The notes under the pieces were generated by a model, which ran no database searches, had not been told where the DNA came from, and saw nothing but the letters and a program-made list of their open reading frames with translations. Made by a program: the position numbers and the translations under genes. From a virus (lineage: Duplodnaviria > Caudoviricetes), in IMG/VR virus record IMGVR_UViG_3300048853_000062, positions 4,853 through 68,852 of that record: DNA of 64,000 nt, one strand, 5' to 3'. Below are positions 1 through 64,000 of the stretch, in pieces (positions within the stretch are counted from its first letter, which is position 1; every line of letters begins with the position of its first letter).

Positions 1-11
1 TTCCCGCACCT

Positions 12-599
12 ATGAACTTGCCGTCCGCAATCGAACCTCCTGCGCGGACGGCTGAAGACGGGCCGCCAGATATCGATACCTATGCGTCGTTTGGGGGCGA
101 CGGGGTGTCCTTCTGGGACGACGGGCCTCAGGAGGCGGATGCAGACTCGGACGACACGGCGCTCCGCTCGATGCCCGAGGACGATGCGTATCGGGCGATA
201 GATACGCCCTCGGTACTGCGAGACATTCTCGACACGGTTCGCGACGAGCCGGATCCTCCTACCACCGTGGTGAGGTCGAGACCCTTAGGGTCGGAGCAGT
301 ATCATGCCTTCCGGGCCTCAGACCAAGGCCCGTCCTCGCGGGTCTACCTTACTGCCCAAGCGTATGAGCAGTTTCGACAGCTGGATGTTCGGCCGTATCT
401 CGCGGTGACCAAAGCGTTGTCGGACATTGGAAGCGTCGCAGACCCGTCTTTCGTTGCCTCCGCGGAAGCAGGCGGGCGCGCCTATTCAAGGCACCAGATA
501 CCGGACTACGGTATCGACCTCGTCTATCGCAACATAGACAAGATCAGCCCCGACGAGCCGGACCGCTTCGTGATCATCGCCATCGAAATGACGAAGTAG
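12..599 (+). CDS. Hypothetical protein with acidic N-terminal half and possible RelE-like fold in the C-terminal ~90 aa (may be 5'-truncated by the window edge)
   Basis: 195-aa ORF; frame is open back to position 3; C-terminal pattern RVYLTAQA...LVYRNI...FVIIAI. Confidence 0.5.
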   Translation: MNLPSAIEPPARTAEDGPPDIDTYASFGGDGVSFWDDGPQEADADSDDTALRSMPEDDAYRAIDTPSVLRDILDTVRDEPDPPTTVVRSRPLGSEQYHAFRASDQGPSSRVYLTAQAYEQFRQLDVRPYLAVTKALSDIGSVADPSFVASAEAGGRAYSRHQIPDYGIDLVYRNIDKISPDEPDRFVIIAIEMTK

Positions 600-807
600 C
601 CGGGCTCACCGCGTCCGTCTTGAAGGCAAAGCTCAGCGACGAGGCGATGCCTACCATTGCGGGTTGCGCCATCCCTGGAAGGCGGTCCGCAATCAGCGGA
701 TCAAACAGCGAGGGCAGATACGGTGGTGGTCGGCCACCTGGCGCGGGTCGGGGCTGGGCATCGCCGACGCGATCGACGCGATGTTTCACTAGTCGGTCTG
801 CGCATCA

Positions 808-1059
808 GTGAGGTTGCAGGGTGGGATGATGTGCGGAGTGAGCAACGACGACTCGAACCTGGCGCAGGCGTACCGCCTCCTGACTACGTTGCAAGCGCAC
901 ATCATTCACCTCACGAAGTTGATCGAGGAGTTCGAGCGGCAACGTGCACCGCGGTCGGCGGCAGGCCGTCACGAACGCGATCTGCGACGAGAATCGTCTG
1001 AAGTTCACGGGCACATCAGCCGCATTCACGAACGGTTCCCCGAGACGCGCGAGAACTGA
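808..1059 (+). CDS. Small helical hypothetical protein (true start may be 826 or 838)
   Basis: 83-aa ORF with protein-like composition, convergent with the DUF2510 gene. Confidence 0.5.
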   Translation: MRLQGGMMCGVSNDDSNLAQAYRLLTTLQAHIIHLTKLIEEFERQRAPRSAAGRHERDLRRESSEVHGHISRIHERFPETREN

Positions 1060-1084
1060 CGGCCCAGCCTTGGTCGCTGCTACG

Positions 1085-1459
1085 TCAGCGACTGGGGACG
1101 GTCGGGAGTACCGGGACCGTTGGAAGTGGCGTGTAGGGCAACGTGGGCCCAACCGTCTGTGTGGCGGTCGGCGGCGGTGCCGACGTCGCCCGCTCGGACG
1201 GCGTCACCACCGTGGTGTTCGTGATGGTCGGTTCGGGTAGATCAGCGGGCCTGTCGGCGGCGTTCATCGCCAGCATCACCCCCCATGCACCTACGCCGAA
1301 GAGGATAGACGCTCCGGTGGCGACGAGGATCCAGAACGTGTTGCTCCGACGCTGTGGGGGCGCGAACGCGTGTGACTGCCAACGGGTTCCGTCCCAGTAG
1401 CGCCGCCGGTCGGGCGATTGCGGATCTGGGTACCAACCCGGTGCGCTCACCCCGTCCAC
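1085..1459 (-). CDS. DUF2510 domain membrane protein
   Basis: PGWYPDP...RRYWDGTRW motif, one TM helix, Pro/Thr-rich tail. Confidence 0.85.
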   Translation of the reverse strand: MDGVSAPGWYPDPQSPDRRRYWDGTRWQSHAFAPPQRRSNTFWILVATGASILFGVGAWGVMLAMNAADRPADLPEPTITNTTVVTPSERATSAPPPTATQTVGPTLPYTPLPTVPVLPTVPSR

Positions 1460-1463
1460 CTCA

Positions 1464-1718
1464 TCATCGAATCGTAGCGACGAGGCGGTGCCTCTCAGCG
1501 CGCGATGCGCGAATCCTTCGCAGTCGGTTCACCATCAACGGATCGACAGCGAGCGCTTGTTCCGTATCGAGTAGCTGATTGAGTCGCTGGTAGAACCGGA
1601 CGGGCGACATGCCGAGCCGGTCGCGGATGGCCTGCTCCTTGCCGCCGGCCGTGTCCCAACGTTGCGCCTCGAGGTCGAGAATGCGTCGGTCATGTTCGTT
1701 TAAGGTATCCAGAGCCAC
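1464..1718 (-). CDS. DUF3263 family protein
   Basis: KEQAIRDRLGMSPVRFYQRLNQLLD...DPLMVNRLRRIR signature. Confidence 0.8.
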   Translation of the reverse strand: MALDTLNEHDRRILDLEAQRWDTAGGKEQAIRDRLGMSPVRFYQRLNQLLDTEQALAVDPLMVNRLRRIRASRAERHRLVATIR

Positions 1719-2140
1719 TGATCCTCCAGGTGATGTTCGAGTTCGGCGACCTCGAGCGGGTCAAGCGTCGCCATGCGGACGTTCAGGGTCGGCCGGTCCA
1801 CCCAGAGGTGCTCGGCCAGGTCGTCGAGCTGGCGGGTCCACCGGAGTCCGTCGACCAGCGCCTCGGTGGTGATCAGCCGCCGCGCGGCGATCTCGTCGAC
1901 CTGACGCTCTTCCCGCGCCGCCGCCGCCGGGTCGTGAGGTACGGGCCCGCGCTCACGATGCACCAACTCGTGCGTGAGAGTGCATCGACGCTCCGCCTGA
2001 GTCAGCCCGCGGGCGAGCCAGATGCGCCGACCGAGCTGCAGCCCCATGACACGGTCAGGCAGCCGGTGCCGGCAGGTGACGTCGACCTCGACGTAGTGAT
2101 CGCGGAGCATCCGCCACGGATGCCAACGGGTGTCCCCCAT
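1700..2140 (-). CDS. ImmA/IrrE family metallopeptidase
   Basis: ERRCTLTHELVH (HExxH) and EERQVDEIAARRLI motifs. Confidence 0.85.
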   Translation of the reverse strand: MGDTRWHPWRMLRDHYVEVDVTCRHRLPDRVMGLQLGRRIWLARGLTQAERRCTLTHELVHRERGPVPHDPAAAAREERQVDEIAARRLITTEALVDGLRWTRQLDDLAEHLWVDRPTLNVRMATLDPLEVAELEHHLEDQWLWIP

Positions 2141-2201
2141 GACGACGGACGCTACGGAAGCGGACCGACAAGATCGGCCCTGACCTGCAACTACACCTTT
2201 G

Positions 2202-2747
2202 TTATTCGGTAGCTTCCGGTATCGATTGCTGATTGTCCGCCATTGGCGTGATCTCCACCTCGCCGCCCATCCAGGGATTGCGGATGAGGTCCATCGCTGC
2301 CGGAGGGTAGCCCATTCTCATGGATAGCGACTGCACGGTCTCTCGACCGTAGGGGTGACAAGTCATCAGGCCCTGGCCGATCGCGAAGCACTGCACATCC
2401 TCGACAGTCGGTTCAGCGCCCTCAAGCAGTTCCCAATCAGCGCAGATCTCGAGGTCAATTGCCCATAGTCGGTCTGGTTCTCCACCATCGGCGTCGTCGC
2501 TGTCATCCGACTTGACGTTGGCCGCCGACACTTCGTACTTCACCATCGTTCCGAGATAACGGTTTTCACGATCGAGCTGGAACGAGATGTGAATGTTGGT
2601 GAGGAGTTGGGTCGGTTCTTCTTCTACATACGGACGGAATCCTTCGCACTGCGCGCGCGCCACCCGTACGAGCCGCAACTCACCGATACAAGCCAAAACA
2701 CGTGACGCGGCCGCGAGACCGTCGGCTGACTTGATCGTCTCGGTCAT
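2202..2747 (-). CDS. SecB-like chaperone of a TAC system
   Basis: C-terminal HPYGRETVQSLSMRMGYPPAAMDL matches the SecB/Rv1957-type PY.RE....L..R...PP helix; third gene of the toxin-antitoxin operon. Confidence 0.8.
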   Translation of the reverse strand: MTETIKSADGLAAASRVLACIGELRLVRVARAQCEGFRPYVEEEPTQLLTNIHISFQLDRENRYLGTMVKYEVSAANVKSDDSDDADGGEPDRLWAIDLEICADWELLEGAEPTVEDVQCFAIGQGLMTCHPYGRETVQSLSMRMGYPPAAMDLIRNPWMGGEVEITPMADNQQSIPEATE

Positions 2748-3149
2748 CTATGCGGCGCCAACAAGAGGCTTTGACTCCGTCACTGCCTCGGCGATGTTCA
2801 TGCGCGCGGTGCTGTACGCACGTCGTTTTGCCACACGCAGGGGCTGCTGAATGCTGATGGTCCGAACGTCTTCCTCGATGGCGCTGCGAATTGGGCGCAA
2901 CGTGACGGCGGCTTCCTTGCCTAGAACGTGCAGCATCGCTGCGAGTGTCTTGATGGTCAGGTTCCGTTTACCGGAGAGGCGCTGTCCGACTTCATTCTTC
3001 GACACGTGCAGGAGGTCAGCCAGTTCTTGTTTTGTTTCGACGCCTGCTTCGTCCATCGCCTTGTAAACCAGTTCCGTGCAAGCCAGGATCAAACGCTCCT
3101 CCGAGAGCATTTGTTCGCTTTCTGGTGTGACATCAAACCAGTCACTCAT
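2748..3149 (-). CDS. higA: HigA-like HTH antitoxin with C-terminal extension (putative ChAD)
   Basis: XRE HTH (TKQELADLLHVSKNEVGQRLSGKRNLTIKTLA) plus ~45-aa tail; 4-bp overlap with the toxin. Confidence 0.8.
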   Translation of the reverse strand: MSDWFDVTPESEQMLSEERLILACTELVYKAMDEAGVETKQELADLLHVSKNEVGQRLSGKRNLTIKTLAAMLHVLGKEAAVTLRPIRSAIEEDVRTISIQQPLRVAKRRAYSTARMNIAEAVTESKPLVGAA

Positions 3150-3559
3150 GGCCGGTCCCTTCCTTCTGATGTCTCTCGACCCTTGCGGTATGCGTCGCGC
3201 GCTCGCTTAGCGTGCTTCTTCAGTGTCGACTCTTTCGGCTTCTTGGCTCCATGTGTTGCAACGAACAAGTTGTCCTCGACGATTCCGAACAATCGGTAGC
3301 CTGGGCCGTCCGGAATCTTCATCTCATGGACGGGTGGTTTGTCCTCATCACACTGAAGCTTGCGCATCTGATCCGGGTTGCGGAGGTATCCCACGGCGCA
3401 GTAGTGCTCAAACCTTGACTTGAACTGGGCTTTCGCGCGCGCCGGCAGCGCAGCCAAGAACTGCTCAACCTCACACACTCCGTCCGTAGTCACCGCGACG
3501 ACCATCTTTCGGTGGCTTGGCCCTCCTTCGATGGGCTTCCGTCCGTCCGGTGAAGTCAT
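3146..3559 (-). CDS. higB: HigB/RelE (Gp49/DUF891-like) toxin
   Basis: EVEQFLAAL...HEMKI...YRLFG...VATHGAKKP pattern; toxin-first order upstream of an HTH gene. Confidence 0.8.
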   Translation of the reverse strand: MTSPDGRKPIEGGPSHRKMVVAVTTDGVCEVEQFLAALPARAKAQFKSRFEHYCAVGYLRNPDQMRKLQCDEDKPPVHEMKIPDGPGYRLFGIVEDNLFVATHGAKKPKESTLKKHAKRARDAYRKGRETSEGRDRP

Positions 3560-3574
3560 AACTTCACCACACCC

Positions 3575-3603
3575 ACGATAGCGAGTCCAATCGGTATTGT
3601 CAG
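3575..3603 (-). promoter_or_regulatory. Putative SigA promoter for the TAC operon
   Basis: Minus strand CTGACA (3603-3598), 17-nt spacer, TATCGT (3580-3575), 15 nt upstream of the higB ATG. Confidence 0.6.
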
Positions 3604-3677
3604 GGGTAACGTGACATCCGCCTCACCAGCGGTTTCAATGCTCGATACCCGTTCCAGGCGCGCTTGAACCCGGTATG

Positions 3678-4655
3678 TCACGCGTCGCTCTCCGACGCCC
3701 CGCCCTCGTCCTGGTTCTCTTCTCCGCCGGGATCACCCTGCTCAGCCTGCCCCAGGATGTAGCCCGGGGGAGCGGTGCGGGCCGCTGCGGCGAGGCCCCG
3801 GTCAGGCGGAGCGCCGTTCGGTGTCGGTACCGGGCCCCTAGCATCGCTGTGCTCGATCGGCCTCGCCAGGTGGTGCACACGCTCGTTCGAGGGGTCACCG
3901 CGGTGAGGCTGGGCAACGTACCTTGGCACCTCAGAGGGGAAGTCGGCGGGATTTGGTGCGACGCCTTCAACGGGCAATGGGTTGGGCTTGGCGTACTCCG
4001 GGAGCTGCTCGCTCTCATTTGAATAGCCATCCGCCACCCATCGCTGTTCCAGTCGCAGCTGCAACTCGTTGACGAATGAGCTCACTTCAAGCTGTTCTGC
4101 CCGCGGCAGCCAGTCGATCCGGACATGCAACGTACGGAGTTCGTCGTCCTCAATGAACCGAGTCAAGACCGCAGTCTCGTCCTCAGTGAGCTGACTGCCA
4201 GCCGTTCCGAAGCTGTGAAACAGCTTGTTCCTCAGGTTGGTGAGCGTTTTACGGTCGGCGCTTGATAGAGGCAGCGAGACGCGGGGGGCGCCGGGGTTCT
4301 CACCGAGCGCTTTCATGATCTCGCTCAGCACAGGTGCGTTGGGTGCATTCCTTGGGAGCACCGGCATGCGGGTCATTTGTTCTTGCAGCCAAGGCGGTAC
4401 GCCGTCACCCTCGGGAATCACACCGGGTTCGCCCCCTCTCAGGATTGAGGCAATGCTTCCTGGCTGCCATAGGAGAGCGCGCTCGAGCGGCTGGCTTGTG
4501 CTCGTACGGAAGTCGGTGTGTTTGCCGTTCTCGATCAGGCGGAGCGTTGCCGTCGAAGGTCCCCCGGACGCTTGTATGTCGGCTTGCGTCAGCTTCAACG
4601 CCTTCCTGCGTGCGCGAACCAGACGGCCCAAGCGGGCTGCTGCATCTTCTGCCAT
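3678..4655 (-). CDS. Immunity repressor (XRE HTH with long C-terminal region)
   Basis: N-terminal LGRLVRARRKALKLTQADI...STATLRLIENGK HTH; divergent from the cro-like gene; ATG at 4655 preferred over the track start 4754. Confidence 0.85.
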   Translation of the reverse strand: MAEDAAARLGRLVRARRKALKLTQADIQASGGPSTATLRLIENGKHTDFRTSTSQPLERALLWQPGSIASILRGGEPGVIPEGDGVPPWLQEQMTRMPVLPRNAPNAPVLSEIMKALGENPGAPRVSLPLSSADRKTLTNLRNKLFHSFGTAGSQLTEDETAVLTRFIEDDELRTLHVRIDWLPRAEQLEVSSFVNELQLRLEQRWVADGYSNESEQLPEYAKPNPLPVEGVAPNPADFPSEVPRYVAQPHRGDPSNERVHHLARPIEHSDARGPVPTPNGAPPDRGLAAAARTAPPGYILGQAEQGDPGGEENQDEGGASESDA

Positions 4656-4842
4656 ATGGCAGACGCTCCCATCGCTAATCGGGACAAGTCCAGTCAAGTT
4701 TCGACAAGTTGTGTCAACTCTTGACCAGTCTAAGCGCCAGCTCAGCGCTATCACCGATAGTTACATGCTTGTCGTTCTGCAGTTCAGCGCCGAAGCAATC
4801 GCTGTTTCCCTTGCGATCTAGCGATAGTTGTCTATAGTTGTC
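4648..4842. promoter_or_regulatory. Lysis/lysogeny switch region with candidate operators
   Basis: 16-bp palindrome TCTGCCATATGGCAGA (4648-4663); five G[AT]C[AC]A[GC]T 7-mers at 10-bp period (4683-4729); two inverted copies at 4826 and 4836. Confidence 0.65.
4811..4838 (+). promoter_or_regulatory. Early lytic promoter (likely leaderless cro mRNA)
   Basis: TTGCGA (4811-4816), 16-nt spacer, TATAGT (4833-4838); ATG at 4846. Confidence 0.6.
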
Positions 4843-4845
4843 GTC

Positions 4846-5136
4846 ATGCCAGCGATTGAACCGCTAGGACCGATGATTCGGATGAAAGATGTGCGCCTGC
4901 TGCTCGGTCTAAGCCAGGTGCAGGTCACAGAGCGAATGAGCGAGCACGGCGTTGAGATGAGCGGCGCCGGCCTCTCCAACATCGAGAACGGCAACAAGAA
5001 GGCCAGCGATCGCGTCCTCATCGCTTGGGCGAAAGCGCTCGGCATCGACCCGTTGAATGTTTGGCACGGCCCATTGCGACCCCAGGTGCAGCCGCCCCAT
5101 ACGCCGCGCCGCGGACGCCAGCAGGTGCCGGCATGA
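4846..5136 (+). CDS. Cro-like XRE HTH protein
   Basis: RLLLGLSQVQVTERM...SGAGLSNIENGNKKAS HTH; divergent from the repressor. Confidence 0.85.
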   Translation: MPAIEPLGPMIRMKDVRLLLGLSQVQVTERMSEHGVEMSGAGLSNIENGNKKASDRVLIAWAKALGIDPLNVWHGPLRPQVQPPHTPRRGRQQVPA

Positions 5137-5993
5137 ATGGCATCCCAGACCCCGGCCAAGCGTCCGGATACTTCGGCGCCCTTGAGCGGACCGCGCGTCC
5201 AGAGGGGCCGATGGAGTTCGCGTTCGACGAGCACATCGTGCGCGCGCTACTCATCGCGGACGATCCGTGGTTCGTACTGGCCGATGTCTGCCGCGCTCTC
5301 GACATTCGCAATGTCGGGAACGTGACTGCCCGCCTCGCTGACTCGGGGGCTGGTATCCGCCAGGCGGACATCAGGTCCGGCGGCCAGATGCGGGCGGTCA
5401 CGATTACCGACGAGTCCGGTTTGTACGAGATCGTGATCCGGTCGGACAAGCCGGAAGCGCGGAAGTTCCGCCGGTGGGTGACTTCGGATGTTCTGCCTTC
5501 GATCCGAAGGACTGGCTCGTACTCTCACTACCCGGCCCACCCAGCCACTGCATTGCCATCGAAGAAGGAGCTGGCGCAGTGGGTCGTCGAGGCGGAGGAA
5601 CGCGCTGACGCTGCCGAGTCCCGCGCCGCCGAACTCGAGCCCTCCGCGGTCGCGTGGGACCGCCTCTACGAGATCGGCGCCGACTATGAGGTGGCTGACG
5701 CGGCGAAGATTCTTTCCCGCGACCCGAACATCGAAATTGGCCGCAACCGCCTCTTCGAGTTCATGCACGACCAGGACTGGATCTTCCGCGGCCGGCACAA
5801 CTGCTGGAAGGCATACCAGGACCAGGTCGACTGCGGCCGGCTAAAGCACCGGCCGGGCGGCGAGTACTTCCACAAGCCATCCGGCGAGTACCGGACAGGC
5901 GATCCCACGATCCTCATTACGCCGAAGGGTCTGGCTGAACTGCGCCGACTGCTCGGTGGTCACGCCGAACTCTCCCTGGTGGTGTCGTCATGA
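5133..5993 (+). CDS. Phage antirepressor (BRO-N plus ANT/KilAC)
   Basis: PWFVLADVCRAL...ESGLYEIVIRSDKPEARKFRRWVTSDVLPSIRRTGSY, and C-terminal IGRNRLFEFM...LITPKG. Confidence 0.9.
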   Translation: MNGIPDPGQASGYFGALERTARPEGPMEFAFDEHIVRALLIADDPWFVLADVCRALDIRNVGNVTARLADSGAGIRQADIRSGGQMRAVTITDESGLYEIVIRSDKPEARKFRRWVTSDVLPSIRRTGSYSHYPAHPATALPSKKELAQWVVEAEERADAAESRAAELEPSAVAWDRLYEIGADYEVADAAKILSRDPNIEIGRNRLFEFMHDQDWIFRGRHNCWKAYQDQVDCGRLKHRPGGEYFHKPSGEYRTGDPTILITPKGLAELRRLLGGHAELSLVVSS

Positions 5994-6283
5994 CGTCACC
6001 ACGAACGTTCTCGGTTGAAGAGTACGCCGCGGCACTGCTGGGCCCCGGCCCCGACGGCACGGCAGCATCTGTCGAGCCCTTCAAGATCCAGTGGCTGACG
6101 AAACGGCTTCGTGGCCAGGCTCAACCAGCGCTTCCGGGCTACAAGGCCGGGCGTCGTTGGCGGGCAACGCAAGCCGACCTCGACGAGGCGATTGACCGCC
6201 TACATCCGAAGCAGGTCGAGATCCCCAACGTGCCGCAGATCGGCGGCATGACCCGTACTTCCCGCCGGAGGTTGTCGGCATGA
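5990..6283 (+). CDS. Winged-helix DNA-binding protein, candidate excisionase
   Basis: LPGYKAGRRWRATQADLDEAI wing motif; position after the antirepressor. Confidence 0.6.
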   Translation: MTSPRTFSVEEYAAALLGPGPDGTAASVEPFKIQWLTKRLRGQAQPALPGYKAGRRWRATQADLDEAIDRLHPKQVEIPNVPQIGGMTRTSRRRLSA

Positions 6284-6435
6284 GCGACGTGATCGTGTTC
6301 CTCGCCCTCATTGCAGTGGCGTTGGTGATCGGTGTGCGACTCGGGTTCCGCGCCGCACGCGCTGAGCAGCGTATGCAGTCCGGTGTCCGTGACGAGCTGG
6401 TGTGCATCGAGGCGGACCGTGGTGAGTTTCGTTGA
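6280..6435 (+). CDS. Small membrane protein (51 aa, not in the ORF track)
   Basis: MSDVIVFLALIAVALVIGVRLG...; ATGA and TTGA overlaps with both neighbours. Confidence 0.65.
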   Translation: MSDVIVFLALIAVALVIGVRLGFRAARAEQRMQSGVRDELVCIEADRGEFR

Positions 6436-7076
6436 GTGCACACGACGTAGCCATCCGGATCGCCCGCGTGGCCCTGGCGAGGGTTGGAGCGACGTGGGAC
6501 GCACTTATTCCCCGCCGAGACGTGGCCCGCGACCCGTTCGACGATCCCGAGACGTGGCGTGCATTTCAGACACCCGCAGCCAGCGCGACTGCGGGCTACC
6601 GCCCGGCGGAGGTGAGCGCGCGCACCGAGTCCGCGGCGCCCTCCGCCGGGCACCTAACTTCCGCGGGACCCCCCGCCGCGGAGGACGACCCGGCGGGTCC
6701 TTCCCCCCTGCCCGCCGGGTCACCCAACTTCGTCGGTCTGTTGCACGTCGACGACCTCGTCGCCGTCGCGGCCGAGCACATCGGTGCCCATGGCCGACAT
6801 GAGCACTACAGCGATGACGGCGAAAAGCTCTGGCGCTGCGACCGATTGTGCGGTCTGGAGAACCTGACCGCTGGTGAGCATGCGCGTCACGTCGCCGAGC
6901 TGTCGGCTCTCGCGATCGTCTACGAACTGACGACCGCGGCGACGTCGAGAGCGGTGTCGGAATGCGCCGCCGCCAACGAGCGGGTCGCCGAGCGACTGAC
7001 GGACGCCGGGTTCAACCACCGGCTCAGCAGCAACGCCGCTGTGGCGGCCCAGTTCTTCCCGCAGCACACCAAGTAA
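6432..7076 (+). CDS. Hypothetical phage protein
   Basis: 214-aa ORF in a tightly overlapping early operon. Confidence 0.65.
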   Translation: MSAHDVAIRIARVALARVGATWDALIPRRDVARDPFDDPETWRAFQTPAASATAGYRPAEVSARTESAAPSAGHLTSAGPPAAEDDPAGPSPLPAGSPNFVGLLHVDDLVAVAAEHIGAHGRHEHYSDDGEKLWRCDRLCGLENLTAGEHARHVAELSALAIVYELTTAATSRAVSECAAANERVAERLTDAGFNHRLSSNAAVAAQFFPQHTK

Positions 7077-7141
7077 GCGGGCCGCCGCCCATGCCCGGGC
7101 GACGGCCTCACCCACAACAGGAACAGCAAGGAGCACCTGAC

Positions 7142-7342
7142 GTGAGCAGTACCAGTGTAAGTAGGAGCGGCAACGGACTCGGGATCGGCACGATTCTATT
7201 TCTGATCTTCCTCGTGCTGAAGCTGACCCATTACATCGACTGGTCGTGGTGGTGGGTCTTCGCGCCGATCTGGCTGCCGCTGGCAATCGTTCTGGTGTTG
7301 GCCGGCCTGGCCGCTCTTCTCGGTGGGGCGGCACGGCGATGA
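7142..7342 (+). CDS. Small phage membrane protein (WSWWWVFAPIW type)
   Basis: GTG start after a GGAG-like RBS; two hydrophobic segments. Confidence 0.75.
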   Translation: MSSTSVSRSGNGLGIGTILFLIFLVLKLTHYIDWSWWWVFAPIWLPLAIVLVLAGLAALLGGAARR

Positions 7343-7446
7343 GGCCTCACGTGCTTCGCGCCCGACTCGCCCTGATGGCGCTCGGCGCGGTCATTGCCGG
7401 AGCGGTGATGGGCGCCGACATCGCGAATTGGTCGGTGACGTTCTGA
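7339..7446 (+). CDS. Small membrane protein (35 aa)
   Basis: ATGA overlaps; hydrophobic helix. Confidence 0.55.
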   Translation: MRPHVLRARLALMALGAVIAGAVMGADIANWSVTF

Positions 7447-7952
7447 TGAGCGCACCACGACATGGGGACCACCGCGGGGTCGGCCAGCGGTATTGGCCGA
7501 CCGAGAAAGCCGATGCAGTGTTCGGTGTCGGACCGGCATCGGTCACGTCGTTCGAACTTGGACTTCTCGACGGCACCACCGAGTTCATGCGACTCGCGAA
7601 GCAGCCGATGGATGCGACGTTCAGCGACACACCCGAGGGGCAGCAGGAAGCCCGTAAGCTCGGTGCGCTCCGCATGGACCTTCTCGCCGAGGAGTACTCC
7701 GAGTATGTCAATGCCGAACGGCGCGACGACCTGGTCGAGGTCGTCGACGGACTCCTAGACGTCATCGTCATCGCATGGGGAACCCTCATCACGTACCTCG
7801 GTGAGGACAGGGCGAAGGCCGCCGCGGCCGAGGTCGTCCGGTCCAACCTCGAGAAAGTCATCGGCGAGGGACTGCCGATCTTCCGGGCCGACGGCAAGGT
7901 GCTCAAACCCGAGGGATGGACCCCACCTGACATTGCGGGAGCCATCGCATGA
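7446..7952 (+). CDS. MazG-like / PRA-PH nucleotide pyrophosphohydrolase
   Basis: LLAEEYSEY...VVDGLLDVIVIAWG...VVRSNLEK...DGKVLKPEGW motifs. Confidence 0.85.
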   Translation: MSAPRHGDHRGVGQRYWPTEKADAVFGVGPASVTSFELGLLDGTTEFMRLAKQPMDATFSDTPEGQQEARKLGALRMDLLAEEYSEYVNAERRDDLVEVVDGLLDVIVIAWGTLITYLGEDRAKAAAAEVVRSNLEKVIGEGLPIFRADGKVLKPEGWTPPDIAGAIA

Positions 7953-8203
7953 GCGGTCTGAGTCCGTTGCGGCGGTTCGTATTCGGGATGCTGGAGCTGG
8001 TCATCTGGTCGGGCGCTCTCCTCGCCACCTTCGGTGCCGCACTACTGAACGTCACCCTGATGAGCGCCGCGGGGATTGTCGCCGCGGTGGCCGCACTGAT
8101 CTGGGGGCTGGGCCATGCCGTACTCCGCGATCAGCCCTCACTCGGGTCGGACGGCGACGACGTGCCCTACACGACCTTCGATCACGGACGGATGGCGCCG
8201 TGA
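7949..8203 (+). CDS. Membrane protein (2 TM)
   Basis: Two hydrophobic helices; operon overlap. Confidence 0.65.
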   Translation: MSGLSPLRRFVFGMLELVIWSGALLATFGAALLNVTLMSAAGIVAAVAALIWGLGHAVLRDQPSLGSDGDDVPYTTFDHGRMAP

Positions 8204-8427
8204 GAAACGTTCAGCTCCGACAGGTGGGAAGCGTTGCACCGCCGCGGATGACGTTGAGGATGCACGTCGCCGAGGCCATTGCCGCGTTCGAGTGGGCGAT
8301 CGAAGATGGCACCGACGCCCAGCTTCGCGACGTCATCGAACGCGCAACGCGATCGCTGCTGCGCGCAGCGGCCGAGTCAGGTGAAGCCCCGAGCGGAACC
8401 TACGACGTGATCGGCAGGTCTGCCTGA
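8200..8427 (+). CDS. Hypothetical protein
   Basis: GTGA overlap with the upstream stop; 75 aa. Confidence 0.55.
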   Translation: MRNVQLRQVGSVAPPRMTLRMHVAEAIAAFEWAIEDGTDAQLRDVIERATRSLLRAAAESGEAPSGTYDVIGRSA

Positions 8428-8600
8428 TGTGCCCAGTGTGCGCCGGCCGCGGCTGGCTCAAGGCGGCGCCGATCCAGGTCTTGGCGGTGTGGTCCGGCGA
8501 CGACCCCGAACCAACGTACGAGGCGCGCGCCGAGTGGGCGGACGCTGTCGCCATTCCCTGCATGTCCTGCTACCCGGCTCGGACCAATGTCCTCGTCTGA
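8427..8600 (+). CDS. Small Cys-pair (CxxC...CxxC) protein (not in the ORF track)
   Basis: MCPVCAGRGW...IPCMSCYP; TGATG coupling. Confidence 0.55.
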   Translation: MCPVCAGRGWLKAAPIQVLAVWSGDDPEPTYEARAEWADAVAIPCMSCYPARTNVLV

Positions 8601-8748
8601 GCCGCGCGACCGGGGGTCGCTGATCAAGTTCATGGCCGACTGCGGTCACTGGATGGATTGCTACGCAAAGGAACCGACACCGACCGAGTGCCCGGACTGC
8701 GCCAAGAAGTCCGTCGGCTGGGGTCTCGACGATTGGGGCCTCGGGTGA
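8587..8748 (+). CDS. Small zinc-finger-like protein (not in the ORF track)
   Basis: DCGHW...ECPDCAKK; stop overlaps the HNH start. Confidence 0.5.
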   Translation: MSSSEPRDRGSLIKFMADCGHWMDCYAKEPTPTECPDCAKKSVGWGLDDWGLG

Positions 8749-9083
8749 GCGCGGGATTCCCGCCACTTGTCACCGCGGTGATCGACGAACGGTCGATGGG
8801 GTGGTGCGAGGTGTGCGGCGAGCACCGCGTCCAGGAGCGCCACCACCGCCGGCCGCGCGGCATGGGTGGCAGCCGCCGCGACGACACCAACGTGGCGTCG
8901 AACGGGCTCGGGCTCTGCTCGGGGTGCCATCGGCTCATCGAGTCGTACCGCACCGTGGCCGAGCTGCTCGGGTGGCTCGTTCCGCAGGGCACCGACCCGT
9001 CCAACCGCCGCGTGATCTACCGCGGCCAACCCGCACTACTCGCCGACGACGGCGGCATCGAATACCTGGAGGTTGCGGCGTGA
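8745..9083 (+). CDS. HNH endonuclease
   Basis: CEVCG...ERHHRRPRGMGG...SNGLGLCSGCHRLIE. Confidence 0.85.
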   Translation: MSAGFPPLVTAVIDERSMGWCEVCGEHRVQERHHRRPRGMGGSRRDDTNVASNGLGLCSGCHRLIESYRTVAELLGWLVPQGTDPSNRRVIYRGQPALLADDGGIEYLEVAA

Positions 9084-9739
9084 TTGACGCACTGAAGATG
9101 CTCGAGGTGTCCACGCGGGAGCACCAGATGACGGTGCTCCGCGACGACGGCCTGTACCGGCACATCCGCTTCGCGAAGCCCGGCACGGGGATCTGGCGGT
9201 TCGACCTCGTCACCTGGCCCGGGCACCTCGTGATCACCGGCGACCTCGAGGACTTCCACTTCGCCCGTGTTCCCGACATGTTCGAGTTCTTTCGTGGGCC
9301 GGTGGGCGAGGTCAACGCCTACTACTGGGCCGAGAAGCTCCGCGGCCCCGTTCGCTCCAAGGTGTACTCGCCGCAGCGCGCCAAGCAGCTGGTATTCGAA
9401 GAGTTCTGGGACCGGCGCGCGAACTTCGCTGGGCAGTCCGCACAACTGTGGGGCGCGATCCGAGACCAGATCCTCAGCTGGGACGTGCTGCCCTCCGAAG
9501 ACTGCGTCCGGGCAGCGCTGCGCGACTTTCGATACGTCGCGGCCAATCCGATCGAGCCCGCCGGCCCGGCCCGTGACTTCGTCCCGCAGCGCATCCCCAA
9601 GCGCTGGAACGGGACATTCGAGTTCACCGACTCCTGGGAGTGGGATCTGGGGGAGTGGGACTTCCACTTCCTGGTCTCGCTGCACGCCATCGTGTGGGGC
9701 ATCCACCGGTACGACTCAGCGCGGGCGGCCGCCGCATGA
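9080..9739 (+). CDS. Conserved hypothetical phage protein
   Basis: HQMTVLRDDGLYRHIRF...FDLVTWPGHLVITGD...YWAEKL pattern typical of phage ORFs; GTGA overlap. Confidence 0.75.
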   Translation: MIDALKMLEVSTREHQMTVLRDDGLYRHIRFAKPGTGIWRFDLVTWPGHLVITGDLEDFHFARVPDMFEFFRGPVGEVNAYYWAEKLRGPVRSKVYSPQRAKQLVFEEFWDRRANFAGQSAQLWGAIRDQILSWDVLPSEDCVRAALRDFRYVAANPIEPAGPARDFVPQRIPKRWNGTFEFTDSWEWDLGEWDFHFLVSLHAIVWGIHRYDSARAAAA

Positions 9740-10848
9740 CCGATCTCGCCGACGTCTACGTCACCGGCCTGCGGGTCGACGAGATCTTCGCCGACCCGAC
9801 CTACCAACGCATCCTCGACGTGGCCCGGGCCCGGAGGATGTCCGCCGAGTGGGATCGCCGCCTGGCCGGCATCCTCGAGGTATCCGACCGCGGTGAGGAT
9901 GCGGCACCCCGCTACGCCGTCATCGACGGGCAGCACCGGTGGGCCGCAGCCCGATACCTGCAGGTGCCGCCGCCGCTGGTCGCGAACGTGCACACCGGCC
10001 TCACCGTCTCCGATGAAGCCGCACTGTTCGACAAGCTCAACCGGCAGCGCAAGCAGACCGGCACCTGGGACCACTGGAAGGCTCGCCGCGCGGCGGGCGA
10101 CGAACTGGTCCTAGCTGTGGAGCGCACTGTTGAGTCCCTCGGCTTGCGGGTGTCTGAAGCTGCGGGCACCGACGGCACGGTGTCGTGCATCGGGACGTTG
10201 GAGAAGATCGCGAACTGCGCCGGCGGACTCGACTTGCTCGCCTCGACGCTGCGCATCATCACCGCGGCGTGGGGCACGACACAGCGTTCGGCGTTCGAGG
10301 CGCCACTAATCCACGGCGTCGCGATGACACTCGCCACGTTGGCCGACCGCCTGGACGCGCAGCGGCTCATCGACGCACTCGGTGAGCAGTCTCCGAAGCG
10401 CGTCCGTGTGCAGGCCACCACGATGCGCGACAGCGGCATCCCTGGCTCCCTGGCGAAGCTGTCGGCCGTCGCGATCGTCAACGTCTACAACGGGACCGCC
10501 GGCCGCCGACTGGCGTGGCCGAACGACTGGAAGGGCACGCTGCCCAAGCCTGCCCGAGTGACGGTCACGTCCACCGCGCAGGCGAAGTCGCGAGCTGGCG
10601 GGCGCACGGAGTTGAGCGGGATCCGCCGCAGCAACCTCAACGCCCCGGTGCTCGACGAGATCGCGGGCGACCACTCGCGGCCGCGCACTGTCCCCGATGC
10701 CATCCCTCACTACGCGGGCACCCCTGAGCAGGCCGACGCGGTCGCCGAGATGCAAGGCAAGCCTGTCTCGGAGATCGCCGTGGCCCTCGGCATCCCGGAG
10801 CGCACCGTGCGCCGCATCCAAGCCGACCTCGGGTTCGGTGCCACATGA
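9736..10848 (+). CDS. ParB/Srx-like (DUF6551-type) protein with C-terminal HTH
   Basis: DPTYQR...VIDGQHRWAAA...EAALFDKLN; terminal PVSEIAVALGIPERTVRRI HTH. Confidence 0.75.
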   Translation: MTDLADVYVTGLRVDEIFADPTYQRILDVARARRMSAEWDRRLAGILEVSDRGEDAAPRYAVIDGQHRWAAARYLQVPPPLVANVHTGLTVSDEAALFDKLNRQRKQTGTWDHWKARRAAGDELVLAVERTVESLGLRVSEAAGTDGTVSCIGTLEKIANCAGGLDLLASTLRIITAAWGTTQRSAFEAPLIHGVAMTLATLADRLDAQRLIDALGEQSPKRVRVQATTMRDSGIPGSLAKLSAVAIVNVYNGTAGRRLAWPNDWKGTLPKPARVTVTSTAQAKSRAGGRTELSGIRRSNLNAPVLDEIAGDHSRPRTVPDAIPHYAGTPEQADAVAEMQGKPVSEIAVALGIPERTVRRIQADLGFGAT

Positions 10849-10994
10849 CCGTCCAGACCAGCGTCGAAGGCAACAGCGCCTACCGCCAGGGGCTGTGTGT
10901 CGACTGCCAGCAGCGTCCGCACTCGGCTGGCCGCACGCGGTGCACCGACTGCCATGCCATCCACCAGCAGCCACCTATGAGGGAGAGCGTCTGA
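10845..10994 (+). CDS. Small Cys-rich protein (not in the ORF track)
   Basis: GLCVDCQQRPHSAGRTRCTDCH; coupled to both neighbours. Confidence 0.6.
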   Translation: MTVQTSVEGNSAYRQGLCVDCQQRPHSAGRTRCTDCHAIHQQPPMRESV

Positions 10995-11800
10995 TGCGTC
11001 TGCACCGCTTCGCAATTGACGAAACCAAGAACGGTCGTGACTCGCGGCTCATCAACTGGCGAGGGTTCGTCACCGCATACCGCGACGACGAGACGCAGAT
11101 TGCCGACGCGCACGTGCAGGTTGTGCTCGGCAAGCCGCAGCCCGAGTTCTCGGCCCGGTTCCACGTCGGCACGAGGTCGTCCGAAACACCCTGGGATGGC
11201 CACCTCACTGTCCTCGGCAGCGGCTTCTACTGGGGTCTCGGCGCCGGCCGCGCGCTCGCACACAACTTGACCCGCAACTGGCTCAGCCGCTGCAACGAGC
11301 AGTATCACGACTGGGAAGGCCGCGACCTCTCAATCAGCCTGTTCTCGGGCCGCATCCACTGGCGGTTGTGGACGCATCCCAGCACCTGGCGCCGCGGCGA
11401 GTTTGGACGGTGGCGGGAGCACAGCTTCCACGCCAACCCGCTCGACGTGCTCTTCGGCCCCGCGCGCTACTGGTACGAGGACATCGACACGGCGCAGCTC
11501 GACATCGAACTGCCCGAAGGCACCTACCCGGTCATCGCAACCCTGCAGCGACAGTCACACGGCCGACCCAAGCTGAAGCGTCGCCGCCTGGCGTGGCACG
11601 TCGCTGTCAAGGCGCCGCAAGGCATCCCGAACCGATACGACCACTCCGGTGGCTGGAAGGGCGACCGGGTTCACGGCTTCGGAGTGAAGCTCGCCGAACA
11701 ACGCCGTGACTGGCCCGTCGATGCCCGTGCGGCCATCGCCTCGCGCATCCTCGCCGACCGCGCCCGCACCGGGTTCCGCAAGCCGCAGGAGGTCGTGTGA
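10994..11800 (+). CDS. Hypothetical phage protein
   Basis: TGATG coupling; 268 aa, Trp-rich. Confidence 0.7.
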   Translation: MRLHRFAIDETKNGRDSRLINWRGFVTAYRDDETQIADAHVQVVLGKPQPEFSARFHVGTRSSETPWDGHLTVLGSGFYWGLGAGRALAHNLTRNWLSRCNEQYHDWEGRDLSISLFSGRIHWRLWTHPSTWRRGEFGRWREHSFHANPLDVLFGPARYWYEDIDTAQLDIELPEGTYPVIATLQRQSHGRPKLKRRRLAWHVAVKAPQGIPNRYDHSGGWKGDRVHGFGVKLAEQRRDWPVDARAAIASRILADRARTGFRKPQEVV

Positions 11801-11831
11801 TGCAGGCGCAAGGCAACTGGGAGCGCGTTTG

Positions 11832-12236
11832 ATGCCCGCCCCGTTCGACAACGCCGAGGCCAACGCTGAGCGCCTCGCCGCGTACCTCTCTGGCTTCGAT
11901 TACCGGTGGTCCACGGAAGTGGAGTTGCAGGACGCGATCTGGGATGTGCTGCAGCCGCGCCGCCCGGGTGTGTTCGCGCTGCTGCAGCGTGAGGCGCCGC
12001 TGTCGCCGCAGGACCGACCGGACTTCATGGTCACGATCGGCGATACCGCGGTCGCAGTCGAGGTGAAGGTGAAGGGGTCGCGCAACGCGGTGCTGCGTCA
12101 GCTCGGCCGGTACGCCGCCCACGACAAGGTCGATGCAGTACTTCTGGCGTCGGGGCGCCGGACGTTGGCCGCCGCGATGCCCCCGATCATCCACGGCAAG
12201 CCGGTCCTCGCCGTCCACGTGGGGACGACGCTGTGA
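11832..12236 (+). CDS. PD-(D/E)xK superfamily nuclease
   Basis: EVELQ...DRPDFMV...AVEVKVKG...QLGRYA. Confidence 0.75.
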   Translation: MPAPFDNAEANAERLAAYLSGFDYRWSTEVELQDAIWDVLQPRRPGVFALLQREAPLSPQDRPDFMVTIGDTAVAVEVKVKGSRNAVLRQLGRYAAHDKVDAVLLASGRRTLAAAMPPIIHGKPVLAVHVGTTL

Positions 12237-13969
12237 GCCGCGTGGTGGGCACCATCAAGCACATCGGGCCGCCAGCGTCGGTGTGGTCGATCGAGGCCGC
12301 CCCGGACGTGATGATCCGACTGAAGCGCCTCATCCCGGGCGTGCGAATTGCCAAGGCAGTCGCCCTGACCATCTCGGACACCGAAGCGAACGGCCGCGAG
12401 CTGGAGTGGGTGCTGTCCCGCTGGGACTTCGCGATGACCGACGCCGACCGCGCACTCTTGCAGAAGCGTGCCGACGCTGACCGGGCACGCGAGGACCTGG
12501 TGTCCGACGTCATTGCCGGAACCGCCACGATGCTGCCCGGACCGGGGTGGCTGACCTCGAAGCTGCCGCTGCGCGACTATCAGCGTGTCGCCACCGATCT
12601 GGTGCGCGCGACGGGCGCAACTCTCATCGTCGACGAACTCGGCCTCGGCAAGACCCTCACCTCGCTGGCGCTGCTCGAGGACCCCGACGCCCGCCCCGCC
12701 CTCGCGGTGACTCTCACGGGGCTGGGACGGCAGTGGCGCCGCGAACTCGGCAAGTTCTACCCCGACCTGTCGGCGGTCGTAGTGAAGACCACCAAGGTGG
12801 TCGACGAGCTGCCGAAGCTGTGCGACCCCAACGGCGACCTGGCCTGGGACCTGATCCTCGTCAACTACGCGAAGCTGTGGGCCTGGGCCCCGGTGTTGGC
12901 GGGCAAGGTGCGCACCGTCGTCTTCGACGAAATCCAGGAGCTGCGCCGCACTGAGTCGCTGAAGTACGAGGCCGCCCAGCACGTCGCCGCGTCAGCCGAT
13001 TACGTGACCGGCCTGTCGGCCACACCGGTGTACAACTTCGGCGGCGAGATGTTCTCCGTCATGAACGTCATCCGCCCGGGCTGCCTCGGCGCCCGCGACG
13101 AGTTCCTCCGCGAATGGTCGACCAGCGGCTTCTACCAGGACGGCAACGGCAAGGTCCGTCTCAAGGACCCGGAGGCCCTGCGCGCCCTCCTCACCTCGCA
13201 CGGCCTGTTCCTGCGCCGCACCCGCGAGGACGTCGGCATCAGCCTTCCGGCGATCGAGACTATCGAGCAGGTCGTCCCCTCGGACCGCAAGACGTTCGAC
13301 GAGTTGTCGGGCAACGCGATCGAGATGGCCCGGCTCATCCTTGCCGAGGACTCGACCCGGTCGCAGCGGTGGCAGTCCGCCGGCGAACTGGACTGGCGAC
13401 TCCGTCAGGCCACCGGCATCTCGAAGGCACCGTTCGTCGCAGAGTTCGTGCGGCTGCTCCTCGAAAGCGAGCAGAAGGTTGTCCTGTTCGGATGGCACCG
13501 CGCCGTCTACGACATCTGGATGGAACGCCTCAAGACCTTCAACCCGGTCCTGTACACGGGGTCGGAATCGCCTGTGGCGAAGGCCAATGCGTACGAACGG
13601 TTCGTCGACGGTGACGCTCGGGTCCTGATCATGTCGCTCCGCTCCGGCGCGGGACTCGACGGCCTTCAGGACGTCTGCTCGACCATCGTCTTCGGCGAAC
13701 TCGACTGGTCGCCCGGCGTGCACCGCCAGGCCATCGGCCGCCTCGGTCGCCCCGGACAGAAGCACGGCGTGCTGGCCTACTTCTGCGTCGGCACCGACGG
13801 ATCCGACCCGGTCATCCTCGACACGCTGAACATCAAGGCCATGGAGTCCGACCGCCTCATCGAACCGGACCACAACAACGGAACCGCGACCCCCGCAGCG
13901 AAGCCCGAGCACATCAAACGCTTGGCCGCCGCACTACTCGAAGCCCAATCCCAGGAGGTTGCATCGTGA
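12233..13969 (+). CDS. SNF2-family (SF2) helicase
   Basis: LRDYQ, DELGLGKT, FDEIQ, LSATPVYN, SLRSGAGLDGLQ, QAIGRLGRPGQ motifs. Confidence 0.9.
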   Translation: MSRVVGTIKHIGPPASVWSIEAAPDVMIRLKRLIPGVRIAKAVALTISDTEANGRELEWVLSRWDFAMTDADRALLQKRADADRAREDLVSDVIAGTATMLPGPGWLTSKLPLRDYQRVATDLVRATGATLIVDELGLGKTLTSLALLEDPDARPALAVTLTGLGRQWRRELGKFYPDLSAVVVKTTKVVDELPKLCDPNGDLAWDLILVNYAKLWAWAPVLAGKVRTVVFDEIQELRRTESLKYEAAQHVAASADYVTGLSATPVYNFGGEMFSVMNVIRPGCLGARDEFLREWSTSGFYQDGNGKVRLKDPEALRALLTSHGLFLRRTREDVGISLPAIETIEQVVPSDRKTFDELSGNAIEMARLILAEDSTRSQRWQSAGELDWRLRQATGISKAPFVAEFVRLLLESEQKVVLFGWHRAVYDIWMERLKTFNPVLYTGSESPVAKANAYERFVDGDARVLIMSLRSGAGLDGLQDVCSTIVFGELDWSPGVHRQAIGRLGRPGQKHGVLAYFCVGTDGSDPVILDTLNIKAMESDRLIEPDHNNGTATPAAKPEHIKRLAAALLEAQSQEVAS

Positions 13970-14367
13970 CCGCACCACCCAACTGGGATCAGGACGCGTT
14001 CGCCGCCGCCTGCGACCTCATCGAGCGCACCGGCGCCAAGCAGTTCGAGGTCGGATACCTGCACGACGACGTGCCCGTGGAGAAGGCCGGCTGGTATGCG
14101 CACGCCCAGTACCACGGTGCGCGCATCACAGCGCAGGACCACCCGGGTCCGGTGCAGGCGACCGAAGCGCTGGCACGCCAACTCCTCGAGGGCGGCGTCT
14201 GCACCTACTGCGGCCTGAAGATCGCGCTGGCCGACTACCCCGGCCGGCGGTGCCGCTGGACGCGACAGGGACCGAAGTGGGTGCGCGGGTGCGCCGCAAC
14301 CCACACTGACCGCGATCAGGCGCTCGTCGACGCGGGCCGCAAGCAGGCTCGAGGTCCTCATGCCTGA
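13966..14367 (+). CDS. Hypothetical phage protein
   Basis: 133-aa ORF with GTGA overlap. Confidence 0.7.
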   Translation: MTAPPNWDQDAFAAACDLIERTGAKQFEVGYLHDDVPVEKAGWYAHAQYHGARITAQDHPGPVQATEALARQLLEGGVCTYCGLKIALADYPGRRCRWTRQGPKWVRGCAATHTDRDQALVDAGRKQARGPHA

Positions 14368-14710
14368 GCGCATCCAGCTCCGCCGCCACCGCGGCTACCG
14401 CAAGCCCGCTGGTGTCGTCGTGGTCACTCGGGGGACCGATTGGGGCAACCCGTTCGTCGTGGGACGCGGCGTGCGCATCGAGACCCCGAACCCGTACGAC
14501 AAGCAGGCACGCGACCGCGGCGACTGGTGGGTGTGGCAGTCCGTCGAGATGACACCCGCGATCGCGGTCGCACTGTTCCGGGCGTGGATCGAGTGGGGCG
14601 GCTTCGCATCGCAGATCCGAGCTGACCTGGCTGGCCGCGACCTGGCGTGCTGGTGCCGACTCGACCAGCCGTGCCACGCCGACGTCCTGTTGGAGGTGGC
14701 CAATGACTGA
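14360..14710 (+). CDS. DUF4326 domain protein
   Basis: VTRGTDWGNPF...LAGRDLACWC...CHADVLLE. Confidence 0.9.
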   Translation: MPERIQLRRHRGYRKPAGVVVVTRGTDWGNPFVVGRGVRIETPNPYDKQARDRGDWWVWQSVEMTPAIAVALFRAWIEWGGFASQIRADLAGRDLACWCRLDQPCHADVLLEVAND

Positions 14711-15320
14711 CATCGTCCGACCACCGATCCCGGCGACGTGCGAGCACCGCCCCACGATCGGCGGCGTCGTCAAACCTTGGGCCAACGTCGAACTCGCTGA
14801 TGGCCGTGTCGATTTCCGATCGCAGCATGAGAGCAAGGCGCAACGCTGCTTTCTCGAGGGGCTGTGCCAGGTGTGCGGCAACTCGGTGACACGCCCGATT
14901 GTGTTCTTCGGCGGTCCCCGCCAGGTGGCGGCGTTGCAGTTTGACGAGCCGCCGCTGCACCCTGAGTGCGCCGTGTACGCGTCGCAGGCGTGCCCGATGG
15001 TGGCTGGCCGCCTGGAGCGCTACGCGACCCGCGAGGTGGTCACCCACGGCCCGCGCGGCGCGGTCTGCTCGGACCCTGGCTGCGACTGCGGCGGCTGGGT
15101 TCCAACGCCGGGCCTGACGGTCGGCCCGGGCGGTGACCCCGCCCACGACTGGTACGCGGTCTACGTATCCGGCTACAGCGCCGGCGTCACCGACGCCCGA
15201 CCTGACCGCGTGCACGCGGGTGTGGTCCGCCCACACCAGGTGCTCGCCATCCGGCACGTGTCGAGCCCAGGAACGGGCCGTACGTGGACACGCACGACAC
15301 TCGAGGAGGTGCACGCCTGA
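14703..15320 (+). CDS. Conserved Cys-rich phage protein
   Basis: RCFLEGLCQVCG...EPPLHPECAVYASQACP. Confidence 0.75.
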   Translation: MTDIVRPPIPATCEHRPTIGGVVKPWANVELADGRVDFRSQHESKAQRCFLEGLCQVCGNSVTRPIVFFGGPRQVAALQFDEPPLHPECAVYASQACPMVAGRLERYATREVVTHGPRGAVCSDPGCDCGGWVPTPGLTVGPGGDPAHDWYAVYVSGYSAGVTDARPDRVHAGVVRPHQVLAIRHVSSPGTGRTWTRTTLEEVHA

Positions 15321-16138
15321 TGGCGAATGCCGCGGCTCTCATCAACGAAGGACTCTGGCGGAAAGACAAGGAGTTTCAGAAGCTGCCACGTCTCGCGCAG
15401 TGCACTTTCTGCCAGGTGCTGTCGCAGAAGGACCTCGATACCGCCGGCGTGCTCACACTGCACCTCGATCTGCTGGCGAAGGCATGCGACGACCTGACCG
15501 TGGAGCAGCTGAAGGCTGACTTCGCCGCGCTCGAAGCCGGCAGATTCCTGTTCGTGGACTACGACACCGACGAGGTGTTCGTCCGCTCCTACGTGCGCGT
15601 AGTGAGCGTGAAGAACCAGAACTCGTGGAAGTCGGTGCCGAAGAACGCTCGACTGGTCGGGTCGGAGAAGATCCGCCACGAGCTGGCGCAGGAACTCCGG
15701 CGGTTGCGGCGCAAGGATGCGAGCGATCTGGCCGACGAAATCGACCCCCTCTCAACCCCGTCAGAACCCCCTCCAGACCCCGTCTCAACCCCGTCTCGAC
15801 CCGGTACCCCGTCTCAACCCCGTCCGGACGGGGACAGTTCAGTACTAGTTCCAGTCCTAGTCTCACCTTCCGTTGTTGGTTCAGTTGGTGTGCGCGCACG
15901 CCCCGAATGCTCCGCACATGAAACCGATTCGGACACCAACTGCCGGGCGTGCATGCGACGCCGGCTGTGGGACGAGGAACACCGCGACGCCCTGGCAGCT
16001 GACGAACTCGACCAGCGCCGCCGTCAACGGGAGCGGGCCGCGAACTGCCCCCGCTGCCACGGCACGAACGTCTACGAGATCGGCGACGACCAGGTCGCCA
16101 AGTGCGACCCGCACCTCGAGGTGGCCGCTCATGGGTGA
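15320..16138 (+). CDS. Replication initiator protein
   Basis: N-terminal LWRKDKEFQKL...VDYDTDEVFVRSYVR as in mycobacteriophage initiators; internal Pro-rich linker carries iterons; C-terminal Cys motifs. Confidence 0.7.
   Translation: MANAAALINEGLWRKDKEFQKLPRLAQCTFCQVLSQKDLDTAGVLTLHLDLLAKACDDLTVEQLKADFAALEAGRFLFVDYDTDEVFVRSYVRVVSVKNQNSWKSVPKNARLVGSEKIRHELAQELRRLRRKDASDLADEIDPLSTPSEPPPDPVSTPSRPGTPSQPRPDGDSSVLVPVLVSPSVVGSVGVRARPECSAHETDSDTNCRACMRRRLWDEEHRDALAADELDQRRRQRERAANCPRCHGTNVYEIGDDQVAKCDPHLEVAAHG
15750..15824 (+). repeat. Three 13-bp direct repeats TCTCAACCCCGTC (candidate origin iterons)
   Basis: Exact copies at 15750, 15783 and 15812, followed by a T-richer stretch at ~15833-15890. 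Confidence 0.7.
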
Positions 16139-16484
16139 CGTAATGACGGCACCAACCGCGGCGGCCGCGACGAAGGTCGAGTTGGAGATCCCCTGCGAGT
16201 GTGGTGATTACCGCGACCACGGACCGAGCGGTTGCGGACAGCCAGCCGAGGTGTGGGCGATCATCCACGACGTCTGCGACGACTGCCGCAAGTACGAGGA
16301 CGGCAACGCCTCGCTGTACCTGTGCAGCGAGTGCTGGCAGCGATTCTCGGCCAGCATTGACGGCACCCTCGTCTTCGCGGCGAAGACCAGGCAACTCGCT
16401 CAGTGCGAGACGTGTCTGTTGCCGATCCGGCGTCGGACTGACGTCATCCGGAGGGTCGTTGGCATCCGGGGGACGAAGCGGTGA
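16131..16484 (+). CDS. Cys-rich hypothetical protein
   Basis: Several CxxC motifs; operon coupling. Confidence 0.6.
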   Translation: MGDVMTAPTAAAATKVELEIPCECGDYRDHGPSGCGQPAEVWAIIHDVCDDCRKYEDGNASLYLCSECWQRFSASIDGTLVFAAKTRQLAQCETCLLPIRRRTDVIRRVVGIRGTKR

Positions 16485-16780
16485 GCGACGAGACCGCCCC
16501 CAGCGTCCACGGCCGACCGCAGGCGGGGAACCGCCCCAACCCCACGGGTCTCATCCAGGTGCCTGACGAGCCGTGGGTGGACGACGCTCTGTGCGCCCAA
16601 ACCGACCCGGAGGCGTTCTTCCCCGAGAAGGGCGGGTCGACGGCCGACGCGAAACGCATCTGCGGCCTGTGCTCGGCCCGGGAGGAATGCCTGCGGTACG
16701 CCCTGGACCACGATGAGCGGTTCGGCATCTGGGGCGGCCACTCCGAGCGGGAACGCCGGGCGATGAAGAGGTCCGCATGA
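16481..16780 (+). CDS. whiB: WhiB family transcription factor
   Basis: ALCAQTDPEAFFP...ICGLC...ECLRYAL...FGIWGG. Confidence 0.95.
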   Translation: MSDETAPSVHGRPQAGNRPNPTGLIQVPDEPWVDDALCAQTDPEAFFPEKGGSTADAKRICGLCSAREECLRYALDHDERFGIWGGHSERERRAMKRSA

Positions 16781-16998
16781 ACGACGACGACCGCCAGTAC
16801 GCCCGCGGCCCCGGCCGGCACCACCGCAGCCGCGGGCCCGTAGTCGCCGCCTACGCTGACACCGGCGCCATCGACCGCTCCTGCCCGAACTGCGGCGCCA
16901 ACCCGCAGGAGTACTGCATTCACGACAACGGCGTGCAACGCAAGATGCCGTGTCCGAACCGGCTACCGCACAACCCCGACACCGGAGGCAGCGAATGA
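16777..16998 (+). CDS. Small zinc-finger protein
   Basis: CPNCGANPQEYC...MPCPNR. Confidence 0.7.
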   Translation: MNDDDRQYARGPGRHHRSRGPVVAAYADTGAIDRSCPNCGANPQEYCIHDNGVQRKMPCPNRLPHNPDTGGSE

Positions 16999-18170
16999 CC
17001 GACGACGAGCGCCCCGTGCACCGCTGCATTGCCGGCCAGGGCTGCCGCCGCGCCGAAGTCACCGAGGGTGGCCGCCAGGCGGCCCTCACCGATGGCCCTG
17101 ACACTCTGTGCGACGCCTGCCGTGGCGCAGTCGAATACGCCATCACAGACATGCCCGAAATCTGGATGCTCCTCCATGGCGCAATCGGCGACCAATCTCG
17201 CCGCGCCGGCGGCCAGAAAGTCAAACGCTCCCGGTCGGCGCCGATCAACCTCAACACCGACGTCGACGCACTCAAGGCCGCCATCGTCGAGTGGATGGTC
17301 GCCGCCGCCGCACCCATTTCCGAAGTGCTCAACACCGACGATCCGCACCCGCACAACAACACCGACGCCGAGCAGTTCCGGGTCGTCCTCGCGTGCACCC
17401 GACTGCTCTCAACCCACGTCGACGACCTCCTCGCCACACCGACTGACAACGTGAGCGTGTGGCTCTCAGCCTCGGAGACTGCCTATCCGGGGGAGCGGTA
17501 CTACGTCGACGACCACGGCGTGACGCACTCGGGCACGGGCATTCAGTCGATGGACGGCGTCGACTTGGCGTTAAAGCTGGTGCAGCTGCGCAGCAGCGCC
17601 CGGTCACTGCTGGCCCTGACGACTCCGCACGACAAGTTGTCGGTGCCATGCCCCCACTGCAACACCTACGAGCTGGTGCGAACTCACCGCACCATCCGCA
17701 CAGTCGGCGGCAAGAACCGTGAGATCGACCAAATCAACTGCGGCAACTGCGGTCTCGACTGGCCGTACGAGCGATACCGCCAACTATGCCTGATCTGGGT
17801 CAAGGAGGACGAGATGGAACGCGAGAAACTGCAGAAGCAGCTCGACCACGAGAAGGCGCGCCGCGAGATGGCCGAATGGCTGCTGGCCAAACGGGAATGG
17901 CAACTCAGCCTCGCCGCAGAATGCACCAACATCACGGCTGCGGACTTCGCCGCCACCGTCCTCGAGGTCGACGACACTCCGTCCGACCTCCTCATGTCCG
18001 ATAATGAATTGGCTGCCTACCTCAGCGTCGCAGACTCCACCATCCGCTCCTGGGCCACACGCGGACACATCACCCGCCACACCGCCGACGACGGCTCCAC
18101 CCTCTACAACGCTGCAGAAGTCATCGCCCACCACAACTCCGACCGAAAGGCCACCCGATGCTCGGCCTGA
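16995..18170 (+). CDS. Large Zn-finger plus C-terminal HTH protein, candidate late-gene regulator
   Basis: CPHC/CGNC pairs, coiled coil, terminal MSDNELAAYLSVADSTIRSWATRG HTH; last gene of the early operon. Confidence 0.6.
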   Translation: MTDDERPVHRCIAGQGCRRAEVTEGGRQAALTDGPDTLCDACRGAVEYAITDMPEIWMLLHGAIGDQSRRAGGQKVKRSRSAPINLNTDVDALKAAIVEWMVAAAAPISEVLNTDDPHPHNNTDAEQFRVVLACTRLLSTHVDDLLATPTDNVSVWLSASETAYPGERYYVDDHGVTHSGTGIQSMDGVDLALKLVQLRSSARSLLALTTPHDKLSVPCPHCNTYELVRTHRTIRTVGGKNREIDQINCGNCGLDWPYERYRQLCLIWVKEDEMEREKLQKQLDHEKARREMAEWLLAKREWQLSLAAECTNITAADFAATVLEVDDTPSDLLMSDNELAAYLSVADSTIRSWATRGHITRHTADDGSTLYNAAEVIAHHNSDRKATRCSA

Positions 18171-18313
18171 CCATCGCCATCCTCGTTATCGCGGCCACTG
18201 CATGCTGCTACTCAGCTCCTGCGCACAGCGTTTGGCCGCCATCCGGAAGGCCGCGGAGGTGGATGTGGCCCGGACTTTCCACCCGCGCAACCGGGTCGCT
18301 GATCGCTGCGTGA
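18158..18313 (+). CDS. Possible small membrane or secreted protein
   Basis: GAAAGG RBS, hydrophobic N-terminus; weak C-terminal half. Confidence 0.35.
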   Translation: MLGLTIAILVIAATACCYSAPAHSVWPPSGRPRRWMWPGLSTRATGSLIAA

Positions 18314-18380
18314 AGGTTCGGGTGCCGAGATTGAGCCGTCTGCGCCAGCCATCGCGGGGGGTGGCTTAATGTCTTGATCT

Positions 18381-18695
18381 ATGCCCCACAACCCACCGCC
18401 TTATGAAGGACCGCCCAATCTGCGCAAGACGTTGGTGGCCGGAAGTGTGCCCCTTTTAGACCTCGGCCAGGTCATGTCCGAAAGTCCTGGAAGCATAGTC
18501 TTCATCGCGATCGAAGGTTTCGATGTGGTGGGCGGTCACGGCCTGACTCAATACCGGCAGCTCAAGAACGTAAGCGTCAATAAGGACGACGACGGAAGCT
18601 TTCCGACGGTAATCGAATTGTGGGACGGCCCTGACATTCGGATCGACGGCACCGCAGAGGTCTCCATCATCCTCATGGGACCGGCGGAGGCGTAG
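18381..18695 (+). CDS. Hypothetical accessory protein
   Basis: 104-aa beta-rich ORF with AT-richer codon use than flanking phage genes. Confidence 0.6.
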   Translation: MPHNPPPYEGPPNLRKTLVAGSVPLLDLGQVMSESPGSIVFIAIEGFDVVGGHGLTQYRQLKNVSVNKDDDGSFPTVIELWDGPDIRIDGTAEVSIILMGPAEA

Positions 18696-18716
18696 CCGCA
18701 TGGCTGCAAGTCAAGG

Positions 18717-19352
18717 ATGCTCTCGACAACGTTGTCCTGCGGAAAGCTGCCTGTGACGGATTGGGCCACCGTGGGCATCTCGGTGGCAACGAGTGGCGGT
18801 GTAGCGGCAGGTATCGTCGCGCTCATCAACATGGGCCTACAGCGGCGATTGACGGCCCGTGTTGAAGCGGCGAAGATCGCTCTAGCCGAGAAGCTTAAAG
18901 ACGTCGATGTGCTCCTCGCCGAGGCTGACCGCAAGTCGGCCCTAGCGTTGCGACGAGACGACTCTCGAATGACGATGTTGCTCCAAGTCAACCGGATGGC
19001 TTCCGATGCGGAGGCGCTTGCTCACAACGCCACGCTCGACACTTACGGAGATGGAATTCCCATCTCGCCTGGCAGACCGTTTGCAAACATCGGTGGATCG
19101 CATGAAGAAACGAGGCGGGAAGCGGCCCGCCTGATTTCCGACGCATACTTTTTCGATCCCGAATTGGGTCAAGCGGTCATGCGCCTCCGTGACTGCGAGG
19201 ACGAACTTCAGTACGAAGCCACCGAATACCGATCGCCGTTGGAGCCGTTTCCCGCTGATCACCGTTTGATAGTGGAACTGAAAGCCGCAGCCTTGGAGGT
19301 TCGCGAGCAAGTCCAGAACCTGCTTCGAGCCTGGGAGTACCGGAGTCGATGA
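18717..19352 (+). CDS. Hypothetical accessory protein with N-terminal TM helix
   Basis: WATVGISVATSGGVAAGIVALINMGL then helical soluble domain; start may be GTG ~18752. Confidence 0.65.
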   Translation: MLSTTLSCGKLPVTDWATVGISVATSGGVAAGIVALINMGLQRRLTARVEAAKIALAEKLKDVDVLLAEADRKSALALRRDDSRMTMLLQVNRMASDAEALAHNATLDTYGDGIPISPGRPFANIGGSHEETRREAARLISDAYFFDPELGQAVMRLRDCEDELQYEATEYRSPLEPFPADHRLIVELKAAALEVREQVQNLLRAWEYRSR

Positions 19353-19408
19353 GCAACAGCGCTTGACATTTCGCATTATTCCTTGCAACATGAACCTGTC
19401 GACGGACC

Positions 19409-19657
19409 ATGCCCAGATTCGGGCAGGGTCCGTTTCTCGTTGCACATCCGATGGGACGTGACGGCATGGCACCTGACGATCCCATTGGCACAGTCCGAGC
19501 AGGCCAAGGCGTACTCGCGGTACGCGCACAATGCGCGCAACCCGACTACGAAGACGACCTCAGCTGGTTCGCCATCGACATCGGCGGCATGGGCGACATG
19601 CCACCCGACGAGGTCGAAGAGCAGATCGGCACGTGGCCCATCGTCTACCAACCCTGA
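19409..19657 (+). CDS. Hypothetical protein
   Basis: 82-aa ORF, TGATG-coupled to the HNH gene. Confidence 0.55.
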   Translation: MPRFGQGPFLVAHPMGRDGMAPDDPIGTVRAGQGVLAVRAQCAQPDYEDDLSWFAIDIGGMGDMPPDEVEEQIGTWPIVYQP

Positions 19658-20034
19658 TGCCACGCGCGCCAAGGCGGTGCTCGGGAGACAACGGCAACTG
19701 CATCAACCTGATCCGCAACGCTCGCCACTGCCCTGACCACACCGTTGCGTGGAAGGGCCCGCGCACAGCCTCGAGCCGCGCGACGTCAACGTGGGAGTGG
19801 CAGCAGCTTCGCACCGAGATCCTCGAGCGCGACGGCTACCAGTGCCAGATCGCCTACGAGGGCATCTGCACCGGGTACGCGACGACGGTCGACAAGAATC
19901 GACCCGCTGCGCAGCGCCCAGACCTCGCCTATGACCGCGAGAACTTGCAGGCGGCATGCGACCCGTGCAACGAGCACAAGGCCCGCACGATCGACCAGGG
20001 CCGCGGCAACGGGCGCTCCAGGCGCCGGCGCTGA
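19657..20034 (+). CDS. Terminase-associated HNH-fold protein
   Basis: LRTEILERDGYQCQI...C...TVDK...NLQAACDPCNEHK; position just before terS. Confidence 0.8.
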   Translation: MPRAPRRCSGDNGNCINLIRNARHCPDHTVAWKGPRTASSRATSTWEWQQLRTEILERDGYQCQIAYEGICTGYATTVDKNRPAAQRPDLAYDRENLQAACDPCNEHKARTIDQGRGNGRSRRRR

Positions 20035-20245
20035 CCCCCATGGCACCCACCCCCTCCCAGGGGGTCGCCTACCTCGCCGTGCTGTTCTGTGAAATCCCTC
20101 CTGTACGGGTTCCCACAAAATCGGCCGGCGCCTCGATCCACCCGCGTGAACCCGCGAAACTGCTTGTGCCGCTATGGCTTTCGGCTGATTCGCTGCTGTG
20201 AAACCCGTTATGGGACAGCGCCTTTCCTGATATAGGAGCCCCGCA

Positions 20246-20716
20246 ATGCCTGGTCCGCCCAAGAAAGAAGCGTCGCTGGTCGCGCGGCGTAACAAGCCGG
20301 CGTCCAAGACGGTGCTCAAGCCGCAGGACCGTCCAACCGTCCCGACGCTGCCAACGGGCACCCGCTGGTACCCGCAGGTGCGGGAATGGTGGAAGCGAGC
20401 CTGGACGTCTCCAATGGCGACCCAGTGGGCCGACGCGGATCGCGACGCGATGTTCTTGGCCTTGATGCTGCAGCAGCAGTTCTGGGATCCGGAGACCAGC
20501 CCGTCGACGAGGAACCAGACCGCCGCGCAGCTACGCGCCATCTTCGATCAGTGCGGACTGACCCCGATGGCGCGCAAGAGGCTTGGCTGGGAGATCGAGA
20601 CGCCCGACCCGGCGGCATCGACGAGCGGCTCCCGCAAGACTGCGCCGGCGAAGAAGACCGCAGCGGCCAAGCCCGACGATGACCCGCGGAGGCGCCGCTT
20701 CCAAGTCGTGAGCTGA
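20246..20716 (+). CDS. terS: Terminase small subunit
   Basis: MPGPPKK...WWKRAWTSP...CGLTPMARKRLGWEI; upstream of terL. Confidence 0.85.
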   Translation: MPGPPKKEASLVARRNKPASKTVLKPQDRPTVPTLPTGTRWYPQVREWWKRAWTSPMATQWADADRDAMFLALMLQQQFWDPETSPSTRNQTAAQLRAIFDQCGLTPMARKRLGWEIETPDPAASTSGSRKTAPAKKTAAAKPDDDPRRRRFQVVS

Positions 20717-20723
20717 GTCCCGT

Positions 20724-22358
20724 GTGGAACTGATCGTTCCGCCCGATCTCGAGGAACCCTTACCCTCGCTGGGGCCCCAGGTAGTGCAGTTCCTGAAAGA
20801 GCGCGCGGTGCACGGGCCCGGCGACTTGAAGGGCCAGCCGCTCAACCTCGACGAGGACTGGGAGTACTGGCTGTGGCGCGCCTACGAGGTATGGCCCATG
20901 GGTCATCCCAAGGCCGGGCGCCGGCGGTTCGAGCGCTGCATTGCGTCGGTGCGCAAGGGCGCGGCCAAGACCGAGCAGATGGCCTTCGTCGCGTTCGTCG
21001 AGCTGCACTACGAAGCACCGGTGCGGTTCAACGGGTTTAACAAGGACGGCACTCTCAAGCAAGGCCGTCCGGTCGTGGACCCGTTCATGCCGCTGCTCGC
21101 GAACACCGAGAAGCAAGTGTCCGACCTCGCCTACGGCGCACTGAAGGTGATCTGCGAGGAGTGCCCGGACGCGGACCGCTTCGACGCGACATTGGACCGC
21201 ATCGTCCGGATCGGGGACAACGGCAAGGCCGACGGAACCTGCAAGCCCGTCGCTTCGGCGCCGGACTCCAACGACGGCGGGCGCACGACGTGGCAGGGTT
21301 ACGACGAGACCCACCGCCTGTGGCTGCCCAACCACAAAGAGGCGATCCAGACCATGGAGTCGAACCTCGGCAAGAGGTATGCGCAGGACCCGTGGTCGAT
21401 GTCGACGACCACCGCCGGCGAGCCGGGCAAGCAGTCTCAGGCCGAGGACGACCACTTCGAGGCAGAGGCGACGGCGCGCGGCGAGGTTGAGCGGCCCTCC
21501 ATGTTCTACTTCCACCGCCAGGCGTCCGACCGCTGGAACATGGACGACTTCCAGGAACGCTGCCAGGCCATCATCGAAGCGTCCGGGCCGCAGCTCGCGG
21601 AGCGCACCGACATCGAAAGCATTGCATCGAGGTGGGATCGTCCGAAGGCCGACAAGACCTACCTCGAGCGGGTGTGGACGAACCGGTGGACGCAGCAGGG
21701 CGCCCAAGCGTTCGACATCACGAAGTGGCGCGACGAACTCGGTCGCGACGCGGTGATCCCGCCGCGCGCCTACGTCACGATCGGTTTCGACGGCGCGCGG
21801 ATGCACGACGCCACGGCGTTCGTCGTCACCGACGTCAAGACCGGCCTGCAGCAGCTCGAGGGGCTGTGGGAGAAGGCGCTCGACGACCCCGACGATTGGG
21901 AAGTCGACGAGCTGGAAGTCAACGAGAAGCGCAAGGAACTGTTCAAGCGCTTCCGAGTTCTCAAGCTGTACGCCGACCCGCCGTACTGGAACTACACGGT
22001 CGGCGACTGGGCGGCGCACCACCCGGACGTCGTCGAGGAGTTCTGGACCAACCAGAAGCGCCGCATCCACAAGGCCAACGAGGCATTCGGGGACGCGATC
22101 GCCTCCGGCAGTGTCGGTTTCAGCGCGCAGCACGAGCACGCCGATGACCTATCGCGGCACATCGGCAACGCCGGCCGGCGCGACACCAACCTCACGGCCG
22201 ACGACGAGACCGGCCGAAAGGTGTGGATCCTCACCAAGCTGCACCCCGAACGCAAGATGGACGCCTGCATGGCCGCGGTGCTCTCCTGGCAAGCCCGCAT
22301 GGACATGCTCGGCAAGGTGCCGAAGGCGAAGAAGCGGGTGTTCCGCCAGATCCGATAG
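20724..22358 (+). CDS. terL: Terminase large subunit
   Basis: VRKGAAKTE Walker A, YDETH Walker B, TTTAG, IGFDGARMHDATA nuclease motif, KMDACMA. Confidence 0.95.
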   Translation: MELIVPPDLEEPLPSLGPQVVQFLKERAVHGPGDLKGQPLNLDEDWEYWLWRAYEVWPMGHPKAGRRRFERCIASVRKGAAKTEQMAFVAFVELHYEAPVRFNGFNKDGTLKQGRPVVDPFMPLLANTEKQVSDLAYGALKVICEECPDADRFDATLDRIVRIGDNGKADGTCKPVASAPDSNDGGRTTWQGYDETHRLWLPNHKEAIQTMESNLGKRYAQDPWSMSTTTAGEPGKQSQAEDDHFEAEATARGEVERPSMFYFHRQASDRWNMDDFQERCQAIIEASGPQLAERTDIESIASRWDRPKADKTYLERVWTNRWTQQGAQAFDITKWRDELGRDAVIPPRAYVTIGFDGARMHDATAFVVTDVKTGLQQLEGLWEKALDDPDDWEVDELEVNEKRKELFKRFRVLKLYADPPYWNYTVGDWAAHHPDVVEEFWTNQKRRIHKANEAFGDAIASGSVGFSAQHEHADDLSRHIGNAGRRDTNLTADDETGRKVWILTKLHPERKMDACMAAVLSWQARMDMLGKVPKAKKRVFRQIR

Positions 22359-22373
22359 AAGGGGTGTGACGAT

Positions 22374-23930
22374 TTGACCGGTCCCGCCCCCATCCTGTCT
22401 CGGTCGGCGTTGATGCCCGAAGACTGGTTCAACCGAATCAACGCGATGTTCCACCTGCCGACGCGGCCGCCGTGGGTCGATCGCATGCAGCGGCCGTCCT
22501 CGATCATCGACCCGCGCACCGGCGCCCGTTCCGCCGCCGGAGCGTCCCGGTACACGACTCCGCGCAACCAGCACCTGGACATGCTGTGGTCCTACAACAT
22601 CGGCGATCCGCCTCTGCCGCAGTTGAAGCCGGACTACCAAGAGGTGTTCCGCGACATCATCCGCAAGTCGCGATCGAACTATGCGCCGATGTGCATCGCG
22701 GCGATGCTCGACCGCCTCGCAGTTGAGGACGTCTCGACTCTGGAGGACGAGGACACCGACGGCGACGACCTGGCCGGCGACATCATGGAAGAGACGGGGT
22801 TCGGCGCCGTCAGCAAGGACTGGTTCGCGCAGGGTCTCTCGATGGGGGAGTCGTACGCCATGGTCGTGCCGGGTGTTCCCGGTGGGCCGACCTTGTCGAA
22901 CGGTTCACCGGTTCCGTCGATCCACGCGATCGACCCTCGGCGCTGCATCGGCATTCCGGACCTCGACAACCCCGTTCGTCTGGCCGCAGCCGTCGTGCAC
23001 GAGTTCGACGCGATGCTCGAGCTGCACACGGCGCATCTGTTCCTACCGGGGTGGAAGTGGACGCTCGGGTGGAACGGCACCTCATGGGCGGTTCTGGGTC
23101 AGCCTGAACGTATCTCCGGGCTGGACGCGCTGGGCGGCATTCCGATTGTGCGGTTCGAGAACCTGAACGGGCTCGGCGAGTACGAGCCGCACATCGACCT
23201 GCTGGACCGAATCAACGATGTCACGCTGCAGCGGATCATCGGGTTCTGGTACCAGGCGTTGCGGCAGCGCGGTCTGATCGGCGACGAGGACGAGGAAGAC
23301 GACGAGGACAGCCCGGAAGGGCAGCAGAAAGCCCCCGCGGACCTCAACAAGGTGTTTCGGGCCGGTCCCGGCGAGATGTGGCAGATCCCAGCCGAGTTCA
23401 AGATCTGGGAGTCACAGCAGACCGACTTCAGCCCGCTGCTCAACGGCAAGCGCGACGACGTCAAGGAGTTCGCGGCCGTCACGTTCACGCCGCTGCACCT
23501 CATCACACCAGATGCCGCCAACGGTTCGGCACAAGGTGCGGGCCTGCTGCGGGAGGCTCTGACCGCGAAGGTGCGCGATCGGCGTGCACGTTTCACTCCA
23601 CCGCTGAAGCTGTTGTGGCGCATCGTGTTCGCGATGGCCAATGCAGAAGACCGCGGTCGGCGGATGCGGCTGCACTGGGGCCCGCTCGAGTTCCATACGC
23701 TGGCCGAGCAGGCGTCGGCGGCATCGCAGTCAACCGGGACGCTGTCCACAGAGGACCGCTGCGAACGGATCTACGGCATGACGCCTGACGAGACCAGGCG
23801 CAACATGCAGCGGTTGACGACCGACGCACTGATGCTGCCGGCCGGGCCGAGCGGCCCGCCGCCGGCGGCGTCGCAGACGACGCCGGAACTCGTCGGTGCG
23901 GCGGCCGGAGCCAGTGACAGCGCCAGCTAG
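22374..23930 (+). CDS. Portal protein (SPP1 gp6-like)
   Basis: 518 aa after terL; SRSNYAPMCIAAMLDRL, IPIVRFEN...GEYEPHIDLLDRIN. Confidence 0.9.
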   Translation: MTGPAPILSRSALMPEDWFNRINAMFHLPTRPPWVDRMQRPSSIIDPRTGARSAAGASRYTTPRNQHLDMLWSYNIGDPPLPQLKPDYQEVFRDIIRKSRSNYAPMCIAAMLDRLAVEDVSTLEDEDTDGDDLAGDIMEETGFGAVSKDWFAQGLSMGESYAMVVPGVPGGPTLSNGSPVPSIHAIDPRRCIGIPDLDNPVRLAAAVVHEFDAMLELHTAHLFLPGWKWTLGWNGTSWAVLGQPERISGLDALGGIPIVRFENLNGLGEYEPHIDLLDRINDVTLQRIIGFWYQALRQRGLIGDEDEEDDEDSPEGQQKAPADLNKVFRAGPGEMWQIPAEFKIWESQQTDFSPLLNGKRDDVKEFAAVTFTPLHLITPDAANGSAQGAGLLREALTAKVRDRRARFTPPLKLLWRIVFAMANAEDRGRRMRLHWGPLEFHTLAEQASAASQSTGTLSTEDRCERIYGMTPDETRRNMQRLTTDALMLPAGPSGPPPAASQTTPELVGAAAGASDSAS

Positions 23931-25740
23931 CCCGTACACCTACGAGCAGGCAGTCGCCGCCGCCGCGGCGATTCACGCGGCCGGGGGCGCACCCGCCGAC
24001 CCGGTAGCGACGCTGGCCACGATGTCCGAGCAGGTCGCAACGACCGGGGCGAACGTCTCGACGTGGGCCAAGTCCGCCATCCGTCGGCTGTGGGCCTCGG
24101 TGGACCCGTACGACGTCAAGCAGGTGCAGGCATTCGCAGTGCAGGCCGCGGGCCTCATGCAGTCGGCGCAGACCGCCGCGGCCCGTGTCGCATCTGCCGC
24201 ACAGGCGCTGCAACTGTCGTCGGTCGGCATTGTCGTCGACGCAGCGCCTTCGCTCCCGATCGACGTTCGTGCGCCTGGGGTCGCGATCGTGAAGGGTCGC
24301 CTCGTTCTGCGACAACGGAACGTCCAGGTCGACTACGCGGGCCCGGGCGCCAACGCCAAGGTGTCCAAGGCCGACATGACCACCGAAGGCGTGTTCAAGA
24401 GGCCGGCCGCCGTGTTCCGGTACGCCAGGTCAGAGGGCGCCAACGCCGCGCGAGCGACCGATCTGGCAGTCACGCGAATCGACGACTTGGTCGACGACAA
24501 CGTGATGCTCGCACAGCGGCTCGCTCAACAGCAGGTACTCGTGCAGGCGGTCGTCGACCTGGACGACGGTAAGACGCGCAGCGGATCGAAGGTCATCGGT
24601 TACCGCCGGGTGATGCACCCAGAGCTGTCACGCGGCGGCACCTGCGGCATGTGCATCGCAGCTTCCGACCGGATTTACCACGTGGGCCAGCTGTTGCCGA
24701 TCCACAAGAAGTGCCACTGCACCATCTGCGCTGTCACCGAGGATTACGACCCGGCCGACGATTTGAACGCCGTCGACTTGAGCCAGTTGTACCGGGACGC
24801 CGGCGGCACCTCATCCGCCCACCTGAAGCGCACCCGCTACCAGGTCGACCAGCATGGCGAACTCGGACCGGTACTGGTGCCGAAGGCGAAGTACAAGCCG
24901 CGAACGACGAAGTCGAAAGTCCGTGTCGGCGGAACCGCGCTGCAGACCGACCAACCTGCGCAGGCCGAGGTAGCCCGCCGACAGCTGGAGGTCATGGAAG
25001 ACAGCCTCGCCAAGCTGCAGGCCAGCGGCGAGTCGGAGGATTCGCCGAAAATCGCCTACCACCGGAAACTCATCGACAAGCTGCGGAAACAGGCTGACGA
25101 GATTGCAGCGGCGGGAGGTGGCGGGGGTGGTGACGACGGCGGAGAGCCGCCTCGGCAGAATGGGCGTCTCAACAGCGGCGACGACCCCATCGGACGGCTG
25201 AACAGGTTGTTCTCCAAGCAGACCAGCGACGCGACGCCGGCACAGCGCGCATCGGTCGTCCGTTGGCAGGAGAAGGACGACCGGTTCTACCAGCAAGTCC
25301 AGAACGCCATTGAAGGCAAGGCCGCATCGGATGACGCGGTCCGGGTGGCCCATACGCTCGACACGTTGGCCACACCCCTGGCGGAGGATGTCCTCGTTTG
25401 GCGCGGCATACGGGATGTTGAGAAGGCGTTCCCAGGTGTCGATGCCGACAACCTCGACGCCTCGGTTGGTCAAGCGTTCCCACAGAATCGGTTCACTGGC
25501 ACATCAGCGGACCGGCGGGTAGCGGAGGACGAGTTCACCCGTCCAGGGCGCAATCCGGTCCTGCTACGCGTGAGGGCCAAGGCGGGCCCTCGAGCCGTGT
25601 GGGTGCCGCCTGTGGGAGACCCGTCGACCGCTTACCAGCAGGAACTGCTCTTCACACCGGGCATCGTCATCCGTATCCTCAGCATCGACAGAACCTATAG
25701 TGTTCCTATAGTCGAAGTGGAGGTGAGCGACGGTGGATAA
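23914..25740 (+). CDS. MuF-like minor head protein fused to a C-terminal ADP-ribosyltransferase toxin domain
   Basis: MuF motif TCGMC...LPIHKKCHC; Gly-rich linker; ART motifs VWRG, FTGTS and YQQELL. Confidence 0.85.
   Translation: MTAPASPYTYEQAVAAAAAIHAAGGAPADPVATLATMSEQVATTGANVSTWAKSAIRRLWASVDPYDVKQVQAFAVQAAGLMQSAQTAAARVASAAQALQLSSVGIVVDAAPSLPIDVRAPGVAIVKGRLVLRQRNVQVDYAGPGANAKVSKADMTTEGVFKRPAAVFRYARSEGANAARATDLAVTRIDDLVDDNVMLAQRLAQQQVLVQAVVDLDDGKTRSGSKVIGYRRVMHPELSRGGTCGMCIAASDRIYHVGQLLPIHKKCHCTICAVTEDYDPADDLNAVDLSQLYRDAGGTSSAHLKRTRYQVDQHGELGPVLVPKAKYKPRTTKSKVRVGGTALQTDQPAQAEVARRQLEVMEDSLAKLQASGESEDSPKIAYHRKLIDKLRKQADEIAAAGGGGGGDDGGEPPRQNGRLNSGDDPIGRLNRLFSKQTSDATPAQRASVVRWQEKDDRFYQQVQNAIEGKAASDDAVRVAHTLDTLATPLAEDVLVWRGIRDVEKAFPGVDADNLDASVGQAFPQNRFTGTSADRRVAEDEFTRPGRNPVLLRVRAKAGPRAVWVPPVGDPSTAYQQELLFTPGIVIRILSIDRTYSVPIVEVEVSDGG
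25685..25712 (+). promoter_or_regulatory. Putative internal promoter for the immunity gene
   Basis: TCGACA (25685-25690), 16-nt spacer, TATAGT (25707-25712); second TATAGT at 25696; GGAGG RBS before GTG 25733. Confidence 0.55.
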
Positions 25741-25957
25741 GTTCTCCGACAACCTGAGTTCGCTCCCGCCCGGGACTGTCGTCAAGCCGACCACGGTCGC
25801 CGCACTGCTGCACAAGCTGCAGCTCTCCGACGCACCGCAAGAGCGGCAGGCAAAGGCGATCCGCACTTGGCTCAACAGCAACAAGCCCAGCGACATGATG
25901 CTGTACAGCCTTCGCAACAGTAAGTTCGCCGGCCTGCTGGACCGCCGCTCCGCCTGA
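25733..25957 (+). CDS. Putative immunity protein for the MuF-ART toxin
   Basis: 74-aa ORF overlapping the toxin stop, with a strong RBS. Confidence 0.65.
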   Translation: MDKFSDNLSSLPPGTVVKPTTVAALLHKLQLSDAPQERQAKAIRTWLNSNKPSDMMLYSLRNSKFAGLLDRRSA

Positions 25958-25972
25958 TTCACACCCCTCGAT

Positions 25973-26004
25973 CAACCCCGTGAGCTAAGTCTCCGGGGTT
26001 GTTT
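25973..26004 (+). terminator. Intrinsic terminator
   Basis: CAACCCCG (25973-25980) / CGGGGTTG (25994-26001) stem followed by TTT. Confidence 0.65.
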
Positions 26005-26068
26005 CGTATGCACAGGCTTCCGCCGGATCGGCGGTTAGGCCCGTTATGGGCACCTCACCTCACCCGAT

Positions 26069-26809
26069 ATGGGAGTTGCATTGTCTATATTGCCGTTTCA
26101 CCCGACGACCGGACTCCAAGCTCTCGACTTCACCAAGCGTGGTTGCCCGATCTGGCCCGTTATGGGCGGATCCGAGGATGCCGGAGGCGAAGGAGGAGCT
26201 GCGGCGGCCGGTCAGCAACAGGCCGCCGGTCAGCAGCAGTCAGGTGGCTCCGATAAGGGGTTCCCGGACAACACGCCCGTCAAGGACATGACCGTCGAGC
26301 AGCAGGCCGCGTACTACCGGTTCCAGAACCGGCAGGCCGACAACAAGCTCGCCGGTTTCCACGGCTTCACGCCGCAGGACGTCAACGCGATGTGGCAGCG
26401 GCTGGAGCAGCTCGACAGCGAGAGGCTGTCGGCTGATCAGAAGGCGGTGCGGGAAGCCGAAAAGGCTGCGCGCGCCGCGGCGGACGCCGAGTGGAAGCCG
26501 AAGCTGCTCAATGCGCAGCTGCGGTCGATCGCGGGCGAAGTCCTCAAGGGCGACGACCTGGAGTCGTGGATGTTCGGCAGGAATGCCGCGGCGTTCGCAG
26601 GCGACGACGGTGAGATCGACCGGGAGAAGGTGATGGGTCTGCTCAAGGCCTATCACGACGGCGACGGAGGCAACGGGCAACAGCGGGCCGGACAGCAGCA
26701 GGCGCCGGCCTGGGGGCAACAGAGTGGCGGCACCGGCCCCGTCGTGCGTCCAGGTGACTCCGGACGGGCCGCAGCTGCCAAGCGCTTCAAGACCACCACT
26801 TCCACGTAG
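26069..26809 (+). CDS. Scaffolding protein
   Basis: GFPDNTPVKDMTVEQQAAYYR, coiled coil, GRAAAAKRF terminus; directly upstream of the capsid genes. Confidence 0.85.
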   Translation: MGVALSILPFHPTTGLQALDFTKRGCPIWPVMGGSEDAGGEGGAAAAGQQQAAGQQQSGGSDKGFPDNTPVKDMTVEQQAAYYRFQNRQADNKLAGFHGFTPQDVNAMWQRLEQLDSERLSADQKAVREAEKAARAAADAEWKPKLLNAQLRSIAGEVLKGDDLESWMFGRNAAAFAGDDGEIDREKVMGLLKAYHDGDGGNGQQRAGQQQAPAWGQQSGGTGPVVRPGDSGRAAAAKRFKTTTST

Positions 26810-26823
26810 AAAGGAAGCTCGCG

Positions 26824-27240
26824 ATGTCGACCGATATCTCGATGCAGACGACGACCTATCAGGTCGGCAACAAGCAGTGGCTCCTGCAGGAGCCCAAGGT
26901 CAAGCTCAACGTGACCTACGACATCTCCAAGTTCACGCAGGGCACTCACTTCCCGAACGGGTTCATCCCGTCGGGCGTCGCCCTGGGCAAGGTCACCGCG
27001 ACCGGACTCGTCGGCCCGTACGACGGCACCGCGTCCGACGGCCGGGAGACCCTGTACGGCCATGGCTACGCCGACGTCCGCGCAGTGCACCAGAACGGCG
27101 CTGTCGCAACGCAGGTCGGCACCGGTGCGGTCGTCAACGACGCCATCATCTCGGTGTCCAAGCTGCCGTTCCAGGCCGGAGCGGGCGCGGTCGATGCCGC
27201 CGGCAAGGCCGACGTTCCCACCATCCGCTACGAGGCCTGA
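26824..27240 (+). CDS. Head decoration protein
   Basis: FPNGFIPSGVALGKVTATGLVGPYDGTASDGRE; between scaffold and capsid. Confidence 0.85.
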   Translation: MSTDISMQTTTYQVGNKQWLLQEPKVKLNVTYDISKFTQGTHFPNGFIPSGVALGKVTATGLVGPYDGTASDGRETLYGHGYADVRAVHQNGAVATQVGTGAVVNDAIISVSKLPFQAGAGAVDAAGKADVPTIRYEA

Positions 27241-27254
27241 GAGGAGTTTGACCC

Positions 27255-28313
27255 ATGGCTCTGTTTCTTGACGGCCCCGTGCCGCTCGAAGACACGATCG
27301 TGTTCACGCAGGAGATCCCCCTGCCGTCGAACAACCGCTTCACCCAGATGTTCCCCCGCCGTGATCTCGACACCGACGAGATCGACTTCGCGACGATCAC
27401 GCGGACCAACCGGGCTGCGAAGTTCCGCAACTGGGACGGTTCGTTCTGGGTGGCGCCGCGTGACGCCGGCTCGGAGAAGCGCGTCCGGATGCTGCCGCTG
27501 GGCGCGCAGCTGTCGGTCGGTGAGTACGAGCGTCGGCAGAAGGAGTTCGCCCGCTACGGCGGCACCATCCAGAACATCCTGGTCGACGCCGTGTACGACG
27601 ACCTGGCCAACCTGACGCGCTACGCGCAGAACCGCGTCGAGCTGGCCTGGGGCGACGTCCTCACCGATGGTGTGCTCACCATCAACGAGAACGGCGTGCA
27701 GCAGCAGGTCGACTACGGCATCCCGCTCGCGCAGCGAGTCACCCCGACCACGCTGTGGTCGAACCGTGCCGCGTCCACGCCGCTCACGGATCTGCTCGCG
27801 TGGACCGCCGTGTACTCCGCGGCGGCCGGCGTTCCGCAGGGCCAGTTCATGACCTCGAACCAGGTCGTGCAGGATCTCATGCAGAACACGCAGCTGATCA
27901 ACGCAATCAAGGGCGCGCAGACCGGCACCACCTGGGTGTCGATCACCGAGATCAACGCGTTCCTGTCCGGGTTCGGCATCCCGCCGTTCGTGGTGCCCAC
28001 CGATGGTCAGCCCGGTGGGTCGATCTACGGGTCGAGCTTCGACGTCGACGGCACCACCACAGCAGCGTTCCCCGCGAACAAGCTGCTGTTCCTGCCGTCG
28101 GATCTGTCGACGCTCGGCTTCACCGCATGGGGCGTGCCCACCACGCTGATGGAGCTGAACGACAACCACGTTCAGGTCGAGTCGGCGCAGGGCATCATCG
28201 GCATCCTCGTTCGCGAGGAGCAGCCGCCGTTCCGCAAGACGACGTTCGTCGACGGCGTGGTGCTGCCCGTCATCGCGGATCCCCGCAAGATCCTCATCGC
28301 CACGGTCCGATAA
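27255..28313 (+). CDS. Major capsid protein (lambda E family)
   Basis: 352 aa; NRAAKFRNWDG, QNRVELAWGDVLTDG, VLPVIADP. Confidence 0.9.
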   Translation: MALFLDGPVPLEDTIVFTQEIPLPSNNRFTQMFPRRDLDTDEIDFATITRTNRAAKFRNWDGSFWVAPRDAGSEKRVRMLPLGAQLSVGEYERRQKEFARYGGTIQNILVDAVYDDLANLTRYAQNRVELAWGDVLTDGVLTINENGVQQQVDYGIPLAQRVTPTTLWSNRAASTPLTDLLAWTAVYSAAAGVPQGQFMTSNQVVQDLMQNTQLINAIKGAQTGTTWVSITEINAFLSGFGIPPFVVPTDGQPGGSIYGSSFDVDGTTTAAFPANKLLFLPSDLSTLGFTAWGVPTTLMELNDNHVQVESAQGIIGILVREEQPPFRKTTFVDGVVLPVIADPRKILIATVR

Positions 28314-28324
28314 GGAGATCCCAC

Positions 28325-28615
28325 ATGGCAATCAATCACAGCGAGTACTCGGTCCACGTCACCGACAAGAAGGGCAAGTCGGTGTGCGTCAAGCCGGGTG
28401 ACGAGATCCCCGACGGCGTGGACGTCGACAACCCCTACGTCCTGGGCGATGACGCGGAGGGCGGTTCGGATGGCCCGCCGCCCAAGGCTGGTCGTGGGTC
28501 CGGCGAGGACAAGTGGCGCGCCTACGCCGAGGCGAACGACGTCGACGTGTCCGCTGCGACGAACCGCGACGAGGTCATCGCGGCTGTCGCGAACGCGGGT
28601 GTGCCAATCGAATGA
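28325..28615 (+). CDS. Small head-associated protein with a C-terminal helical (Lsr2/HeH-like) domain
   Basis: PPKAGRGSGEDKWRAYA...TNRDEVIAAV; AGGAG RBS. Confidence 0.7.
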   Translation: MAINHSEYSVHVTDKKGKSVCVKPGDEIPDGVDVDNPYVLGDDAEGGSDGPPPKAGRGSGEDKWRAYAEANDVDVSAATNRDEVIAAVANAGVPIE

Positions 28616-29055
28616 CCGCACCGACCCAGGGCAAGTTCACATCGGCTGACGACGTGACCGGCCGGTTCGAGGGCACGATCCCTTCGAGCCGGCTGCCCTG
28701 GGTCGCTCTGCGTATCCGGGACGTGGAGAGCGAGTTGATGTTTCAGGTGCCGTCGCTGCGTAAGCCGATGGAGGAGGTCGTCGCCGAATCCGTCGCTGCG
28801 GGAGACCCGGACCGCCCAAACCGCGTGAGAGTGCTGGTCGCGGAGAAGGTCCTGGACCTGTACCGCAACCCAGGCGGGCCGACAACGCAGCACAGCACGA
28901 CGACACCTGACATCACCACCAGTCGGGCGTGGGCGCCGGATCCCACGCGAGGCCGGGTGCAGTTCACCGCGGCCGAGTTGGACAAGCTGCGACTGCGCAC
29001 CCCGCGGTGCCGATTCGGTTCCTTCACCGTCCTCCCGGGGCACCTCACCTCCTGA
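28612..29055 (+). CDS. Head-to-tail adaptor
   Basis: FTSADDVTGRF...VAEKVLDLYRNPGG; synteny. Confidence 0.8.
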   Translation: MTAPTQGKFTSADDVTGRFEGTIPSSRLPWVALRIRDVESELMFQVPSLRKPMEEVVAESVAAGDPDRPNRVRVLVAEKVLDLYRNPGGPTTQHSTTTPDITTSRAWAPDPTRGRVQFTAAELDKLRLRTPRCRFGSFTVLPGHLTS

Positions 29056-29462
29056 TGAGCGCACCCGTCGACGGCATGACCGCTGACGCGCGGGCCGCCA
29101 TAGGTGAACTTCTCGACCTGCGCGGCCAGCCGATCGTGCTGACACCAGCCGCTGGCACGGTCGTGGAGAAGCCAGGCGGAGGCAAGGATTACGCGCCAGG
29201 CCCGCCTCGGCCGCCGCAGGTGTTCGCCAAGTTCGCGACGAAGGCGCTCGGCGAGGCCGAGAACGCCCAGACCGATCAGGGCACCACCCGAAAGTTCATA
29301 TTCGACCTGATCGGGGCCTACGACGCCATCATGGCAGTCGGTGATCACTGGGAGGATCACGCTGCGAAGTACGTCGTGGACGCCGTCGACAACACCCAGC
29401 CGTACCAGATCAAGGCCACGGTGACCGCGTTCCTCAAGACGACCGGGCACGGCTTTGGCTAA
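29055..29462 (+). CDS. Head-to-tail stopper (putative)
   Basis: Synteny; beta-rich 135 aa. Confidence 0.6.
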   Translation: MSAPVDGMTADARAAIGELLDLRGQPIVLTPAAGTVVEKPGGGKDYAPGPPRPPQVFAKFATKALGEAENAQTDQGTTRKFIFDLIGAYDAIMAVGDHWEDHAAKYVVDAVDNTQPYQIKATVTAFLKTTGHGFG

Positions 29463-29859
29463 GGCGTACGGCCGGCTCACCGAACTCAACACCGGGCTGG
29501 CCAAGCTACGGGACAACTGCCGCTCGCTCAAACCCGACTATGAGAAGGTCGTCGACTCGACGATGACGCTCGCCGCGGCCGAGGGCGAAGCGCGGATGAA
29601 GGAACGCGCGCCGTGGTCGGACAACACCGGCAATCGTGACGATCGTCAACCTGGCCAGGCCCGCGCAGCGCTGTTCACCGCCACCAACCTCGCCGGACCG
29701 CACAAGTCGATCCACTTCAGTCACGGTGTCGACTACGGCATCTGGCTTGAGATCAGCAACCACGGCCAGTACCAGATCATCATGCCGACTGTCGCATTTA
29801 TGGGCCGTCAACTGATGAAGAGCCTCCGCGGATCCCTGAACACCGTGCGGAAGATGTAG
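29455..29859 (+). CDS. HK97 gp10-like neck protein
   Basis: APWSDNTG...SHGVDYGIWLE...IIMPT. Confidence 0.8.
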   Translation: MAKAYGRLTELNTGLAKLRDNCRSLKPDYEKVVDSTMTLAAAEGEARMKERAPWSDNTGNRDDRQPGQARAALFTATNLAGPHKSIHFSHGVDYGIWLEISNHGQYQIIMPTVAFMGRQLMKSLRGSLNTVRKM

Positions 29860-30297
29860 ATGGCGCGCGCAGCGGTCCTGCAGCTTCTCCGCGCCGACAC
29901 CCAGCTGGCCACGCTCGGCGGCGTGGGGTTCGTGGTCGAAGCCCAGTTCTCCTACGAACAGCGCCCCAACGACCGCGGAGCGTTCGCCGTGATCTGCTGG
30001 CGCCACACCGACTTCGAGGACGACATCCAGGCGAACGCCGAACAGCACTTCGACCTGTACGTCCACCTGCCGGTCGCCGTGTCGACCGACTACGGGCGCA
30101 TCGACGCCGTCCTCGACCGCGTCGATGAGCTCTTTGCCGGCGTCTCCGACGCCCAACCCCCGGTTGTGGGCGGCGACGGTCGGCAACTCGACTTCGTCGG
30201 CTTCGAGGGTCGCTCGAGGGACCTGACCGACGAGGGCTACCAGACAATCTGCCGCTACGCGTCCTACCTGGCGCTGAGCAGCACCGTGAACGCGTGA
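29860..30297 (+). CDS. Tail terminator (putative)
   Basis: Synteny; DYGRIDAVLDRV...DLTDEGY. Confidence 0.7.
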   Translation: MARAAVLQLLRADTQLATLGGVGFVVEAQFSYEQRPNDRGAFAVICWRHTDFEDDIQANAEQHFDLYVHLPVAVSTDYGRIDAVLDRVDELFAGVSDAQPPVVGGDGRQLDFVGFEGRSRDLTDEGYQTICRYASYLALSSTVNA

Positions 30298-30797
30298 CCC
30301 CACGCAACGACAGGAAGGGAACGATCATGGCAGACGCCACTTCTCAGACCACCGGACTGGTTCCTCCGACCAAGACCGCCGACGCCGACAAGGTCAAGGC
30401 CGATGTGCAGGCTGCTGCCCAGGCCACCCCGGCGAAGTCCGACGACGACAAGGCCAGCGCGGAAGCAGAGGCGGCCGCCGAAGTCGAAGCGCACCCCCGC
30501 AAGGGTCTGTACGTCCTCTACCTCGGACCGCGCAACGCCGCGATCGCCGCCGCGGCCGACGAGTACAAGAAGCGTTCACCCCGACTCGGCGAGGGCACGA
30601 AGGCCGAAATCACCTCCGCGCAGTGGGGCGAGGTGGGCCTGCCGACCAAGCGCAGCCACACCTGGGACCTGTTCAACAACTGGCAGATCCCGGCCACACA
30701 GTTCACCAACGACCAGATCGATTACCTGCTGACCAACAGCCAGCGGTTCGAACTGGTCAACGCCGCCGGCGAGAAGGTCGATTCCGTCGAGTCGTGA
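30294..30797 (+). CDS. Hypothetical structural-region protein (start may be 30326)
   Basis: Strong phage codon bias; AAGGGA RBS before ATG 30326. Confidence 0.7.
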   Translation: MTPRNDRKGTIMADATSQTTGLVPPTKTADADKVKADVQAAAQATPAKSDDDKASAEAEAAAEVEAHPRKGLYVLYLGPRNAAIAAAADEYKKRSPRLGEGTKAEITSAQWGEVGLPTKRSHTWDLFNNWQIPATQFTNDQIDYLLTNSQRFELVNAAGEKVDSVES

Positions 30798-31033
30798 CCG
30801 CGCAGGTGCAGCACGCCGCGGAGGTCCGATGCCCGAGCGGCGATCTGCACTTCAAGGTCATCGACGGTGACCGCATCGAAATCAAGTGCGGCAACAAGCG
30901 ATGCACTGGCGGCGATTCCGTTGTACTGCACCGATATTCCATTCCAGATGGAGTCCTTCTGGAAACGCTGAAGTTCAAAGACCCCGTTGTCAGAGGCCGA
31001 CGAGCCCGTCATTCCCGAAAGGAATCCCCGTAA
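30794..31033 (+). CDS. Small Cys/His zinc-finger (Com-like) protein
   Basis: EVRCPSGDLHFKV...IEIKCGNKRC; GTGA overlap. Confidence 0.6.
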   Translation: MTAQVQHAAEVRCPSGDLHFKVIDGDRIEIKCGNKRCTGGDSVVLHRYSIPDGVLLETLKFKDPVVRGRRARHSRKESP

Positions 31034-31903
31034 ATGGTCGCATCAGTGGGCAACCCGGATACCAAGCCCTACGGTCTGCATCGCGTGTGGATCACCCCCT
31101 ACGTCGACACCGACGGCACCATCCTGTCCAACACCAGCGTCCGACTGCCCCTGGCGCGGACCCTGGCGTTCTCCGAGACCGAGGACTTCGACACCCTCGA
31201 CGGCGACGACAAGGCCGCCGTGGCCATCCAGGGCAAGGGCGCCACCGTCGACGGCTCGCTCGAGGCCGGCGGCCTGGACCTGATGGCGTGGTCCATCATC
31301 ACCGGCGGCCAGCTCATCGAATCGGGCATCGAGCCCAACATCAAGCGAGTCGTCCGCAAGCGCGGCAGCGATCAGCGTCCGTACTGGCGCGCCGAGGGTC
31401 AGGTGATCTCCAACGGCGGCGGCGACAACGTCGCCCGGATCTTCCGCTGCAAGGCCAACGGCAGCATCTCCGCCGACATGCAGTACGGCACGTTCATGGT
31501 CCCCTCGATCGACTTCATGGGCACCCCGATGCCCGGCGACGAGGGCGACTACCTGTACGAGATCGAGTTCAACCAGCAGCGCACCACACTGGGCATGACG
31601 CCGGTGGCCAACCCGCTGCCCATCCCGTCGAACCTGACGGTCGGCGTGGTTGCCGCGACGTCGGCGGGCCTGATGTGGAACGACATCGCGGTCGCCGACA
31701 GCTACAAGGTGCAGAGGTCCACCGACGGCGGCGCGACGTACACCGCCGTGGCGTCGGCCGCGGGCGGGGAACCGACGAACCCCACGACCTCCATCACCGG
31801 CCTGACCGCCAACACCGCCTACAAGCTGCGTGTCGCAGGCGTGTTCGGCGGAGTCACCGGCCCGTACAGCAGCCCGGTCAGCGTCACCACGCCCGCCGCC
31901 TGA
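31034..31903 (+). CDS. Major tail protein with a C-terminal FN3/Ig-like domain
   Basis: PYGLHRVWITPY...LPLARTLAFSETEDF; terminal SITGLTANTAYKLRVAGV. Confidence 0.9.
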   Translation: MVASVGNPDTKPYGLHRVWITPYVDTDGTILSNTSVRLPLARTLAFSETEDFDTLDGDDKAAVAIQGKGATVDGSLEAGGLDLMAWSIITGGQLIESGIEPNIKRVVRKRGSDQRPYWRAEGQVISNGGGDNVARIFRCKANGSISADMQYGTFMVPSIDFMGTPMPGDEGDYLYEIEFNQQRTTLGMTPVANPLPIPSNLTVGVVAATSAGLMWNDIAVADSYKVQRSTDGGATYTAVASAAGGEPTNPTTSITGLTANTAYKLRVAGVFGGVTGPYSSPVSVTTPAA

Positions 31904-31945
31904 TCCCACGCCGCCACGAGCGGCCAGAGCCCGTAGGAGGCCACG

Positions 31946-32581
31946 ATGACCACACCCATCACCGAGAAGCAGCCGCACCAGCAGGTCCCGGCGGCTGCCA
32001 TCCGCGAATGGTGCTGCGGAACCCCGATCACGGGCCCGCACGCCGACGGCTGCGCGTACGCACCGGAACCCGACATGTCGGGCCACGCCGTCGCCGCACC
32101 CGAGACGGTCCCAGAGCCGCCGCCTGCGCCCTCACCGGCGCCGGCGGCGGCTCCTCGTCGTGGATACGGCTTCACCAAGGCCGGCGAGCACGACCTGGAC
32201 CTGCCCAGCGGGGACAGAGTGCGGTACCGCAAGCTCTCCAAGAGCTACCTGCTGAAGCTGAACCTGATCGAGGTCATGGACGGCTTCACCCCCGAGCTGC
32301 TCGCCGAGGTGAACAGCGGAGACGAAGACGTGGCGCGGGACGCGGCGCTTAAGGCGCTGACCGACCCGCAGCGCAACGGCAAGATCTTCGGCCCCGTCGA
32401 CCGGGTGGTGGCCGCGGCGGTCGTCATCCCCACCGTCGTCCTGGAGGGGCCCACCACCGACGAACAGGTCAACGTCGACGACATCGATCTCGAGGACAAG
32501 CTGACGATCTTCGATGCTGCCATTGGAGAGCAGCTCGCCGCGTTGAAAAGCGTACGCGGGCAATCGACGGCTGACCTATGA
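31946..32581 (+). CDS. Tail assembly chaperone (gpG-like)
   Basis: Between the major tail and tape measure genes; AGGAGG RBS. Confidence 0.8.
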   Translation: MTTPITEKQPHQQVPAAAIREWCCGTPITGPHADGCAYAPEPDMSGHAVAAPETVPEPPPAPSPAPAAAPRRGYGFTKAGEHDLDLPSGDRVRYRKLSKSYLLKLNLIEVMDGFTPELLAEVNSGDEDVARDAALKALTDPQRNGKIFGPVDRVVAAAVVIPTVVLEGPTTDEQVNVDDIDLEDKLTIFDAAIGEQLAALKSVRGQSTADL

Positions 32582-32915
32582 GATCCACGAACGGGCAAAG
32601 GCTTTCGGGCAGAAGCCGAGTGACGTCGCACTACTGGACGATTCCGTAGGGGAGATCGGCCGGTACTACTTCGACCGCGGTGTGTGGGCGTTCGGACGCC
32701 ACGTCGCCCAACGGCTCGAAGAGGCCAGCCAGAGCAAGAACCCGGCCATTGCCCGAGCACAACGAGCACGCGAGTGGGAAAGGCTGATGGGTGCTGACAT
32801 GACGAACTCCGCAACCGGCTTCGCCGATCCCAGCTCCGCCACCATCACCGCCCATGGCCGCGCCGTCGGCGCGGAGGCCGGCGATCCCGACGACGATCTG
32901 ATCGTCCTGGACTGA
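32547..32915 (+). CDS. Tail assembly chaperone extension (gpT-like), probably reached by frameshift
   Basis: Frame open from 32547, overlapping the end of gpG in its +1 frame; the first conventional start is only at 32682. Confidence 0.65.
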   Translation, partial: KAYAGNRRLTYEIHERAKAFGQKPSDVALLDDSVGEIGRYYFDRGVWAFGRHVAQRLEEASQSKNPAIARAQRAREWERLMGADMTNSATGFADPSSATITAHGRAVGAEAGDPDDDLIVLD

Positions 32916-35900
32916 TGCCTGACTATTCGCTCGGTCGCGCCCACGGCAAGATCGAGATCGACTACGACGGAAGCGGCGCCAACAAGGCATCCCGCGACCT
33001 CGACTCGGTAACCCAATCCTCGGCCGCCGCAGACAAGTCGCTAACCAAGACGCAGCGCACCGTCCGCGACACCGAACGCGGCATGAAGTCCGCCGGAACC
33101 GAGGCCGAGGGGTACAGCGCACGACTGAAGGACGTCGAGTCAGCAAGCAACGACGTCACTTCCGCGGAGAACCGCCTGAAGGCGACGCTGCTGGACACCA
33201 GGGCGTCCCTGGACGACATCAATGACGCCACCGACGACCTGACCGAGAAGCGCAAACGCCACGCCCAGGCCATCGACGCCGAACGCGCGGCGCACAAGGC
33301 GCTCTCCGACGGCATGAACGTCGGCCAGCGCGCTGCGTCGCTGTTCGCCGGGCTCATCCCGAACCTGAACTCCGGTCTCGACCGGCTGTCGACTGTCACG
33401 GCGGAAGCCGGCCAGCAGTCCAGTGGGCTGGCATCGAAGATCAGCTCGGTCGCCAAGGTCGTAGCGTTCCTCGGCCCGCAGGGCAGGGCAGCGTCTGCAG
33501 GCTTGACGCTGCTGGCCAACGGCATGGACGAGGTGGGGTCCAGCGCCAGCAGCGGAAGCGGACTGGTCAGCGGCTTCGTCAAGAACATCGCCGCGTTCGA
33601 AGTGGAGTTCGGCAAGATCGCCGGACTATCCCTGGCATTGCCGTCGGTCGGCGGCCTGGCCGGGCTGGGCGGCGCAGCATCCATCCAGGGCATCGTCGGG
33701 GTTGCCGACGCCATCAGAGACCTCTCCGGCGCCCTCGGACTCCTGCCCTCGATCATCTCCGGTGTCGGGTTCTCCATGAGCACCCTGCAGCTGGCGTTCC
33801 GCGGTGTCGGCGACGCGCTGACCAACATGATGGCCGACGACCCCAAGGCGTTCCTCGAGAGCATCAAGAACATGGGACCGGCTGCGGCGCAGTCGATGCT
33901 GCAGATCGCCGGGTTCCGCGACCAGTTCAAATTGGCCGGCGGAGCGGTCCAGGACTCGTTCTTCCGTCAGATCGCAGACGACATCGCACCACTGATCCAA
34001 ACGTGGCTGCCTGCGGTGACGGCGGGCATGTCGCAGGTGGCCGGGGTGTTCGGCCAGCTGGCGAGCTACTTCGCCAAACTGCTGATGCAGCCCGCGGCCA
34101 CGGGCGCCTTCCAGCAGTTCGTCGACAACCTCTCCGCCGGCCTGGCCGCCCTGCAGCCCGCGATCGCGCCGCTACTTGAGATCTTCACCCAGCTCACCGT
34201 CGTCGGGTCCTCGGTCTTCCAGGAGATCGCCGGCCACATCAGCCATGTGCTGACGTTCTTCGCCCAGCTCGTCGACCAGGCCGCCGCGTCTGGCGAGCTG
34301 CGGCAGTGGATTGTCACCGCGGTCAACGGTTTCGGCCACCTGATCAACATCATGTACTCGGTCACCTCTGCCTTCAACACCATCATGAACGTCGCCGAAC
34401 AGTTCGGCGGGGGCGGCATGCTGGCGTGGCTCGAGCAGCTGGCCGAGCAGCTCAACCAGTGGACGAAGTCCGCCGAAGGGCAGAACGCGCTGGCCGAGTT
34501 CTTCTCGGCCGTGCGCCAAGCCACCGAAGCATTCACCCCGATGCTGGGTCCGTTGGTTCAGGGCATCGCGTCGATCGCCACTGCGTTCACGCAGCTCGGC
34601 ATCGCGACCGCCCCTGGATGGCAGACATTCTTCGACACGTTCGCCGCCACCATGGCCGCGCTCGCCCCGCAGATCGTGGGAATGGGGCCCGCGATCAACA
34701 CGTTCCTCACCGGCCTGTCGCAGTCGTTCGCGAATCTGGTGGCCACACTCGGTCCGCAGCTGCCACGGATCTTCCAGGACCTCGCCAATGCGTTCGTGGC
34801 ACTCCTTCCTCAGATCCCCGCTCTCGCAGTGGTGTTCGTACAGCTCGTCGAAGGCGTCGGCCCGCAGCTGCCCAAGTTCTTCGGTGCCATCACCGACCTC
34901 ATCATCGCTCTGCTGCCCTACGTCCCCACACTGATCGGCTTCGTGCGCAACCTCGTCTCGGTGATGACGTGGTTCATCGAGCGCGGCACCGGTGTCGTCA
35001 ACTGGTTCACCAACTTCTCCAAGGGAGTCCAGGACTTCGTCGGCAAGATCCCCGGCGCGCTGACGAAGATCACCGACGCGATCACCAACTTCTTCGATCG
35101 CCTCCCCGACATCGCCCTCAACGCGGGCCGATCGATGATCCGGAGCCTGATCGAAGGCATCACCGACAACGCCCTGACGAGGGGCCTCGGCGACGCCGCC
35201 AAGCGGGTCGTCGACGAGGTGTCTTCATGGTTCCCGCAGTCACCGGCCAAGCAGGGGCCGTTCTCCGGATCCGGCTACACCTACGTCCGCGGCCAGAAGA
35301 TCGTCACCGACATGGCCGCCGGCATGGCGTCGGCCCAGCCATCCATCGAGGCCGCCGCGGCGCAGACCGCCCAGACCGCGAGCGGCGCCCTGGCCAACGC
35401 CACCGGCGGCGCTCCGTCGCCCACGGGCAGTAGCACCACCGGTTCAGCGCTGCTGCCCGACAACATCGCTGGCGCAAGCACCGACATCCTCACCGCCTAC
35501 CTCCGCCACGAGTTCTCCGACAACCGCGGACTCAAGGGTCTGGCCAAGGACTTCGGCGCCATCCTCGACGTCGCCAAGAGCGGTGCCGACCTGATCACCC
35601 AGAACGTCATGCAACCCCTGTTCGAGGGGTTGGGGATGCTGCCTGGCGCGAAGACGCAGGCGTGGCGCAAGAAGGACCCTGCCGAAATCGCCGCCGAGCA
35701 GCAGCAGGAGTTGCAGCGCAAGGCACTCGAAGGCAGCGGCACTACCGACGAGGGACCGTCCTGGCAAGACGTCGTCGGCCCGTCGGCCGCCGCGGCGCCC
35801 ACCGGCGGGGGACAGGTGCCGCTCGACGTCACCGCGTCGTCGAGCAAGACCGACATCCAGAAGGCCATCATCGCCGCGGGCAAGGCCCGCAACATGAACG

Positions 35901-37846
35901 AAGCCCAGATCCAAACGGCCCTGGCCGTCGCCGCCGCCGAGAGCGGCTTCGACCCCACCATCTCCGGCGGCGTGCAAGGATCGGCCGGCCTTGTGTCGGG
36001 GCTGTATCAGCAGTCGCCGTCATCAGGGTGGGGGACCCTCGAGCAGGTCAACGATCCCGCCTACGCGATCAACGCGTTCTACGACGCCTACGCCAAGCAG
36101 CTGGAGAAGAACCCGAACGACCCACAGCTCGCGGCGGTGCTGACGCAGAACCCGCAGCTCGGATCCGCGGCGAAGGGGTCGGACTACTGGGGAGCCGTCA
36201 GTAACCAACTCGGACTGGCAGACTCGATCCTGAGCCAGGTCGGGCCAGACGTGAAGTCCACTCCAGGCTGGGACGCCGTTCTGGGCACACCGCCCGCTTC
36301 GCCGGCCTCGGGGACCCCGCCGCCGACGTCAACCCAGCAGTCGACGGGAACGTACGGACTGCCCGCGGGTACGGATACCGGGGGCTACGGCACCGGCAAC
36401 GCCGACACCTTCCCAGCGTGGGTGATGGAGCTGGCCAATCGGTTCGGGGTACTGCCGAGCACCTACGCCGAGCACCAGGAAACCGACCGCCACGAGCCGG
36501 GATACGCGCCCAATCCGCAGGGCCTCAACCGCGGCATCGACTGGTCGGGCTCGGTCGAGAATATGCAGGCGTTGGCCGACTACCTCAAGACCATCCCCGG
36601 TGCTCTCGAGCAGGTCATCTGGCGCAACCCGAACACCGGAGACGTCGTCGAGATCGCCGGCGGCAAGCCGGCGTCGGGCTACTACGGCGAAGGCACGCTG
36701 GCGGGCCATGAGAATCACGTACACACCCGTCAGTCGGCGCCTGTGCCGCTACCAGGCGGTGGGCTTGGCGCATCGGTGGGGCTCCCGCTCGGACCGACAC
36801 CGCAGTCCGCGCAGCCGGGCGTCGGGGCCGCGGCGGGTGCGGGCACCGGCCTAACTCTGCCGTCGGGCAAGTCGATCGACGAACTGCTCGACACCACCAA
36901 GCAGAACGTCTCGGTCAACGATCAGCTGCTCCAGTCCTACCTGCAGGGCAATCCGGCGCTGGCGCAGCAGATCAACGCCGCCCAGCTTCCCGGGGCCGGC
37001 GACGACACGGTGATGGGCACGCTGACCGACATCAGCAAGACCATCGACGGACTCAAGGCCCAGGACGCCGTCGGCAACAAGAACACCATCGACGCGCTGC
37101 AATCCACGCAAAGCAACATCGCGCAACAGCAGGGCTTCACCCAAGGGCCGAATCAGCTGCAGCAGGCGCAGACCATCGCGAGCAACGCCGCCGGCGCGAT
37201 AGGCGGAGTGTTCAAGGCCGCCCAGAGCGGACTCGATGCGCTGGCCGCGACTCAAGACATCGCCGACCGCCTGGTCTACGGAGTCCGGAACACCGAGGAC
37301 ATCAGCAAGATCGTCGACAACGTGCAGAAGTACATCACGTTCGCCGCCGACGTCCTCGCCGCCGCGGGCAGCATCGTTTCGCTCGCCGGATCGATGACCG
37401 GCGGCTCCGATTTCGGTGGCACCAGCGCTGCGGGGCAGGCGCTTTCGCTGATATCCAGCGTCCTGCAGGGCGTCAACGCCGCGATCGACTTCGGACAGCA
37501 GGTGTACGAGCTGACGATGGGCTACGTGGGCAAGTTCATGAGCGTGCTCACCGGACTCGGAGGGAGCGATCTGATGGGCAACGTGGGGTTCCTGCTGAAC
37601 AAGAACACCGGACAGCTGATCTCCTACAGCCACGACAACCCGGAGGCCAAGAACACTCACGAGGTGCCGTCGTGGATGCGGTCCTGGTACGACTACAACG
37701 GGCAGGGGAACCCCAATCCGCAGCAGAACACGCAGCTCAACATCTTCGCCGGACCCGGCCAGTCGCCGGGCCAGATGATGAACGAGAGCATGTGGATGGT
37801 CAACACCGGCGGCACCACCGGCGCTCTGGCCCCGGCTAACTTCTGA
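32915..37846 (+). CDS. Tape measure protein with C-terminal peptidoglycan-hydrolase domains
   Basis: 1643 aa, helical amphipathic repeats; ALAVAAAESG...GLYQQ (lysozyme-like) and STYAEH...GIDW...HENHVH motifs. Confidence 0.95.
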   Translation: MPDYSLGRAHGKIEIDYDGSGANKASRDLDSVTQSSAAADKSLTKTQRTVRDTERGMKSAGTEAEGYSARLKDVESASNDVTSAENRLKATLLDTRASLDDINDATDDLTEKRKRHAQAIDAERAAHKALSDGMNVGQRAASLFAGLIPNLNSGLDRLSTVTAEAGQQSSGLASKISSVAKVVAFLGPQGRAASAGLTLLANGMDEVGSSASSGSGLVSGFVKNIAAFEVEFGKIAGLSLALPSVGGLAGLGGAASIQGIVGVADAIRDLSGALGLLPSIISGVGFSMSTLQLAFRGVGDALTNMMADDPKAFLESIKNMGPAAAQSMLQIAGFRDQFKLAGGAVQDSFFRQIADDIAPLIQTWLPAVTAGMSQVAGVFGQLASYFAKLLMQPAATGAFQQFVDNLSAGLAALQPAIAPLLEIFTQLTVVGSSVFQEIAGHISHVLTFFAQLVDQAAASGELRQWIVTAVNGFGHLINIMYSVTSAFNTIMNVAEQFGGGGMLAWLEQLAEQLNQWTKSAEGQNALAEFFSAVRQATEAFTPMLGPLVQGIASIATAFTQLGIATAPGWQTFFDTFAATMAALAPQIVGMGPAINTFLTGLSQSFANLVATLGPQLPRIFQDLANAFVALLPQIPALAVVFVQLVEGVGPQLPKFFGAITDLIIALLPYVPTLIGFVRNLVSVMTWFIERGTGVVNWFTNFSKGVQDFVGKIPGALTKITDAITNFFDRLPDIALNAGRSMIRSLIEGITDNALTRGLGDAAKRVVDEVSSWFPQSPAKQGPFSGSGYTYVRGQKIVTDMAAGMASAQPSIEAAAAQTAQTASGALANATGGAPSPTGSSTTGSALLPDNIAGASTDILTAYLRHEFSDNRGLKGLAKDFGAILDVAKSGADLITQNVMQPLFEGLGMLPGAKTQAWRKKDPAEIAAEQQQELQRKALEGSGTTDEGPSWQDVVGPSAAAAPTGGGQVPLDVTASSSKTDIQKAIIAAGKARNMNEAQIQTALAVAAAESGFDPTISGGVQGSAGLVSGLYQQSPSSGWGTLEQVNDPAYAINAFYDAYAKQLEKNPNDPQLAAVLTQNPQLGSAAKGSDYWGAVSNQLGLADSILSQVGPDVKSTPGWDAVLGTPPASPASGTPPPTSTQQSTGTYGLPAGTDTGGYGTGNADTFPAWVMELANRFGVLPSTYAEHQETDRHEPGYAPNPQGLNRGIDWSGSVENMQALADYLKTIPGALEQVIWRNPNTGDVVEIAGGKPASGYYGEGTLAGHENHVHTRQSAPVPLPGGGLGASVGLPLGPTPQSAQPGVGAAAGAGTGLTLPSGKSIDELLDTTKQNVSVNDQLLQSYLQGNPALAQQINAAQLPGAGDDTVMGTLTDISKTIDGLKAQDAVGNKNTIDALQSTQSNIAQQQGFTQGPNQLQQAQTIASNAAGAIGGVFKAAQSGLDALAATQDIADRLVYGVRNTEDISKIVDNVQKYITFAADVLAAAGSIVSLAGSMTGGSDFGGTSAAGQALSLISSVLQGVNAAIDFGQQVYELTMGYVGKFMSVLTGLGGSDLMGNVGFLLNKNTGQLISYSHDNPEAKNTHEVPSWMRSWYDYNGQGNPNPQQNTQLNIFAGPGQSPGQMMNESMWMVNTGGTTGALAPANF

Positions 37847-38775
37847 TGACTAACACGTTCCCCCTCACGCTGCCGTTCACCTTCCCTCAGGCCAACGACA
37901 CTGTCGCAGAACCGGGTTCGAGGAATCTGCGCCCCTACCAGTGGCAAATCGGTGACCTGATCTTCGGCGAGCACACCAAGTACCCCGTCCTGGGGGTCAC
38001 CATCGCGACCTACAACGTGAACAACCAGGACTATCAGATCCCGTTGTCGAACGAGACGCGGATGGGTCAGGACACGCTGCAGGCCGGGCCGCTCACGTTC
38101 GCCATGGGCGTGTTCGACAACGCGCCCGTCTCGTTCGGCTACGACGCGCTGCCCAACGATCTGGTGCTCAAGTCCTCCAAGCAGCTGACGGCGTTGCAGC
38201 GGGAGTGGAAGGCCGACGACGTCCGCAAGCGGTGGGGTGTGCTCAAGCCCCTCGTCTACTGCGACGGGTACGGGGTAGTGCGCCGGATCTATGGGCGCCC
38301 ACGAAAGTTCACCTACACCCGCAAGCGCCCGGGCAGCCACTTCCACAAGGTCACCGCCGAGTACGCGCGCATCGACACTCTCACTTACACCGACACCGAG
38401 TACCGAGCGCTCCTGACCAACGGTGCCAACCCAGTCGGATACACCCGCGACGCCGGCGACGCCCCAGCCTGGTACCGCGTGCTGCTCACGGGTCCGCAGA
38501 CCAACCCGCTGGTCATCATCGGCGCCGATCAGATTCAGCTGCAGACCGTCATCGCCGCCGGCGTTTCGGTCGAGGTGAACAGCTACCCGTGGTCACGCCG
38601 CATCGTCGACACCAACGGCATCAACCGGCGAACCACCCTGATCGGAAACAGCAAGTACCTCGATCAGCTGACCATCCCCGCCGAGACATCGGTACCCATG
38701 TCGTGGGTCGCCACCGGCACCACCAGCGCAAGCGCATGCCGAGTGCTCTGGCGCGACGCCTACAACACCGTCTAG
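37846..38775 (+). CDS. Minor tail protein (distal tail-like)
   Basis: Immediately follows the tape measure gene; GRPRKF motif; 309 aa. Confidence 0.8.
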   Translation: MTNTFPLTLPFTFPQANDTVAEPGSRNLRPYQWQIGDLIFGEHTKYPVLGVTIATYNVNNQDYQIPLSNETRMGQDTLQAGPLTFAMGVFDNAPVSFGYDALPNDLVLKSSKQLTALQREWKADDVRKRWGVLKPLVYCDGYGVVRRIYGRPRKFTYTRKRPGSHFHKVTAEYARIDTLTYTDTEYRALLTNGANPVGYTRDAGDAPAWYRVLLTGPQTNPLVIIGADQIQLQTVIAAGVSVEVNSYPWSRRIVDTNGINRRTTLIGNSKYLDQLTIPAETSVPMSWVATGTTSASACRVLWRDAYNTV

Positions 38776-38784
38776 GAGCACACG

Positions 38785-39141
38785 ATGCCCTTGAGCAACG
38801 CCGCGATGACCGTCGGCGCCAACGCCATTCGCGCCGCACTGGGCGGCGTCCAACTGCATACCGGCAACCCCGGCGACGGTGGGGCCGCCAACAAGAGCAA
38901 CGCGCCCATGGTCGCGCCGTCGTGGACCGTTGTCACCGGTGACGGCGACTTCGGTCTGGCCGCTCCCGTCAACTTCACCGGTGCCACCCCCAACGGCCCC
39001 ATCACCTGGGTATCGCTGTGGTCGAACACCAGCGGCAGCGGCACCTGGTACGGCAACTTCCCGCTGTCGGGTGACCTGACCGCCGACGCCAACGGCAACT
39101 ACACCCTGACCGCACTACCGCTCAACGGGGCCTCCACCTAA
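38785..39141 (+). CDS. Minor tail protein
   Basis: VQLHTGNPG...ITWVSLW...GTWYG pattern of small tail proteins. Confidence 0.7.
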   Translation: MPLSNAAMTVGANAIRAALGGVQLHTGNPGDGGAANKSNAPMVAPSWTVVTGDGDFGLAAPVNFTGATPNGPITWVSLWSNTSGSGTWYGNFPLSGDLTADANGNYTLTALPLNGAST

Positions 39142-39143
39142 CG

Positions 39144-40934
39144 ATGCCCGGCACCGCGTCGGCCAGCTACTCCTACACCGGCGCCGCCACCGGCCTGCGC
39201 CCACGCAGCGCCACCGCCTCCGGAACCTTCGCCTGGTCCACAAGCGCGGCGGGCTTCAGCCCGAAGGCCGGTCAAGCATCGGGGAACTTCAGCTGGGGAC
39301 TGGTGCGCGCTGTCGGCGACAACGGCGAGTACCTGCCCGACGACCGGTTCCGCGTCATCGTGCAGGAGACCCGCGGCGGCGCGATCGTCAGCCGCGACCT
39401 CAGCGTGACCAACCTCGTCGTCCAGCGGTCCCTGTCCGCCGCCTGCGACATCCAGTTCGACATCAACCCCAACGACCCGTCCGCCCAGGGCATCTACTTC
39501 AAGCCGTGGAAGCAGTACATCCACCTCGAGAAGACGATGCAGGGCAAACGCAAGATCTGGGCGACCGGCATCGTCCAGCCATCCGACGTCGACGAGAAGA
39601 CCGGAATCCTGCACCTGAAGGCCAAGGGATTCGCCGGGTACCCCAAGGGCCTGCCGTGGCTCGAGGACCTCAACTGGGTGGCCAACGACGCCTACGAACC
39701 GGTCGTCGAGATCTGGCGTTACCTGCAGGAGTACCCGAATGGAGACCTCGGCGTCGAGGTGTTCCCCCAGTCCAGTGGCGTGGAGATGCTGCCCGGCTAC
39801 TCCTACGACGGCACCACGATGAGCTTGAACTTCTTCGCTACCTTCGTCCGGGCCGTCGACAAGCTGGACTGCGGTGACTACATCGATGCCCTGGCCAAGG
39901 ACATCCCGTTCGACTACGCCGAACGCAGCCAGTGGAACCACGACCGCACCGACGTCATCAAGAAGATCGAACTGGGTTACCCGCGGCTCGGCCTGATCCA
40001 GACCAATCTGGCGTTCATCCTCAACGAAAACGTCCTATCGGCCAAGCCGCACACCGAAAGTCAGATCGACTGGGTCAGCGACATCGGCGTGACCGGTTTC
40101 TTCCCCGGCTTCGAGTACAGCTTCGAACTGGCCAACGCCGACCCCACCAGGCTCCGGCGGTACTTGAACGAGGTCGACGCCAACGTCGACTCCAACGAGC
40201 GCGCCGCGGCGTGGGCGCACCGCCTGCTCGCCCGCCGCCAGACCCCGGCCTACTGGGAGAACATCACCGTCGACATGCACCACCCGAACGCCCCGTTCGG
40301 CATGTACGACGTCGGCGATACGATCACCGTCCGCGGATCGATGCCGTGGGTCGGTGACATCGCCCAAGACCACAAGATCATCGCGATCTCCGTCGACGAC
40401 ACGAAGAACGCGTGCACTCTCACGCTCAAGGCCGACGGCGAATTCAACTACGACCCGATCTTCTATCCCGACGGGTCGACGAACATCATCACCAACGACG
40501 GTTTCGACTACAACCTCGACGGCTGGACCCCCACGGGCCCGGGCTGGGACCACGACGCCAGCCAGGGCGTGGCGCGCCTGGGATCGGTCACCATCGCCGC
40601 CGACGGCACCGACCACGACCTGCTCACCCAGGCATACGGACTGAGCCGATTCCAGATCTTTCCTCTCGCTGTGAAGGTCAAGTGCACGGGTGCCGTGGCC
40701 ACGAGTAACGACGGTGTGCAGCTGGTCGCCCAGTTCTACGACGAGGACATGAATCCCACGACCGCCGTCAAGATCGCCAGCGTCACCAACCTCAGCGGAA
40801 CCGTGCCCTGGCAGACACTGAAGGGGAACGTATTGACTCCCACCGGCTCGACGAGGGTCGCGCTGCGTCTGCACGTCGGCTCTGAGATGTCCGCCGGCCA
40901 GGTGTGGTTCGACGACGCGGAAGTCAACCTGTGA
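39144..40934 (+). CDS. Minor tail (Tal/Gp37-like) protein with a C-terminal carbohydrate-binding-like domain
   Basis: IWATGIVQ, IELGYPRLG, GDTITV; terminal NIITNDGFDYNLDGW...VWFDDAEV jelly-roll pattern. Confidence 0.8.
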   Translation: MPGTASASYSYTGAATGLRPRSATASGTFAWSTSAAGFSPKAGQASGNFSWGLVRAVGDNGEYLPDDRFRVIVQETRGGAIVSRDLSVTNLVVQRSLSAACDIQFDINPNDPSAQGIYFKPWKQYIHLEKTMQGKRKIWATGIVQPSDVDEKTGILHLKAKGFAGYPKGLPWLEDLNWVANDAYEPVVEIWRYLQEYPNGDLGVEVFPQSSGVEMLPGYSYDGTTMSLNFFATFVRAVDKLDCGDYIDALAKDIPFDYAERSQWNHDRTDVIKKIELGYPRLGLIQTNLAFILNENVLSAKPHTESQIDWVSDIGVTGFFPGFEYSFELANADPTRLRRYLNEVDANVDSNERAAAWAHRLLARRQTPAYWENITVDMHHPNAPFGMYDVGDTITVRGSMPWVGDIAQDHKIIAISVDDTKNACTLTLKADGEFNYDPIFYPDGSTNIITNDGFDYNLDGWTPTGPGWDHDASQGVARLGSVTIAADGTDHDLLTQAYGLSRFQIFPLAVKVKCTGAVATSNDGVQLVAQFYDEDMNPTTAVKIASVTNLSGTVPWQTLKGNVLTPTGSTRVALRLHVGSEMSAGQVWFDDAEVNL

Positions 40935-43324
40935 GCAGCGGACTGCCCGGCTTCGGCGGACAGGGCTATGTCACATCGGAAACGCGGGCGCTGTCGTCGA
41001 TCGCCGAGACCCCCGGCCTGGACACCAGTTCCGGACAGGACGACTTCGTCCGGCTGCTGCAGGGTCACGACTACCAGATCAAATTCCTCGCCGGTCAGGT
41101 CAAGGACGCGCTGAAGGCCGCCAATGAGGCGAGCCAAAATCCGATCCAGCAGATCCAGCAGTTCGTCGCCGACATCATCGTCCTGCTCGGCGGCGGCGAA
41201 CTCGCCAAGGGCGCACTGGACTTCGGCGACCTGCAGTACATCCTGCCCGCCCTGGGCGCACTGTTCGGGTTCGGCGATGGCCCATTCCCGATCAGCCTGT
41301 TTGAGGCCGCCCAGAAGTTCTTCCTCGGCTACGTCGTCCCGCAGCAGCAGTTCGTGGACGTCATCAACAGCATCATCGAGGCGTGGCTCGGTGTCTTCGG
41401 CATCGACGAGGAATTCGTCTCCGACGTCAAGGCGCTGATCACCGCGGTCGGCGACTTGTTCGACGGGGTCAGTAACCTCTTCCCGTCGCTCAATGAACTG
41501 TTCGGCGCGCTCGGCATCGGCCCCGGTGACCTCGGCCCACTGGGGCAGACGCTCGGCCCAATCATCAACCTGTTCACCAACTTCGACCTCACCAAGTTCG
41601 GTGACATCATCGAGTTCATCACCGATGCCATCTCGCCGTTCATCGAGCAGCTGACAGCGATCATCAACTGGGTCAACAGTCTTCTCGCGCTGTTCGGGTT
41701 CGGCGGCGACGTCGTCAACTCACCGCTCGGCTCGTCGACGCAGCCGATCAACAACCTGATGAACTTCCTGGGCAACATCAACTTCGCGTCGCCTACGTTC
41801 AACCCGATCGCCGCGGCGGCTACGTTCATCACCAGCATCCTTTCCCCGACAGGGCTCATCGCTCAGCTGGTCGGGGGCTTGATACAGCCGTTCAACATCC
41901 CCGGGTTCGATGCGTCGAAGATCGTCTCGGGACAACTCGCCCAGACCATCATCACCGGCCTCACCAACGACATCGGCAATGCGCTGGGCTGGCTGGCCGG
42001 GTTCGTCAACGCCTTCACCGGACAGACCTACACCGCCGCCGACGTCAAGGCCGGCAACCTCACCGCCTCCGACGCCGCCCTGGCCGCCGCGGCGGCGGCA
42101 GAAGGCCAGCTGGCCAACTCGATCGCAGTGGCGAAGCTGCAGGCCCAGCAAGACGGAGACGTCAACTCCGGCATTTACAGCACCGACGACTTCGAGCGTG
42201 ACGCACCCACCGACATCAACGGTCCCGCCGGTGACGGATATTGGGCCACGACCAACACGGTCTCCGGCGGCCCCGCTGGCCGCTACACCATCGCCGGCGG
42301 CCACAGCGCCAGCTACGAACCCGGCGGCAGCGGCGCAACCCAGATCAGCCTGCACCGCCGCACGAAACCCGACGACGCCAAGACCCAGACGCTCTACCAG
42401 AAGGTCGGCGTGGTCATCGGCGGATTCACCGGCGACGGGCCGTCCTTCGGGCTCACACCGCCACGCATCCGCATCCGATGCCGGCTCAATCCCGCGGAAA
42501 CCGAAGAGGTCTTCTGCACGATCGATGTCAGCGGCTACGCACAGTTCGGCTACCGCAACGGATCCACCACCGACACCATGGTCGGCACATCGAAGTACGT
42601 CGGTCAGCTGTCCCCCGGAACGTCGTGGTACCTGCGGCCGGGCGACGCGGGCGGTCTCCGCAAGTTCGCCCTGCTGCGCTCCGACGGCGGCATCGTCCAC
42701 ACGTGGGACGACAACACCAACCTGTCGGCTGCGGTCGAGGGAGTCAACAACGGGTGGGGCTGGGGCGGCTACGCGTTCCCAGGCGGTGGTGTTCCACAGC
42801 AGAGGCCCCCCGACGCGGCGATCGTGTCGATCGCCGACAACACCCCGGCAGCAGTTCCTGGGAGCCAGTTCCGCGCGTTCCGCGCCTCGACCTCGAGTGT
42901 GAACCTCGGCAGCCGCGGCCCAGGATCATTCGGCGTCAGCAACAATTTCTACGACACCGTCGAGTACGCATCGTCGGACATGGTCTGGGACGCCGTGAAC
43001 CAAGCCCTCACGGTGAAGACCAAGGGCACCTACGCGATTCAGGTAGAAAACTACTCGGTCAGCGGTCTGAACATCGACGTCGAGTGGGGCATCTCCCTGT
43101 TCCGGGACACCGGCTCGGGAATGGTCGAGTTTCGCCGGTCGGGCAGTTATATGCCGTCGGCGTCCAACGCTCGGCTCCTGTCCGGCGCCATCAACAACGT
43201 CAGGCTGAACCCTGGAGACAAGATCAAGCCGGGCATCTACATCGGCACCTTCATCGGGGCGAACAACTTCGCCGGCGACGCCAATGGTGTGGTGGCCGAT
43301 TTCTCCGTGACGAAGGTGGCATAG
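40931..43324 (+). CDS. Minor tail protein (baseplate/receptor-binding)
   Basis: ~797 aa; N-terminal helical region as in mycobacteriophage tail proteins, beta-rich C-terminus. Confidence 0.8.
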   Translation: MSSGLPGFGGQGYVTSETRALSSIAETPGLDTSSGQDDFVRLLQGHDYQIKFLAGQVKDALKAANEASQNPIQQIQQFVADIIVLLGGGELAKGALDFGDLQYILPALGALFGFGDGPFPISLFEAAQKFFLGYVVPQQQFVDVINSIIEAWLGVFGIDEEFVSDVKALITAVGDLFDGVSNLFPSLNELFGALGIGPGDLGPLGQTLGPIINLFTNFDLTKFGDIIEFITDAISPFIEQLTAIINWVNSLLALFGFGGDVVNSPLGSSTQPINNLMNFLGNINFASPTFNPIAAAATFITSILSPTGLIAQLVGGLIQPFNIPGFDASKIVSGQLAQTIITGLTNDIGNALGWLAGFVNAFTGQTYTAADVKAGNLTASDAALAAAAAAEGQLANSIAVAKLQAQQDGDVNSGIYSTDDFERDAPTDINGPAGDGYWATTNTVSGGPAGRYTIAGGHSASYEPGGSGATQISLHRRTKPDDAKTQTLYQKVGVVIGGFTGDGPSFGLTPPRIRIRCRLNPAETEEVFCTIDVSGYAQFGYRNGSTTDTMVGTSKYVGQLSPGTSWYLRPGDAGGLRKFALLRSDGGIVHTWDDNTNLSAAVEGVNNGWGWGGYAFPGGGVPQQRPPDAAIVSIADNTPAAVPGSQFRAFRASTSSVNLGSRGPGSFGVSNNFYDTVEYASSDMVWDAVNQALTVKTKGTYAIQVENYSVSGLNIDVEWGISLFRDTGSGMVEFRRSGSYMPSASNARLLSGAINNVRLNPGDKIKPGIYIGTFIGANNFAGDANGVVADFSVTKVA

Positions 43325-43549
43325 ATGAACCCCCCCATGGGCAACCAAGAACCCGTTGTCATCACCGCCGACGTCGGAGCGGTCCGCCAAGACCCCGCCA
43401 CCAAGAGCATCGCAGTTCGCCGCGACGTACCCGACGGCCAACCGCTGCGCTGGGCAGTGATGACCATCAACGACGGCGGCCACTACGGCACCGACGACGA
43501 GGTCGCAGCATGGCAAGGATTGGTCGCGGCCACCGACGAGACACCGTAA
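43325..43549 (+). CDS. Small tail-region protein
   Basis: VGAVRQDPATKSIAVR...WAVMTINDGGHY. Confidence 0.7.
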   Translation: MNPPMGNQEPVVITADVGAVRQDPATKSIAVRRDVPDGQPLRWAVMTINDGGHYGTDDEVAAWQGLVAATDETP

Positions 43550-43845
43550 TGAGCACACTCAAGAGCAACTGGGCGTTCGGCGACTACTTCACCCCCGCAG
43601 ACGCCAATGCCATTGCCAAACAGGTCAATGCGAACACCGTGGCGGCAAGTACCTACACGCACCTACAGACCACCCCGGCCGCCACGTGGACCATCCCCAA
43701 CCCGTTCGGGCCGGGCGTTCACCCGGCCAGCGTGCTCGTCGTCGTCGGCGGTGAAGTCGTCGAAGCCGACGTCGACCTCTCCAACCTGACCAACGTCGTC
43801 ATCACCTTCGCCACCCCGCAAGCCGGCAGAGCACTGATCTCCTAA
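43549..43845 (+). CDS. Small tail-tip protein
   Basis: TAATG coupling; TWTIPNPFG...VEADVD...VITFAT module. Confidence 0.7.
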   Translation: MSTLKSNWAFGDYFTPADANAIAKQVNANTVAASTYTHLQTTPAATWTIPNPFGPGVHPASVLVVVGGEVVEADVDLSNLTNVVITFATPQAGRALIS

Positions 43846-43864
43846 CCGAAAGGACCACACCACC

Positions 43865-44662
43865 ATGGCCAAGAAGTTCCTCACCGGCATCGACCTCCAG
43901 AATCAGCGGGCCGTCAACGCCGCCGACCCCTCGTCCGCCACCGACCTCGTCACCAAGCAGTACGCGGACAACCTCATCGCCGCGAAGGCGTGGAAGGACC
44001 CCGTCCGCGTTGCCACCACCGCCAACGGCGCGCTGGCCACCGCCTACGCCAACGGCCAAACCATCGACGGCATTGTCCTGGCGACCGGCGACTCGATTCT
44101 GCTCAAGGATCAGACCGCCGGCGCGGAGAACGGCATCTACGTCGTCAACGCCGCCGGTGCCCCGACGCGCCGCAGTGATGCCGACTCCACCGGCGAGCTG
44201 CGCGGCGGCACCGCCGTCTACGTCCAGGCCGGTACCGCCAACGCCGACAAAGTGTTCGCGATTACCGCCCCCGACGCCGCAGTCACCATCGGCACCACCT
44301 CGATGTCGTGGGGGCAGGTCGGCACCGGCGGCACCTCCTACCTCGGCGGCGCCGGCCTAGCCCTGTCGGGCAACACCTTCAACGTCGGGCAGGGCACCGG
44401 CATCGTCGTCAACGCCGACGACATCGCCATCGACACGTCCGTTGTGGCACGCAAGTACTCCACCACCATTGGCGACGGGACGGCCACCAGCTTCGTCGTC
44501 ACCCACAACCTCGGCACCAAGGACATCCAAGGCGTGCTACGGCTGATCGCCAACGACGAGATCGTCGAGGCCGACCTGTTCGCGACGAGCGCCACTACCG
44601 CCACGGTCACGTTCGCAACGGCGCCGGCCGCAGGGGCTGTGCGAGTCACGATCATCGGCTGA
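43865..44662 (+). CDS. Tail fibre-like protein
   Basis: DLVTKQYAD, WKDPVRVATTAN, ILLKDQTAGAENGIYVV, FVVTHNLGT. Confidence 0.8.
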   Translation: MAKKFLTGIDLQNQRAVNAADPSSATDLVTKQYADNLIAAKAWKDPVRVATTANGALATAYANGQTIDGIVLATGDSILLKDQTAGAENGIYVVNAAGAPTRRSDADSTGELRGGTAVYVQAGTANADKVFAITAPDAAVTIGTTSMSWGQVGTGGTSYLGGAGLALSGNTFNVGQGTGIVVNADDIAIDTSVVARKYSTTIGDGTATSFVVTHNLGTKDIQGVLRLIANDEIVEADLFATSATTATVTFATAPAAGAVRVTIIG

Positions 44663-45957
44663 TGGCACGCCGCCAACTAGGCGTGGCAGCGTCGCGCCCC
44701 GACGACGCCGCCACCCGCGCCGACCTGGCATCAGTCAAGGACGCACGCCTCGAGATGTACGAGATGAACTTGGGTGACGGCACTCAGGGACCATTCACGG
44801 TGCCGCACAACAAGAACACCCGCACCGTGTTGAGCTGCGAGGTGATCAAAAACGTCGGCGGCGTCAGTCTCACCGCCGCGGAGCAGGGTGCCGTCGTCGA
44901 CTGCCAGTGGAAGCGCGACCCCAACGACCCACTGAACAAGGTCATCGTCGCACCTGACGAGGCGTGGGGTCTCAACGAGATGCGCATCGGCCTGCTGCTC
45001 GCGATCGGCGGCAGCGACGTCGCCGCCCCGTCCGCGCCGACGCTGACCGTCAACTCAGTCACCGACTCCACGATCACCGTGACCGCGGCCGGGGCGACCG
45101 ACAACGTCGGCGTCACAGGCATCAACTGGTACCTCAACGGCGCCTCCATCACCACCCAAGCCCCCGGCCAGTACACGTTTACCGGCCTCACCGTGCAAAC
45201 CGGCTACACCATCACCGCGACCGCCATCGACGCCGCCGGCAATCAGTCCCCGCTCGCAGCGACAAGCCCAGCCACCACGACCACCAACGGGACCCCGGTG
45301 CAGCGCCGCGCAGCCGGTACCTACGGACCGGGCTCGGGCTCGCAGTTCGCGTGGTCGGCAGCCTCCACCGTCAACGGCGTGCAAGTGGGCGACATCATCA
45401 TCGCCTACGGCATCACCTCCCACGTCAACGGCATCAACCCCTCCACCGGGTTCAACACGCTGACCATGACGTCCAACCTGGCGAACACCACCTTTACGAA
45501 GGTCGCGTCGATTGCGTCGAACTCCGGCAACAACGGCACGATGCACGTGTTCATCGCCACCGCGGGGACCGCCGGCAACCACGTCTGCACGTTCAACTCC
45601 AACTCGACTCCGTCGGGGCAGTGGCAGGACCGCAACAACTGCGTCGCCGCCGCCTACCAGGGCGTCGGCAGCTACCAAATCCGCAACACCACCCCAACCG
45701 GCGCGTCCGGCGCGCTCAACGCCGCCAACATCACGTCTGCGGCCGGCAACATGGTGGTCCTCGGTCTGGGCACCGATCAATCGGCGGTCGGCACACTCAC
45801 CGGCGGCACGCAACGCGTCGGCGGCGGCGCGTCGGGCAACGGGCAGATCGACTTCCTGTACCTCATCGATGCGCCCGGCGCCGCCGCGGTCACCATCACC
45901 GACACCGGCAGCCGTCAGCACACCTACATCGCCGTCGACCTCGTGAAGGCCGCCTAA
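44662..45957 (+). CDS. Tail-tip protein with an FN3 domain
   Basis: APSAPTLT...ATDNVGVTGINWY...YTFTGLTVQTGYTITATAIDAAGNQS. Confidence 0.8.
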   Translation: MARRQLGVAASRPDDAATRADLASVKDARLEMYEMNLGDGTQGPFTVPHNKNTRTVLSCEVIKNVGGVSLTAAEQGAVVDCQWKRDPNDPLNKVIVAPDEAWGLNEMRIGLLLAIGGSDVAAPSAPTLTVNSVTDSTITVTAAGATDNVGVTGINWYLNGASITTQAPGQYTFTGLTVQTGYTITATAIDAAGNQSPLAATSPATTTTNGTPVQRRAAGTYGPGSGSQFAWSAASTVNGVQVGDIIIAYGITSHVNGINPSTGFNTLTMTSNLANTTFTKVASIASNSGNNGTMHVFIATAGTAGNHVCTFNSNSTPSGQWQDRNNCVAAAYQGVGSYQIRNTTPTGASGALNAANITSAAGNMVVLGLGTDQSAVGTLTGGTQRVGGGASGNGQIDFLYLIDAPGAAAVTITDTGSRQHTYIAVDLVKAA

Positions 45958-47390
45958 TGCCACGCCATTCATCCAGCAAGCAGCGCGTCCCTTCCGGCAC
46001 TCAGCCGGGCGAAGTGATCACCCGCGCCGACGTCGCGAACATCTCGACCGACATCATGCTCAGCGACCTGATGAATCCGTGGGGCATGATCAAGGCGGTC
46101 GACGCTACGAACGGGCCTTGGACGGCGGACACCGGCATCACCGCCGGCCTGCCGACGGCGTTCCCCGCCGTGTCCGGGAAAACGTTCTACGCGTGGAACT
46201 CTGGCATCTTCAACTTGCAGTCGCAGAACTGGCAGGCAGCGGGCACCGCCGCCGGCCAGAACGCGTCGGGGTACTCGGCGGCAATCAACAAGTCGACGCC
46301 ACGGTTGTGGACGTTTGGGTCGTTGACCGGGCAGCCCGTCGAGTCGATGATCGACGTGAACTTCATGACCGACTCGGCGGCCGTGACGTTCGTCTACTAC
46401 TCGCGGCTCGCCGACCAGCAGGGCTCGACCACCCACACCGACATGACCGTCGCGGCCGAGGTGAACGGTCAGATGATGGAACTCGGTGCCCTGCCAGCGG
46501 TGAACACCGCTGGCACCGGCAACAAGTACCGGACCATCACGATGCAGCAGGCCCGCATGGCCGAGTGGCGGGCACTGCTGCCGGGCAACTGCTACTTCAT
46601 CGGCATCCTCGTCGACACCGGATCCACTGTCCGCAAGGCCCCGAACAAGCTGCTGCTGGCCTACAACGGCGACTCGTGGGGCGAGGCGGGCGGCTGCACG
46701 CTCGCCTCGCCGATCGGCGGGGCCTGGCCGACGGGCACGCATCGCACGCACTTCCTGCCCACCTCGATCATTCGCCTGACCAACGCCGCGATGGTTCAGT
46801 CGGGCTTCGGCGGCACGGGCGAGGTGAACGCGAACGGCACTGCTGGCGACGCCAATTACGTGAACGCCGATGGATCGTCGGTGTTCCACGGTGTCAGCCG
46901 AATCAACTACTTCATCAACACGTTTGGTGCACGCAACCCGCTGGTTCTGCACCTCGGCGGGTGGAACGACCGTGACTCCGGGTTCAACCAGGCGCAATAT
47001 CAGGCGCGGGTGCAGGAGGGAATCCAGCGGTGGATCGCGGCGAAGGCCGACATCAAACTGTTCTATGGGTCGATCCAAAACGTGTGGCTCCCCGGCGAGG
47101 GATCGCTCACCGCCGCTCTAACGGCGATGACCAACGGCCAGGTCGCCGCCTTCGCCGCAGGCCGCGCCGCGTACCCGAACAACGTTCTGGGGTGGATGGA
47201 CTTCCGCAACATGTGGCCTGACGGGTCGACGGGCGCGACCAGCCAGCGGACAGTGAACACCAACGCCGCCGACACCATCCATCTGCACGTCAAGGGTGGC
47301 TACTCGGTGGCCAACTACATCGTGTCGCTGCTCAAGGACATCAGGCTCCCGCAGAGCTACTACAACGCGATGAAGGGATGGGCAGGCTGA
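45957..47390 (+). CDS. SGNH/GDSL hydrolase-domain tail-associated protein
   Basis: Block I NGDSW, block III LGGWND, block V DTIH. Confidence 0.8.
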   Translation: MPRHSSSKQRVPSGTQPGEVITRADVANISTDIMLSDLMNPWGMIKAVDATNGPWTADTGITAGLPTAFPAVSGKTFYAWNSGIFNLQSQNWQAAGTAAGQNASGYSAAINKSTPRLWTFGSLTGQPVESMIDVNFMTDSAAVTFVYYSRLADQQGSTTHTDMTVAAEVNGQMMELGALPAVNTAGTGNKYRTITMQQARMAEWRALLPGNCYFIGILVDTGSTVRKAPNKLLLAYNGDSWGEAGGCTLASPIGGAWPTGTHRTHFLPTSIIRLTNAAMVQSGFGGTGEVNANGTAGDANYVNADGSSVFHGVSRINYFINTFGARNPLVLHLGGWNDRDSGFNQAQYQARVQEGIQRWIAAKADIKLFYGSIQNVWLPGEGSLTAALTAMTNGQVAAFAAGRAAYPNNVLGWMDFRNMWPDGSTGATSQRTVNTNAADTIHLHVKGGYSVANYIVSLLKDIRLPQSYYNAMKGWAG

Positions 47391-47686
47391 TGAGTCACGA
47401 AGAGCCGCTGGTTGATCCGGCGTCGGAGGCGATCCTCATCCCACTCGATGAGTGGCCCGTCATCACTCCGGAACCGGCGCCGGAGGTGTCGCCGGAGCAG
47501 TCGCGGCGCGAGGAGCAACTGAACGCACAGTGGACCGCCCAGGAGCAGGAGTGCCGCGCCTACCTCGAGGCGGTCGGCACGGCGACGGCGGGCATGGGCG
47601 AGGACGAGGTTAACGCGTATTGCCGCGACCTGGAGGCGTGGAACGACGCCGTCGCCGGCGGGCCACGCCACGCGGACCAGCCATGA
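47390..47686 (+). CDS. Hypothetical protein
   Basis: TGATG coupling. Confidence 0.65.
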   Translation: MSHEEPLVDPASEAILIPLDEWPVITPEPAPEVSPEQSRREEQLNAQWTAQEQECRAYLEAVGTATAGMGEDEVNAYCRDLEAWNDAVAGGPRHADQP

Positions 47687-47874
47687 CACTCCTCGAACGA
47701 CTCGACGCCTTCGCCACCGACGACCCCGACTACAACGAGGGACACCCCGAGGACCGCTGCCCGTTGTGCGAGCTGCCGGTCTCAGACCACCCCACCTGGA
47801 AGCACCGGCGGCGCGCACTGCTGCCCGTGCTGGTGCGTGTGCCGTGGCCTGGGTGGATCGGCAAGTCGAAGTGA
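47683..47874 (+). CDS. Small hypothetical protein
   Basis: ATGA overlap; CPLC motif. Confidence 0.6.
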   Translation: MTLLERLDAFATDDPDYNEGHPEDRCPLCELPVSDHPTWKHRRRALLPVLVRVPWPGWIGKSK

Positions 47875-47993
47875 TGCCCAACGTCGCGGCCATCGTTGGT
47901 GGCGGCGCGGCCGGGCTCGGCCTGGCCGCCGTCGCCGGTGCGGTCCTCCTGTACTTCGGCCTCCTCGACGCCGACCTGAAGCTCACCCGCTAA
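47874..47993 (+). CDS. Small membrane protein (39 aa)
   Basis: TGATG coupling; single TM. Confidence 0.6.
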   Translation: MPNVAAIVGGGAAGLGLAAVAGAVLLYFGLLDADLKLTR

Positions 47994-48005
47994 CCAAAGA
48001 CACCA

Positions 48006-48038
48006 GGCACCCCGGCCGCACCGCGGCGCGGGGATGTC
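48006..48038 (+). terminator. GC-rich hairpin before lysin A
   Basis: GGCA-CCCCG-GCCGC / GCGGC-CGGGG-TGTC stem with bulges; no U tract. Confidence 0.35.
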
Positions 48039-48057
48039 GCCATGCCCGAGGAGTCCC

Positions 48058-49719
48058 ATGCCCGTAACACGCGCGAACGTCGAGGCGACGAAGGCGTTCA
48101 TCCGTGCCCGCCTTGGCAACCCGTACGTATACGGCGGCGCACTGTCAACGAACGTCAAGCAGGGCACCGACTGCTCCGAGGTGTGGCAGACCGTCCTTGA
48201 GATGGTGCATGGCCGCTGGAAGGCCGGCCGCCAGTCCGAGGGCGCGACAACCGAGTCGTACCGCTACGTCAACGTCGGCGGTGTCGGACCCTTCGGCACC
48301 ATCCGCGTCGCGCACTGGCGCGACATCCCGGCCAACGCTGCAGCGAAGCTCGCGTTCCACCACGGACCCGGTGGCGGGGCGAACTCGCACATGTGGGGCG
48401 AACTCGACGGCATGCGCATCGAATCCGGTGGAAGCAAGGGGCTTGTCACCGCGCCGCGCGCGCTGGCGATCGACAACTCATACGGCACCGCGTGGGCCTA
48501 CCTGCCCGGCCCCATCGCCGACGACGGCACCCCGATCCCGCCGGCGCCCGCCGAGGTGGTCATGCTCGGCCGGCGTCATGAGTCCAGCGGCGACCGCGTG
48601 CGTCAGCTCCAGGAGGCACTCAACCGTAACGGCGCGAGCATCGAAGCCGACGGCGACTTCGGCCCGCTCACCGAGTCGGCCGTCACCGCGTACCAGCGGT
48701 CCAAGGGGCTCGAGATCGACGGTGTCGCGGGCCCGGCGACACTGGCATCACTTGGCCTGAAGTTCGGCGCACCACCACCGCCACCGCCCGGCCCACCCCC
48801 AACGTCTACGACAGGCGGACTCACCCCCGCGGTGCTGCACCGCATCATGGACAGGCGCCTACCGCTCGACCGGTACGCCGAGCTGCTGCCCGGTGTCCTT
48901 CAATGCCTGCGCGACAGCGGCTGCCACACGATCGAGCGCCGAGCCATGTGGTTCGCCCAGATCGGCCATGAGTCAGGCGGATTCGTCCACAAACGCGAAC
49001 TCGCCAGCGGCGACGCCTACGACACCCGCACCGACCTCGGCAACACCCCGCAGGTCGACGGCGACGGCGCCCGCTACAAGGGCCGCGGATGGGTGCAACT
49101 GACTGGCGCCGGCCACTACCGCGACATCTCACGGTGGGCACACGGCCTCGGATTGGTCCCCACGCCGACGTGGTTCTTCGACCACCCCGAGCAGATGGAA
49201 ACCGACGCCAACGCGTTCCTCGTCACCCGCTACTACTGGACCGTCGCGCGCCCGCAGATGAACAGCCTCGCCGACCGTCGCGACCTCCTCGGCGCCACCC
49301 GTGCCGTCAACGGCGGCACCAACGGCCTCGACGACCGACGCGACTTCTACACCCGCGCACTGGCCGCCGGCGCCGATCTGCTCGACCCAAGCCCACTCGA
49401 CGAACTGGAGGCAATCCTCATGGCCAACGAACCCCGCCCCTCGCAGTCCCACTTCCGCGCCGACAACAAGCCCGTGCTCACCCCGCTCGACGCGCTCTAT
49501 CAGGCGAACGCCATGAAGCACGAGGAGATGGTCATCGAGGCCGCCGAGGACGGCGAACTCTGGGCCATCCAAGACCTCGCCAAGCTCGCCGCCGGCGTCC
49601 TGCCCGGCGCGAAGGATCCCGACGGTCCGTTCTGGGTCGCCCGGGCAGCCAAGAAGCTCAACGAAATCTACGCCGCACGACCCGATCTCATCACTGCAGC
49701 CACCCCCGGAAAGGCATGA
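48058..49719 (+). CDS. lysA: Lysin A (NlpC/P60-like peptidase, PG-binding domain, GH19 glycosidase)
   Basis: YVYGG...TDCS...SHM; DGDFGPLTESAVTAYQ...DGVAGPAT; QIGHESGG...YKGRGWVQLTG. Confidence 0.9.
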   Translation: MPVTRANVEATKAFIRARLGNPYVYGGALSTNVKQGTDCSEVWQTVLEMVHGRWKAGRQSEGATTESYRYVNVGGVGPFGTIRVAHWRDIPANAAAKLAFHHGPGGGANSHMWGELDGMRIESGGSKGLVTAPRALAIDNSYGTAWAYLPGPIADDGTPIPPAPAEVVMLGRRHESSGDRVRQLQEALNRNGASIEADGDFGPLTESAVTAYQRSKGLEIDGVAGPATLASLGLKFGAPPPPPPGPPPTSTTGGLTPAVLHRIMDRRLPLDRYAELLPGVLQCLRDSGCHTIERRAMWFAQIGHESGGFVHKRELASGDAYDTRTDLGNTPQVDGDGARYKGRGWVQLTGAGHYRDISRWAHGLGLVPTPTWFFDHPEQMETDANAFLVTRYYWTVARPQMNSLADRRDLLGATRAVNGGTNGLDDRRDFYTRALAAGADLLDPSPLDELEAILMANEPRPSQSHFRADNKPVLTPLDALYQANAMKHEEMVIEAAEDGELWAIQDLAKLAAGVLPGAKDPDGPFWVARAAKKLNEIYAARPDLITAATPGKA

Positions 49720-50201
49720 CCATGAGCGACCAGACCAAGATCAACACCGCTGGCCCCGTCGACCCCGGCGCAGCCGGGCGCGCCAAGCTGTACGCGGGGC
49801 TGGCGCTCGTCACCCCGCTGCTGTCGTTCCTCGCGACCTTCGGCATCTTCACCGCCGACCAGGTGAGCAGCGTCAACGGCTTCCTTACCGCCGCATTGGG
49901 ACTGCTCGGCACATTCGGCTTCGGCCTTGCTGCATCGAAGACCAACAAGCAGGTCCACGACGGCACGTTCGACCAGGTCGCCAACCCGGTCGATGACGCA
50001 TTCAAGGCCATCGCGGTCATCAGGCAGCAGGCCGACGACACCCTGAACCACGCGGTGACCCAGGCCGCGCAGGCGACCCAAGCGATCCAGAGCGCCACCG
50101 CGATGATCCCCGGCGGCTTCGGTGGCGTGACCGGTGCCGTGCTGCCCGGTGCGGTCGGCGACCTGATCCAGTGGGCGCGCGACAACACCGACGGCCGGTA
50201 G
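49716..50201 (+). CDS. Holin
   Basis: Two TM helices, dual ATG (49716/49722), between lysA and lysB. Confidence 0.8.
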   Translation: MTMSDQTKINTAGPVDPGAAGRAKLYAGLALVTPLLSFLATFGIFTADQVSSVNGFLTAALGLLGTFGFGLAASKTNKQVHDGTFDQVANPVDDAFKAIAVIRQQADDTLNHAVTQAAQATQAIQSATAMIPGGFGGVTGAVLPGAVGDLIQWARDNTDGR

Positions 50202-51197
50202 GTGGCGCTCGACCTCGGCTCTTCGGGGCTGTTGACCGGAGCCTGGACCGCAACGATGCTCACGCGGTACCCGGCCTACGCGCTGGGTCGCGACGGCACG
50301 CGGCTCAAGAACGACCGGTACTTCGGCTACGACGAGCAGGGCGTGCAGCGGGAGTACCAGCGGCGCACGGGACAGCCGCAGACGGGCAGGGTGTCGGATG
50401 ACGACCTGCACCGCCTGGGGCTCCTGCCGTCGCTGATCACCACGCACGGCACCGGCCAGCCCGACCCGTTCGGGATCGGCTACCCCGCCGACATGGCGCG
50501 GCGGCTGCTGCACCTCTACCGCTGGAAGCCGGTCGGGAACTACCCTGCCATCGCCGTGCCAATGGACGACAGCGCCGACGCGGGCGAGCGCGAGATCAAC
50601 CGGTTCATCGACGACCCGTTCATCGTGCCGAGCGTGACCGCGTGGATCGACTTCAGCCAGGGGTCCATCTGCGCGGGTCGCGTCCGCAATCGCATCCGAG
50701 CGGGCAAGGCACGCCACGAGGTGACGATCCTCGGCGGCGTGACGTTCGGCAACCCGATGCGCCCGGACGGCTCCTACGCGGGCAACGTCGACCCCGGCAC
50801 CGGCGGCCTGGACCCGACGCTGGAGACGGCCACCGAGCCCGGCCTGATTCACATGGCCGCGAAGGGCGACATGTACACCGCCCGGGCGAAGGGCAATGCG
50901 GGGGAGTTCCAGCGTGCGATCTTCCTGCTGGTGTTCAAGCGGATCGGCGGCGTCGACGGTCTCGTCGAGCAGTTCGGCGAGTTGTTCACCAACCCGTGGA
51001 TCGAGATCCCCGCGGCCATCAACGCGATGCTCAAGGCGGGCATGTTCTTCGCCAAGGGAACCGGCCCGCACGTCCGGTATCACGTCGACCAGTGCCCCGG
51101 CACCGGACAGACCTACTACGAGTACGGCATCCAACACCTCGAGCAGCTGGCCACCGCGCGGTTGCAACGCATCGTCGACCAGGCCAAGTCGGCGTAG
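50202..51197 (+). CDS. lysB: Lysin B (cutinase-like mycolyl-arabinogalactan esterase)
   Basis: WKPVGNYPA...PM, FSQG nucleophile elbow, VTFGNPMR, GDMY, PHVRY. Confidence 0.9.
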   Translation: MALDLGSSGLLTGAWTATMLTRYPAYALGRDGTRLKNDRYFGYDEQGVQREYQRRTGQPQTGRVSDDDLHRLGLLPSLITTHGTGQPDPFGIGYPADMARRLLHLYRWKPVGNYPAIAVPMDDSADAGEREINRFIDDPFIVPSVTAWIDFSQGSICAGRVRNRIRAGKARHEVTILGGVTFGNPMRPDGSYAGNVDPGTGGLDPTLETATEPGLIHMAAKGDMYTARAKGNAGEFQRAIFLLVFKRIGGVDGLVEQFGELFTNPWIEIPAAINAMLKAGMFFAKGTGPHVRYHVDQCPGTGQTYYEYGIQHLEQLATARLQRIVDQAKSA

Positions 51198-51203
51198 ACG
51201 CGG

Positions 51204-51446
51204 ATGATCCGCACGACGGTAGCGGCGATCATCGTGGCTGCGTCCTTGGTGATCGCGCTGCCACCACCCTCAGCGGCGGCCGGTCCGGCGCCCTACCAGT
51301 GCCCGAGGAGCCAAGCCCACGTATGGGACAAACGGCAGTGCACCCAACTCGACGCCCCGGGCCGCTTCCCCGCCGGTGGTGGTGGCGGCGGGGGAGGCGG
51401 GGGACTGCTCGGAGCCATACGCGACGCGATTGGAAGCATCCTGTGA
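51204..51446 (+). CDS. Small secreted protein
   Basis: Signal peptide, two Cys, poly-Gly. Confidence 0.7.
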   Translation: MIRTTVAAIIVAASLVIALPPPSAAAGPAPYQCPRSQAHVWDKRQCTQLDAPGRFPAGGGGGGGGGGLLGAIRDAIGSIL

Positions 51447-51970
51447 AACGCACGATGGAACGTCTCGACTGCTGGTGGACGAAGACGTCGCCGGAGCGGC
51501 GGGTCGACTTCAACCTCGGCAACCTGTGCATGCTCCTGGGCCTGATGATCCCGTCGCTGTCGATCGTGCTGCGCGGCCCGATAGAGGTGTCCGTCGTCAA
51601 CGACATGCCCGAGTGGCTGCAAGTCGGCATGTGCGCGCTGATCTTCGTGGGGTGCGGGATGAAGCTGCACGGCGCGATCGGCGGCCGCAGGTTCTACTTC
51701 CCGAACATGTCGTTGAAGCGTTGCTACCGCTGGGGATACACCGGGGCACCGCTGGCGACCATCGGTTCGTTCGTCTACGGCTACTACCTCGTGTCGGGAC
51801 TCAACGACTTCTGGTCGGCGATGGGGTCGATCTCCACGCCGATATTCGGGATTGGGGTCTCGGCGCAGGCAGTCATCTACCGCCTCGAGGTTCGCAGGAT
51901 CGAACGAAACGAGGCTGTGCTCACCGAGTCGCGTAAGTCGGCGAAACAGGAAGAGCGGCATGAAGACTGA
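51443..51970 (+). CDS. Multi-pass membrane protein (lysis-cassette associated)
   Basis: Four hydrophobic segments; GTGA overlap. Confidence 0.75.
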   Translation: MKRTMERLDCWWTKTSPERRVDFNLGNLCMLLGLMIPSLSIVLRGPIEVSVVNDMPEWLQVGMCALIFVGCGMKLHGAIGGRRFYFPNMSLKRCYRWGYTGAPLATIGSFVYGYYLVSGLNDFWSAMGSISTPIFGIGVSAQAVIYRLEVRRIERNEAVLTESRKSAKQEERHED

Positions 51971-52421
51971 GATATTCATCGCGCTCATCATCGCGATGAC
52001 AGGTGCCGCGACGACCGCGTGGAATGTCTACGAGCGGTGGCGTGACCGCAAGCTCAACAAGCAGAAGACGACCGGCGAGGTCGAACTAACTGCTGAGGAG
52101 CGCAAGCAGGTCGCCGCCCAGGCCGCGAAGATCAACTCCGACGAGCGCATCGAAACCGAGCGGTGGTGGAAGGAACAGTTCGACGCGGTCAAGGAGGAGC
52201 TGCGTGAGACCCGGGAGAAGGCTGCGGCCGAACTCGAGATCGAACGTAGGTGGCGGGCTCGAATCACGAAGTACATCCGCCGGCATCAGCCGTGGGACAT
52301 CGAGATGGAGCGTATCGCCCGGGAGAACAACTGGCCGGTCAGCCCTGCGCCTCGCATCGACCTGACCGGCGAGGATGACGATGACGATGAGCCGCTAGAC
52401 CAGAATCCCTGGCATCAGTAA
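51960..52421 (+). CDS. Single-TM coiled-coil protein (lysis-cassette associated)
   Basis: N-terminal TM, coiled coil, HQPWD motif. Confidence 0.75.
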   Translation: MKTEIFIALIIAMTGAATTAWNVYERWRDRKLNKQKTTGEVELTAEERKQVAAQAAKINSDERIETERWWKEQFDAVKEELRETREKAAAELEIERRWRARITKYIRRHQPWDIEMERIARENNWPVSPAPRIDLTGEDDDDDEPLDQNPWHQ

Positions 52422-52454
52422 AGCCGAAATATGTTGCGGTACAATATAATACGA

Positions 52455-52483
52455 TTGCACAGCTGCGCATTGGGTGTTATCGT
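52455..52483 (+). promoter_or_regulatory. Strong SigA-type promoter, leaderless transcript
   Basis: TTGCAC (52455-52460), 17-nt spacer, TATCGT (52478-52483) with extended TG; ATG at 52490. Confidence 0.7.
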
Positions 52484-52489
52484 TATGGC

Positions 52490-52738
52490 ATGAGCACGGC
52501 AGTCGCCCCGGTCACCACCGACCAAGTCATCGACACCATCACCGCGGCGGGCCTCGACTACCACGACTTCAAGTGCGGCACCGTCGCCAAGCGGTCGACC
52601 TGGGTCCCCGCCGGGACGAGCTTCAACGTCTGGGCCGAGATCGCGGAGTTCCCCAGCCGCTACGACGCCGAGACGATCGCCCGGGCCTGGGGCCTGGCAG
52701 GGATACCCGATCCCTACGCCGACGACGAGGCGGGGTGA
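52490..52738 (+). CDS. Moron-type hypothetical protein (82 aa)
   Basis: Own promoter and terminator; protein-like composition. Confidence 0.75.
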   Translation: MSTAVAPVTTDQVIDTITAAGLDYHDFKCGTVAKRSTWVPAGTSFNVWAEIAEFPSRYDAETIARAWGLAGIPDPYADDEAG

Positions 52739-52779
52739 CCCGCGTGGAGTGATCTTGATCTGCGGTCGCGCCTACACAT

Positions 52780-52823
52780 ACGAACTGCCCCCACCCAGCT
52801 CCGGCTCGGTGGGGGCAGTTCGT
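52780..52823. terminator. Bidirectional terminator hairpin
   Basis: Perfect 16-bp inverted repeat ACGAACTGCCCCCACC / GGTGGGGGCAGTTCGT between convergent genes. Confidence 0.8.
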
Positions 52824-52863
52824 CGTTGCGGCGCACGCGCTCGGCGGCCTGGCCGATCTGTAA

Positions 52864-53220
52864 CTAGCCGCCGATGTATCCGGGCTCGCCTGGCGGAATG
52901 GAGTCAGCAGTGAGGACGTACTTCTCGACCGGTCCCTGCCAAGCTGGGGACCGCTCGCGCGACCACTGAGGGCATTCGTCGTAGCCCTCGAAGACACCAC
53001 CGCAACTGCTGCTGACGAACTCGGGATGCGAGAACCATCGCCACCGCTCCCATGACCCATCGGGTTGAATCGGTAGATCGCAGATCTCCCGAATCTGCGG
53101 GTTGAGCCCCAGGATCGGGACGCGCTCGCAGCCGGGCGGCGGCGGGTCAGCGTGCGCAGGAGTGGCGCACAGCACCGTGCTCGCCGCTGCGGCTACGACG
53201 ACCGCCAGCATCTTCCCCAT
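52864..53220 (-). CDS. Secreted CDGP-like domain protein
   Basis: Signal peptide ending PAHA-D; ICDLPIQPDGSWER...EKYVLTADSIPPGEPG. Confidence 0.75.
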   Translation of the reverse strand: MGKMLAVVVAAAASTVLCATPAHADPPPPGCERVPILGLNPQIREICDLPIQPDGSWERWRWFSHPEFVSSSCGGVFEGYDECPQWSRERSPAWQGPVEKYVLTADSIPPGEPGYIGG

Positions 53221-53360
53221 GGCTCCCCCTGTTTGCTGCCGAAGGGTGGAGTGTAGGCACGGCGCACCCAAGATCGCATCTACGCACCAGCTTCGGCCCA
53301 AGCGGCGGGGATTTGTGCCATTCGGAGACGCCGACAGCCGGAGCGCCGACAATAGTCGAC

Positions 53361-53555
53361 ATGCCTCAGAAGCACGGTTCGATTGATTTCGAGAACAACC
53401 CCCAAATCACGCACATGAAGCACGAAGATGCTGCACGGGCCGCGATCGCCCGGCGACACCCGGAGTACGTGAATGTCGTGATTACGGGCGAAGGCGGCCC
53501 GATGGGCGGCACACAGCGCACTGCCACATTCAGCTACGACGTGGCCGCCGAGTAG
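53361..53555 (+). CDS. Small hypothetical protein
   Basis: 64 aa from ATG 53361; divergent from the CDGP gene. Confidence 0.6.
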   Translation: MPQKHGSIDFENNPQITHMKHEDAARAAIARRHPEYVNVVITGEGGPMGGTQRTATFSYDVAAE

Positions 53556-53565
53556 TAGGGGGACC

Positions 53566-53811
53566 GTGAGCGTCGGAGACCTTTACCGCACCGCCCGCGG
53601 GTGGGCGGTCACTGCGCCGACCCACTGCCCGGACGGCCATCGCATGGGTCCCGGCCAGGTCCTCGTGGGGAACCAGCCGTGCGGCGGTGGCGCGCACCCC
53701 GGTTCACACCTCACCTGGACATGTCGCGAATGCGGGGCGACCGCCTACCACCCACCGCTCGGTTCGGCGTGCCGGATCTTGCACGGCGGCGCTGGCGTCC
53801 GCAACGTCTAA
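53566..53811 (+). CDS. Small Cys/His zinc-binding protein
   Basis: APTHCPDGH...NQPC...HLTWTCRECG...HPPL...C. Confidence 0.7.
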   Translation: MSVGDLYRTARGWAVTAPTHCPDGHRMGPGQVLVGNQPCGGGAHPGSHLTWTCRECGATAYHPPLGSACRILHGGAGVRNV

Positions 53812-54416
53812 CCGCCGATCTGCCTGACCGGCGGGTAGGGATCTACACCGAGCGCGACGATCTCGGCCGGAATGGGACCGATGGGCACTTCCTTGGCTCC
53901 CACACCGATGACAAACCAAGCCTGCTGTGGCGCACCCGCGGCTCGCTCTGCAAGCTCGACGTGTCCTCGTACGAGATCGACGCTCGCAAAGAACCGCGTA
54001 CGGCCGCCGGGCGGCACCTCTATTGGCAATTCGATGTTGCCTTCGAGGTTCAGATGCGCGTTGTGCCCGCCTGTCCCGCTGGGTTGAGCACGCACATCGA
54101 TCGTGTCGATGAACAGCGGGGCGCGACCGACATTGGCCACGAACGCTCCGACCACCAGCCGATCGAACATCGGCGCATCTCGCGCCTTCTCCATCTCTTT
54201 GACGGTGGTCTCAACGTCCTTGCGGACATTGGGTGCGATGACGCCGTGATTACCGAAGACGCCACCGTAAATGAGGTGGCAACGGGGGAGGGGGCCTTGC
54301 CGCTTGAACGTGTGGATGCTCCACCAGATGCCAAATGTCGACGCGATGATCCCGAAGAACGTGCCCACACCACCAAGGACGAGTGCTGCTTCGGTGAGCC
54401 CGTTATCTTCGCCCAT
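53808..54416 (-). CDS. Membrane-anchored hypothetical protein
   Basis: N-terminal TM then beta-rich domain (VANVGRAPLFIDTI). Confidence 0.7.
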   Translation of the reverse strand: MGEDNGLTEAALVLGGVGTFFGIIASTFGIWWSIHTFKRQGPLPRCHLIYGGVFGNHGVIAPNVRKDVETTVKEMEKARDAPMFDRLVVGAFVANVGRAPLFIDTIDVRAQPSGTGGHNAHLNLEGNIELPIEVPPGGRTRFFASVDLVRGHVELAERAAGAPQQAWFVIGVGAKEVPIGPIPAEIVALGVDPYPPVRQIGG

Positions 54417-54590
54417 CTATGGACTCGACCCAGTTTGTTCAGCTCGTTCATCGAGCAGCTCGTCTGCGCGGTGAGGTGAGGGCGTCGGCCAGCCCTGCTC
54501 GCGGCATGCGGATCGAATGTCGACGATGAGACGGAGTTTCGAGTCGATGTCCTCGACGTTGCGCCCCTGATCCGCAGGTGTCAGCGCCAT
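54417..54590 (-). CDS. Small hypothetical protein
   Basis: MALTPADQGRNVEDIDSKLRLIVDIR...ADELLDER. Confidence 0.6.
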   Translation of the reverse strand: MALTPADQGRNVEDIDSKLRLIVDIRSACREQGWPTPSPHRADELLDERAEQTGSSP

Positions 54591-54958
54591 CCGCCACGCG
54601 CCGGTTGTGCGGTTCGGGCGCCGCGCGCCAATGGAGTCGTCGGCGCCGGCTCGTAGCGTGCCGGTAGGTGGATTGGCTGAGGCATCGAGCGGGCGACCAT
54701 CTGCGCGTGCTCGTAGTCCGCGCGCCGCACCAGGGCCTGACGCTCCTTGGCCCGGCGGGACAGGGCGCGCACCCCGAGGAAGGCAACGACGCCGACGGTC
54801 AGCGCCGCTCCAAGCCCGGGGTATACGGCGAAGACCCCGCTCATCCACACGAGGGTGAGTAGGCCGCCGGCCACGGCCAGGAACGGGTGACGGTCGTGCC
54901 AGCTGCCGTAGCTGCATTCATCCTGGTGTCCGCATCGCGGGCAGATGTGCTCGGTCAT
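54581..54958 (-). CDS. Membrane protein with an N-terminal CxxC
   Basis: HICPRCGH, two TM helices; AGGAAG RBS. Confidence 0.7.
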   Translation of the reverse strand: MTEHICPRCGHQDECSYGSWHDRHPFLAVAGGLLTLVWMSGVFAVYPGLGAALTVGVVAFLGVRALSRRAKERQALVRRADYEHAQMVARSMPQPIHLPARYEPAPTTPLARGARTAQPARGGWR

Positions 54959-54978
54959 CGTGCTTCCTGTCGTGTCGG

Positions 54979-55299
54979 TCAGTTGCAGAGGCGCGTCGTA
55001 GCGGCGTCGAGGATGCTGGTGGCTTCGGCGGGGGAGTAGCCGCGGCCGGCCACGACGTTCACGGCGTCGTCGCGATCGGAGCCGGGCACCTCGAGCATCC
55101 CGCACCCCATCCAGGCCGCGTCGGACACCTTCCATGCCGGGTCGAGGTAGCCGAACCCGTCGTCCTCGATGTCCTGAAAGAACTGGTCGATGAACGGCGA
55201 CTCGGACTCGACGTCACCGACGGGTTGGGCGCCGGCCGCGGCTGGTGGCAGAAATGCGAGCGCGAGTACGGCTGCAACCATCGAAATAGTCCCCCTCAT
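54979..55299 (-). CDS. DUF732 domain secreted protein
   Basis: Signal peptide; FFQDIEDDGF...AAWMGCGML...ILDAATTRLC. Confidence 0.8.
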   Translation of the reverse strand: MRGTISMVAAVLALAFLPPAAAGAQPVGDVESESPFIDQFFQDIEDDGFGYLDPAWKVSDAAWMGCGMLEVPGSDRDDAVNVVAGRGYSPAEATSILDAATTRLCN

Positions 55300-55413
55300 G
55301 CGGTGGGAGTGTAGCCAGCTACCCCGCATGATCACATCAGGATGGTGCGAACTCACGTTGCACCACCTTTCCTTCGGCCGTGCTGTCGACGACAGCACCG
55401 ATTTGTGTATCCG

Positions 55414-55448
55414 CTGATCACGCCTGATGCCGACTGATGTCCGCTGAT
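55414..55448 (+). repeat. Four CTGAT direct repeats at 10-bp period (candidate Xis sites in the attR arm)
   Basis: CTGAT at 55414, 55424, 55434 and 55444, ending 40 bp left of the att core. Confidence 0.6.
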
Positions 55449-55451
55449 ACC

Positions 55452-56610
55452 TCATCGCGAGGTCAGCGACCAAAACGCCAGCGGGGTAAGGGGTTCGAAT
55501 CCCCTTAGCTCCACCAAAGAGGTCTTAGTTGAACCCGCGCCCGAAAGGATGTCGGCAAGAGTAGGAGCTAACCCAGAAGAATACCGATCATCAGCTGCTC
55601 GATCCGAGGCTCCCGCAAGGGGGCCTCGTTTCGTAGTTGTTGTCGATGCTGTGGTCCCAGTTCGCGCGGCTGTTGTCAATTTCACGGCAGCGTGAAGTTC
55701 GTCGAACGGCGCCTTCAGTTCACTCGTCTGCACGCCTTGGTCGTCGAGGAAGATGCGTTGGTAGTAGGTCTCATTGAGATTCCGGCGAATCGAGTCTGTG
55801 CCGCGGGCGTACGTCACCGCGGGGTCGGACATCAGATCAAGAGCGCCGAAAAGCACTTCGGCACCGACAGCAAGCACTTCGCCGGTGTTGGCGAGTCGGG
55901 CCTCCGTGACGTTCCGTTCGGTCTGGATCTTGCGCAACTTCTCCCTCACCTTCGCCTGCGGGAGTCGGTCGTCGGCGAGCAGGTCAAGAAGCCGATCTTT
56001 CTTGGCCTCTAGCTCCCTAAGCTTGCGGCTGACGGCTGCGTGCCGTTCGGCGGTGCTGCGTTGTTCTTCGCCGAGCGCTTCGTCGAGCAGTTGGCGCACC
56101 TGTCGATGAAGTTGGTCGGCAGATCCAGCGTTGTGTAGTGGTCGACGATGGCCTGCTCGACGTGGGCGGCTGGTAGGTACGGCAGATCGCAAACGCCGTC
56201 CTGGCGGCCGCGGCACAGGAAATACCCGTAGCGGTTGCCGAACCGATTGGTCGCTTCGGTGTAGATCAGGCGTGAGGTGCGTTCGTTTCTCTCGCAGCGG
56301 TCGCAGAACAGAATGCCTTTGAGGTAGTGCTGGAGGACTCGGTCACCTTGGCCGCTCTTGCTGCGGAAGGCGATCACTTCCTGGACCCTGTCGAACAAAA
56401 GGGGGTCAACAATCGGTTCGTGCCGTCCGTCGTAGATCTCGCCTTTGTAGACGATGCAGCCGATGTAGTAGCGGTCTTGCAACATCCGGTGCAGCCACTT
56501 GAAGGTGACGGGACGTTCTGGGAGCCCGCCCGCGGCGCGTGCCGTGAGACCGAGGTCGGCCATCGTTGCTTCCAGTCGTTCGAGTCCGTAGTCGCCGGTG
56601 GCGTAGAAGA
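55452..56610 (-). pseudogene. Large serine recombinase: N-terminal catalytic domain missing and 1-nt frameshift at ~56102
   Basis: YATGDY...MLQDRYYIG...GRHEPIV recombinase domain, CDRC/YFLC zinc ribbon, coiled coil; restoring GAC-CAG joins ORFs 56009-56662 and 55452-56216. Confidence 0.85.
55489..55516 (+). other. Prophage attR core: 3' end of a tRNA-Ala (T-arm plus acceptor strand plus CCA)
   Basis: AGGGGTTCGAATCCCCTTAGCTCCACCA; T-stem AGGGG/CCCCT with TTCGAAT loop; no D-arm or anticodon arm upstream. Confidence 0.85.
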
Positions 56611-57236
56611 ATTCAAGCTCTTCGACAGAGACGACCAGAAATTCATGGAAGGTCTGTTCCATGAGATACCTTCAGACCCAACCGCAGACAGCACCTTCGT
56701 GGATGACGACGAGTCGAATGGCGATGACGACACGGGATATTCCGATGATTCGTTGCAGATCAAGCAATCGACAGAGCTAAGTGACATCACTGCTACCTTC
56801 GTCGATGAGGACAGGTTGGGTGCGATCACGGGTCAGTACAACAACTTGAGCCCCGAGGAACGGGGCGGCTTTCCTGAAGCAGCTCGGAATCGACTCGGGT
56901 GAGATAAATGAGATCAAACCAAAGAAGATCAAACCGATTCAGGAACGTCAGGCGAAGAGGAGAAACCTCAACGAGCATGCTAAGTCGATAACGACAGATA
57001 TATTGAAGCATCTTGGCGTCAAGCTGTATGATCGAGATTTTAATCCGCGGTTCAGGAATTTTGCTTTTGTTCAGCAGCACGTCAATCGATGGATAAATTC
57101 AGACCTAGGAATCAAAGCAAAAGAGCGAAGCCAGCTTTCACTGGCGCAGCTCAAAGAATACGAAGAAGCTGGTCGCTTTGATTTACTAGTCCAGAAGGGT
57201 ATAGATCACTACACGGCCATCTCAAAGAAAAAGTAA
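56611..57236 (+). pseudogene. 3' fragment of an unidentified gene (acidic linker plus basic helical C-terminus), frameshifted at GGGG 56862-56865
   Basis: Removing one G gives YNNLSPEERAAFLKQLGIDSGEINEIKPKK...HYTAISKKK; AT-rich; no 5' end. Confidence 0.6.
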
Positions 57237-57577
57237 TGCTTTTAGATGATACCTCTACTTTTCGGTAGGCTTCATCTAAAGGAAAAGCAGAATCTAGACG
57301 TAGCGTTCCTTTACGGTGAAGGGGTCGGGTGGTTGTTGTCCGACATAATCGGGTGCCGAGCCTGAAATGACACCGTGGCGAAGGCATTGCTGAGCGCGTT
57401 ATCGACCAACGCCGTCGGAACGATTCAGCGAGCGTGCAGTGGTACCACGACAGGCGTGAATGGCTCGATCCGCGACGAAGGCACTTAGCGATCTCCCCCG
57501 TGCGTATCCCTCGTTTTTACCCTGACTCAGTAGCGCACGGCGGACGGCACCCGGCCGCCGAGGTAGAGAAACACCGC

Positions 57578-58072
57578 CTAACGGTGGTAGTGCGCATATA
57601 CGTGCTTAATGTGTGCGATCAGCATCATCTCGCGCGCGATGGCATCAGAATTCTTTGTCAAAGTTCTGCCATCGAGGTAGACCCGTCGGTCGACGACATA
57701 GTTGTAGAACCCAACCCCGATGATGTCGTTAGCTTGCCAGCTCAAGTTGGCTCGCTTGTGCAGAACCCAGGAAGACAAGAGTGCCCCTAGGTCATCGCGG
57801 GTCAGATCGTTCACGCGAGCGAGAATCGCGCCCATGAACGTGAGGTCTGCTGGGTCGCCGAAGTTCAGCTGTCGCTGTCCAGTTGCTTCCGACATCCTGA
57901 GGTTAACGTCCGAATAGGCGGTTCCCATAGGATCGGCCCTGCGTGCCGTCTGCACCTTGGCGACGAGGAAGTCGATGACTGCGTGGACATAGCGGTCCGC
58001 CTCCTCCTCGTCGAAGCCGGCCTGCGCGGCGTAGCGGTAGAAGCGCTCGGCGTATAACTCACGTTGGGTCAT
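57578..58072 (-). CDS. Hypothetical protein
   Basis: 164-aa ORF, AGGAG RBS, divergent from the ATPase/protease pair. Confidence 0.7.
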   Translation of the reverse strand: MTQRELYAERFYRYAAQAGFDEEEADRYVHAVIDFLVAKVQTARRADPMGTAYSDVNLRMSEATGQRQLNFGDPADLTFMGAILARVNDLTRDDLGALLSSWVLHKRANLSWQANDIIGVGFYNYVVDRRVYLDGRTLTKNSDAIAREMMLIAHIKHVYAHYHR

Positions 58073-58326
58073 GGGTCGCTCCTGCTGTCGGGACTGCCGT
58101 CGTGCGCAGTCGCGTCCGGTTGTAGGGACGAGGTGTGCGGGCGGTTCATGTCGGTGGCGAGCGGCATCGTATTACTTGGCGGCTTCATCATGGCGCGTTC
58201 GTCGGATGCGACCTGAGTCAAGCCCCGACGGGCGTGGTTTGATCTGATAGGGGTGCGTCGCTGGGTAGACTCGGTCTGCGATCTGCCGACCTGGTCAGGG
58301 CGCGATGAACTGGAGGGAGGTCGGCT

Positions 58327-59325
58327 ATGGCAACGAATGACCAGCTCAAGGCGCTTGTCAAGAGCCATGCCGACCGCGACGATCCCCAGTTCTATTCCGT
58401 CGCCATGCAGGTTGCGGCGAAGGCCGCTCGGGCCGGGCAGGGCAAGTTCGCTCAGGAGCTTCGTAACCTTATTGATGATTTGCGCGAGCGGGGAGTAGCG
58501 CAGTCACGAATTGCCGCGGTCGTGCCGGTCACTCAACCACGCGGCGAGCTCAGTTCGTTGCTTACCGTCAGTTATCCTGATGCGCGCGCCGCTGACTTAG
58601 TCCTTTCGCCCGCACTTGGGCAACAGCTGCGACAGGTTCTCCTTGAACAGCGGCAACGTGATGTCTTGCGGCGCCACGGACTTCGTCCGGCCAGCCGCGT
58701 CCTCCTGATTGGGCCACCTGGGACCGGAAAGACGTCGACGGCGAGAGTCATTGCAGGCGAACTCGGCTTGCCGTTGTTCGCCATCCGGCTCGACACGATC
58801 ATCACCAAGTACATGGGGGAGACCGCGGCCAAGCTGCGCCTGATCTTCGATGCACTCGTGGAAACGCAAGGCATCTACCTCTTCGATGAGGTAGATGCGC
58901 TGGCTGGTGATCGCGCGGCTTCGAACGATGTTGGCGAGATTCGTCGTGTCCTGAACTCGTTTCTGCAGTTTCTGGAGGAAGACCGGTCCGATAGCGTCGT
59001 GGTTGCTGCGACGAATCATCCGCAGTTGCTTGACATTGCGCTCTTGCGACGCTTCGACACTGTCATGGATTTCGCGCTACCGAATGATGACGGTATTCGC
59101 GCTGTCATCACTAACCGGCTCACCTCTTTGCTTAGTGCCAATTTGAGCTGGAAACGCGTGATTGAAGCTGCGGGGGGTCTGAGTCACGCGGAGATCACGA
59201 TCGCCGCTGAAAATGCCGCCAAGCGGACGGTGCTTTCGGGTCGAAAGCGAACTCTGACTGACGATCTCGTGACAGCACTTAAAGAGCGACCGCGGACGAG
59301 GGCGCGGCGTGACTCGATTCCATAG
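58327..59325 (+). CDS. ietA: AAA+ ATPase (IetA-like)
   Basis: GPPGTGKT, LFDEVD, VLNSFLQFLE, AATNHPQLLDIALLRRFD; GGAGG RBS. Confidence 0.85.
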   Translation: MATNDQLKALVKSHADRDDPQFYSVAMQVAAKAARAGQGKFAQELRNLIDDLRERGVAQSRIAAVVPVTQPRGELSSLLTVSYPDARAADLVLSPALGQQLRQVLLEQRQRDVLRRHGLRPASRVLLIGPPGTGKTSTARVIAGELGLPLFAIRLDTIITKYMGETAAKLRLIFDALVETQGIYLFDEVDALAGDRAASNDVGEIRRVLNSFLQFLEEDRSDSVVVAATNHPQLLDIALLRRFDTVMDFALPNDDGIRAVITNRLTSLLSANLSWKRVIEAAGGLSHAEITIAAENAAKRTVLSGRKRTLTDDLVTALKERPRTRARRDSIP

Positions 59326-59330
59326 GCAGC

Positions 59331-61883
59331 ATGGCTGAACGCGATAGACCGCACATTGTGGTGCCGGCCCTCCCGGCATCCGAGCCGTTCACCCTCGCAG
59401 GCGCCGGCGGCGGAACTGAAAAGGAGCCGTTCACTGGGGACCGGGCGGGTCACGGTCGTCGGCTCGCACGAGAGCTTCAGGACGCGTTGGCTCCGACCAG
59501 TGATGAACCCGAATCCGCTGGGATCTACATAACTTTCGTGTCTTTCCCAGGGCTGGAGCTCGCGTTGGAGAGTCTGGACCCACAGTCCGCGGGTGAACAG
59601 CCCGAGTTGCTAGTGGTGCGCGAGGTTGAGACCGCGGACGGCGCTGTTCAGATGGCAACTGTCTACATACCCGACGGGAAGAAGGAGTACTTCCTTAAGC
59701 GTCTCACCGCCTATACCGACACAGCGACGAACGACAAGGCGCGGCATGCTGCGCTTGTTGAGGCTATTCAGTCCATTCGGCGGGCGACGATTCGTGAGTT
59801 GTGGACCGACCCGGAGGACCTGTTCCCGGACGACCAACGAGAGTCGCGGTGGTGGGAGGTGTGGTTACGCAACCGCGACAACCATGAGCGCGAGAGGTTT
59901 ACCGCGTTCGTGGCGGAACGACAATTGCGTACCAGCCAGCACTACCTCGGATTCGGCGACAGAACCGTAGTCCTGCTGCGCGCGACAGCTGATGAGCTAT
60001 CTCAGACGTTCGAATCACTCGATGACATCGCTGAGCTACGGCGACCGCATGATGTCGCGAGTTTCCTCACTGAGCTCCCCGCCTTCGAGCAGACATCGTG
60101 GGCAGAGGACCTACTGAACCGTCTGCAGCCCGCCGGTGACGGGGCTCCTGTGGTTTGCCTGCTAGACACCGGAGTGCAAGACAGTCATCCGCTGCTGACT
60201 GCATCGCTTGATGCATCCGACCTACATGTAGCCGACGCTACTTGGCAACTGCAACCGCAGAATCCGCACGGAACAGAGATGGCAGGTCTTGCCCTCTACG
60301 GAGATGTTCAAGCCGCCATCACCGACGGCGCTACGGTCCAACTCCGACACCGGTTGGAATCCGTAAAGTTCTTGCCCGACAACGGTGTTAACGACCCCGA
60401 TCTTTACGGTGCGGTCACTGCCCGCTCAGTCGACCGACCTGAGATTCAAGCGGCCGACCGCCCCCGTGTCTTTATGCTCGCCGTCACCGCGCCGCGGCCC
60501 GACTCCACCGATAGCGTCACCGAGCCTACCGAGCGTCATGAGGCGGGCCGCCCTACATCTTGGTCAGCGACCATCGACGCACTTGCCTTCGGCAGGGCTA
60601 TCGATGACACCGACCCCGAGTTCACCTACTTGGACCGTGACGAACCGCGTCGACCCCGACTGTTCGTTGTCTCGGCCGGAAACATCAGAGATATTAGAGC
60701 CACCGACGACCACCTTGCCCGCAGTGATGTGGAACCCGTCGAAGACCCGGCGCAATCGTGGAACGCACTCACAGTGGGTGCGTACTCGGCGCACGACGAC
60801 ATGGCTGGTGCGCCAACGGGATTCGAGGGCTACACGCCGATTGCGCCGCGTGGCGAACTCGCCCCGGTTAGCCGTACCTCGGTGGTGTTCGACCGGAAGA
60901 AGTGGCCGTTCAAACCCGACGTAGTGGCCGACGGCGGGAACGTAGCCACTTCGCTGGACCACACCGGAGTTGATACGCCCCCCAACCTGGCATTGCTTAC
61001 AACTCGACTGCAAGGATCGGGCCAAGGTCTCTTCACCACAACACGCGATACCTCCGCAGCGACGGCTCAGGTCGCAGCGATCGCTGCCGATATTCAAGCC
61101 GCCTATCCAACTCTCAAGCCCGAGACAGTACGTGGGCTCATCGTCCACTCGGCGCAATGGACCGAAGCGATGCGAAACCGCTTCGCATCGGAGTCGAACA
61201 AGACTCGCCTTGCCAGCCTGCTACGCCGATACGGCATGGGCGTGCCCGACGCTGGACGGGCACTCCGAAGCGCAGTCGACGCGCTCACTCTCATTGCGGA
61301 GGCACGCATACACCCATACGAACAAGAAGCCGGAAGCGCAGCAAAAGTCCGCGAGATGAACCTTCATCAGCTCCCCTGGCCGACAGACGAGTTGGCGTCC
61401 CTGGGCGAGGTGATAGTTCGCCTACGCGTCACACTGTCCTATTTCGTCGAGCCAAATCCCTCCAGTCGCGGCTGGACGGGCAGATACGTGTATCCCTCCC
61501 ACGGGTTAAGGTTCGCGACGCGGCGACCGGAGGACAGCGTCGAGACGTTCCGCCAGCGAATCAACACTCGGGCACGCGCCGAAGGCCAAAAACCACCATC
61601 GCTTGACACCGAGGTGGGCTGGCTGTTCGGGAGTAACCAGCAACAAAGCCCGGGGTCACTCCACACCGATGTGTGGTGCGGTTCGGCCGTTGCGCTGGCC
61701 AGCAAAGGCGCCGTGGCGGTGTACCCCGTCGCGGGATGGTGGAAGAACCGAAGGCGCTATGACCAAAGCGATCAGGGAGTCGACTACTCGCTGATTGTCA
61801 GCATCGAGTCACCTGAGGTCGAGATCGATCTGTGGACACCGGTTGCGCAGCAGATCTCGGCTGAAGTGCAGATCGAGACGTGA
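59331..61883 (+). CDS. ietS: S8 subtilisin-like serine protease (IetS/Y4bN-like)
   Basis: Triad motifs LLDTGV, HGTEMAG and DTSAATA; VSAGN oxyanion motif; KPDVVADGGN. Confidence 0.85.
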   Translation: MAERDRPHIVVPALPASEPFTLAGAGGGTEKEPFTGDRAGHGRRLARELQDALAPTSDEPESAGIYITFVSFPGLELALESLDPQSAGEQPELLVVREVETADGAVQMATVYIPDGKKEYFLKRLTAYTDTATNDKARHAALVEAIQSIRRATIRELWTDPEDLFPDDQRESRWWEVWLRNRDNHERERFTAFVAERQLRTSQHYLGFGDRTVVLLRATADELSQTFESLDDIAELRRPHDVASFLTELPAFEQTSWAEDLLNRLQPAGDGAPVVCLLDTGVQDSHPLLTASLDASDLHVADATWQLQPQNPHGTEMAGLALYGDVQAAITDGATVQLRHRLESVKFLPDNGVNDPDLYGAVTARSVDRPEIQAADRPRVFMLAVTAPRPDSTDSVTEPTERHEAGRPTSWSATIDALAFGRAIDDTDPEFTYLDRDEPRRPRLFVVSAGNIRDIRATDDHLARSDVEPVEDPAQSWNALTVGAYSAHDDMAGAPTGFEGYTPIAPRGELAPVSRTSVVFDRKKWPFKPDVVADGGNVATSLDHTGVDTPPNLALLTTRLQGSGQGLFTTTRDTSAATAQVAAIAADIQAAYPTLKPETVRGLIVHSAQWTEAMRNRFASESNKTRLASLLRRYGMGVPDAGRALRSAVDALTLIAEARIHPYEQEAGSAAKVREMNLHQLPWPTDELASLGEVIVRLRVTLSYFVEPNPSSRGWTGRYVYPSHGLRFATRRPEDSVETFRQRINTRARAEGQKPPSLDTEVGWLFGSNQQQSPGSLHTDVWCGSAVALASKGAVAVYPVAGWWKNRRRYDQSDQGVDYSLIVSIESPEVEIDLWTPVAQQISAEVQIET

Positions 61884-61975
61884 GAGCGCCGTCGGTGGCC
61901 ATGTCTATCGTGTAAACCGCAGCCGCGAACCCGTACGGAAACGGCCAATCGATCGCCTACTTGGAGAGGAGCGGC

Positions 61976-63151
61976 ATGAAGGTCTTCATCTCCTCGGTCA
62001 CGTATCTGCTCAAGGGGGAGCGCGGGGCACTCCCGCCGTTCCTGAAGTTGTTCGATCACGAGCCGCTGAGGTTCGAGGACTTCGAAGCCCAGGACCGGTC
62101 GAGCCGGGAGGCATGCCTGGCCGGGGTCGAGGCGGCGGACGTCTACGTCCTCTTGCTTGGCCCGCGTTATGGAACACCGTTTCCCGATACCGGTCTGTCT
62201 CCGACGGCGGAGGAGTTCCGGCGCGCTCGTCAACGTGACATCCCCATCCTTGTGTTCAACAAGACCACGGATGAGAAAGACGAACCGGCCCAAGTTGGCT
62301 TCAAGAACGAGGTCGGCCACTACGTGAACGGGCGCCTGTGGCGTTCGTTCACCGATCCGGCCAGCTGCAATCAGGCGGTCGGCGAAGCGTTGAAAGCACT
62401 TGACGCAGAACAGGGTCCGATTCCGCGCACGACACCGCAGGAACCTGTGACGGTGCCGTGGTTGAGCGAGATCCAGCTTAAGGCGGCCATAATTCCGGCA
62501 AGCGGATTCGTCGGCGGGCGCAACGGCGCCGTGCCGACCTCGGTGTCCGCGCCGGTTCTCGAATTCCACGTGCTGGGTATCGGCGTCACGAGCGCGCCCA
62601 GTCTGCGGCAACTCGAAGACCGCGCTCGGCAGTTGGCGCGCGACATGCGCTACATCGGGTTTGTCTCGGACGGTGATCAGTTGGTCGTCGGGGCCGCCGA
62701 CGGTTTCGGGTGGGCGGTGCGTCCACCGGCTACGTCTTCGTCGGGTTCGTTCCCCGAGCAGCTAACCGTCGAGCAATTCCGCGGTGCACTCATCCACCCG
62801 GCAGGAGTGTGCGCGTTCCGGTCGCTCGACACCGACATTATTGGTGCACTAGTCGACCAAAAGAGCCTGCAGACCGACCTCGCTTCGCTGTTCGCCGTTA
62901 TCTCGGCACAGCTCCCCGAGGCAGAGTGGGCCGCACTGGCCGCCGGGTTGTCTCGGGCAGACCGGGTCGGCGAGGGTGACCCGCGCATCGTCGGGACTCG
63001 CAACGCAGGGCGGCTGGGGATGACGGGACTGGCCGAACTCCGAGCCGGTGGCGACTTCGTAGTACCGACCCGTCGGCTCGCAGGTTCGTTTGGCGATCTC
63101 GGTGCAGATCTGGCGCACGCGATCATCGCGCAGCTTAGGCAACGGCGGTAG
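61976..63151 (+). CDS. DUF4062 (TIR/NDT-like) domain protein with an unknown C-terminal domain
   Basis: MKVFISS...ER...CLAGVEAADVYVLLLGPRYG...SPTAEEFRRA. Confidence 0.85.
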   Translation: MKVFISSVTYLLKGERGALPPFLKLFDHEPLRFEDFEAQDRSSREACLAGVEAADVYVLLLGPRYGTPFPDTGLSPTAEEFRRARQRDIPILVFNKTTDEKDEPAQVGFKNEVGHYVNGRLWRSFTDPASCNQAVGEALKALDAEQGPIPRTTPQEPVTVPWLSEIQLKAAIIPASGFVGGRNGAVPTSVSAPVLEFHVLGIGVTSAPSLRQLEDRARQLARDMRYIGFVSDGDQLVVGAADGFGWAVRPPATSSSGSFPEQLTVEQFRGALIHPAGVCAFRSLDTDIIGALVDQKSLQTDLASLFAVISAQLPEAEWAALAAGLSRADRVGEGDPRIVGTRNAGRLGMTGLAELRAGGDFVVPTRRLAGSFGDLGADLAHAIIAQLRQRR

Positions 63152-63228
63152 GTGGCAACGCAACATGCGCCCTTATTGACGCAGTGCGCTTCCGGCGACC
63201 ACGGCGCGTGGTCATTGCGGATCGAACG

Positions 63229-63666
63229 TCAGATCCAGCCTGGCCGACCTCGCAACTGAAGGCCCTGCCGCCGAAGAGCCGTGGCGACGGTCGTGTGTGA
63301 GACACCGTAGCGATCACCAAGCCAAGCCAGCGATTTCCCCGCAGCGTAGAGGGTTGCGGCCTCATTGACCTGTTCGTCATTCATGCCTTGACGGCGGATA
63401 GCGACCCCTTCTTCGCAGAGCACGTCTGCGACGCGAGTCTTGGAGATGCCGTACCGGTTGCCGATCCCCTGAGTGGTCTCGCCGACCTGGTAGCGGTGCA
63501 CAATGTCGATGACATCTTCGGTGGTCAGGAAGCGTTTGGAGCGGGGTCTCGGACCCTCCTGAGCCGATAGAGATGGTCATGCTGGTGATTCGGTGATGCG
63601 TTTACGCAGGTCAGCCCAATTGTTACAGAGGTGACCGAGGTTCGAGTTTCTTCCTATTGCCTCCAC
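63229..63666 (-). pseudogene. Tandem-HTH protein beginning at the att core; in-frame TGA at codon 30
   Basis: GTG GAG at 63666 is in frame with ORF 63229-63501; HTHs TTQGIGNRYGISKTRV and SLAWLGDRYGVSHTTV; TGA at 63579-63577. Confidence 0.65.
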
Positions 63667-63667
63667 C
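63661..63667 (+). other. Right att core (CTCCACC) of the serine-recombinase island
   Basis: Identical to the last bases of the tRNA-Ala fragment at 55509-55515. Confidence 0.6.
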
Positions 63668-64000
63668 CATCAACAGCAGGTCACAGGCTCAGCCTGGGCC
63701 TTAACAAGACACGGGCGCACAGCGCCGGTGGTCGCCAGGTCGAGTTCATCAGGCGCCAGGCGAAGACCGACGCCTAGTCCGGATGCTGCAGTCGAGCAGC
63801 GCTCATGCAACGGATTCCAGCGCATCGATCCTGACCGGCTACGAAATGGCGGGTTGTGCCACTTTTGCGACGCAAGCCCGGCAAACGGCGACTACATTCG
63901 CAGACGTAACGCGCACGACGTCACTTCGCGGGGGTGGAGATGGACGAACACGACCGTCGATGGCTGTCCGCGGTGGTGCGTCAATGCAGCGACGAGCAGC

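Follow-up and report, generated by a model that had tools for sequence, protein, structure and literature searches.

What is the purpose of a toxin, an antitoxin and a SecB-like chaperone when the three are encoded together on a temperate phage of an actinobacterial host? Toxin-antitoxin-chaperone (TAC) systems were defined in M. tuberculosis, whereas E. coli is the only species in which they have been shown to act against phages. TACs as such, their presence on prophages and their role in defence have already been published; the biological role of the M. tuberculosis TAC is unsettled (PMC6377645). A cassette that bears on this question is found in the window analysed here, a stretch of 64,000 nucleotides of the viral record IMGVR_UViG_3300048853_000062. 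The first-pass annotation had read it as a complete HigB-HigA-SecB-like operon on a mycobacterial prophage, serving as a phage-sensing module. The structural part of this reading is upheld by sequence, fold, synteny and conservation, and the phage-sensing part is a reasonable analogy with other systems.

The three genes are co-directional and follow one another in the order toxin, antitoxin, SecB-like chaperone (Table 1). This is the order of Rv1955-1957, as had been pointed out, here on the minus strand of a prophage from 3559 to 2202. The junctions, described earlier as a 4-bp overlap and a direct abutment, can both be read directly in the sequence: the toxin stop and the antitoxin start share the overlap CC-ATGA-GT, and the TAG of the antitoxin directly abuts the ATG of the chaperone. 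The toxin, antitoxin and chaperone genes are translationally coupled, and the same tightly coupled trio recurs at four other loci.

Table 1. Positions in the window of the cassette, its parts and its surroundings
Feature	Positions	Strand	Details
Toxin ORF	3559-3146	-	137 aa
Antitoxin ORF	3149-2748	-	133 aa
Antitoxin residues 1-85: N-terminal segment and XRE helix-turn-helix, HigA-like	2895..3149	-	HTH_3 E 1e-6
Antitoxin residues 86-133: variable basic tail, candidate chaperone-addiction (ChAD) tail	2751..2894	-	
Antitoxin Tyr112 codon	2814-2816	-	
Chaperone ORF, SecB-like TA-associated chaperone	2747-2202	-	181 aa; model pLDDT 84
Predicted cassette promoter	3575..3603	-	CTGACA, 17 nt, TATCGT; within the 118 bp that follow the repressor gene
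22-nt invariant block TGTGGTGAAGTTATGACTTCAC	3550..3571	-	Perfect dyad GTGAAGT-TATG-ACTTCAC; the toxin start codon is at its centre
Immunity repressor	3678..4754	-	Directly upstream of the cassette, same strand
Cro-like HTH gene	4811-5136		With divergent promoter
M78/ImmA-like metalloprotease	2140-1700	-	Peptidase_M78 E 3.5e-5; phrog_87 E 2e-22
DUF3263/NapA-like protein	1718-1464	-	DUF3263 E 3e-30
attR core, exact copy of the tRNA-Ala 3' end	55490..55515	+	26/26 match; 0 expected by chance

The first gene had been called a Gp49/HigB-like toxin. Its fold makes this clear, with a sequence signal that stays below threshold. The protein is modelled with a HigB/Gp49-type fold of the RelE superfamily and a long C-terminal helix (model pLDDT 77), such a helix being typical of HigB(TAC) toxins (PMC9098466). 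The model aligns best with S. pneumoniae HigB 6AF4 (VIA Z 13.9, rmsd 1.9 Å, 110 aligned) and similarly with M. tuberculosis HigB1/Rv1955 (7AWK/7NBU; Z 12.3-12.7), whereas generic RelE, YoeB and ParE reach a Z of at most 8.6. A RelE-type fold encoded upstream of an XRE antitoxin is what characterises the HigB/Gp49 toxins. By sequence, Gp49 (PF05973) is the sole Pfam family touched by the toxin, at 14.5 bits (E 0.038) and under the gathering threshold of 23.9 bits; six of its seven relatives match Gp49 and no other family (best E 1e-4). Sequence searches of the PDB with the toxin, single and profile, gave nothing relevant. The toxin is, on its modelled fold, a structural relative of Gp49 and no curated member of that Pfam family. 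The residues invariant in its family include E79, K81, R89, H103 and K109; E79-x-K81, R89, H103 and K109 have a spacing similar to that of the catalytic residues E66, R68, R77, K95 and K99 of HigB1, a likeness of spacing and not of a residue-level structural alignment. The N-terminus MTS is conserved among the homologs and supports the 137-aa start. A start at the internal Met19, given by a 119-aa gene call, was rejected in view of the conservation of this N-terminus and of a dyad at the start codon.

The second gene, as expected of it, encodes an XRE antitoxin with a C-terminal tail. Its residues 1-85 are strongly conserved among 23 relatives, and residues 2-83 find their best PDB sequence match in S. 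pneumoniae HigA (6AF3_B, E 0.03). Since the conserved domain stops near residue 85, a tail of about 48 aa is left, close to the ~45 aa estimated at first. This extension beyond the helix-turn-helix domain is the least conserved coding stretch of the cassette; it is nevertheless present in all 23 relatives, whose lengths vary from 116 to 178 aa. A Tyr is kept in the tail of 19 of them, R or P follows at +4 from this Tyr (again in 19 of 23), and V, L, M or I at +5 in every one. The peptide RVAKRRAYSTARMNI, which had been quoted as part of a divergent ChAD, corresponds to residues 105-119. A comparison of the antitoxin with HigA1 and with the ChAD peptide of 5MTW found neither at E values up to 10, and the window's tail has no obvious counterparts of the Trp and Arg of the HigA1 ChAD. 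By analogy with the known ChAD, addiction to the chaperone through the Tyr of this tail is likely.

The third gene had been described as SecB-like, and a SecB fold was indeed found in its product, with Rv1957 as the nearest relative. In Foldseek, the top match of the chaperone model is 5MTW_C (E 5e-10, TM 0.91, rmsd 1.6 Å), and the SecB proteins of E. coli and H. influenzae rank after it (E ~5e-6). The same relationship can be traced in sequence, as the single sequence finds PDB 5MTW (Rv1957) at E 2e-6. The HMM comparison with Rv1957, which had been suggested as a check, gave with HMMER an E of 7e-8 for a profile of 6 sequences and of 6e-18 for one of 42. Pfam SecB (PF02556) is matched by 26 of the 42 chaperone relatives (E ≤ 0.01), but neither by the window chaperone nor by anything else in the whole viral record, and the window chaperone also falls below the cut-off of NCBIfam NF004392 (E 0.064). 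It belongs to the SecB-like superfamily, separate from the export-chaperone equivalog. For both toxin and chaperone, single-sequence scans of Pfam, NCBIfam, PHROGs and PADLOC gave sub-threshold signals only, and profile and fold methods were needed.

The quoted chaperone peptide HPYGRETVQSLSMRMGYPP corresponds to residues 131-149. In the wider chaperone family, D/x-V/I-R is found at positions 26-28 and G-Y/W/F-P-P at 146-149, which align with D27-I28-R29 and A153-L154-P155-P156 of Rv1957, the alignment of the N-terminal half being of low confidence. These Rv1957 residues are the reported contacts of the ChAD, where they bind its Trp, Arg and Tyr (PMC6377645). The window chaperone has a Leu where Rv1957 has D27. 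Synteny and fold led us to reject the reading of the third gene as an unrelated hitch-hiker.

It could still be argued that the cassette is an ordinary HigBA, independent of any chaperone, and that the SecB-like protein is merely co-transcribed and serves other clients of the phage or the host. A tail without similarity to known ChADs would agree with this, as would the description of a SecB-like protein of Gordonia phage Wrigley as export-factor-like in its genome note (PMC9670969). However, the trio was found complete in all five loci examined, namely the window, Gordonia phage Pollux, the viral contig L012 and two actinobacterial chromosomes (Mycobacterium sp. D16R18 and Gordonia sp. CPCC 205333), with overlapping or abutting junctions throughout and at ~35-75% protein identity; the cassette was also found in Gordonia phage Floral, outside these five. 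The tail accompanies every antitoxin relative, and the chaperone is nearer to Rv1957 than to the SecB of export. Mycobacteria are not known to export via SecB, which also counts against a chaperone-independent HigBA. Such an arrangement is very improbable, and the cassette is very probably a true TAC. Its identity as a TAC is well supported, and its chaperone addiction and anti-phage sensing are suggested by analogy.

The cassette resides inside a prophage of ~57 kb, integrated at a tRNA-Ala. The tRNA-Ala (record positions 3090-3164) and a tyrosine integrase (3288-4496) are just left of the window, and the attR core of 26 nt forms the right end of the prophage. Between the att ends are genes for an antirepressor, terminase, portal, capsid, tape measure and lysin, in agreement with the prophage call of the first-pass annotation. 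Its mycobacterial assignment is supported by the portal and the repressor, short of proof of the genus. Portals of Mycobacterium phages and M. abscessus prophages share 61-65% identity with that of the window, and the repressor shares 57% with gp11, annotated as the immunity repressor of the M. abscessus prophage prophiGD27-1. Against 301 genomes sampled from the family that includes Mycobacterium sp. D16R18, the host flank reaches an identity of 79% at best. The cassette is a new and divergent TAC of the HigBA-SecB type, and the temperate prophage that carries it as cargo is one of a Mycobacterium-type host.

Within the prophage, the cassette is placed near attL, downstream of the immunity repressor and on its strand. 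In the related prophiGD27-1, the corresponding slot holds other cargo. In lysogens of M. abscessus, prophage TA systems are expressed and are regarded as defensive (PMC8092301). On the other side, the metalloprotease gene begins 61 nt downstream of the cassette, and a minus-strand terminator scan found no canonical terminator between the two; the metalloprotease is 45% identical to Pollux gp40, which has an equivalent position.

The predicted cassette promoter is one of only two sigma-70-like sites in 1400-5200 and sits on the lysogenic strand. Across four loci, whose proteins are ~43-70% identical to those of the window, the -35 element TGACAA is invariant and the -10 element follows TAnnGT. 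In an alignment of four loci over 1.5 kb, the dyad block exceeds every other invariant run, the runner-up being 6 nt, and it occurs once in the window. The distant contig L012 keeps the dyad by a symmetric double change (ATGAAGT-TTTG-ACTTCAT). As RNA, the block of the window is predicted to form a 9-bp stem with the AUG in the loop (z -3.7). The dyad is a candidate for an operator of the antitoxin, for a 5' RNA hairpin, or for both.

The cassette family is rare, with 6-7 protein clusters in 5.8 billion proteins. It was detected in two of the 301 sampled genomes, and the toxin or the chaperone in only two of 50,697 phage records; in a scan of viral contigs, a narrow chaperone alignment gave no match and a broader one gave a single contig. 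Of the loci examined, most are on temperate phages or phage remnants. In Mycobacterium sp. D16R18, however, the cassette is found amid ordinary chromosomal genes, and a prophage-specific role is therefore not obligatory. The window, Pollux and Gordonia sp. each have a repressor upstream of the cassette, and the three are mutually unrelated in sequence, which shows that the cassette is not inherited jointly with the repressor. The cassette travels as a single unit between phages and chromosomes.

A real TAC of this kind might be devoted mainly to addiction, stabilising the prophage or itself by killing or arresting the cells that lose it, without any sensing of phages. The self-contained mobile unit of 1.4 kb, with its own promoter and alone in one chromosome, fits a selfish element, and the cassette adjoins the integrase and the att end and is lost on excision; the classical higBA was also discovered as a plasmid-stability locus (bioRxiv 10.1101/2024.02.24.581848). 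Nevertheless, an unstable antitoxin serves addiction and defence equally, and the two roles are not exclusive. Two prophage-borne TACs of E. coli and two earlier TACs have been reported to protect against phages (bioRxiv 10.1101/2024.02.24.581848), and a variable cargo slot near the repressor resembles known defence loci of prophages. Addiction as the main function is rather unlikely.

The rarity of the family bears on another proposal, in which the cassette would regulate the growth of the lysogen under stress: general proteotoxic stress would occupy the chaperone and thereby switch on the toxin, and infection by phages would play no part. Such a role has been proposed for the M. tuberculosis TAC, whose expression rises in heat, hypoxia, starvation and persistence (PMC3581621; PMC8669151), and the window chaperone is in the same clade as Rv1957. 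A family so rare and patchy, in two of 301 genomes and 6-7 clusters and mostly on temperate phages or their remnants, is ill-suited to housekeeping, and the proposal is improbable.

The explanation that is best overall, and moderately probable as a whole, is that of a HigBA-SecB-type TAC carried as prophage cargo and working as follows. In the lysogen, the cassette would be transcribed from its own promoter, independent of the lytic genes of the phage. Autoregulation would probably come about through an antitoxin dimer, with or without the toxin, that binds the dyad where transcription starts, while in the mRNA the same dyad could damp translation of the toxin. The tail would render the antitoxin unstable unless the chaperone holds Tyr112 and its basic and hydrophobic neighbours. 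This Tyr would dock in a pocket of the chaperone made by the G-Y-P-P helix end and the x-V-R strand; in the known system, Tyr114, Trp108 and Arg110 of HigA1 dock on Rv1957 (PMC6377645). Once the chaperone is taken up by a competing client, the antitoxin would be lost. The client would most likely be an abundant structural protein of a superinfecting phage, by analogy with the E. coli HigBAC. The freed toxin would then cleave ribosome-bound mRNA, and the infection would be aborted.

Defence against other phages as the main role is, on this analogy, a serious possibility that falls just short of probable. The conserved Tyr of the tail, the conserved ChAD-binding positions, the cassette's own promoter and its site downstream of the repressor would favour phage sensing indirectly. 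The further idea of the first-pass annotation, that the module must avoid being triggered by the capsid or tail proteins of its own prophage, is speculation. A wider picture can also be drawn, albeit a doubtful one. In it, a rare actinobacterial HigB-HigA-SecB lineage would be repressor-proximal phage cargo in Mycobacterium and Gordonia and would sense superinfection by chaperone titration; the dyad would serve as operator of the antitoxin and also as an RNA hairpin setting the toxin-to-antitoxin ratio; and the M. tuberculosis TAC would be a domesticated relic. If the cassette is such a phage-borne sensor, the long-unexplained M. tuberculosis TAC would be a leftover of phage-borne immunity.

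The TAC of the window is intact, of the Rv1957 type and carried by a complete temperate prophage, and orthologues are encoded by Pollux and Floral, cultured Gordonia phages for which there is a laboratory host; such a system is tractable. Whether competition for the chaperone lets actinobacterial TACs sense structural proteins of phages can be tested on it directly. The answer bears on which phages such lysogens resist and is relevant to the choice of phages against non-tuberculous mycobacteria. The conserved dyad at the start codon is, in addition, a concrete and testable candidate regulatory element.

Among known systems, partial likenesses are found in phages and prophage-derived DNA of related hosts. 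In M. smegmatis, Msmeg2144-SmegB has a SecB-like gene beside an HTH gene in prophage-derived DNA, but the pair is without a toxin; a prophage-linked antitoxin-chaperone pair of this species was noted in 2013 (PMC3581621). In Gordonia phage Wrigley, gp48-47-46 occupy the position that the cassette has in the window, flanked by the repressor on one side and by peptidase, HTH and integrase genes on the other. Wrigley gp48 matched no known family, and for gp46, called SecB-like by its authors, profile comparison established no link to the window chaperone family (probability 1.9%). The S. pneumoniae HigBA (6AF3/6AF4) is the best match of the toxin in structure and of the N-terminal and HTH part of the antitoxin in sequence; it is, however, a two-gene system without a chaperone, and its antitoxin of 97 aa is tail-less.

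The HigBAC of E. coli NT1F31 comprises a HigB-type toxin, a HigA with an aromatic-dependent ChAD and a SecB-like chaperone (bioRxiv 10.1101/2024.02.24.581848). It is carried by a lambdoid prophage, directly downstream of the repressor cI in a variable defence slot, and the window cassette is likewise repressor-proximal. The host is proteobacterial, and the likeness is one of description, not of sequence. Its trigger, lambda gpV, and its defence have been demonstrated, whereas for the window cassette we infer both.

The M. tuberculosis TAC, made of Rv1955 (HigB1), Rv1956 (HigA1) and Rv1957 (SecB-TA), has the same gene order and tight coupling. HigB1 shares the long C-terminal helix of the window toxin, and Rv1957 is matched, in structure as in sequence, more closely than any other protein by the window chaperone, whose family keeps the ChAD-contacting P-P helix end and V/I-R strand. 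HigA1 and the window antitoxin are both XRE proteins that end in a tail with a Tyr at about residue 112-114, but the sequences of the tails are unrelated, and that of the window has no clear Trp-x-Arg. The proteins are only 13-20% identical to those of the window, and the window cassette is thus a separate lineage and not an orthologue. The window cassette has no counterpart of Rv1954A, the upstream gene of the M. tuberculosis operon (PMC3912914). Further, it lies on an intact prophage beside an immunity repressor, whereas the M. tuberculosis TAC lies in an 81-kb genomic island.

The true orthologues of the trio are genes 43-42-41 of Gordonia phage Pollux and 41-40-39 of Floral, at 70% identity for the toxin, ~59-62% for the antitoxin and 46% for the chaperone. 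In GenBank, only the Floral toxin is named among these genes (RelE-like), and the chaperone is 'hypothetical' in both phages; the trio was thus unrecognised as a TAC, and the chaperone can now be annotated as a SecB-like TAC chaperone. The host genus is different and the repressor is unrelated to that of the window, yet the neighbours correspond, with a repressor upstream and a metalloprotease, an HTH gene and an integrase downstream, and the promoter and the 22-nt dyad block are common to the Gordonia phages and the window.

The three minus-strand open reading frames that the first-pass annotation proposed as a toxin-antitoxin-chaperone (TAC) cassette were recovered by ORF reading exactly where it had placed them, and both peptides that it quoted are present in the sequence. 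Direct reading of the junctions showed that toxin and antitoxin overlap by ATGA and that the ATG of the third gene comes at once after the TAG stop of the antitoxin. The stored gene call of the toxin (119 aa) starts too late; the MTS N-terminus is kept in all seven relatives, and the long 137-aa start is therefore correct. Layout, profiles and models together support the structural interpretation as HigB-type toxin, XRE antitoxin with a tail, and SecB-like chaperone, and the cassette is very probably a true TAC.

Features of the cassette and of the surrounding prophage (window positions unless stated otherwise)
Feature	Position	Strand	Remarks
Toxin ORF	3559-3146	minus	137 aa
Antitoxin ORF	3149-2748	minus	133 aa
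Third gene (SecB-like) ORF	2747-2202	minus	181 aa
Promoter CTGACA-17 nt-TATCGT	3603-3575	minus	in 118-bp gap after repressor gene
22-nt invariant block	3550-3571	minus	-12 to +10 of toxin ATG; identical in 4/4 loci
M78 metalloprotease (ImmA/IrrE-type) + DUF3263 (NapA-like) protein	1464-2140		61 nt after chaperone gene, no canonical terminator
att repeat, exact 26-nt tRNA-Ala(GGC) 3' end	55490-55515 (attR); record 3090-3164 (L005, bases left of the window; attL side)

In single-sequence library scans, the third-gene protein matched nothing in Pfam and reached just E 0.064 with the NCBIfam SecB model. In the PDB sequence search, its sole real match was Rv1957 (5MTW), the SecB-like chaperone of M. 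tuberculosis; the single sequence reached E 2e-6, and profiles of 6 and 42 members reached 7e-8 and 6e-18. The largest profile also matches H. influenzae and E. coli SecB (2e-4 to 2e-3), while Pfam SecB is matched individually by 26 of the 42 chaperone relatives. The AlphaFold model (pLDDT 84) has 5MTW_C as its best Foldseek match (E 5e-10, TM 0.91 on target, rmsd 1.6 A), ahead of the housekeeping SecBs, which come next at about 5e-6. Since profiles and model agree on Rv1957/SecB, the main objection foreseen at first pass, the lack of a SecB fold, falls away; this is a SecB-like protein of the type associated with TA systems.

The toxin touches a single Pfam family, Gp49/HigB, which six of its seven relatives match (best E 1e-4, all below the cut-off); this sequence evidence is consistent, though faint. 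In its model (pLDDT 77), one strand and two helices precede four strands, and the chain ends in a long helix. When the top Foldseek matches were re-aligned, S. pneumoniae HigB gave Z 13.9 (rmsd 1.9 A, 110/119 residues) and M. tuberculosis HigB1 (Rv1955) 12.3-12.7, whereas generic RelE, YoeB, YafQ and ParE gave 8.6 or less. The proposed HigB-like identity is thus upheld by the only Pfam family touched and by the ranking of the structures. A third helix that is critical for function sets HigB of TAC systems apart from RelE (PMC9098466), and the toxin model has this helix too. The family-invariant residues E79-x-K81, R89, H103 and K109 are spaced much like E66-x-R68, R77, K95 and K99 of HigB1, to which they may be catalytically equivalent.

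As proposed, the antitoxin combines an XRE domain (residues 1-85, HTH_3 E 1e-6) with a C-terminal tail (86-133), which is basic. In the PDB it matches S. pneumoniae HigA best, which pairs with the HigB that is the toxin's closest structural match. None of the 23 relatives (116-178 aa) is tail-less. No other coding part of the cassette is as poorly conserved as the tail, in which a short motif nevertheless persists: Tyr112 is kept in 19/23, position +4 from it is Arg or Pro in 19/23, and position +5 is Val, Leu, Met or Ile in all 23. No similarity to the chaperone-addiction (ChAD) tail of HigA1 could be detected. In M. tuberculosis, ChAD binding depends on W108, R110 and most of all Y114, which lies in an Rv1957 gorge of L47, Y49 and L154-P155-P156-L157, while W108 and R110 touch D27-I28-R29 and G150/A153 (PMC6377645). 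Three HMMER alignments pair A153-L154-P155-P156 with G146-Y147-P148-P149 of the window chaperone, which is invariant in the close family; the wide family has G in 40/42, an aromatic in 41/42, and P in 37/42 and 33/42. Rv1957 D27-I28-R29 pairs, in a low-confidence N-terminal alignment, with chaperone positions 26-28 (D 17/42, V/I 41/42, R 37/42; L-V-R in the window). These positions and the conserved tyrosine fit a Tyr-anchored ChAD without proving it, and by analogy with HigA1, chaperone addiction through the Tyr tail is probable.

The 3.8 kb scanned contain just two promoter-like sites, of which the cassette promoter is one; it is conserved in four loci. Across 1.5 kb of these loci, no invariant run is longer than the 22-nt block, and the runner-up measures 6 nt. 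The block holds a perfect 7+4+7 dyad, GTGAAGT-TATG-ACTTCAC, which occurs once in the window and has the toxin start codon at its centre. In a distant viral contig (L012:3236-3256), two symmetric substitutions preserve the dyad as ATGAAGT-TTTG-ACTTCAT around a TTG start codon, which is good sequence evidence that the symmetry itself is under selection. As the dyad begins about at the expected transcription start, it is a natural operator for a dimeric antitoxin. As RNA, it folds into a 9-bp hairpin with AUG in the loop (z -3.7), which might lower toxin translation in a toxin-first operon. The dyad could be an antitoxin operator, a start-codon-hiding 5' RNA hairpin, or both.

The close family is rare: 6 chaperone, 7 toxin and 23 antitoxin clusters among 5.8 billion proteins, 2/301 sampled genomes of the taxonomic family and 2/50,697 phage records. 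Of 1.84 billion representatives, 5 chaperone clusters score below E 1e-30; the wider family to which they belong counts 491. Of the two Gordonia phages found, Pollux and Floral, Pollux was examined and has the full trio with the same junction style. The same holds for L012, for Gordonia sp. CPCC 205333, where an integrase remnant lies alongside, and for Mycobacterium sp. D16R18 (L002:5150-6561). The last copy, with identical promoter and dyad, stands alone among ordinary chromosomal genes, between L,D-transpeptidase-like and aldo-keto reductase genes, and is free of phage genes to a distance of 3 kb; the cassette is thus a mobile 1.4-kb unit. Another Mycobacteriaceae genome (L008:297-1743) carries a TAC of another type, with a 95-aa HicA-like, a 208-aa HTH and an overlapping 156-aa SecB-like gene.

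The prophage assignment holds as well. In the 68.9-kb IMG/VR record (window, bases 4853-68852), the stretch left of the window encodes an MFS transporter of the host, tRNA-Ala(GGC) and a tyrosine integrase, and the exact tRNA 3' end copies bound a prophage of about 57 kb with antirepressor, terminase, portal, capsid, tape measure and lysin genes. The structural genes are closest to Mycobacterium phages (61-65%), so that 'mycobacterial' is reasonable, with the genus itself unproven. All sequence right of 55515 is outside the prophage. There, a same-strand trio of AAA ATPase (58327-59325), S8 subtilase (59331-61883) and DUF4062 protein (61961-63151), adjoined by a low-GC stretch at 56-58 kb (GC 0.55), may form a defence-like island of its own.

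The cassette lies 3.9-5.3 kb from attL, directly downstream of and on the same strand as the immunity repressor, which is 57% identical to that of M. abscessus prophage prophiGD27-1. In prophiGD27-1, small, unrelated genes fill this slot; in Gordonia phage Wrigley, it is filled by gp46-48 (L013:7694-9137, repressor to peptidase), which encode an unassigned protein of 187 aa, an HTH protein and gp46, a protein of 141 aa that its authors named SecB-like. With such differing contents, it is a variable cargo site. Profile comparison gave no link between Wrigley gp46 and the window chaperone family; gp46-48 may represent another phage TAC, unrelated to the first and with a novel toxin. The metalloprotease-DUF3263 pair is conserved beside the integrase in Pollux, Wrigley and prophiGD27-1, and read-through from the TAC promoter might couple it with the cassette.

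The antitoxin matches the PADLOC candidate defence families PDC-M64B (E 1e-9) and PDC-M64C (E 5e-7); toxin and chaperone match no PADLOC model. Prophage-borne TACs of E. coli protect their host, with the chaperone as sensor (bioRxiv 10.1101/2024.02.24.581848). By this analogy, anti-phage defence is plausible, and as the primary role it has slightly less than an even chance; its main rival is a role in addiction or stabilisation.

TACs and ChAD are already established (PMC3581621, PMC6377645). In 2013, M. smegmatis was proposed to carry an antitoxin-chaperone pair linked to a prophage, and TAC chaperones to have originated in phages (PMC3581621). For M. abscessus prophages, a published survey reports TA systems and no SecB or TAC (PMC8092301). 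In the mycobacteriophage and actinobacteriophage literature searched, no phage TAC with a SecB-like gene was found described, the Wrigley note (PMC9670969) drawing no TAC conclusion. Within the literature covered, this seems to be the first complete TAC recognised on mycobacterial and Gordonia temperate phages. The cassette is thus a divergent newcomer to a known class. It brings no new principle, and provides a tractable actinobacterial TAC model with a testable regulatory dyad. Its position recalls that of HigBAC in E. coli NT1F31, which also directly follows the repressor gene, there the cI of a lambdoid prophage.

What the first reader, a model, noticed from the sequence alone, without database searches (positions are those of the whole stretch)
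55509..63667. Excision would fuse the serine recombinase in frame to an HTH domain at the other end of the island
Seen on the minus strand: the left end reads ...ACC TCT TTG GTG GAG CTA (T-S-L-V-E-L; GTG at 55514, in frame with the recombinase). The right end reads GTG GAG GCA ATA GGA AGA AAC TCG (V-E-A-I-G-R-N-S; GTG at 63666, in frame with the tandem-HTH ORF ending at 63229). Crossover in the shared GGTGGAG core gives ...TKTSL-VE-AIGRNSNL...-HTH-HTH. Inference: attP lies inside the integrase gene. The circle would encode an integrase-HTH fusion, while the integrated form encodes a short-tailed integrase plus a separate HTH whose GTG start is in the core. This would be a recombination-state switch for directionality or autoregulation, analogous to integration-dependent repressor truncation. 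This copy is dead (TGA at codon 30 of the HTH, broken recombinase).
Basis: partly seen in the sequence, partly recalled or inferred. Interest (0 to 1): 0.85.

Follow-up and report, generated by a model that had tools for sequence, protein, structure and literature searches.

The report
Serine integrase gene spanning its attP
This is the decayed remnant of a mobile element whose integrase gene is cut in two by its own insertion reaction, so the free element encodes an integrase with an extra double DNA-binding tail and the inserted element a tail-less one; the layout is real and conserved in hundreds of relatives, but what the tail does is untested.

Summary
Window 55509-63666 is an 8.2-kb dead remnant of a family of tRNA-Ala-specific integrative (conjugative-type) elements of Mycobacterium, Mycolicibacterium, Gordonia and Nocardia. 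In every intact relative the large serine recombinase (LSR) gene has no stop of its own. It reads ...K-T-S-L|V-E into the antisense tRNA. At the other end, island homology begins exactly at the same GTGGAG. From that GTG a 145-codon frame runs without indels into a tandem HTH domain (8 of 8 DNA ends examined; 352 protein clusters found). The stretch between core and HTH evolves as coding sequence (dN/dS 0.35). The reconstructed attP is a typical LSR site: an imperfect inverted repeat whose arms are 5 bp longer than the tRNA arm. One Gordonia contig carries the unrecombined junction, with the LSR 3' end fused in frame to the HTH frame. The fusion is therefore well supported. Its role (directionality, regulation, or none) is untested. 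LSR genes spanning attP have been noted in print twice (DsiB, phage Shimadzu). This scan has also reported the layout before on other DNA, including dual-HTH tails in unrelated LSR lineages. A whole-domain swap in this element family is a new variant.

The parts
55483..55520 (+). 38-bp imperfect direct repeat (36/38) of the 3' end of tRNA-Ala(GGC). It is the attR of the neighbouring 57-kb tyrosine-integrase prophage and also supplies the tRNA-side (B') arm of the serine-recombinase island's attL.
   Evidence: no complete tRNA in the window
55509..55514 (-). Left copy of the GTGGAG crossover core (V-E in the recombinase frame)
55515..55546 (-). P arm of attP. It is coding sequence for the recombinase C-terminus (...SGAGSTKTSL) and carries the GGTTC(A/G)A(C/G)TAAGA motif.
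   Evidence: Near-identical in 10 loci, including a 39%-identical Nocardia recombinase
55515..56608 (-). Large serine recombinase remnant, equal to residues 208-end of intact ~600-aa homologues. The catalytic domain is missing. There is a net -1 frameshift near 56100. The frame then runs on through the core into antisense tRNA and prophage DNA to a stop at 55452.
   Evidence: Pfam Recombinase and Zn_ribbon_recom; 89% identity to P0003 residues 208-376; alignment A1
56660..57330 (.). Low-GC (46-51%) filler where the recombinase N-terminus should be; no family match
58327..61883 (+). Cargo: IetA (AAA ATPase, 58327-59325) and IetS (S8 subtilase, 59331-61883), an anti-phage pair
   Evidence: Pfam; PADLOC IetA E 9e-74 and IetS E 8e-38
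61961..63151 (+). Cargo: DUF4062-domain protein (396 aa)
   Evidence: Pfam PF13271 E 2e-20; no PADLOC match
63229..63666 (-). 145-codon frame starting at the core GTG. It encodes a long helix, a linker and two HTH motifs, and is interrupted here by TGA at 63579-63577 (codon 30). In the excised form it would be the C-terminal extension of the recombinase.
   Evidence: Pfam HTH_38/HTH_58; 352 homologous clusters; AF2 models
63629..63660 (-). P' arm of attP (GCAATAGGAAGAAACTCGAACC...), coding for residues 3-12 of the HTH frame. It is the inverted-repeat partner of the P arm.
   Evidence: low dS (0.25) in codons 1-10
63661..63666 (-). Right copy of the GTGGAG core; island homology with 7 relatives starts exactly here
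63667..64000 (.). Host-side flank (B arm side), unrelated to the flanks of the 7 other elements; the record ends at 64000

Best explanation
Window 55509-63666 is a decayed copy of a family of integrative, conjugative-type elements of Mycobacteriales. These elements insert at the 3' end of tRNA-Ala genes using a large serine recombinase (LSR) whose attP lies inside its own gene.

In the unrecombined form (a circle or a tandem junction) the LSR reading frame runs ...GSSKTSL-VE-AIGRNSNL... It continues for 145 more codons: a long helix, a flexible linker and a bipartite double-HTH DNA-binding domain. The product would be a protein of about 715 aa. Crossover within GTGGAG, which is the antisense of the tRNA acceptor 3' strand, splits this gene. 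At the tRNA side the LSR keeps all its catalytic and core DNA-binding domains, but acquires an arbitrary tail of 25-104 aa read from antisense tRNA. At the other island end the helix-linker-HTH frame is left without promoter, ribosome-binding site or upstream coding sequence of its own.

Shown: the anatomy, its conservation, the coding constraint and one natural unrecombined junction. Inferred: that the fused isoform is made only from the excised element, and that losing the HTH tail on insertion changes what the enzyme does (integration competence, site choice or regulation).

In this window the element is dead. The LSR has no catalytic domain and a frameshift. The HTH frame carries a nonsense codon. 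The transfer genes have been replaced by IetAS and DUF4062 cargo. A tyrosine-integrase prophage has since inserted between the element and the tRNA.
For: (1) All 14 intact LSR homologues (55-75% identity, ~600 aa, with Resolvase, Recombinase and Zn-ribbon domains) end ...K(T/N)(S/T)L|VELRG(I/F/L)EPLT..., which is antisense tRNA-Ala. The DNA junction CTTTG|GTGGAG|CTAAGGGG recurs in 10 loci, including a 39%-identical Nocardia LSR.

(2) An HTH homologue (62-66% identity) lies on the same strand as the LSR, 25-42 kb away, in 3 of the first 5 genomes searched. The Gordonia oryzae element measures 26.1 kb between its two cores.

(3) At 8 of 8 HTH ends, homology starts exactly at GTGGAG and the flanks are unrelated. 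The 145 codons align without a single indel, and the frame is open in 7 of 8; the window copy has one TGA.

(4) The HTH frame has 352 homologous clusters at E<=1e-10. Of the best 120, 115 carry the (V/M)E..G... island-edge motif at or near the N-terminus (80 by pattern match and 35 more on inspection of the printed N-termini). At least 50 begin exactly at the core GTG.

(5) Codons 11-45 between the att arm and the HTH have dN/dS 0.35 with a third-position excess (464 changes against 239 and 289). The HTH has dN/dS 0.20. Codons 1-10 have low dS (0.25), as expected for a DNA site.

(6) The reconstructed attP is an imperfect inverted repeat, GGTTCGAGT...ACTCGAACC. The TCGAACC motif lies 15 nt from the core in P' but 10 nt from it in the tRNA arm. 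This matches the 5-bp attP/attB offset I recall for LSR zinc-ribbon binding sites (from memory, not checked here).

(7) Contig C30 of Gordonia sp. ABSL1-1 begins inside an LSR 3' end and reads ...LAGILSGTGSSKNTL|VEAIRRNSKL... through both HTH motifs to a stop. This is a natural P arm-core-P' arm junction with a 217-aa open frame. Its downstream genes are syntenic with the G. oryzae element.

(8) AF2 on that natural fragment predicts one helix (residues 63-92) that spans the junction at V67-E68. The stand-alone frame folds as helix 2-26, a disordered stretch 27-48 and two three-helix HTH units.
Against: No full-length fused LSR-HTH protein appeared among longer proteins in the 5.8-billion-protein search; only two read-throughs from host flanks did. 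None appeared in the top 150 of the exhaustive representative search, where the ten long hits scanned with Pfam were multi-HTH repeat proteins without recombinase domains. None was found in plasmids.

The Gordonia assembly is broken inside the LSR gene and holds a second, integrated copy. That junction could therefore come from a tandem array rather than a free circle, and the full length of that LSR is not seen.

No expression or read-level data could be obtained. In more distant Nocardia relatives the tRNA-side junction is conserved, but neither a P' arm nor a close HTH homologue was found.

The function of the tail is wholly inferred. Engineered integrase-RDF fusions drive excision, not integration (title and abstract of PMC5737554). 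This argues against the tail being a classical RDF, because it is attached in the state that needs integration.
Confidence: 0.8

Rival explanations
1. The 145-codon frame is an independent gene, such as a regulator or an excision helper. It is translated from the core GTG in the integrated state, by read-through or leaderless transcription. The in-frame continuity with the LSR in the circle is a tolerated by-product of packing attP between two genes.
For: Gene callers place the start at the core GTG in at least 50 of 120 clusters. GTG is a valid start. No complete fused protein is on record. I recall that some LSR systems use small HTH-type directionality factors, for example phiRv1 Xis (from memory, not checked here).
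Against: The frame begins at the very first island base, so no element-encoded promoter or ribosome-binding site can precede it when integrated, and the 8 flanks share no sequence. The GTG is fixed by the tRNA sequence, so its presence is not evidence of use as a start. In the circle no stop separates the LSR from this frame, so the fusion must be translated whenever the LSR is. Codons 11-45 are under protein-level constraint, so translation must begin at or upstream of the core. The predicted helix spans the junction.
Confidence: 0.2
2. Suicide-type layout. The HTH tail is essential for LSR activity, so insertion inactivates the integrase and locks the element in place until a complete copy is supplied. 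This is the pattern of the archaeal SSV-type integrases.
For: attP lies within the gene, and the gene is partitioned on insertion, as described for archaeal suicidal integrases (PMC8371274). Decayed copies such as this window, and stacked elements at the same tRNA, are common.
Against: The integrated LSR keeps the Resolvase, Recombinase and Zn-ribbon domains (Pfam) and the region containing the probable coiled coil (a weak Cortexillin-coil match). From my knowledge of the LSR family, these parts are sufficient for recombination in characterised LSRs. Conjugative elements must excise to transfer. The family is widespread at two tRNA-Ala isoacceptors in four genera, which implies repeated mobility.
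Confidence: 0.15
3. The GTGGAG pair in the window is a chance repeat and the real island ends lie elsewhere.
For: The 7-mer count in the window is within chance expectation (16 against 11.75 +/- 3.5) and another copy lies inside the island at 60503.
Against: Homology with 7 independent elements starts exactly at the right-hand core, and homology with 10 loci ends exactly at the left-hand core. An unrecombined junction with the predicted sequence exists in nature.
Confidence: 0.01

Closest known systems
Dehalococcoides ssrA-island serine integrase DsiB (McMurdie et al. 2011, PMC3146451)
   Same: A large serine recombinase gene always overlaps attL at its 3' end, and the stop codon occurs only outside the island. 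[quoted passage not shown]
   Different: The target there is ssrA, not tRNA-Ala. No alternative C-terminal domain was identified at the other end, and the host-encoded tail was treated as probably non-functional. Here the other end supplies a conserved 145-residue helix-linker-double-HTH module.
Roseburia phage Shimadzu large serine integrase (Cornuault et al., bioRxiv 10.1101/575076)
   Same: The integration site lies within the LSR gene, so the prophage and the free form encode different integrases.
   Different: That is a phage rather than a conjugative-type island. The two forms differ only in the last ~20-22 residues; no domain is gained or lost.
Archaeal SSV-type 'suicidal' tyrosine integrases (review PMC8371274)
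   Same: attP lies inside the integrase gene, insertion into a tRNA gene partitions the gene, and the arrangement has consequences for directionality.
   Different: Those are tyrosine recombinases of archaea, and the review calls the layout exclusive to archaea. Their split removes part of the enzyme proper. Here a bacterial serine recombinase keeps its catalytic and core DNA-binding domains and loses only an accessory DNA-binding tail.
Integration-dependent immunity of mycobacteriophages and M. abscessus prophages (Dedrick et al. 2021, PMC8092301, which cites the original description)
   Same: attP lies inside a coding gene, often at a tRNA 3' end in Mycobacterium. The free and integrated forms therefore differ at the C-terminus, and the recombination state sets protein function.
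   Different: The split gene there is the repressor, the integrase is a tyrosine recombinase, and what is removed is a short degradation tag of 20-35 residues.
Mycobacterium AICEs with serine recombinases at tRNA-Leu (Ghinet et al. 2011, PMC3218068)
   Same: Actinobacterial integrative conjugative-type elements of Corynebacteriales that use serine recombinases and target a tRNA gene, which the paper notes is rare.
   Different: A different tRNA. The passages read (a term search, not the whole paper) say nothing about attP lying inside the recombinase gene or about an HTH tail. Relatedness of those recombinases to this family was not tested here.
Engineered serine integrase-RDF fusions (Olorunniji et al. 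2017, PMC5737554)
   Same: A C-terminal fusion to a serine integrase resets its directionality, which shows that such a tail can act as a switch (title and abstract).
   Different: That fusion is artificial. The fused partner is an RDF that promotes attL x attR, whereas the natural tail here is attached in the state whose next reaction is attP x attB.

Membership tests
Large serine recombinase (serine integrase) | N-terminal resolvase-type catalytic domain (PF00239) | tested here: not met
   The window copy lacks residues 1-207. Intact relatives P0002-P0017 carry PF00239. The window copy is therefore a pseudogene of a member.
Large serine recombinase (serine integrase) | Recombinase domain (PF07508), zinc beta-ribbon (PF13408) and a coiled-coil insert | tested here: met
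   PF07508 E 2e-5 and PF13408 E 2e-7 on 56009-56662. There is a coiled-coil-like stretch in 55452-56216 (a weak Cortexillin-coil match). Identity to P0003 is 89%.
Large serine recombinase (serine integrase) | Short att sites with imperfect dyad symmetry, minimal identity between attP and attB, and attP arms longer than attB arms | tested here: met
   The shared core is 6 bp. The P and P' arms carry GGTTCGAGT and ACTCGAACC. The motif sits 15 nt from the core in P' and 10 nt from it in the tRNA arm. The host-side B arm shows no consensus.
LSR genes that span their own attP (DsiB / Shimadzu type) | No stop codon between the recombinase body and the island end; the stop lies in host DNA | tested here: met
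   Tails of 25-104 aa are read from antisense tRNA-Ala and beyond in 10 loci. The window stop is at 55452.
LSR genes that span their own attP (DsiB / Shimadzu type) | The other island end continues the same frame | tested here: met
   All 8 ends are in frame with no indel in 145 codons, and 7 of 8 are open. 115 of 120 clusters carry the edge motif.
LSR genes that span their own attP (DsiB / Shimadzu type) | The unrecombined (attP) form has been observed | tested here: met
   Gordonia sp. ABSL1-1 contig C30 carries P arm-GTGGAG-P' arm with a continuous 217-aa frame. Circle and tandem array cannot be told apart.
Archaeal suicidal (SSV-type) integrase | Tyrosine recombinase fold and chemistry | tested here: not met
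   The enzyme is a serine recombinase. It is an analogue in layout only.
Integration-dependent immunity | attP inside the repressor gene; integration removes a C-terminal degradation tag | tested here: not met
   The split gene here is the integrase and the removed part is a 145-aa DNA-binding module. Whether the stability of the two isoforms differs was not tested.
Integrative conjugative / mobilisable element of actinobacteria | Transfer and replication genes between the att ends | tested here: not met
   The window copy carries only IetAS, DUF4062 and orphan ORFs. Intact relatives carry a 740-aa TrwB-like protein (faint match), Replic_Relax, an N6_N4 methyltransferase, ArdA and an Xre-type HTH next to the LSR. 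Conjugation itself was not tested.

The most novel reading that the evidence does not exclude
The element encodes two integrase isoforms selected by its own recombination state. The excised form makes an LSR carrying a bipartite HTH domain; the inserted form makes an LSR without it. This domain swap would be a built-in directionality or commitment switch: for example, the tail could be needed for attP x attB synapsis or for repressing transfer genes. That could replace or complement a separate directionality factor. Together with the dual-HTH tails that this scan has noted in unrelated LSR lineages, it would point to a general and largely overlooked principle of serine-integrase control.
Probability: 0.4. 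Interest if true: 0.85.

Novelty: new variant of a known kind. Interest (0 to 1): 0.7.

Why it matters
Serine integrases are major genome-engineering tools, and their directionality is normally explained by a separate, hard-to-find directionality factor. Here a natural family attaches or removes a whole DNA-binding domain on the integrase through the recombination event itself. If the two isoforms behave differently, this is a self-contained memory of integration state that could be copied in synthetic circuits.

It also matters for annotation. Every database entry for these integrases carries a meaningless tail translated from antisense tRNA. The 145-aa 'HTH proteins' (352 clusters) are probably orphaned C-terminal halves. 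Catalogues of LSRs that take the prophage-form ORF would then miss the true full-length enzyme. The family also adds a second actinobacterial case of serine-recombinase insertion at a tRNA, which was reported as rare.

Tried and rejected
(1) Searched for the unrecombined junction with the exact pattern TCTTTGGTGGAG-N7-GAAGAA in metagenome contigs (90 hits) and viral contigs (4 hits). The best-scoring hits, ranked by identity to a 68-nt attP reference, all lacked flanking similarity, so these are chance matches. In hindsight the pattern was too strict, because the Gordonia junction has ACTTTG.

(2) Searched for fused proteins. The 'longer' search with the HTH frame gave only two flank read-throughs. 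In the exhaustive search, the ten long hits scanned with Pfam are multi-HTH repeat proteins. A regex over all fetched proteins found nothing.

(3) Plasmids and phages: no LSR homologue in PLSDB, only a 38%-identical HTH in a Microbacterium plasmid, and no blastn match in phages.

(4) Empty-site search in congeners using host flanks failed. One flank belongs to a multicopy family and the other is not conserved in 40 genomes. attB is therefore reconstructed, not observed.

(5) Pattern search for a P' arm in Nocardia and other genomes lacking an HTH hit. The first try had the wrong spacer. The corrected try gave only chance-level matches with 2-3 mismatches.

(7) Foldseek against the PDB gave only weak matches (best E 1.3e-3), to bipartite or paired-like HTH domains (Tc3, Mos1, Pax6). 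I use this as a description of the fold class, not as homology.

(8) The loci for G. bronchialis and GCA_003071765.1 are not in the genome store, so their far ends could not be fetched.

(9) The M. helveticum copy has a duplicated segment in the P' arm and a broken frame, so it is another decayed copy.

Full report
WHAT IS IN THE WINDOW.
The window is the last 64 kb of a 68,852-base provirus record. No complete tRNA lies in the window. A full tRNA-Ala(GGC) sits just upstream of it, directly followed by a 402-aa tyrosine integrase. A 38-bp imperfect copy (36/38) of the tRNA 3' end lies at window 55483-55520.

To the right of it, on the minus strand, lie the following features.
- A large serine recombinase (LSR) remnant at 56608->55515. 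It carries Pfam Recombinase and Zn_ribbon_recom domains and is 89% identical to residues 208-376 of a 602-aa homologue. Its catalytic domain is missing and it has a net -1 frameshift near 56100.
- A low-GC filler at 56660-57330.
- An IetA/IetS defence pair and a DUF4062 protein on the plus strand.
- A tandem-HTH frame at 63666->63229 with a TGA at codon 30.

IS THE REPEAT MORE THAN CHANCE?
On its own it is not. GGTGGAG occurs 16 times in the window against 11.75 +/- 3.5 expected, and a third minus-strand copy lies inside the island. The case rests entirely on relatives.

THE tRNA-SIDE END IN RELATIVES.
Nineteen longer homologues of the LSR C-terminal part were found. Fourteen intact ones (~600 aa, 55-75% identity, with Resolvase, Recombinase and Zn-ribbon domains) were aligned. 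All of them end ...LADILSGxGSSK(T/N)(S/T)L-VELRG(I/F/L)EPLT..., followed by one of two tails. Those tails are the antisense translations of tRNA-Ala(CGC) or tRNA-Ala(GGC).

At the DNA level the junction ...GGTTCGAGTAAGA(C/A)C(T/A)CTTTG|GTGGAG|CTAAGGGG... recurs in 10 loci from Mycolicibacterium, Mycobacterium and Gordonia. It also occurs, with a few changes in the arm, in a Nocardia LSR only 39% identical. None of these genes has a stop before the island edge. The tails read from host DNA are 25-104 residues long and unrelated beyond the tRNA.

Intact islands carry a TrwB-like 740-aa protein (faint match), Replic_Relax, an N6_N4 methyltransferase, ArdA and an Xre-type HTH next to the LSR. This is an integrative conjugative or mobilisable gene set. 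In Gordonia bronchialis a tyrosine-integrase element is stacked between the tRNA and the LSR, as in the window.

THE FAR END IN RELATIVES.
A homologue of the window's HTH frame (62-66% identity) lies on the same strand as the LSR in 3 of the first 5 genomes searched, at 32, 42 and 25 kb. In G. oryzae the two cores are 26.1 kb apart on one contig.

I collected eight HTH ends as DNA: the window, three genomes and four metagenome or isolate contigs. In all eight, similarity begins exactly at GTGGAG and the preceding 32 nt share nothing. From that GTG, 145 codons align without a single indel. The frame is open in seven of the eight, and the window's TGA aligns with Arg in six relatives.

The HTH frame has 352 homologous clusters at E<=1e-10. 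Of the best 120, 80 match the island-edge motif (V/M)E(A/L)(I/V)(G/R)(R/T)(N/T/Y)SN by pattern. Another 35 show it on inspection of the printed N-termini, giving 115. At least 50 begin exactly at the core GTG. Because the LSR frame always reads L-V-E across the core, and this frame always starts V-E at the core, continuity is fixed family-wide.

CODING OR DNA SITE?
Nei-Gojobori estimates over the eight sequences give three patterns.
- Codons 1-10 (the att arm): dS 0.25.
- Codons 11-45: dS 0.97 and dN/dS 0.35, with a third-position excess (464 changes against 239 and 289).
- The HTH region: dN/dS 0.20.

The stretch between the att arm and the HTH is therefore translated in this frame, so translation must begin at or before the core.

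In the integrated state everything upstream of the core is non-conserved host DNA. The element can then supply no promoter or ribosome-binding site. In the unrecombined state the upstream sequence is the LSR gene, with no intervening stop. The parsimonious reading is that this frame is the C-terminal part of the LSR.

THE att SITES.
Joining the conserved arms gives an attP with imperfect dyad symmetry, with GGTTCGAGT on the left and ACTCGAACC on the right. The TCGAACC motif is 15 nt from the core in P' and 10 nt from it in the tRNA (B') arm. As far as I recall, a 5-bp offset between attP and attB half-sites is what is described for zinc-ribbon-domain binding in LSRs; I did not check this in a paper. 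By symmetry the crossover dinucleotide would be the central GG of GTGGAG; this is an inference. The host-side B arm has no consensus. An empty site could not be recovered, so attB is reconstructed rather than observed.

A NATURAL UNRECOMBINED JUNCTION.
Contig C30 (16,989 b) of Gordonia sp. ABSL1-1 begins inside an LSR 3' end. It reads ...LALSLAGILSGTGSSKNTL|VEAIRRNSKL... through both HTH motifs to a stop, a 217-aa open frame over P arm-GTGGAG-P' arm. Its next genes (564, 355 and 381 aa on the opposite strand) are syntenic with the HTH-proximal part of the G. oryzae element.

The same genome also has a different, integrated copy that reads into tRNA-Ala, and the assembly is fragmented within the LSR gene. 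I therefore cannot tell whether C30 derives from a circle or from a tandem array. Either way the predicted fusion exists as real DNA.

STRUCTURE.
AlphaFold2 with 55 homologues models the 145-aa frame as a long helix (residues 2-26), a disordered stretch (27-48) and two three-helix HTH units (mean pLDDT 82). On the natural 217-aa Gordonia fragment one helix (63-92) spans the junction at V67-E68. Foldseek finds only weak matches (best E 1.3e-3). They go to bipartite or paired-like DNA-binding domains of Tc3 and Mos1 transposases and Pax6. I use this as a description of the fold class only.

WHAT WAS NOT FOUND.
No full-length fused protein turned up in the protein searches. There was no plasmid or phage form. 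The exact-pattern scan found no junction, but the pattern was too strict. Read-level evidence could not be obtained. In Nocardia relatives the far end was not identified.

MECHANISM AND RIVALS.
Shown: attP lies in the LSR gene, and insertion exchanges a conserved helix-linker-double-HTH module for arbitrary host-encoded residues. Inferred: the fused isoform is produced from the excised element, and the exchange matters.

The tail is unlikely to be a classical directionality factor. Engineered integrase-RDF fusions favour attL x attR (PMC5737554, title and abstract), whereas the natural tail is attached in the state whose next reaction is integration. More plausible roles are help with attP x attB (extra site binding) or regulation in the excised state.

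There are three rivals. One is an independent HTH gene started at the core GTG (0.2). One is a suicide-type inactivation as in archaeal SSV integrases (0.15). One is chance, which the data refute.

COMPARISON WITH THE LITERATURE.
- McMurdie et al. 2011 noted that Dehalococcoides dsiB always overlaps attL, with its stop outside the island. They speculated that it is fully functional only on the circle.
- Cornuault et al. noted that phage Shimadzu recombines inside its LSR gene, which changes the last ~20-22 residues.
- A review of archaeal tyrosine recombinases calls att-in-integrase 'suicidal' systems exclusive to archaea.
- Integration-dependent immunity splits the repressor gene, not the integrase.
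- Ghinet et al. 2011 described Mycobacterium AICEs with serine recombinases at tRNA-Leu and called tRNA targeting by serine recombinases rare. The passages I read do not mention this layout.
- A term search of Durrant et al. 2022 found no mention of tRNA targets or of att sites inside the recombinase gene.

Earlier notes of this scan report the same principle on other DNA, including dual-HTH tails in comM-targeting LSRs. The HTH frame itself has no look-alike among earlier notes.

VERDICT.
The functional interpretation remains open. This is a new variant of a known but barely studied kind. I score interest at 0.7.

Noticed in passing
record upstream of the window to window 55520 (G000:C1:3132-60372): A ~57-kb prophage lies between the complete tRNA-Ala(GGC) and the recombinase remnant. 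It is bounded by a 38-bp imperfect repeat (36/38) and has a 402-aa tyrosine integrase next to the tRNA. The repeat extends 4-5 nt past the tRNA end into the serine-recombinase island's P arm (...CCA AAGA). This suggests the phage inserted after the island was already in place.
   Followed up: partly
window 58327-63151: The cargo of the dead island is an IetA/IetS (AAA ATPase plus S8 subtilase) defence pair followed by a DUF4062 protein with no PADLOC match. A 164-aa orphan ORF with no family lies on the other strand at 57578-58072.
   Followed up: partly
window 56660-57330: A low-GC (46-51%) stretch with no family match replaces the first ~207 codons of the recombinase. Its origin is unknown.
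   Followed up: no
L003 (Gordonia bronchialis DSM 43247, CP001802) 10001-18184: The same stacking as in the window. The LSR ends in a tRNA-Ala fragment, a second element with a tyrosine integrase follows, and only then comes the intact tRNA-Ala(CGC). That second element also carries a small resolvase-like gene and an HTH_7 fragment.
   Followed up: no
L131, L132, L134 (metagenome contigs): Genes next to the HTH end are often defence-related: DndB with an HNH protein inside the island (L131), a CD-NTase/Cap15 CBASS module in the flank (L132) and a Schlafen/AlbA_2-like protein (L134). The family appears to carry, or sit in, defence hot spots.
   Followed up: no
proteins P0137 and P0139: In two HTH homologues the host flank reads ...VELR immediately before the island edge. 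This means an antisense tRNA 3' fragment sits directly upstream of the core, probably a scar of stacked insertions.
   Followed up: no
L137 (Mycobacterium helveticum, G069:C388): The P' arm carries a tandem duplication (GAGGCAATAGG twice) and the HTH frame is broken, so this is another decayed copy.
   Followed up: partly
L021 host flank (G001:C1:3281385-3282399): The DNA next to the island end in Mycolicibacterium sp. SCSIO 43805 belongs to a multicopy family. It has several copies in that genome and up to 15 matches per genome in other genomes of the genus, at 65-94% identity. It was not identified.
   Followed up: no
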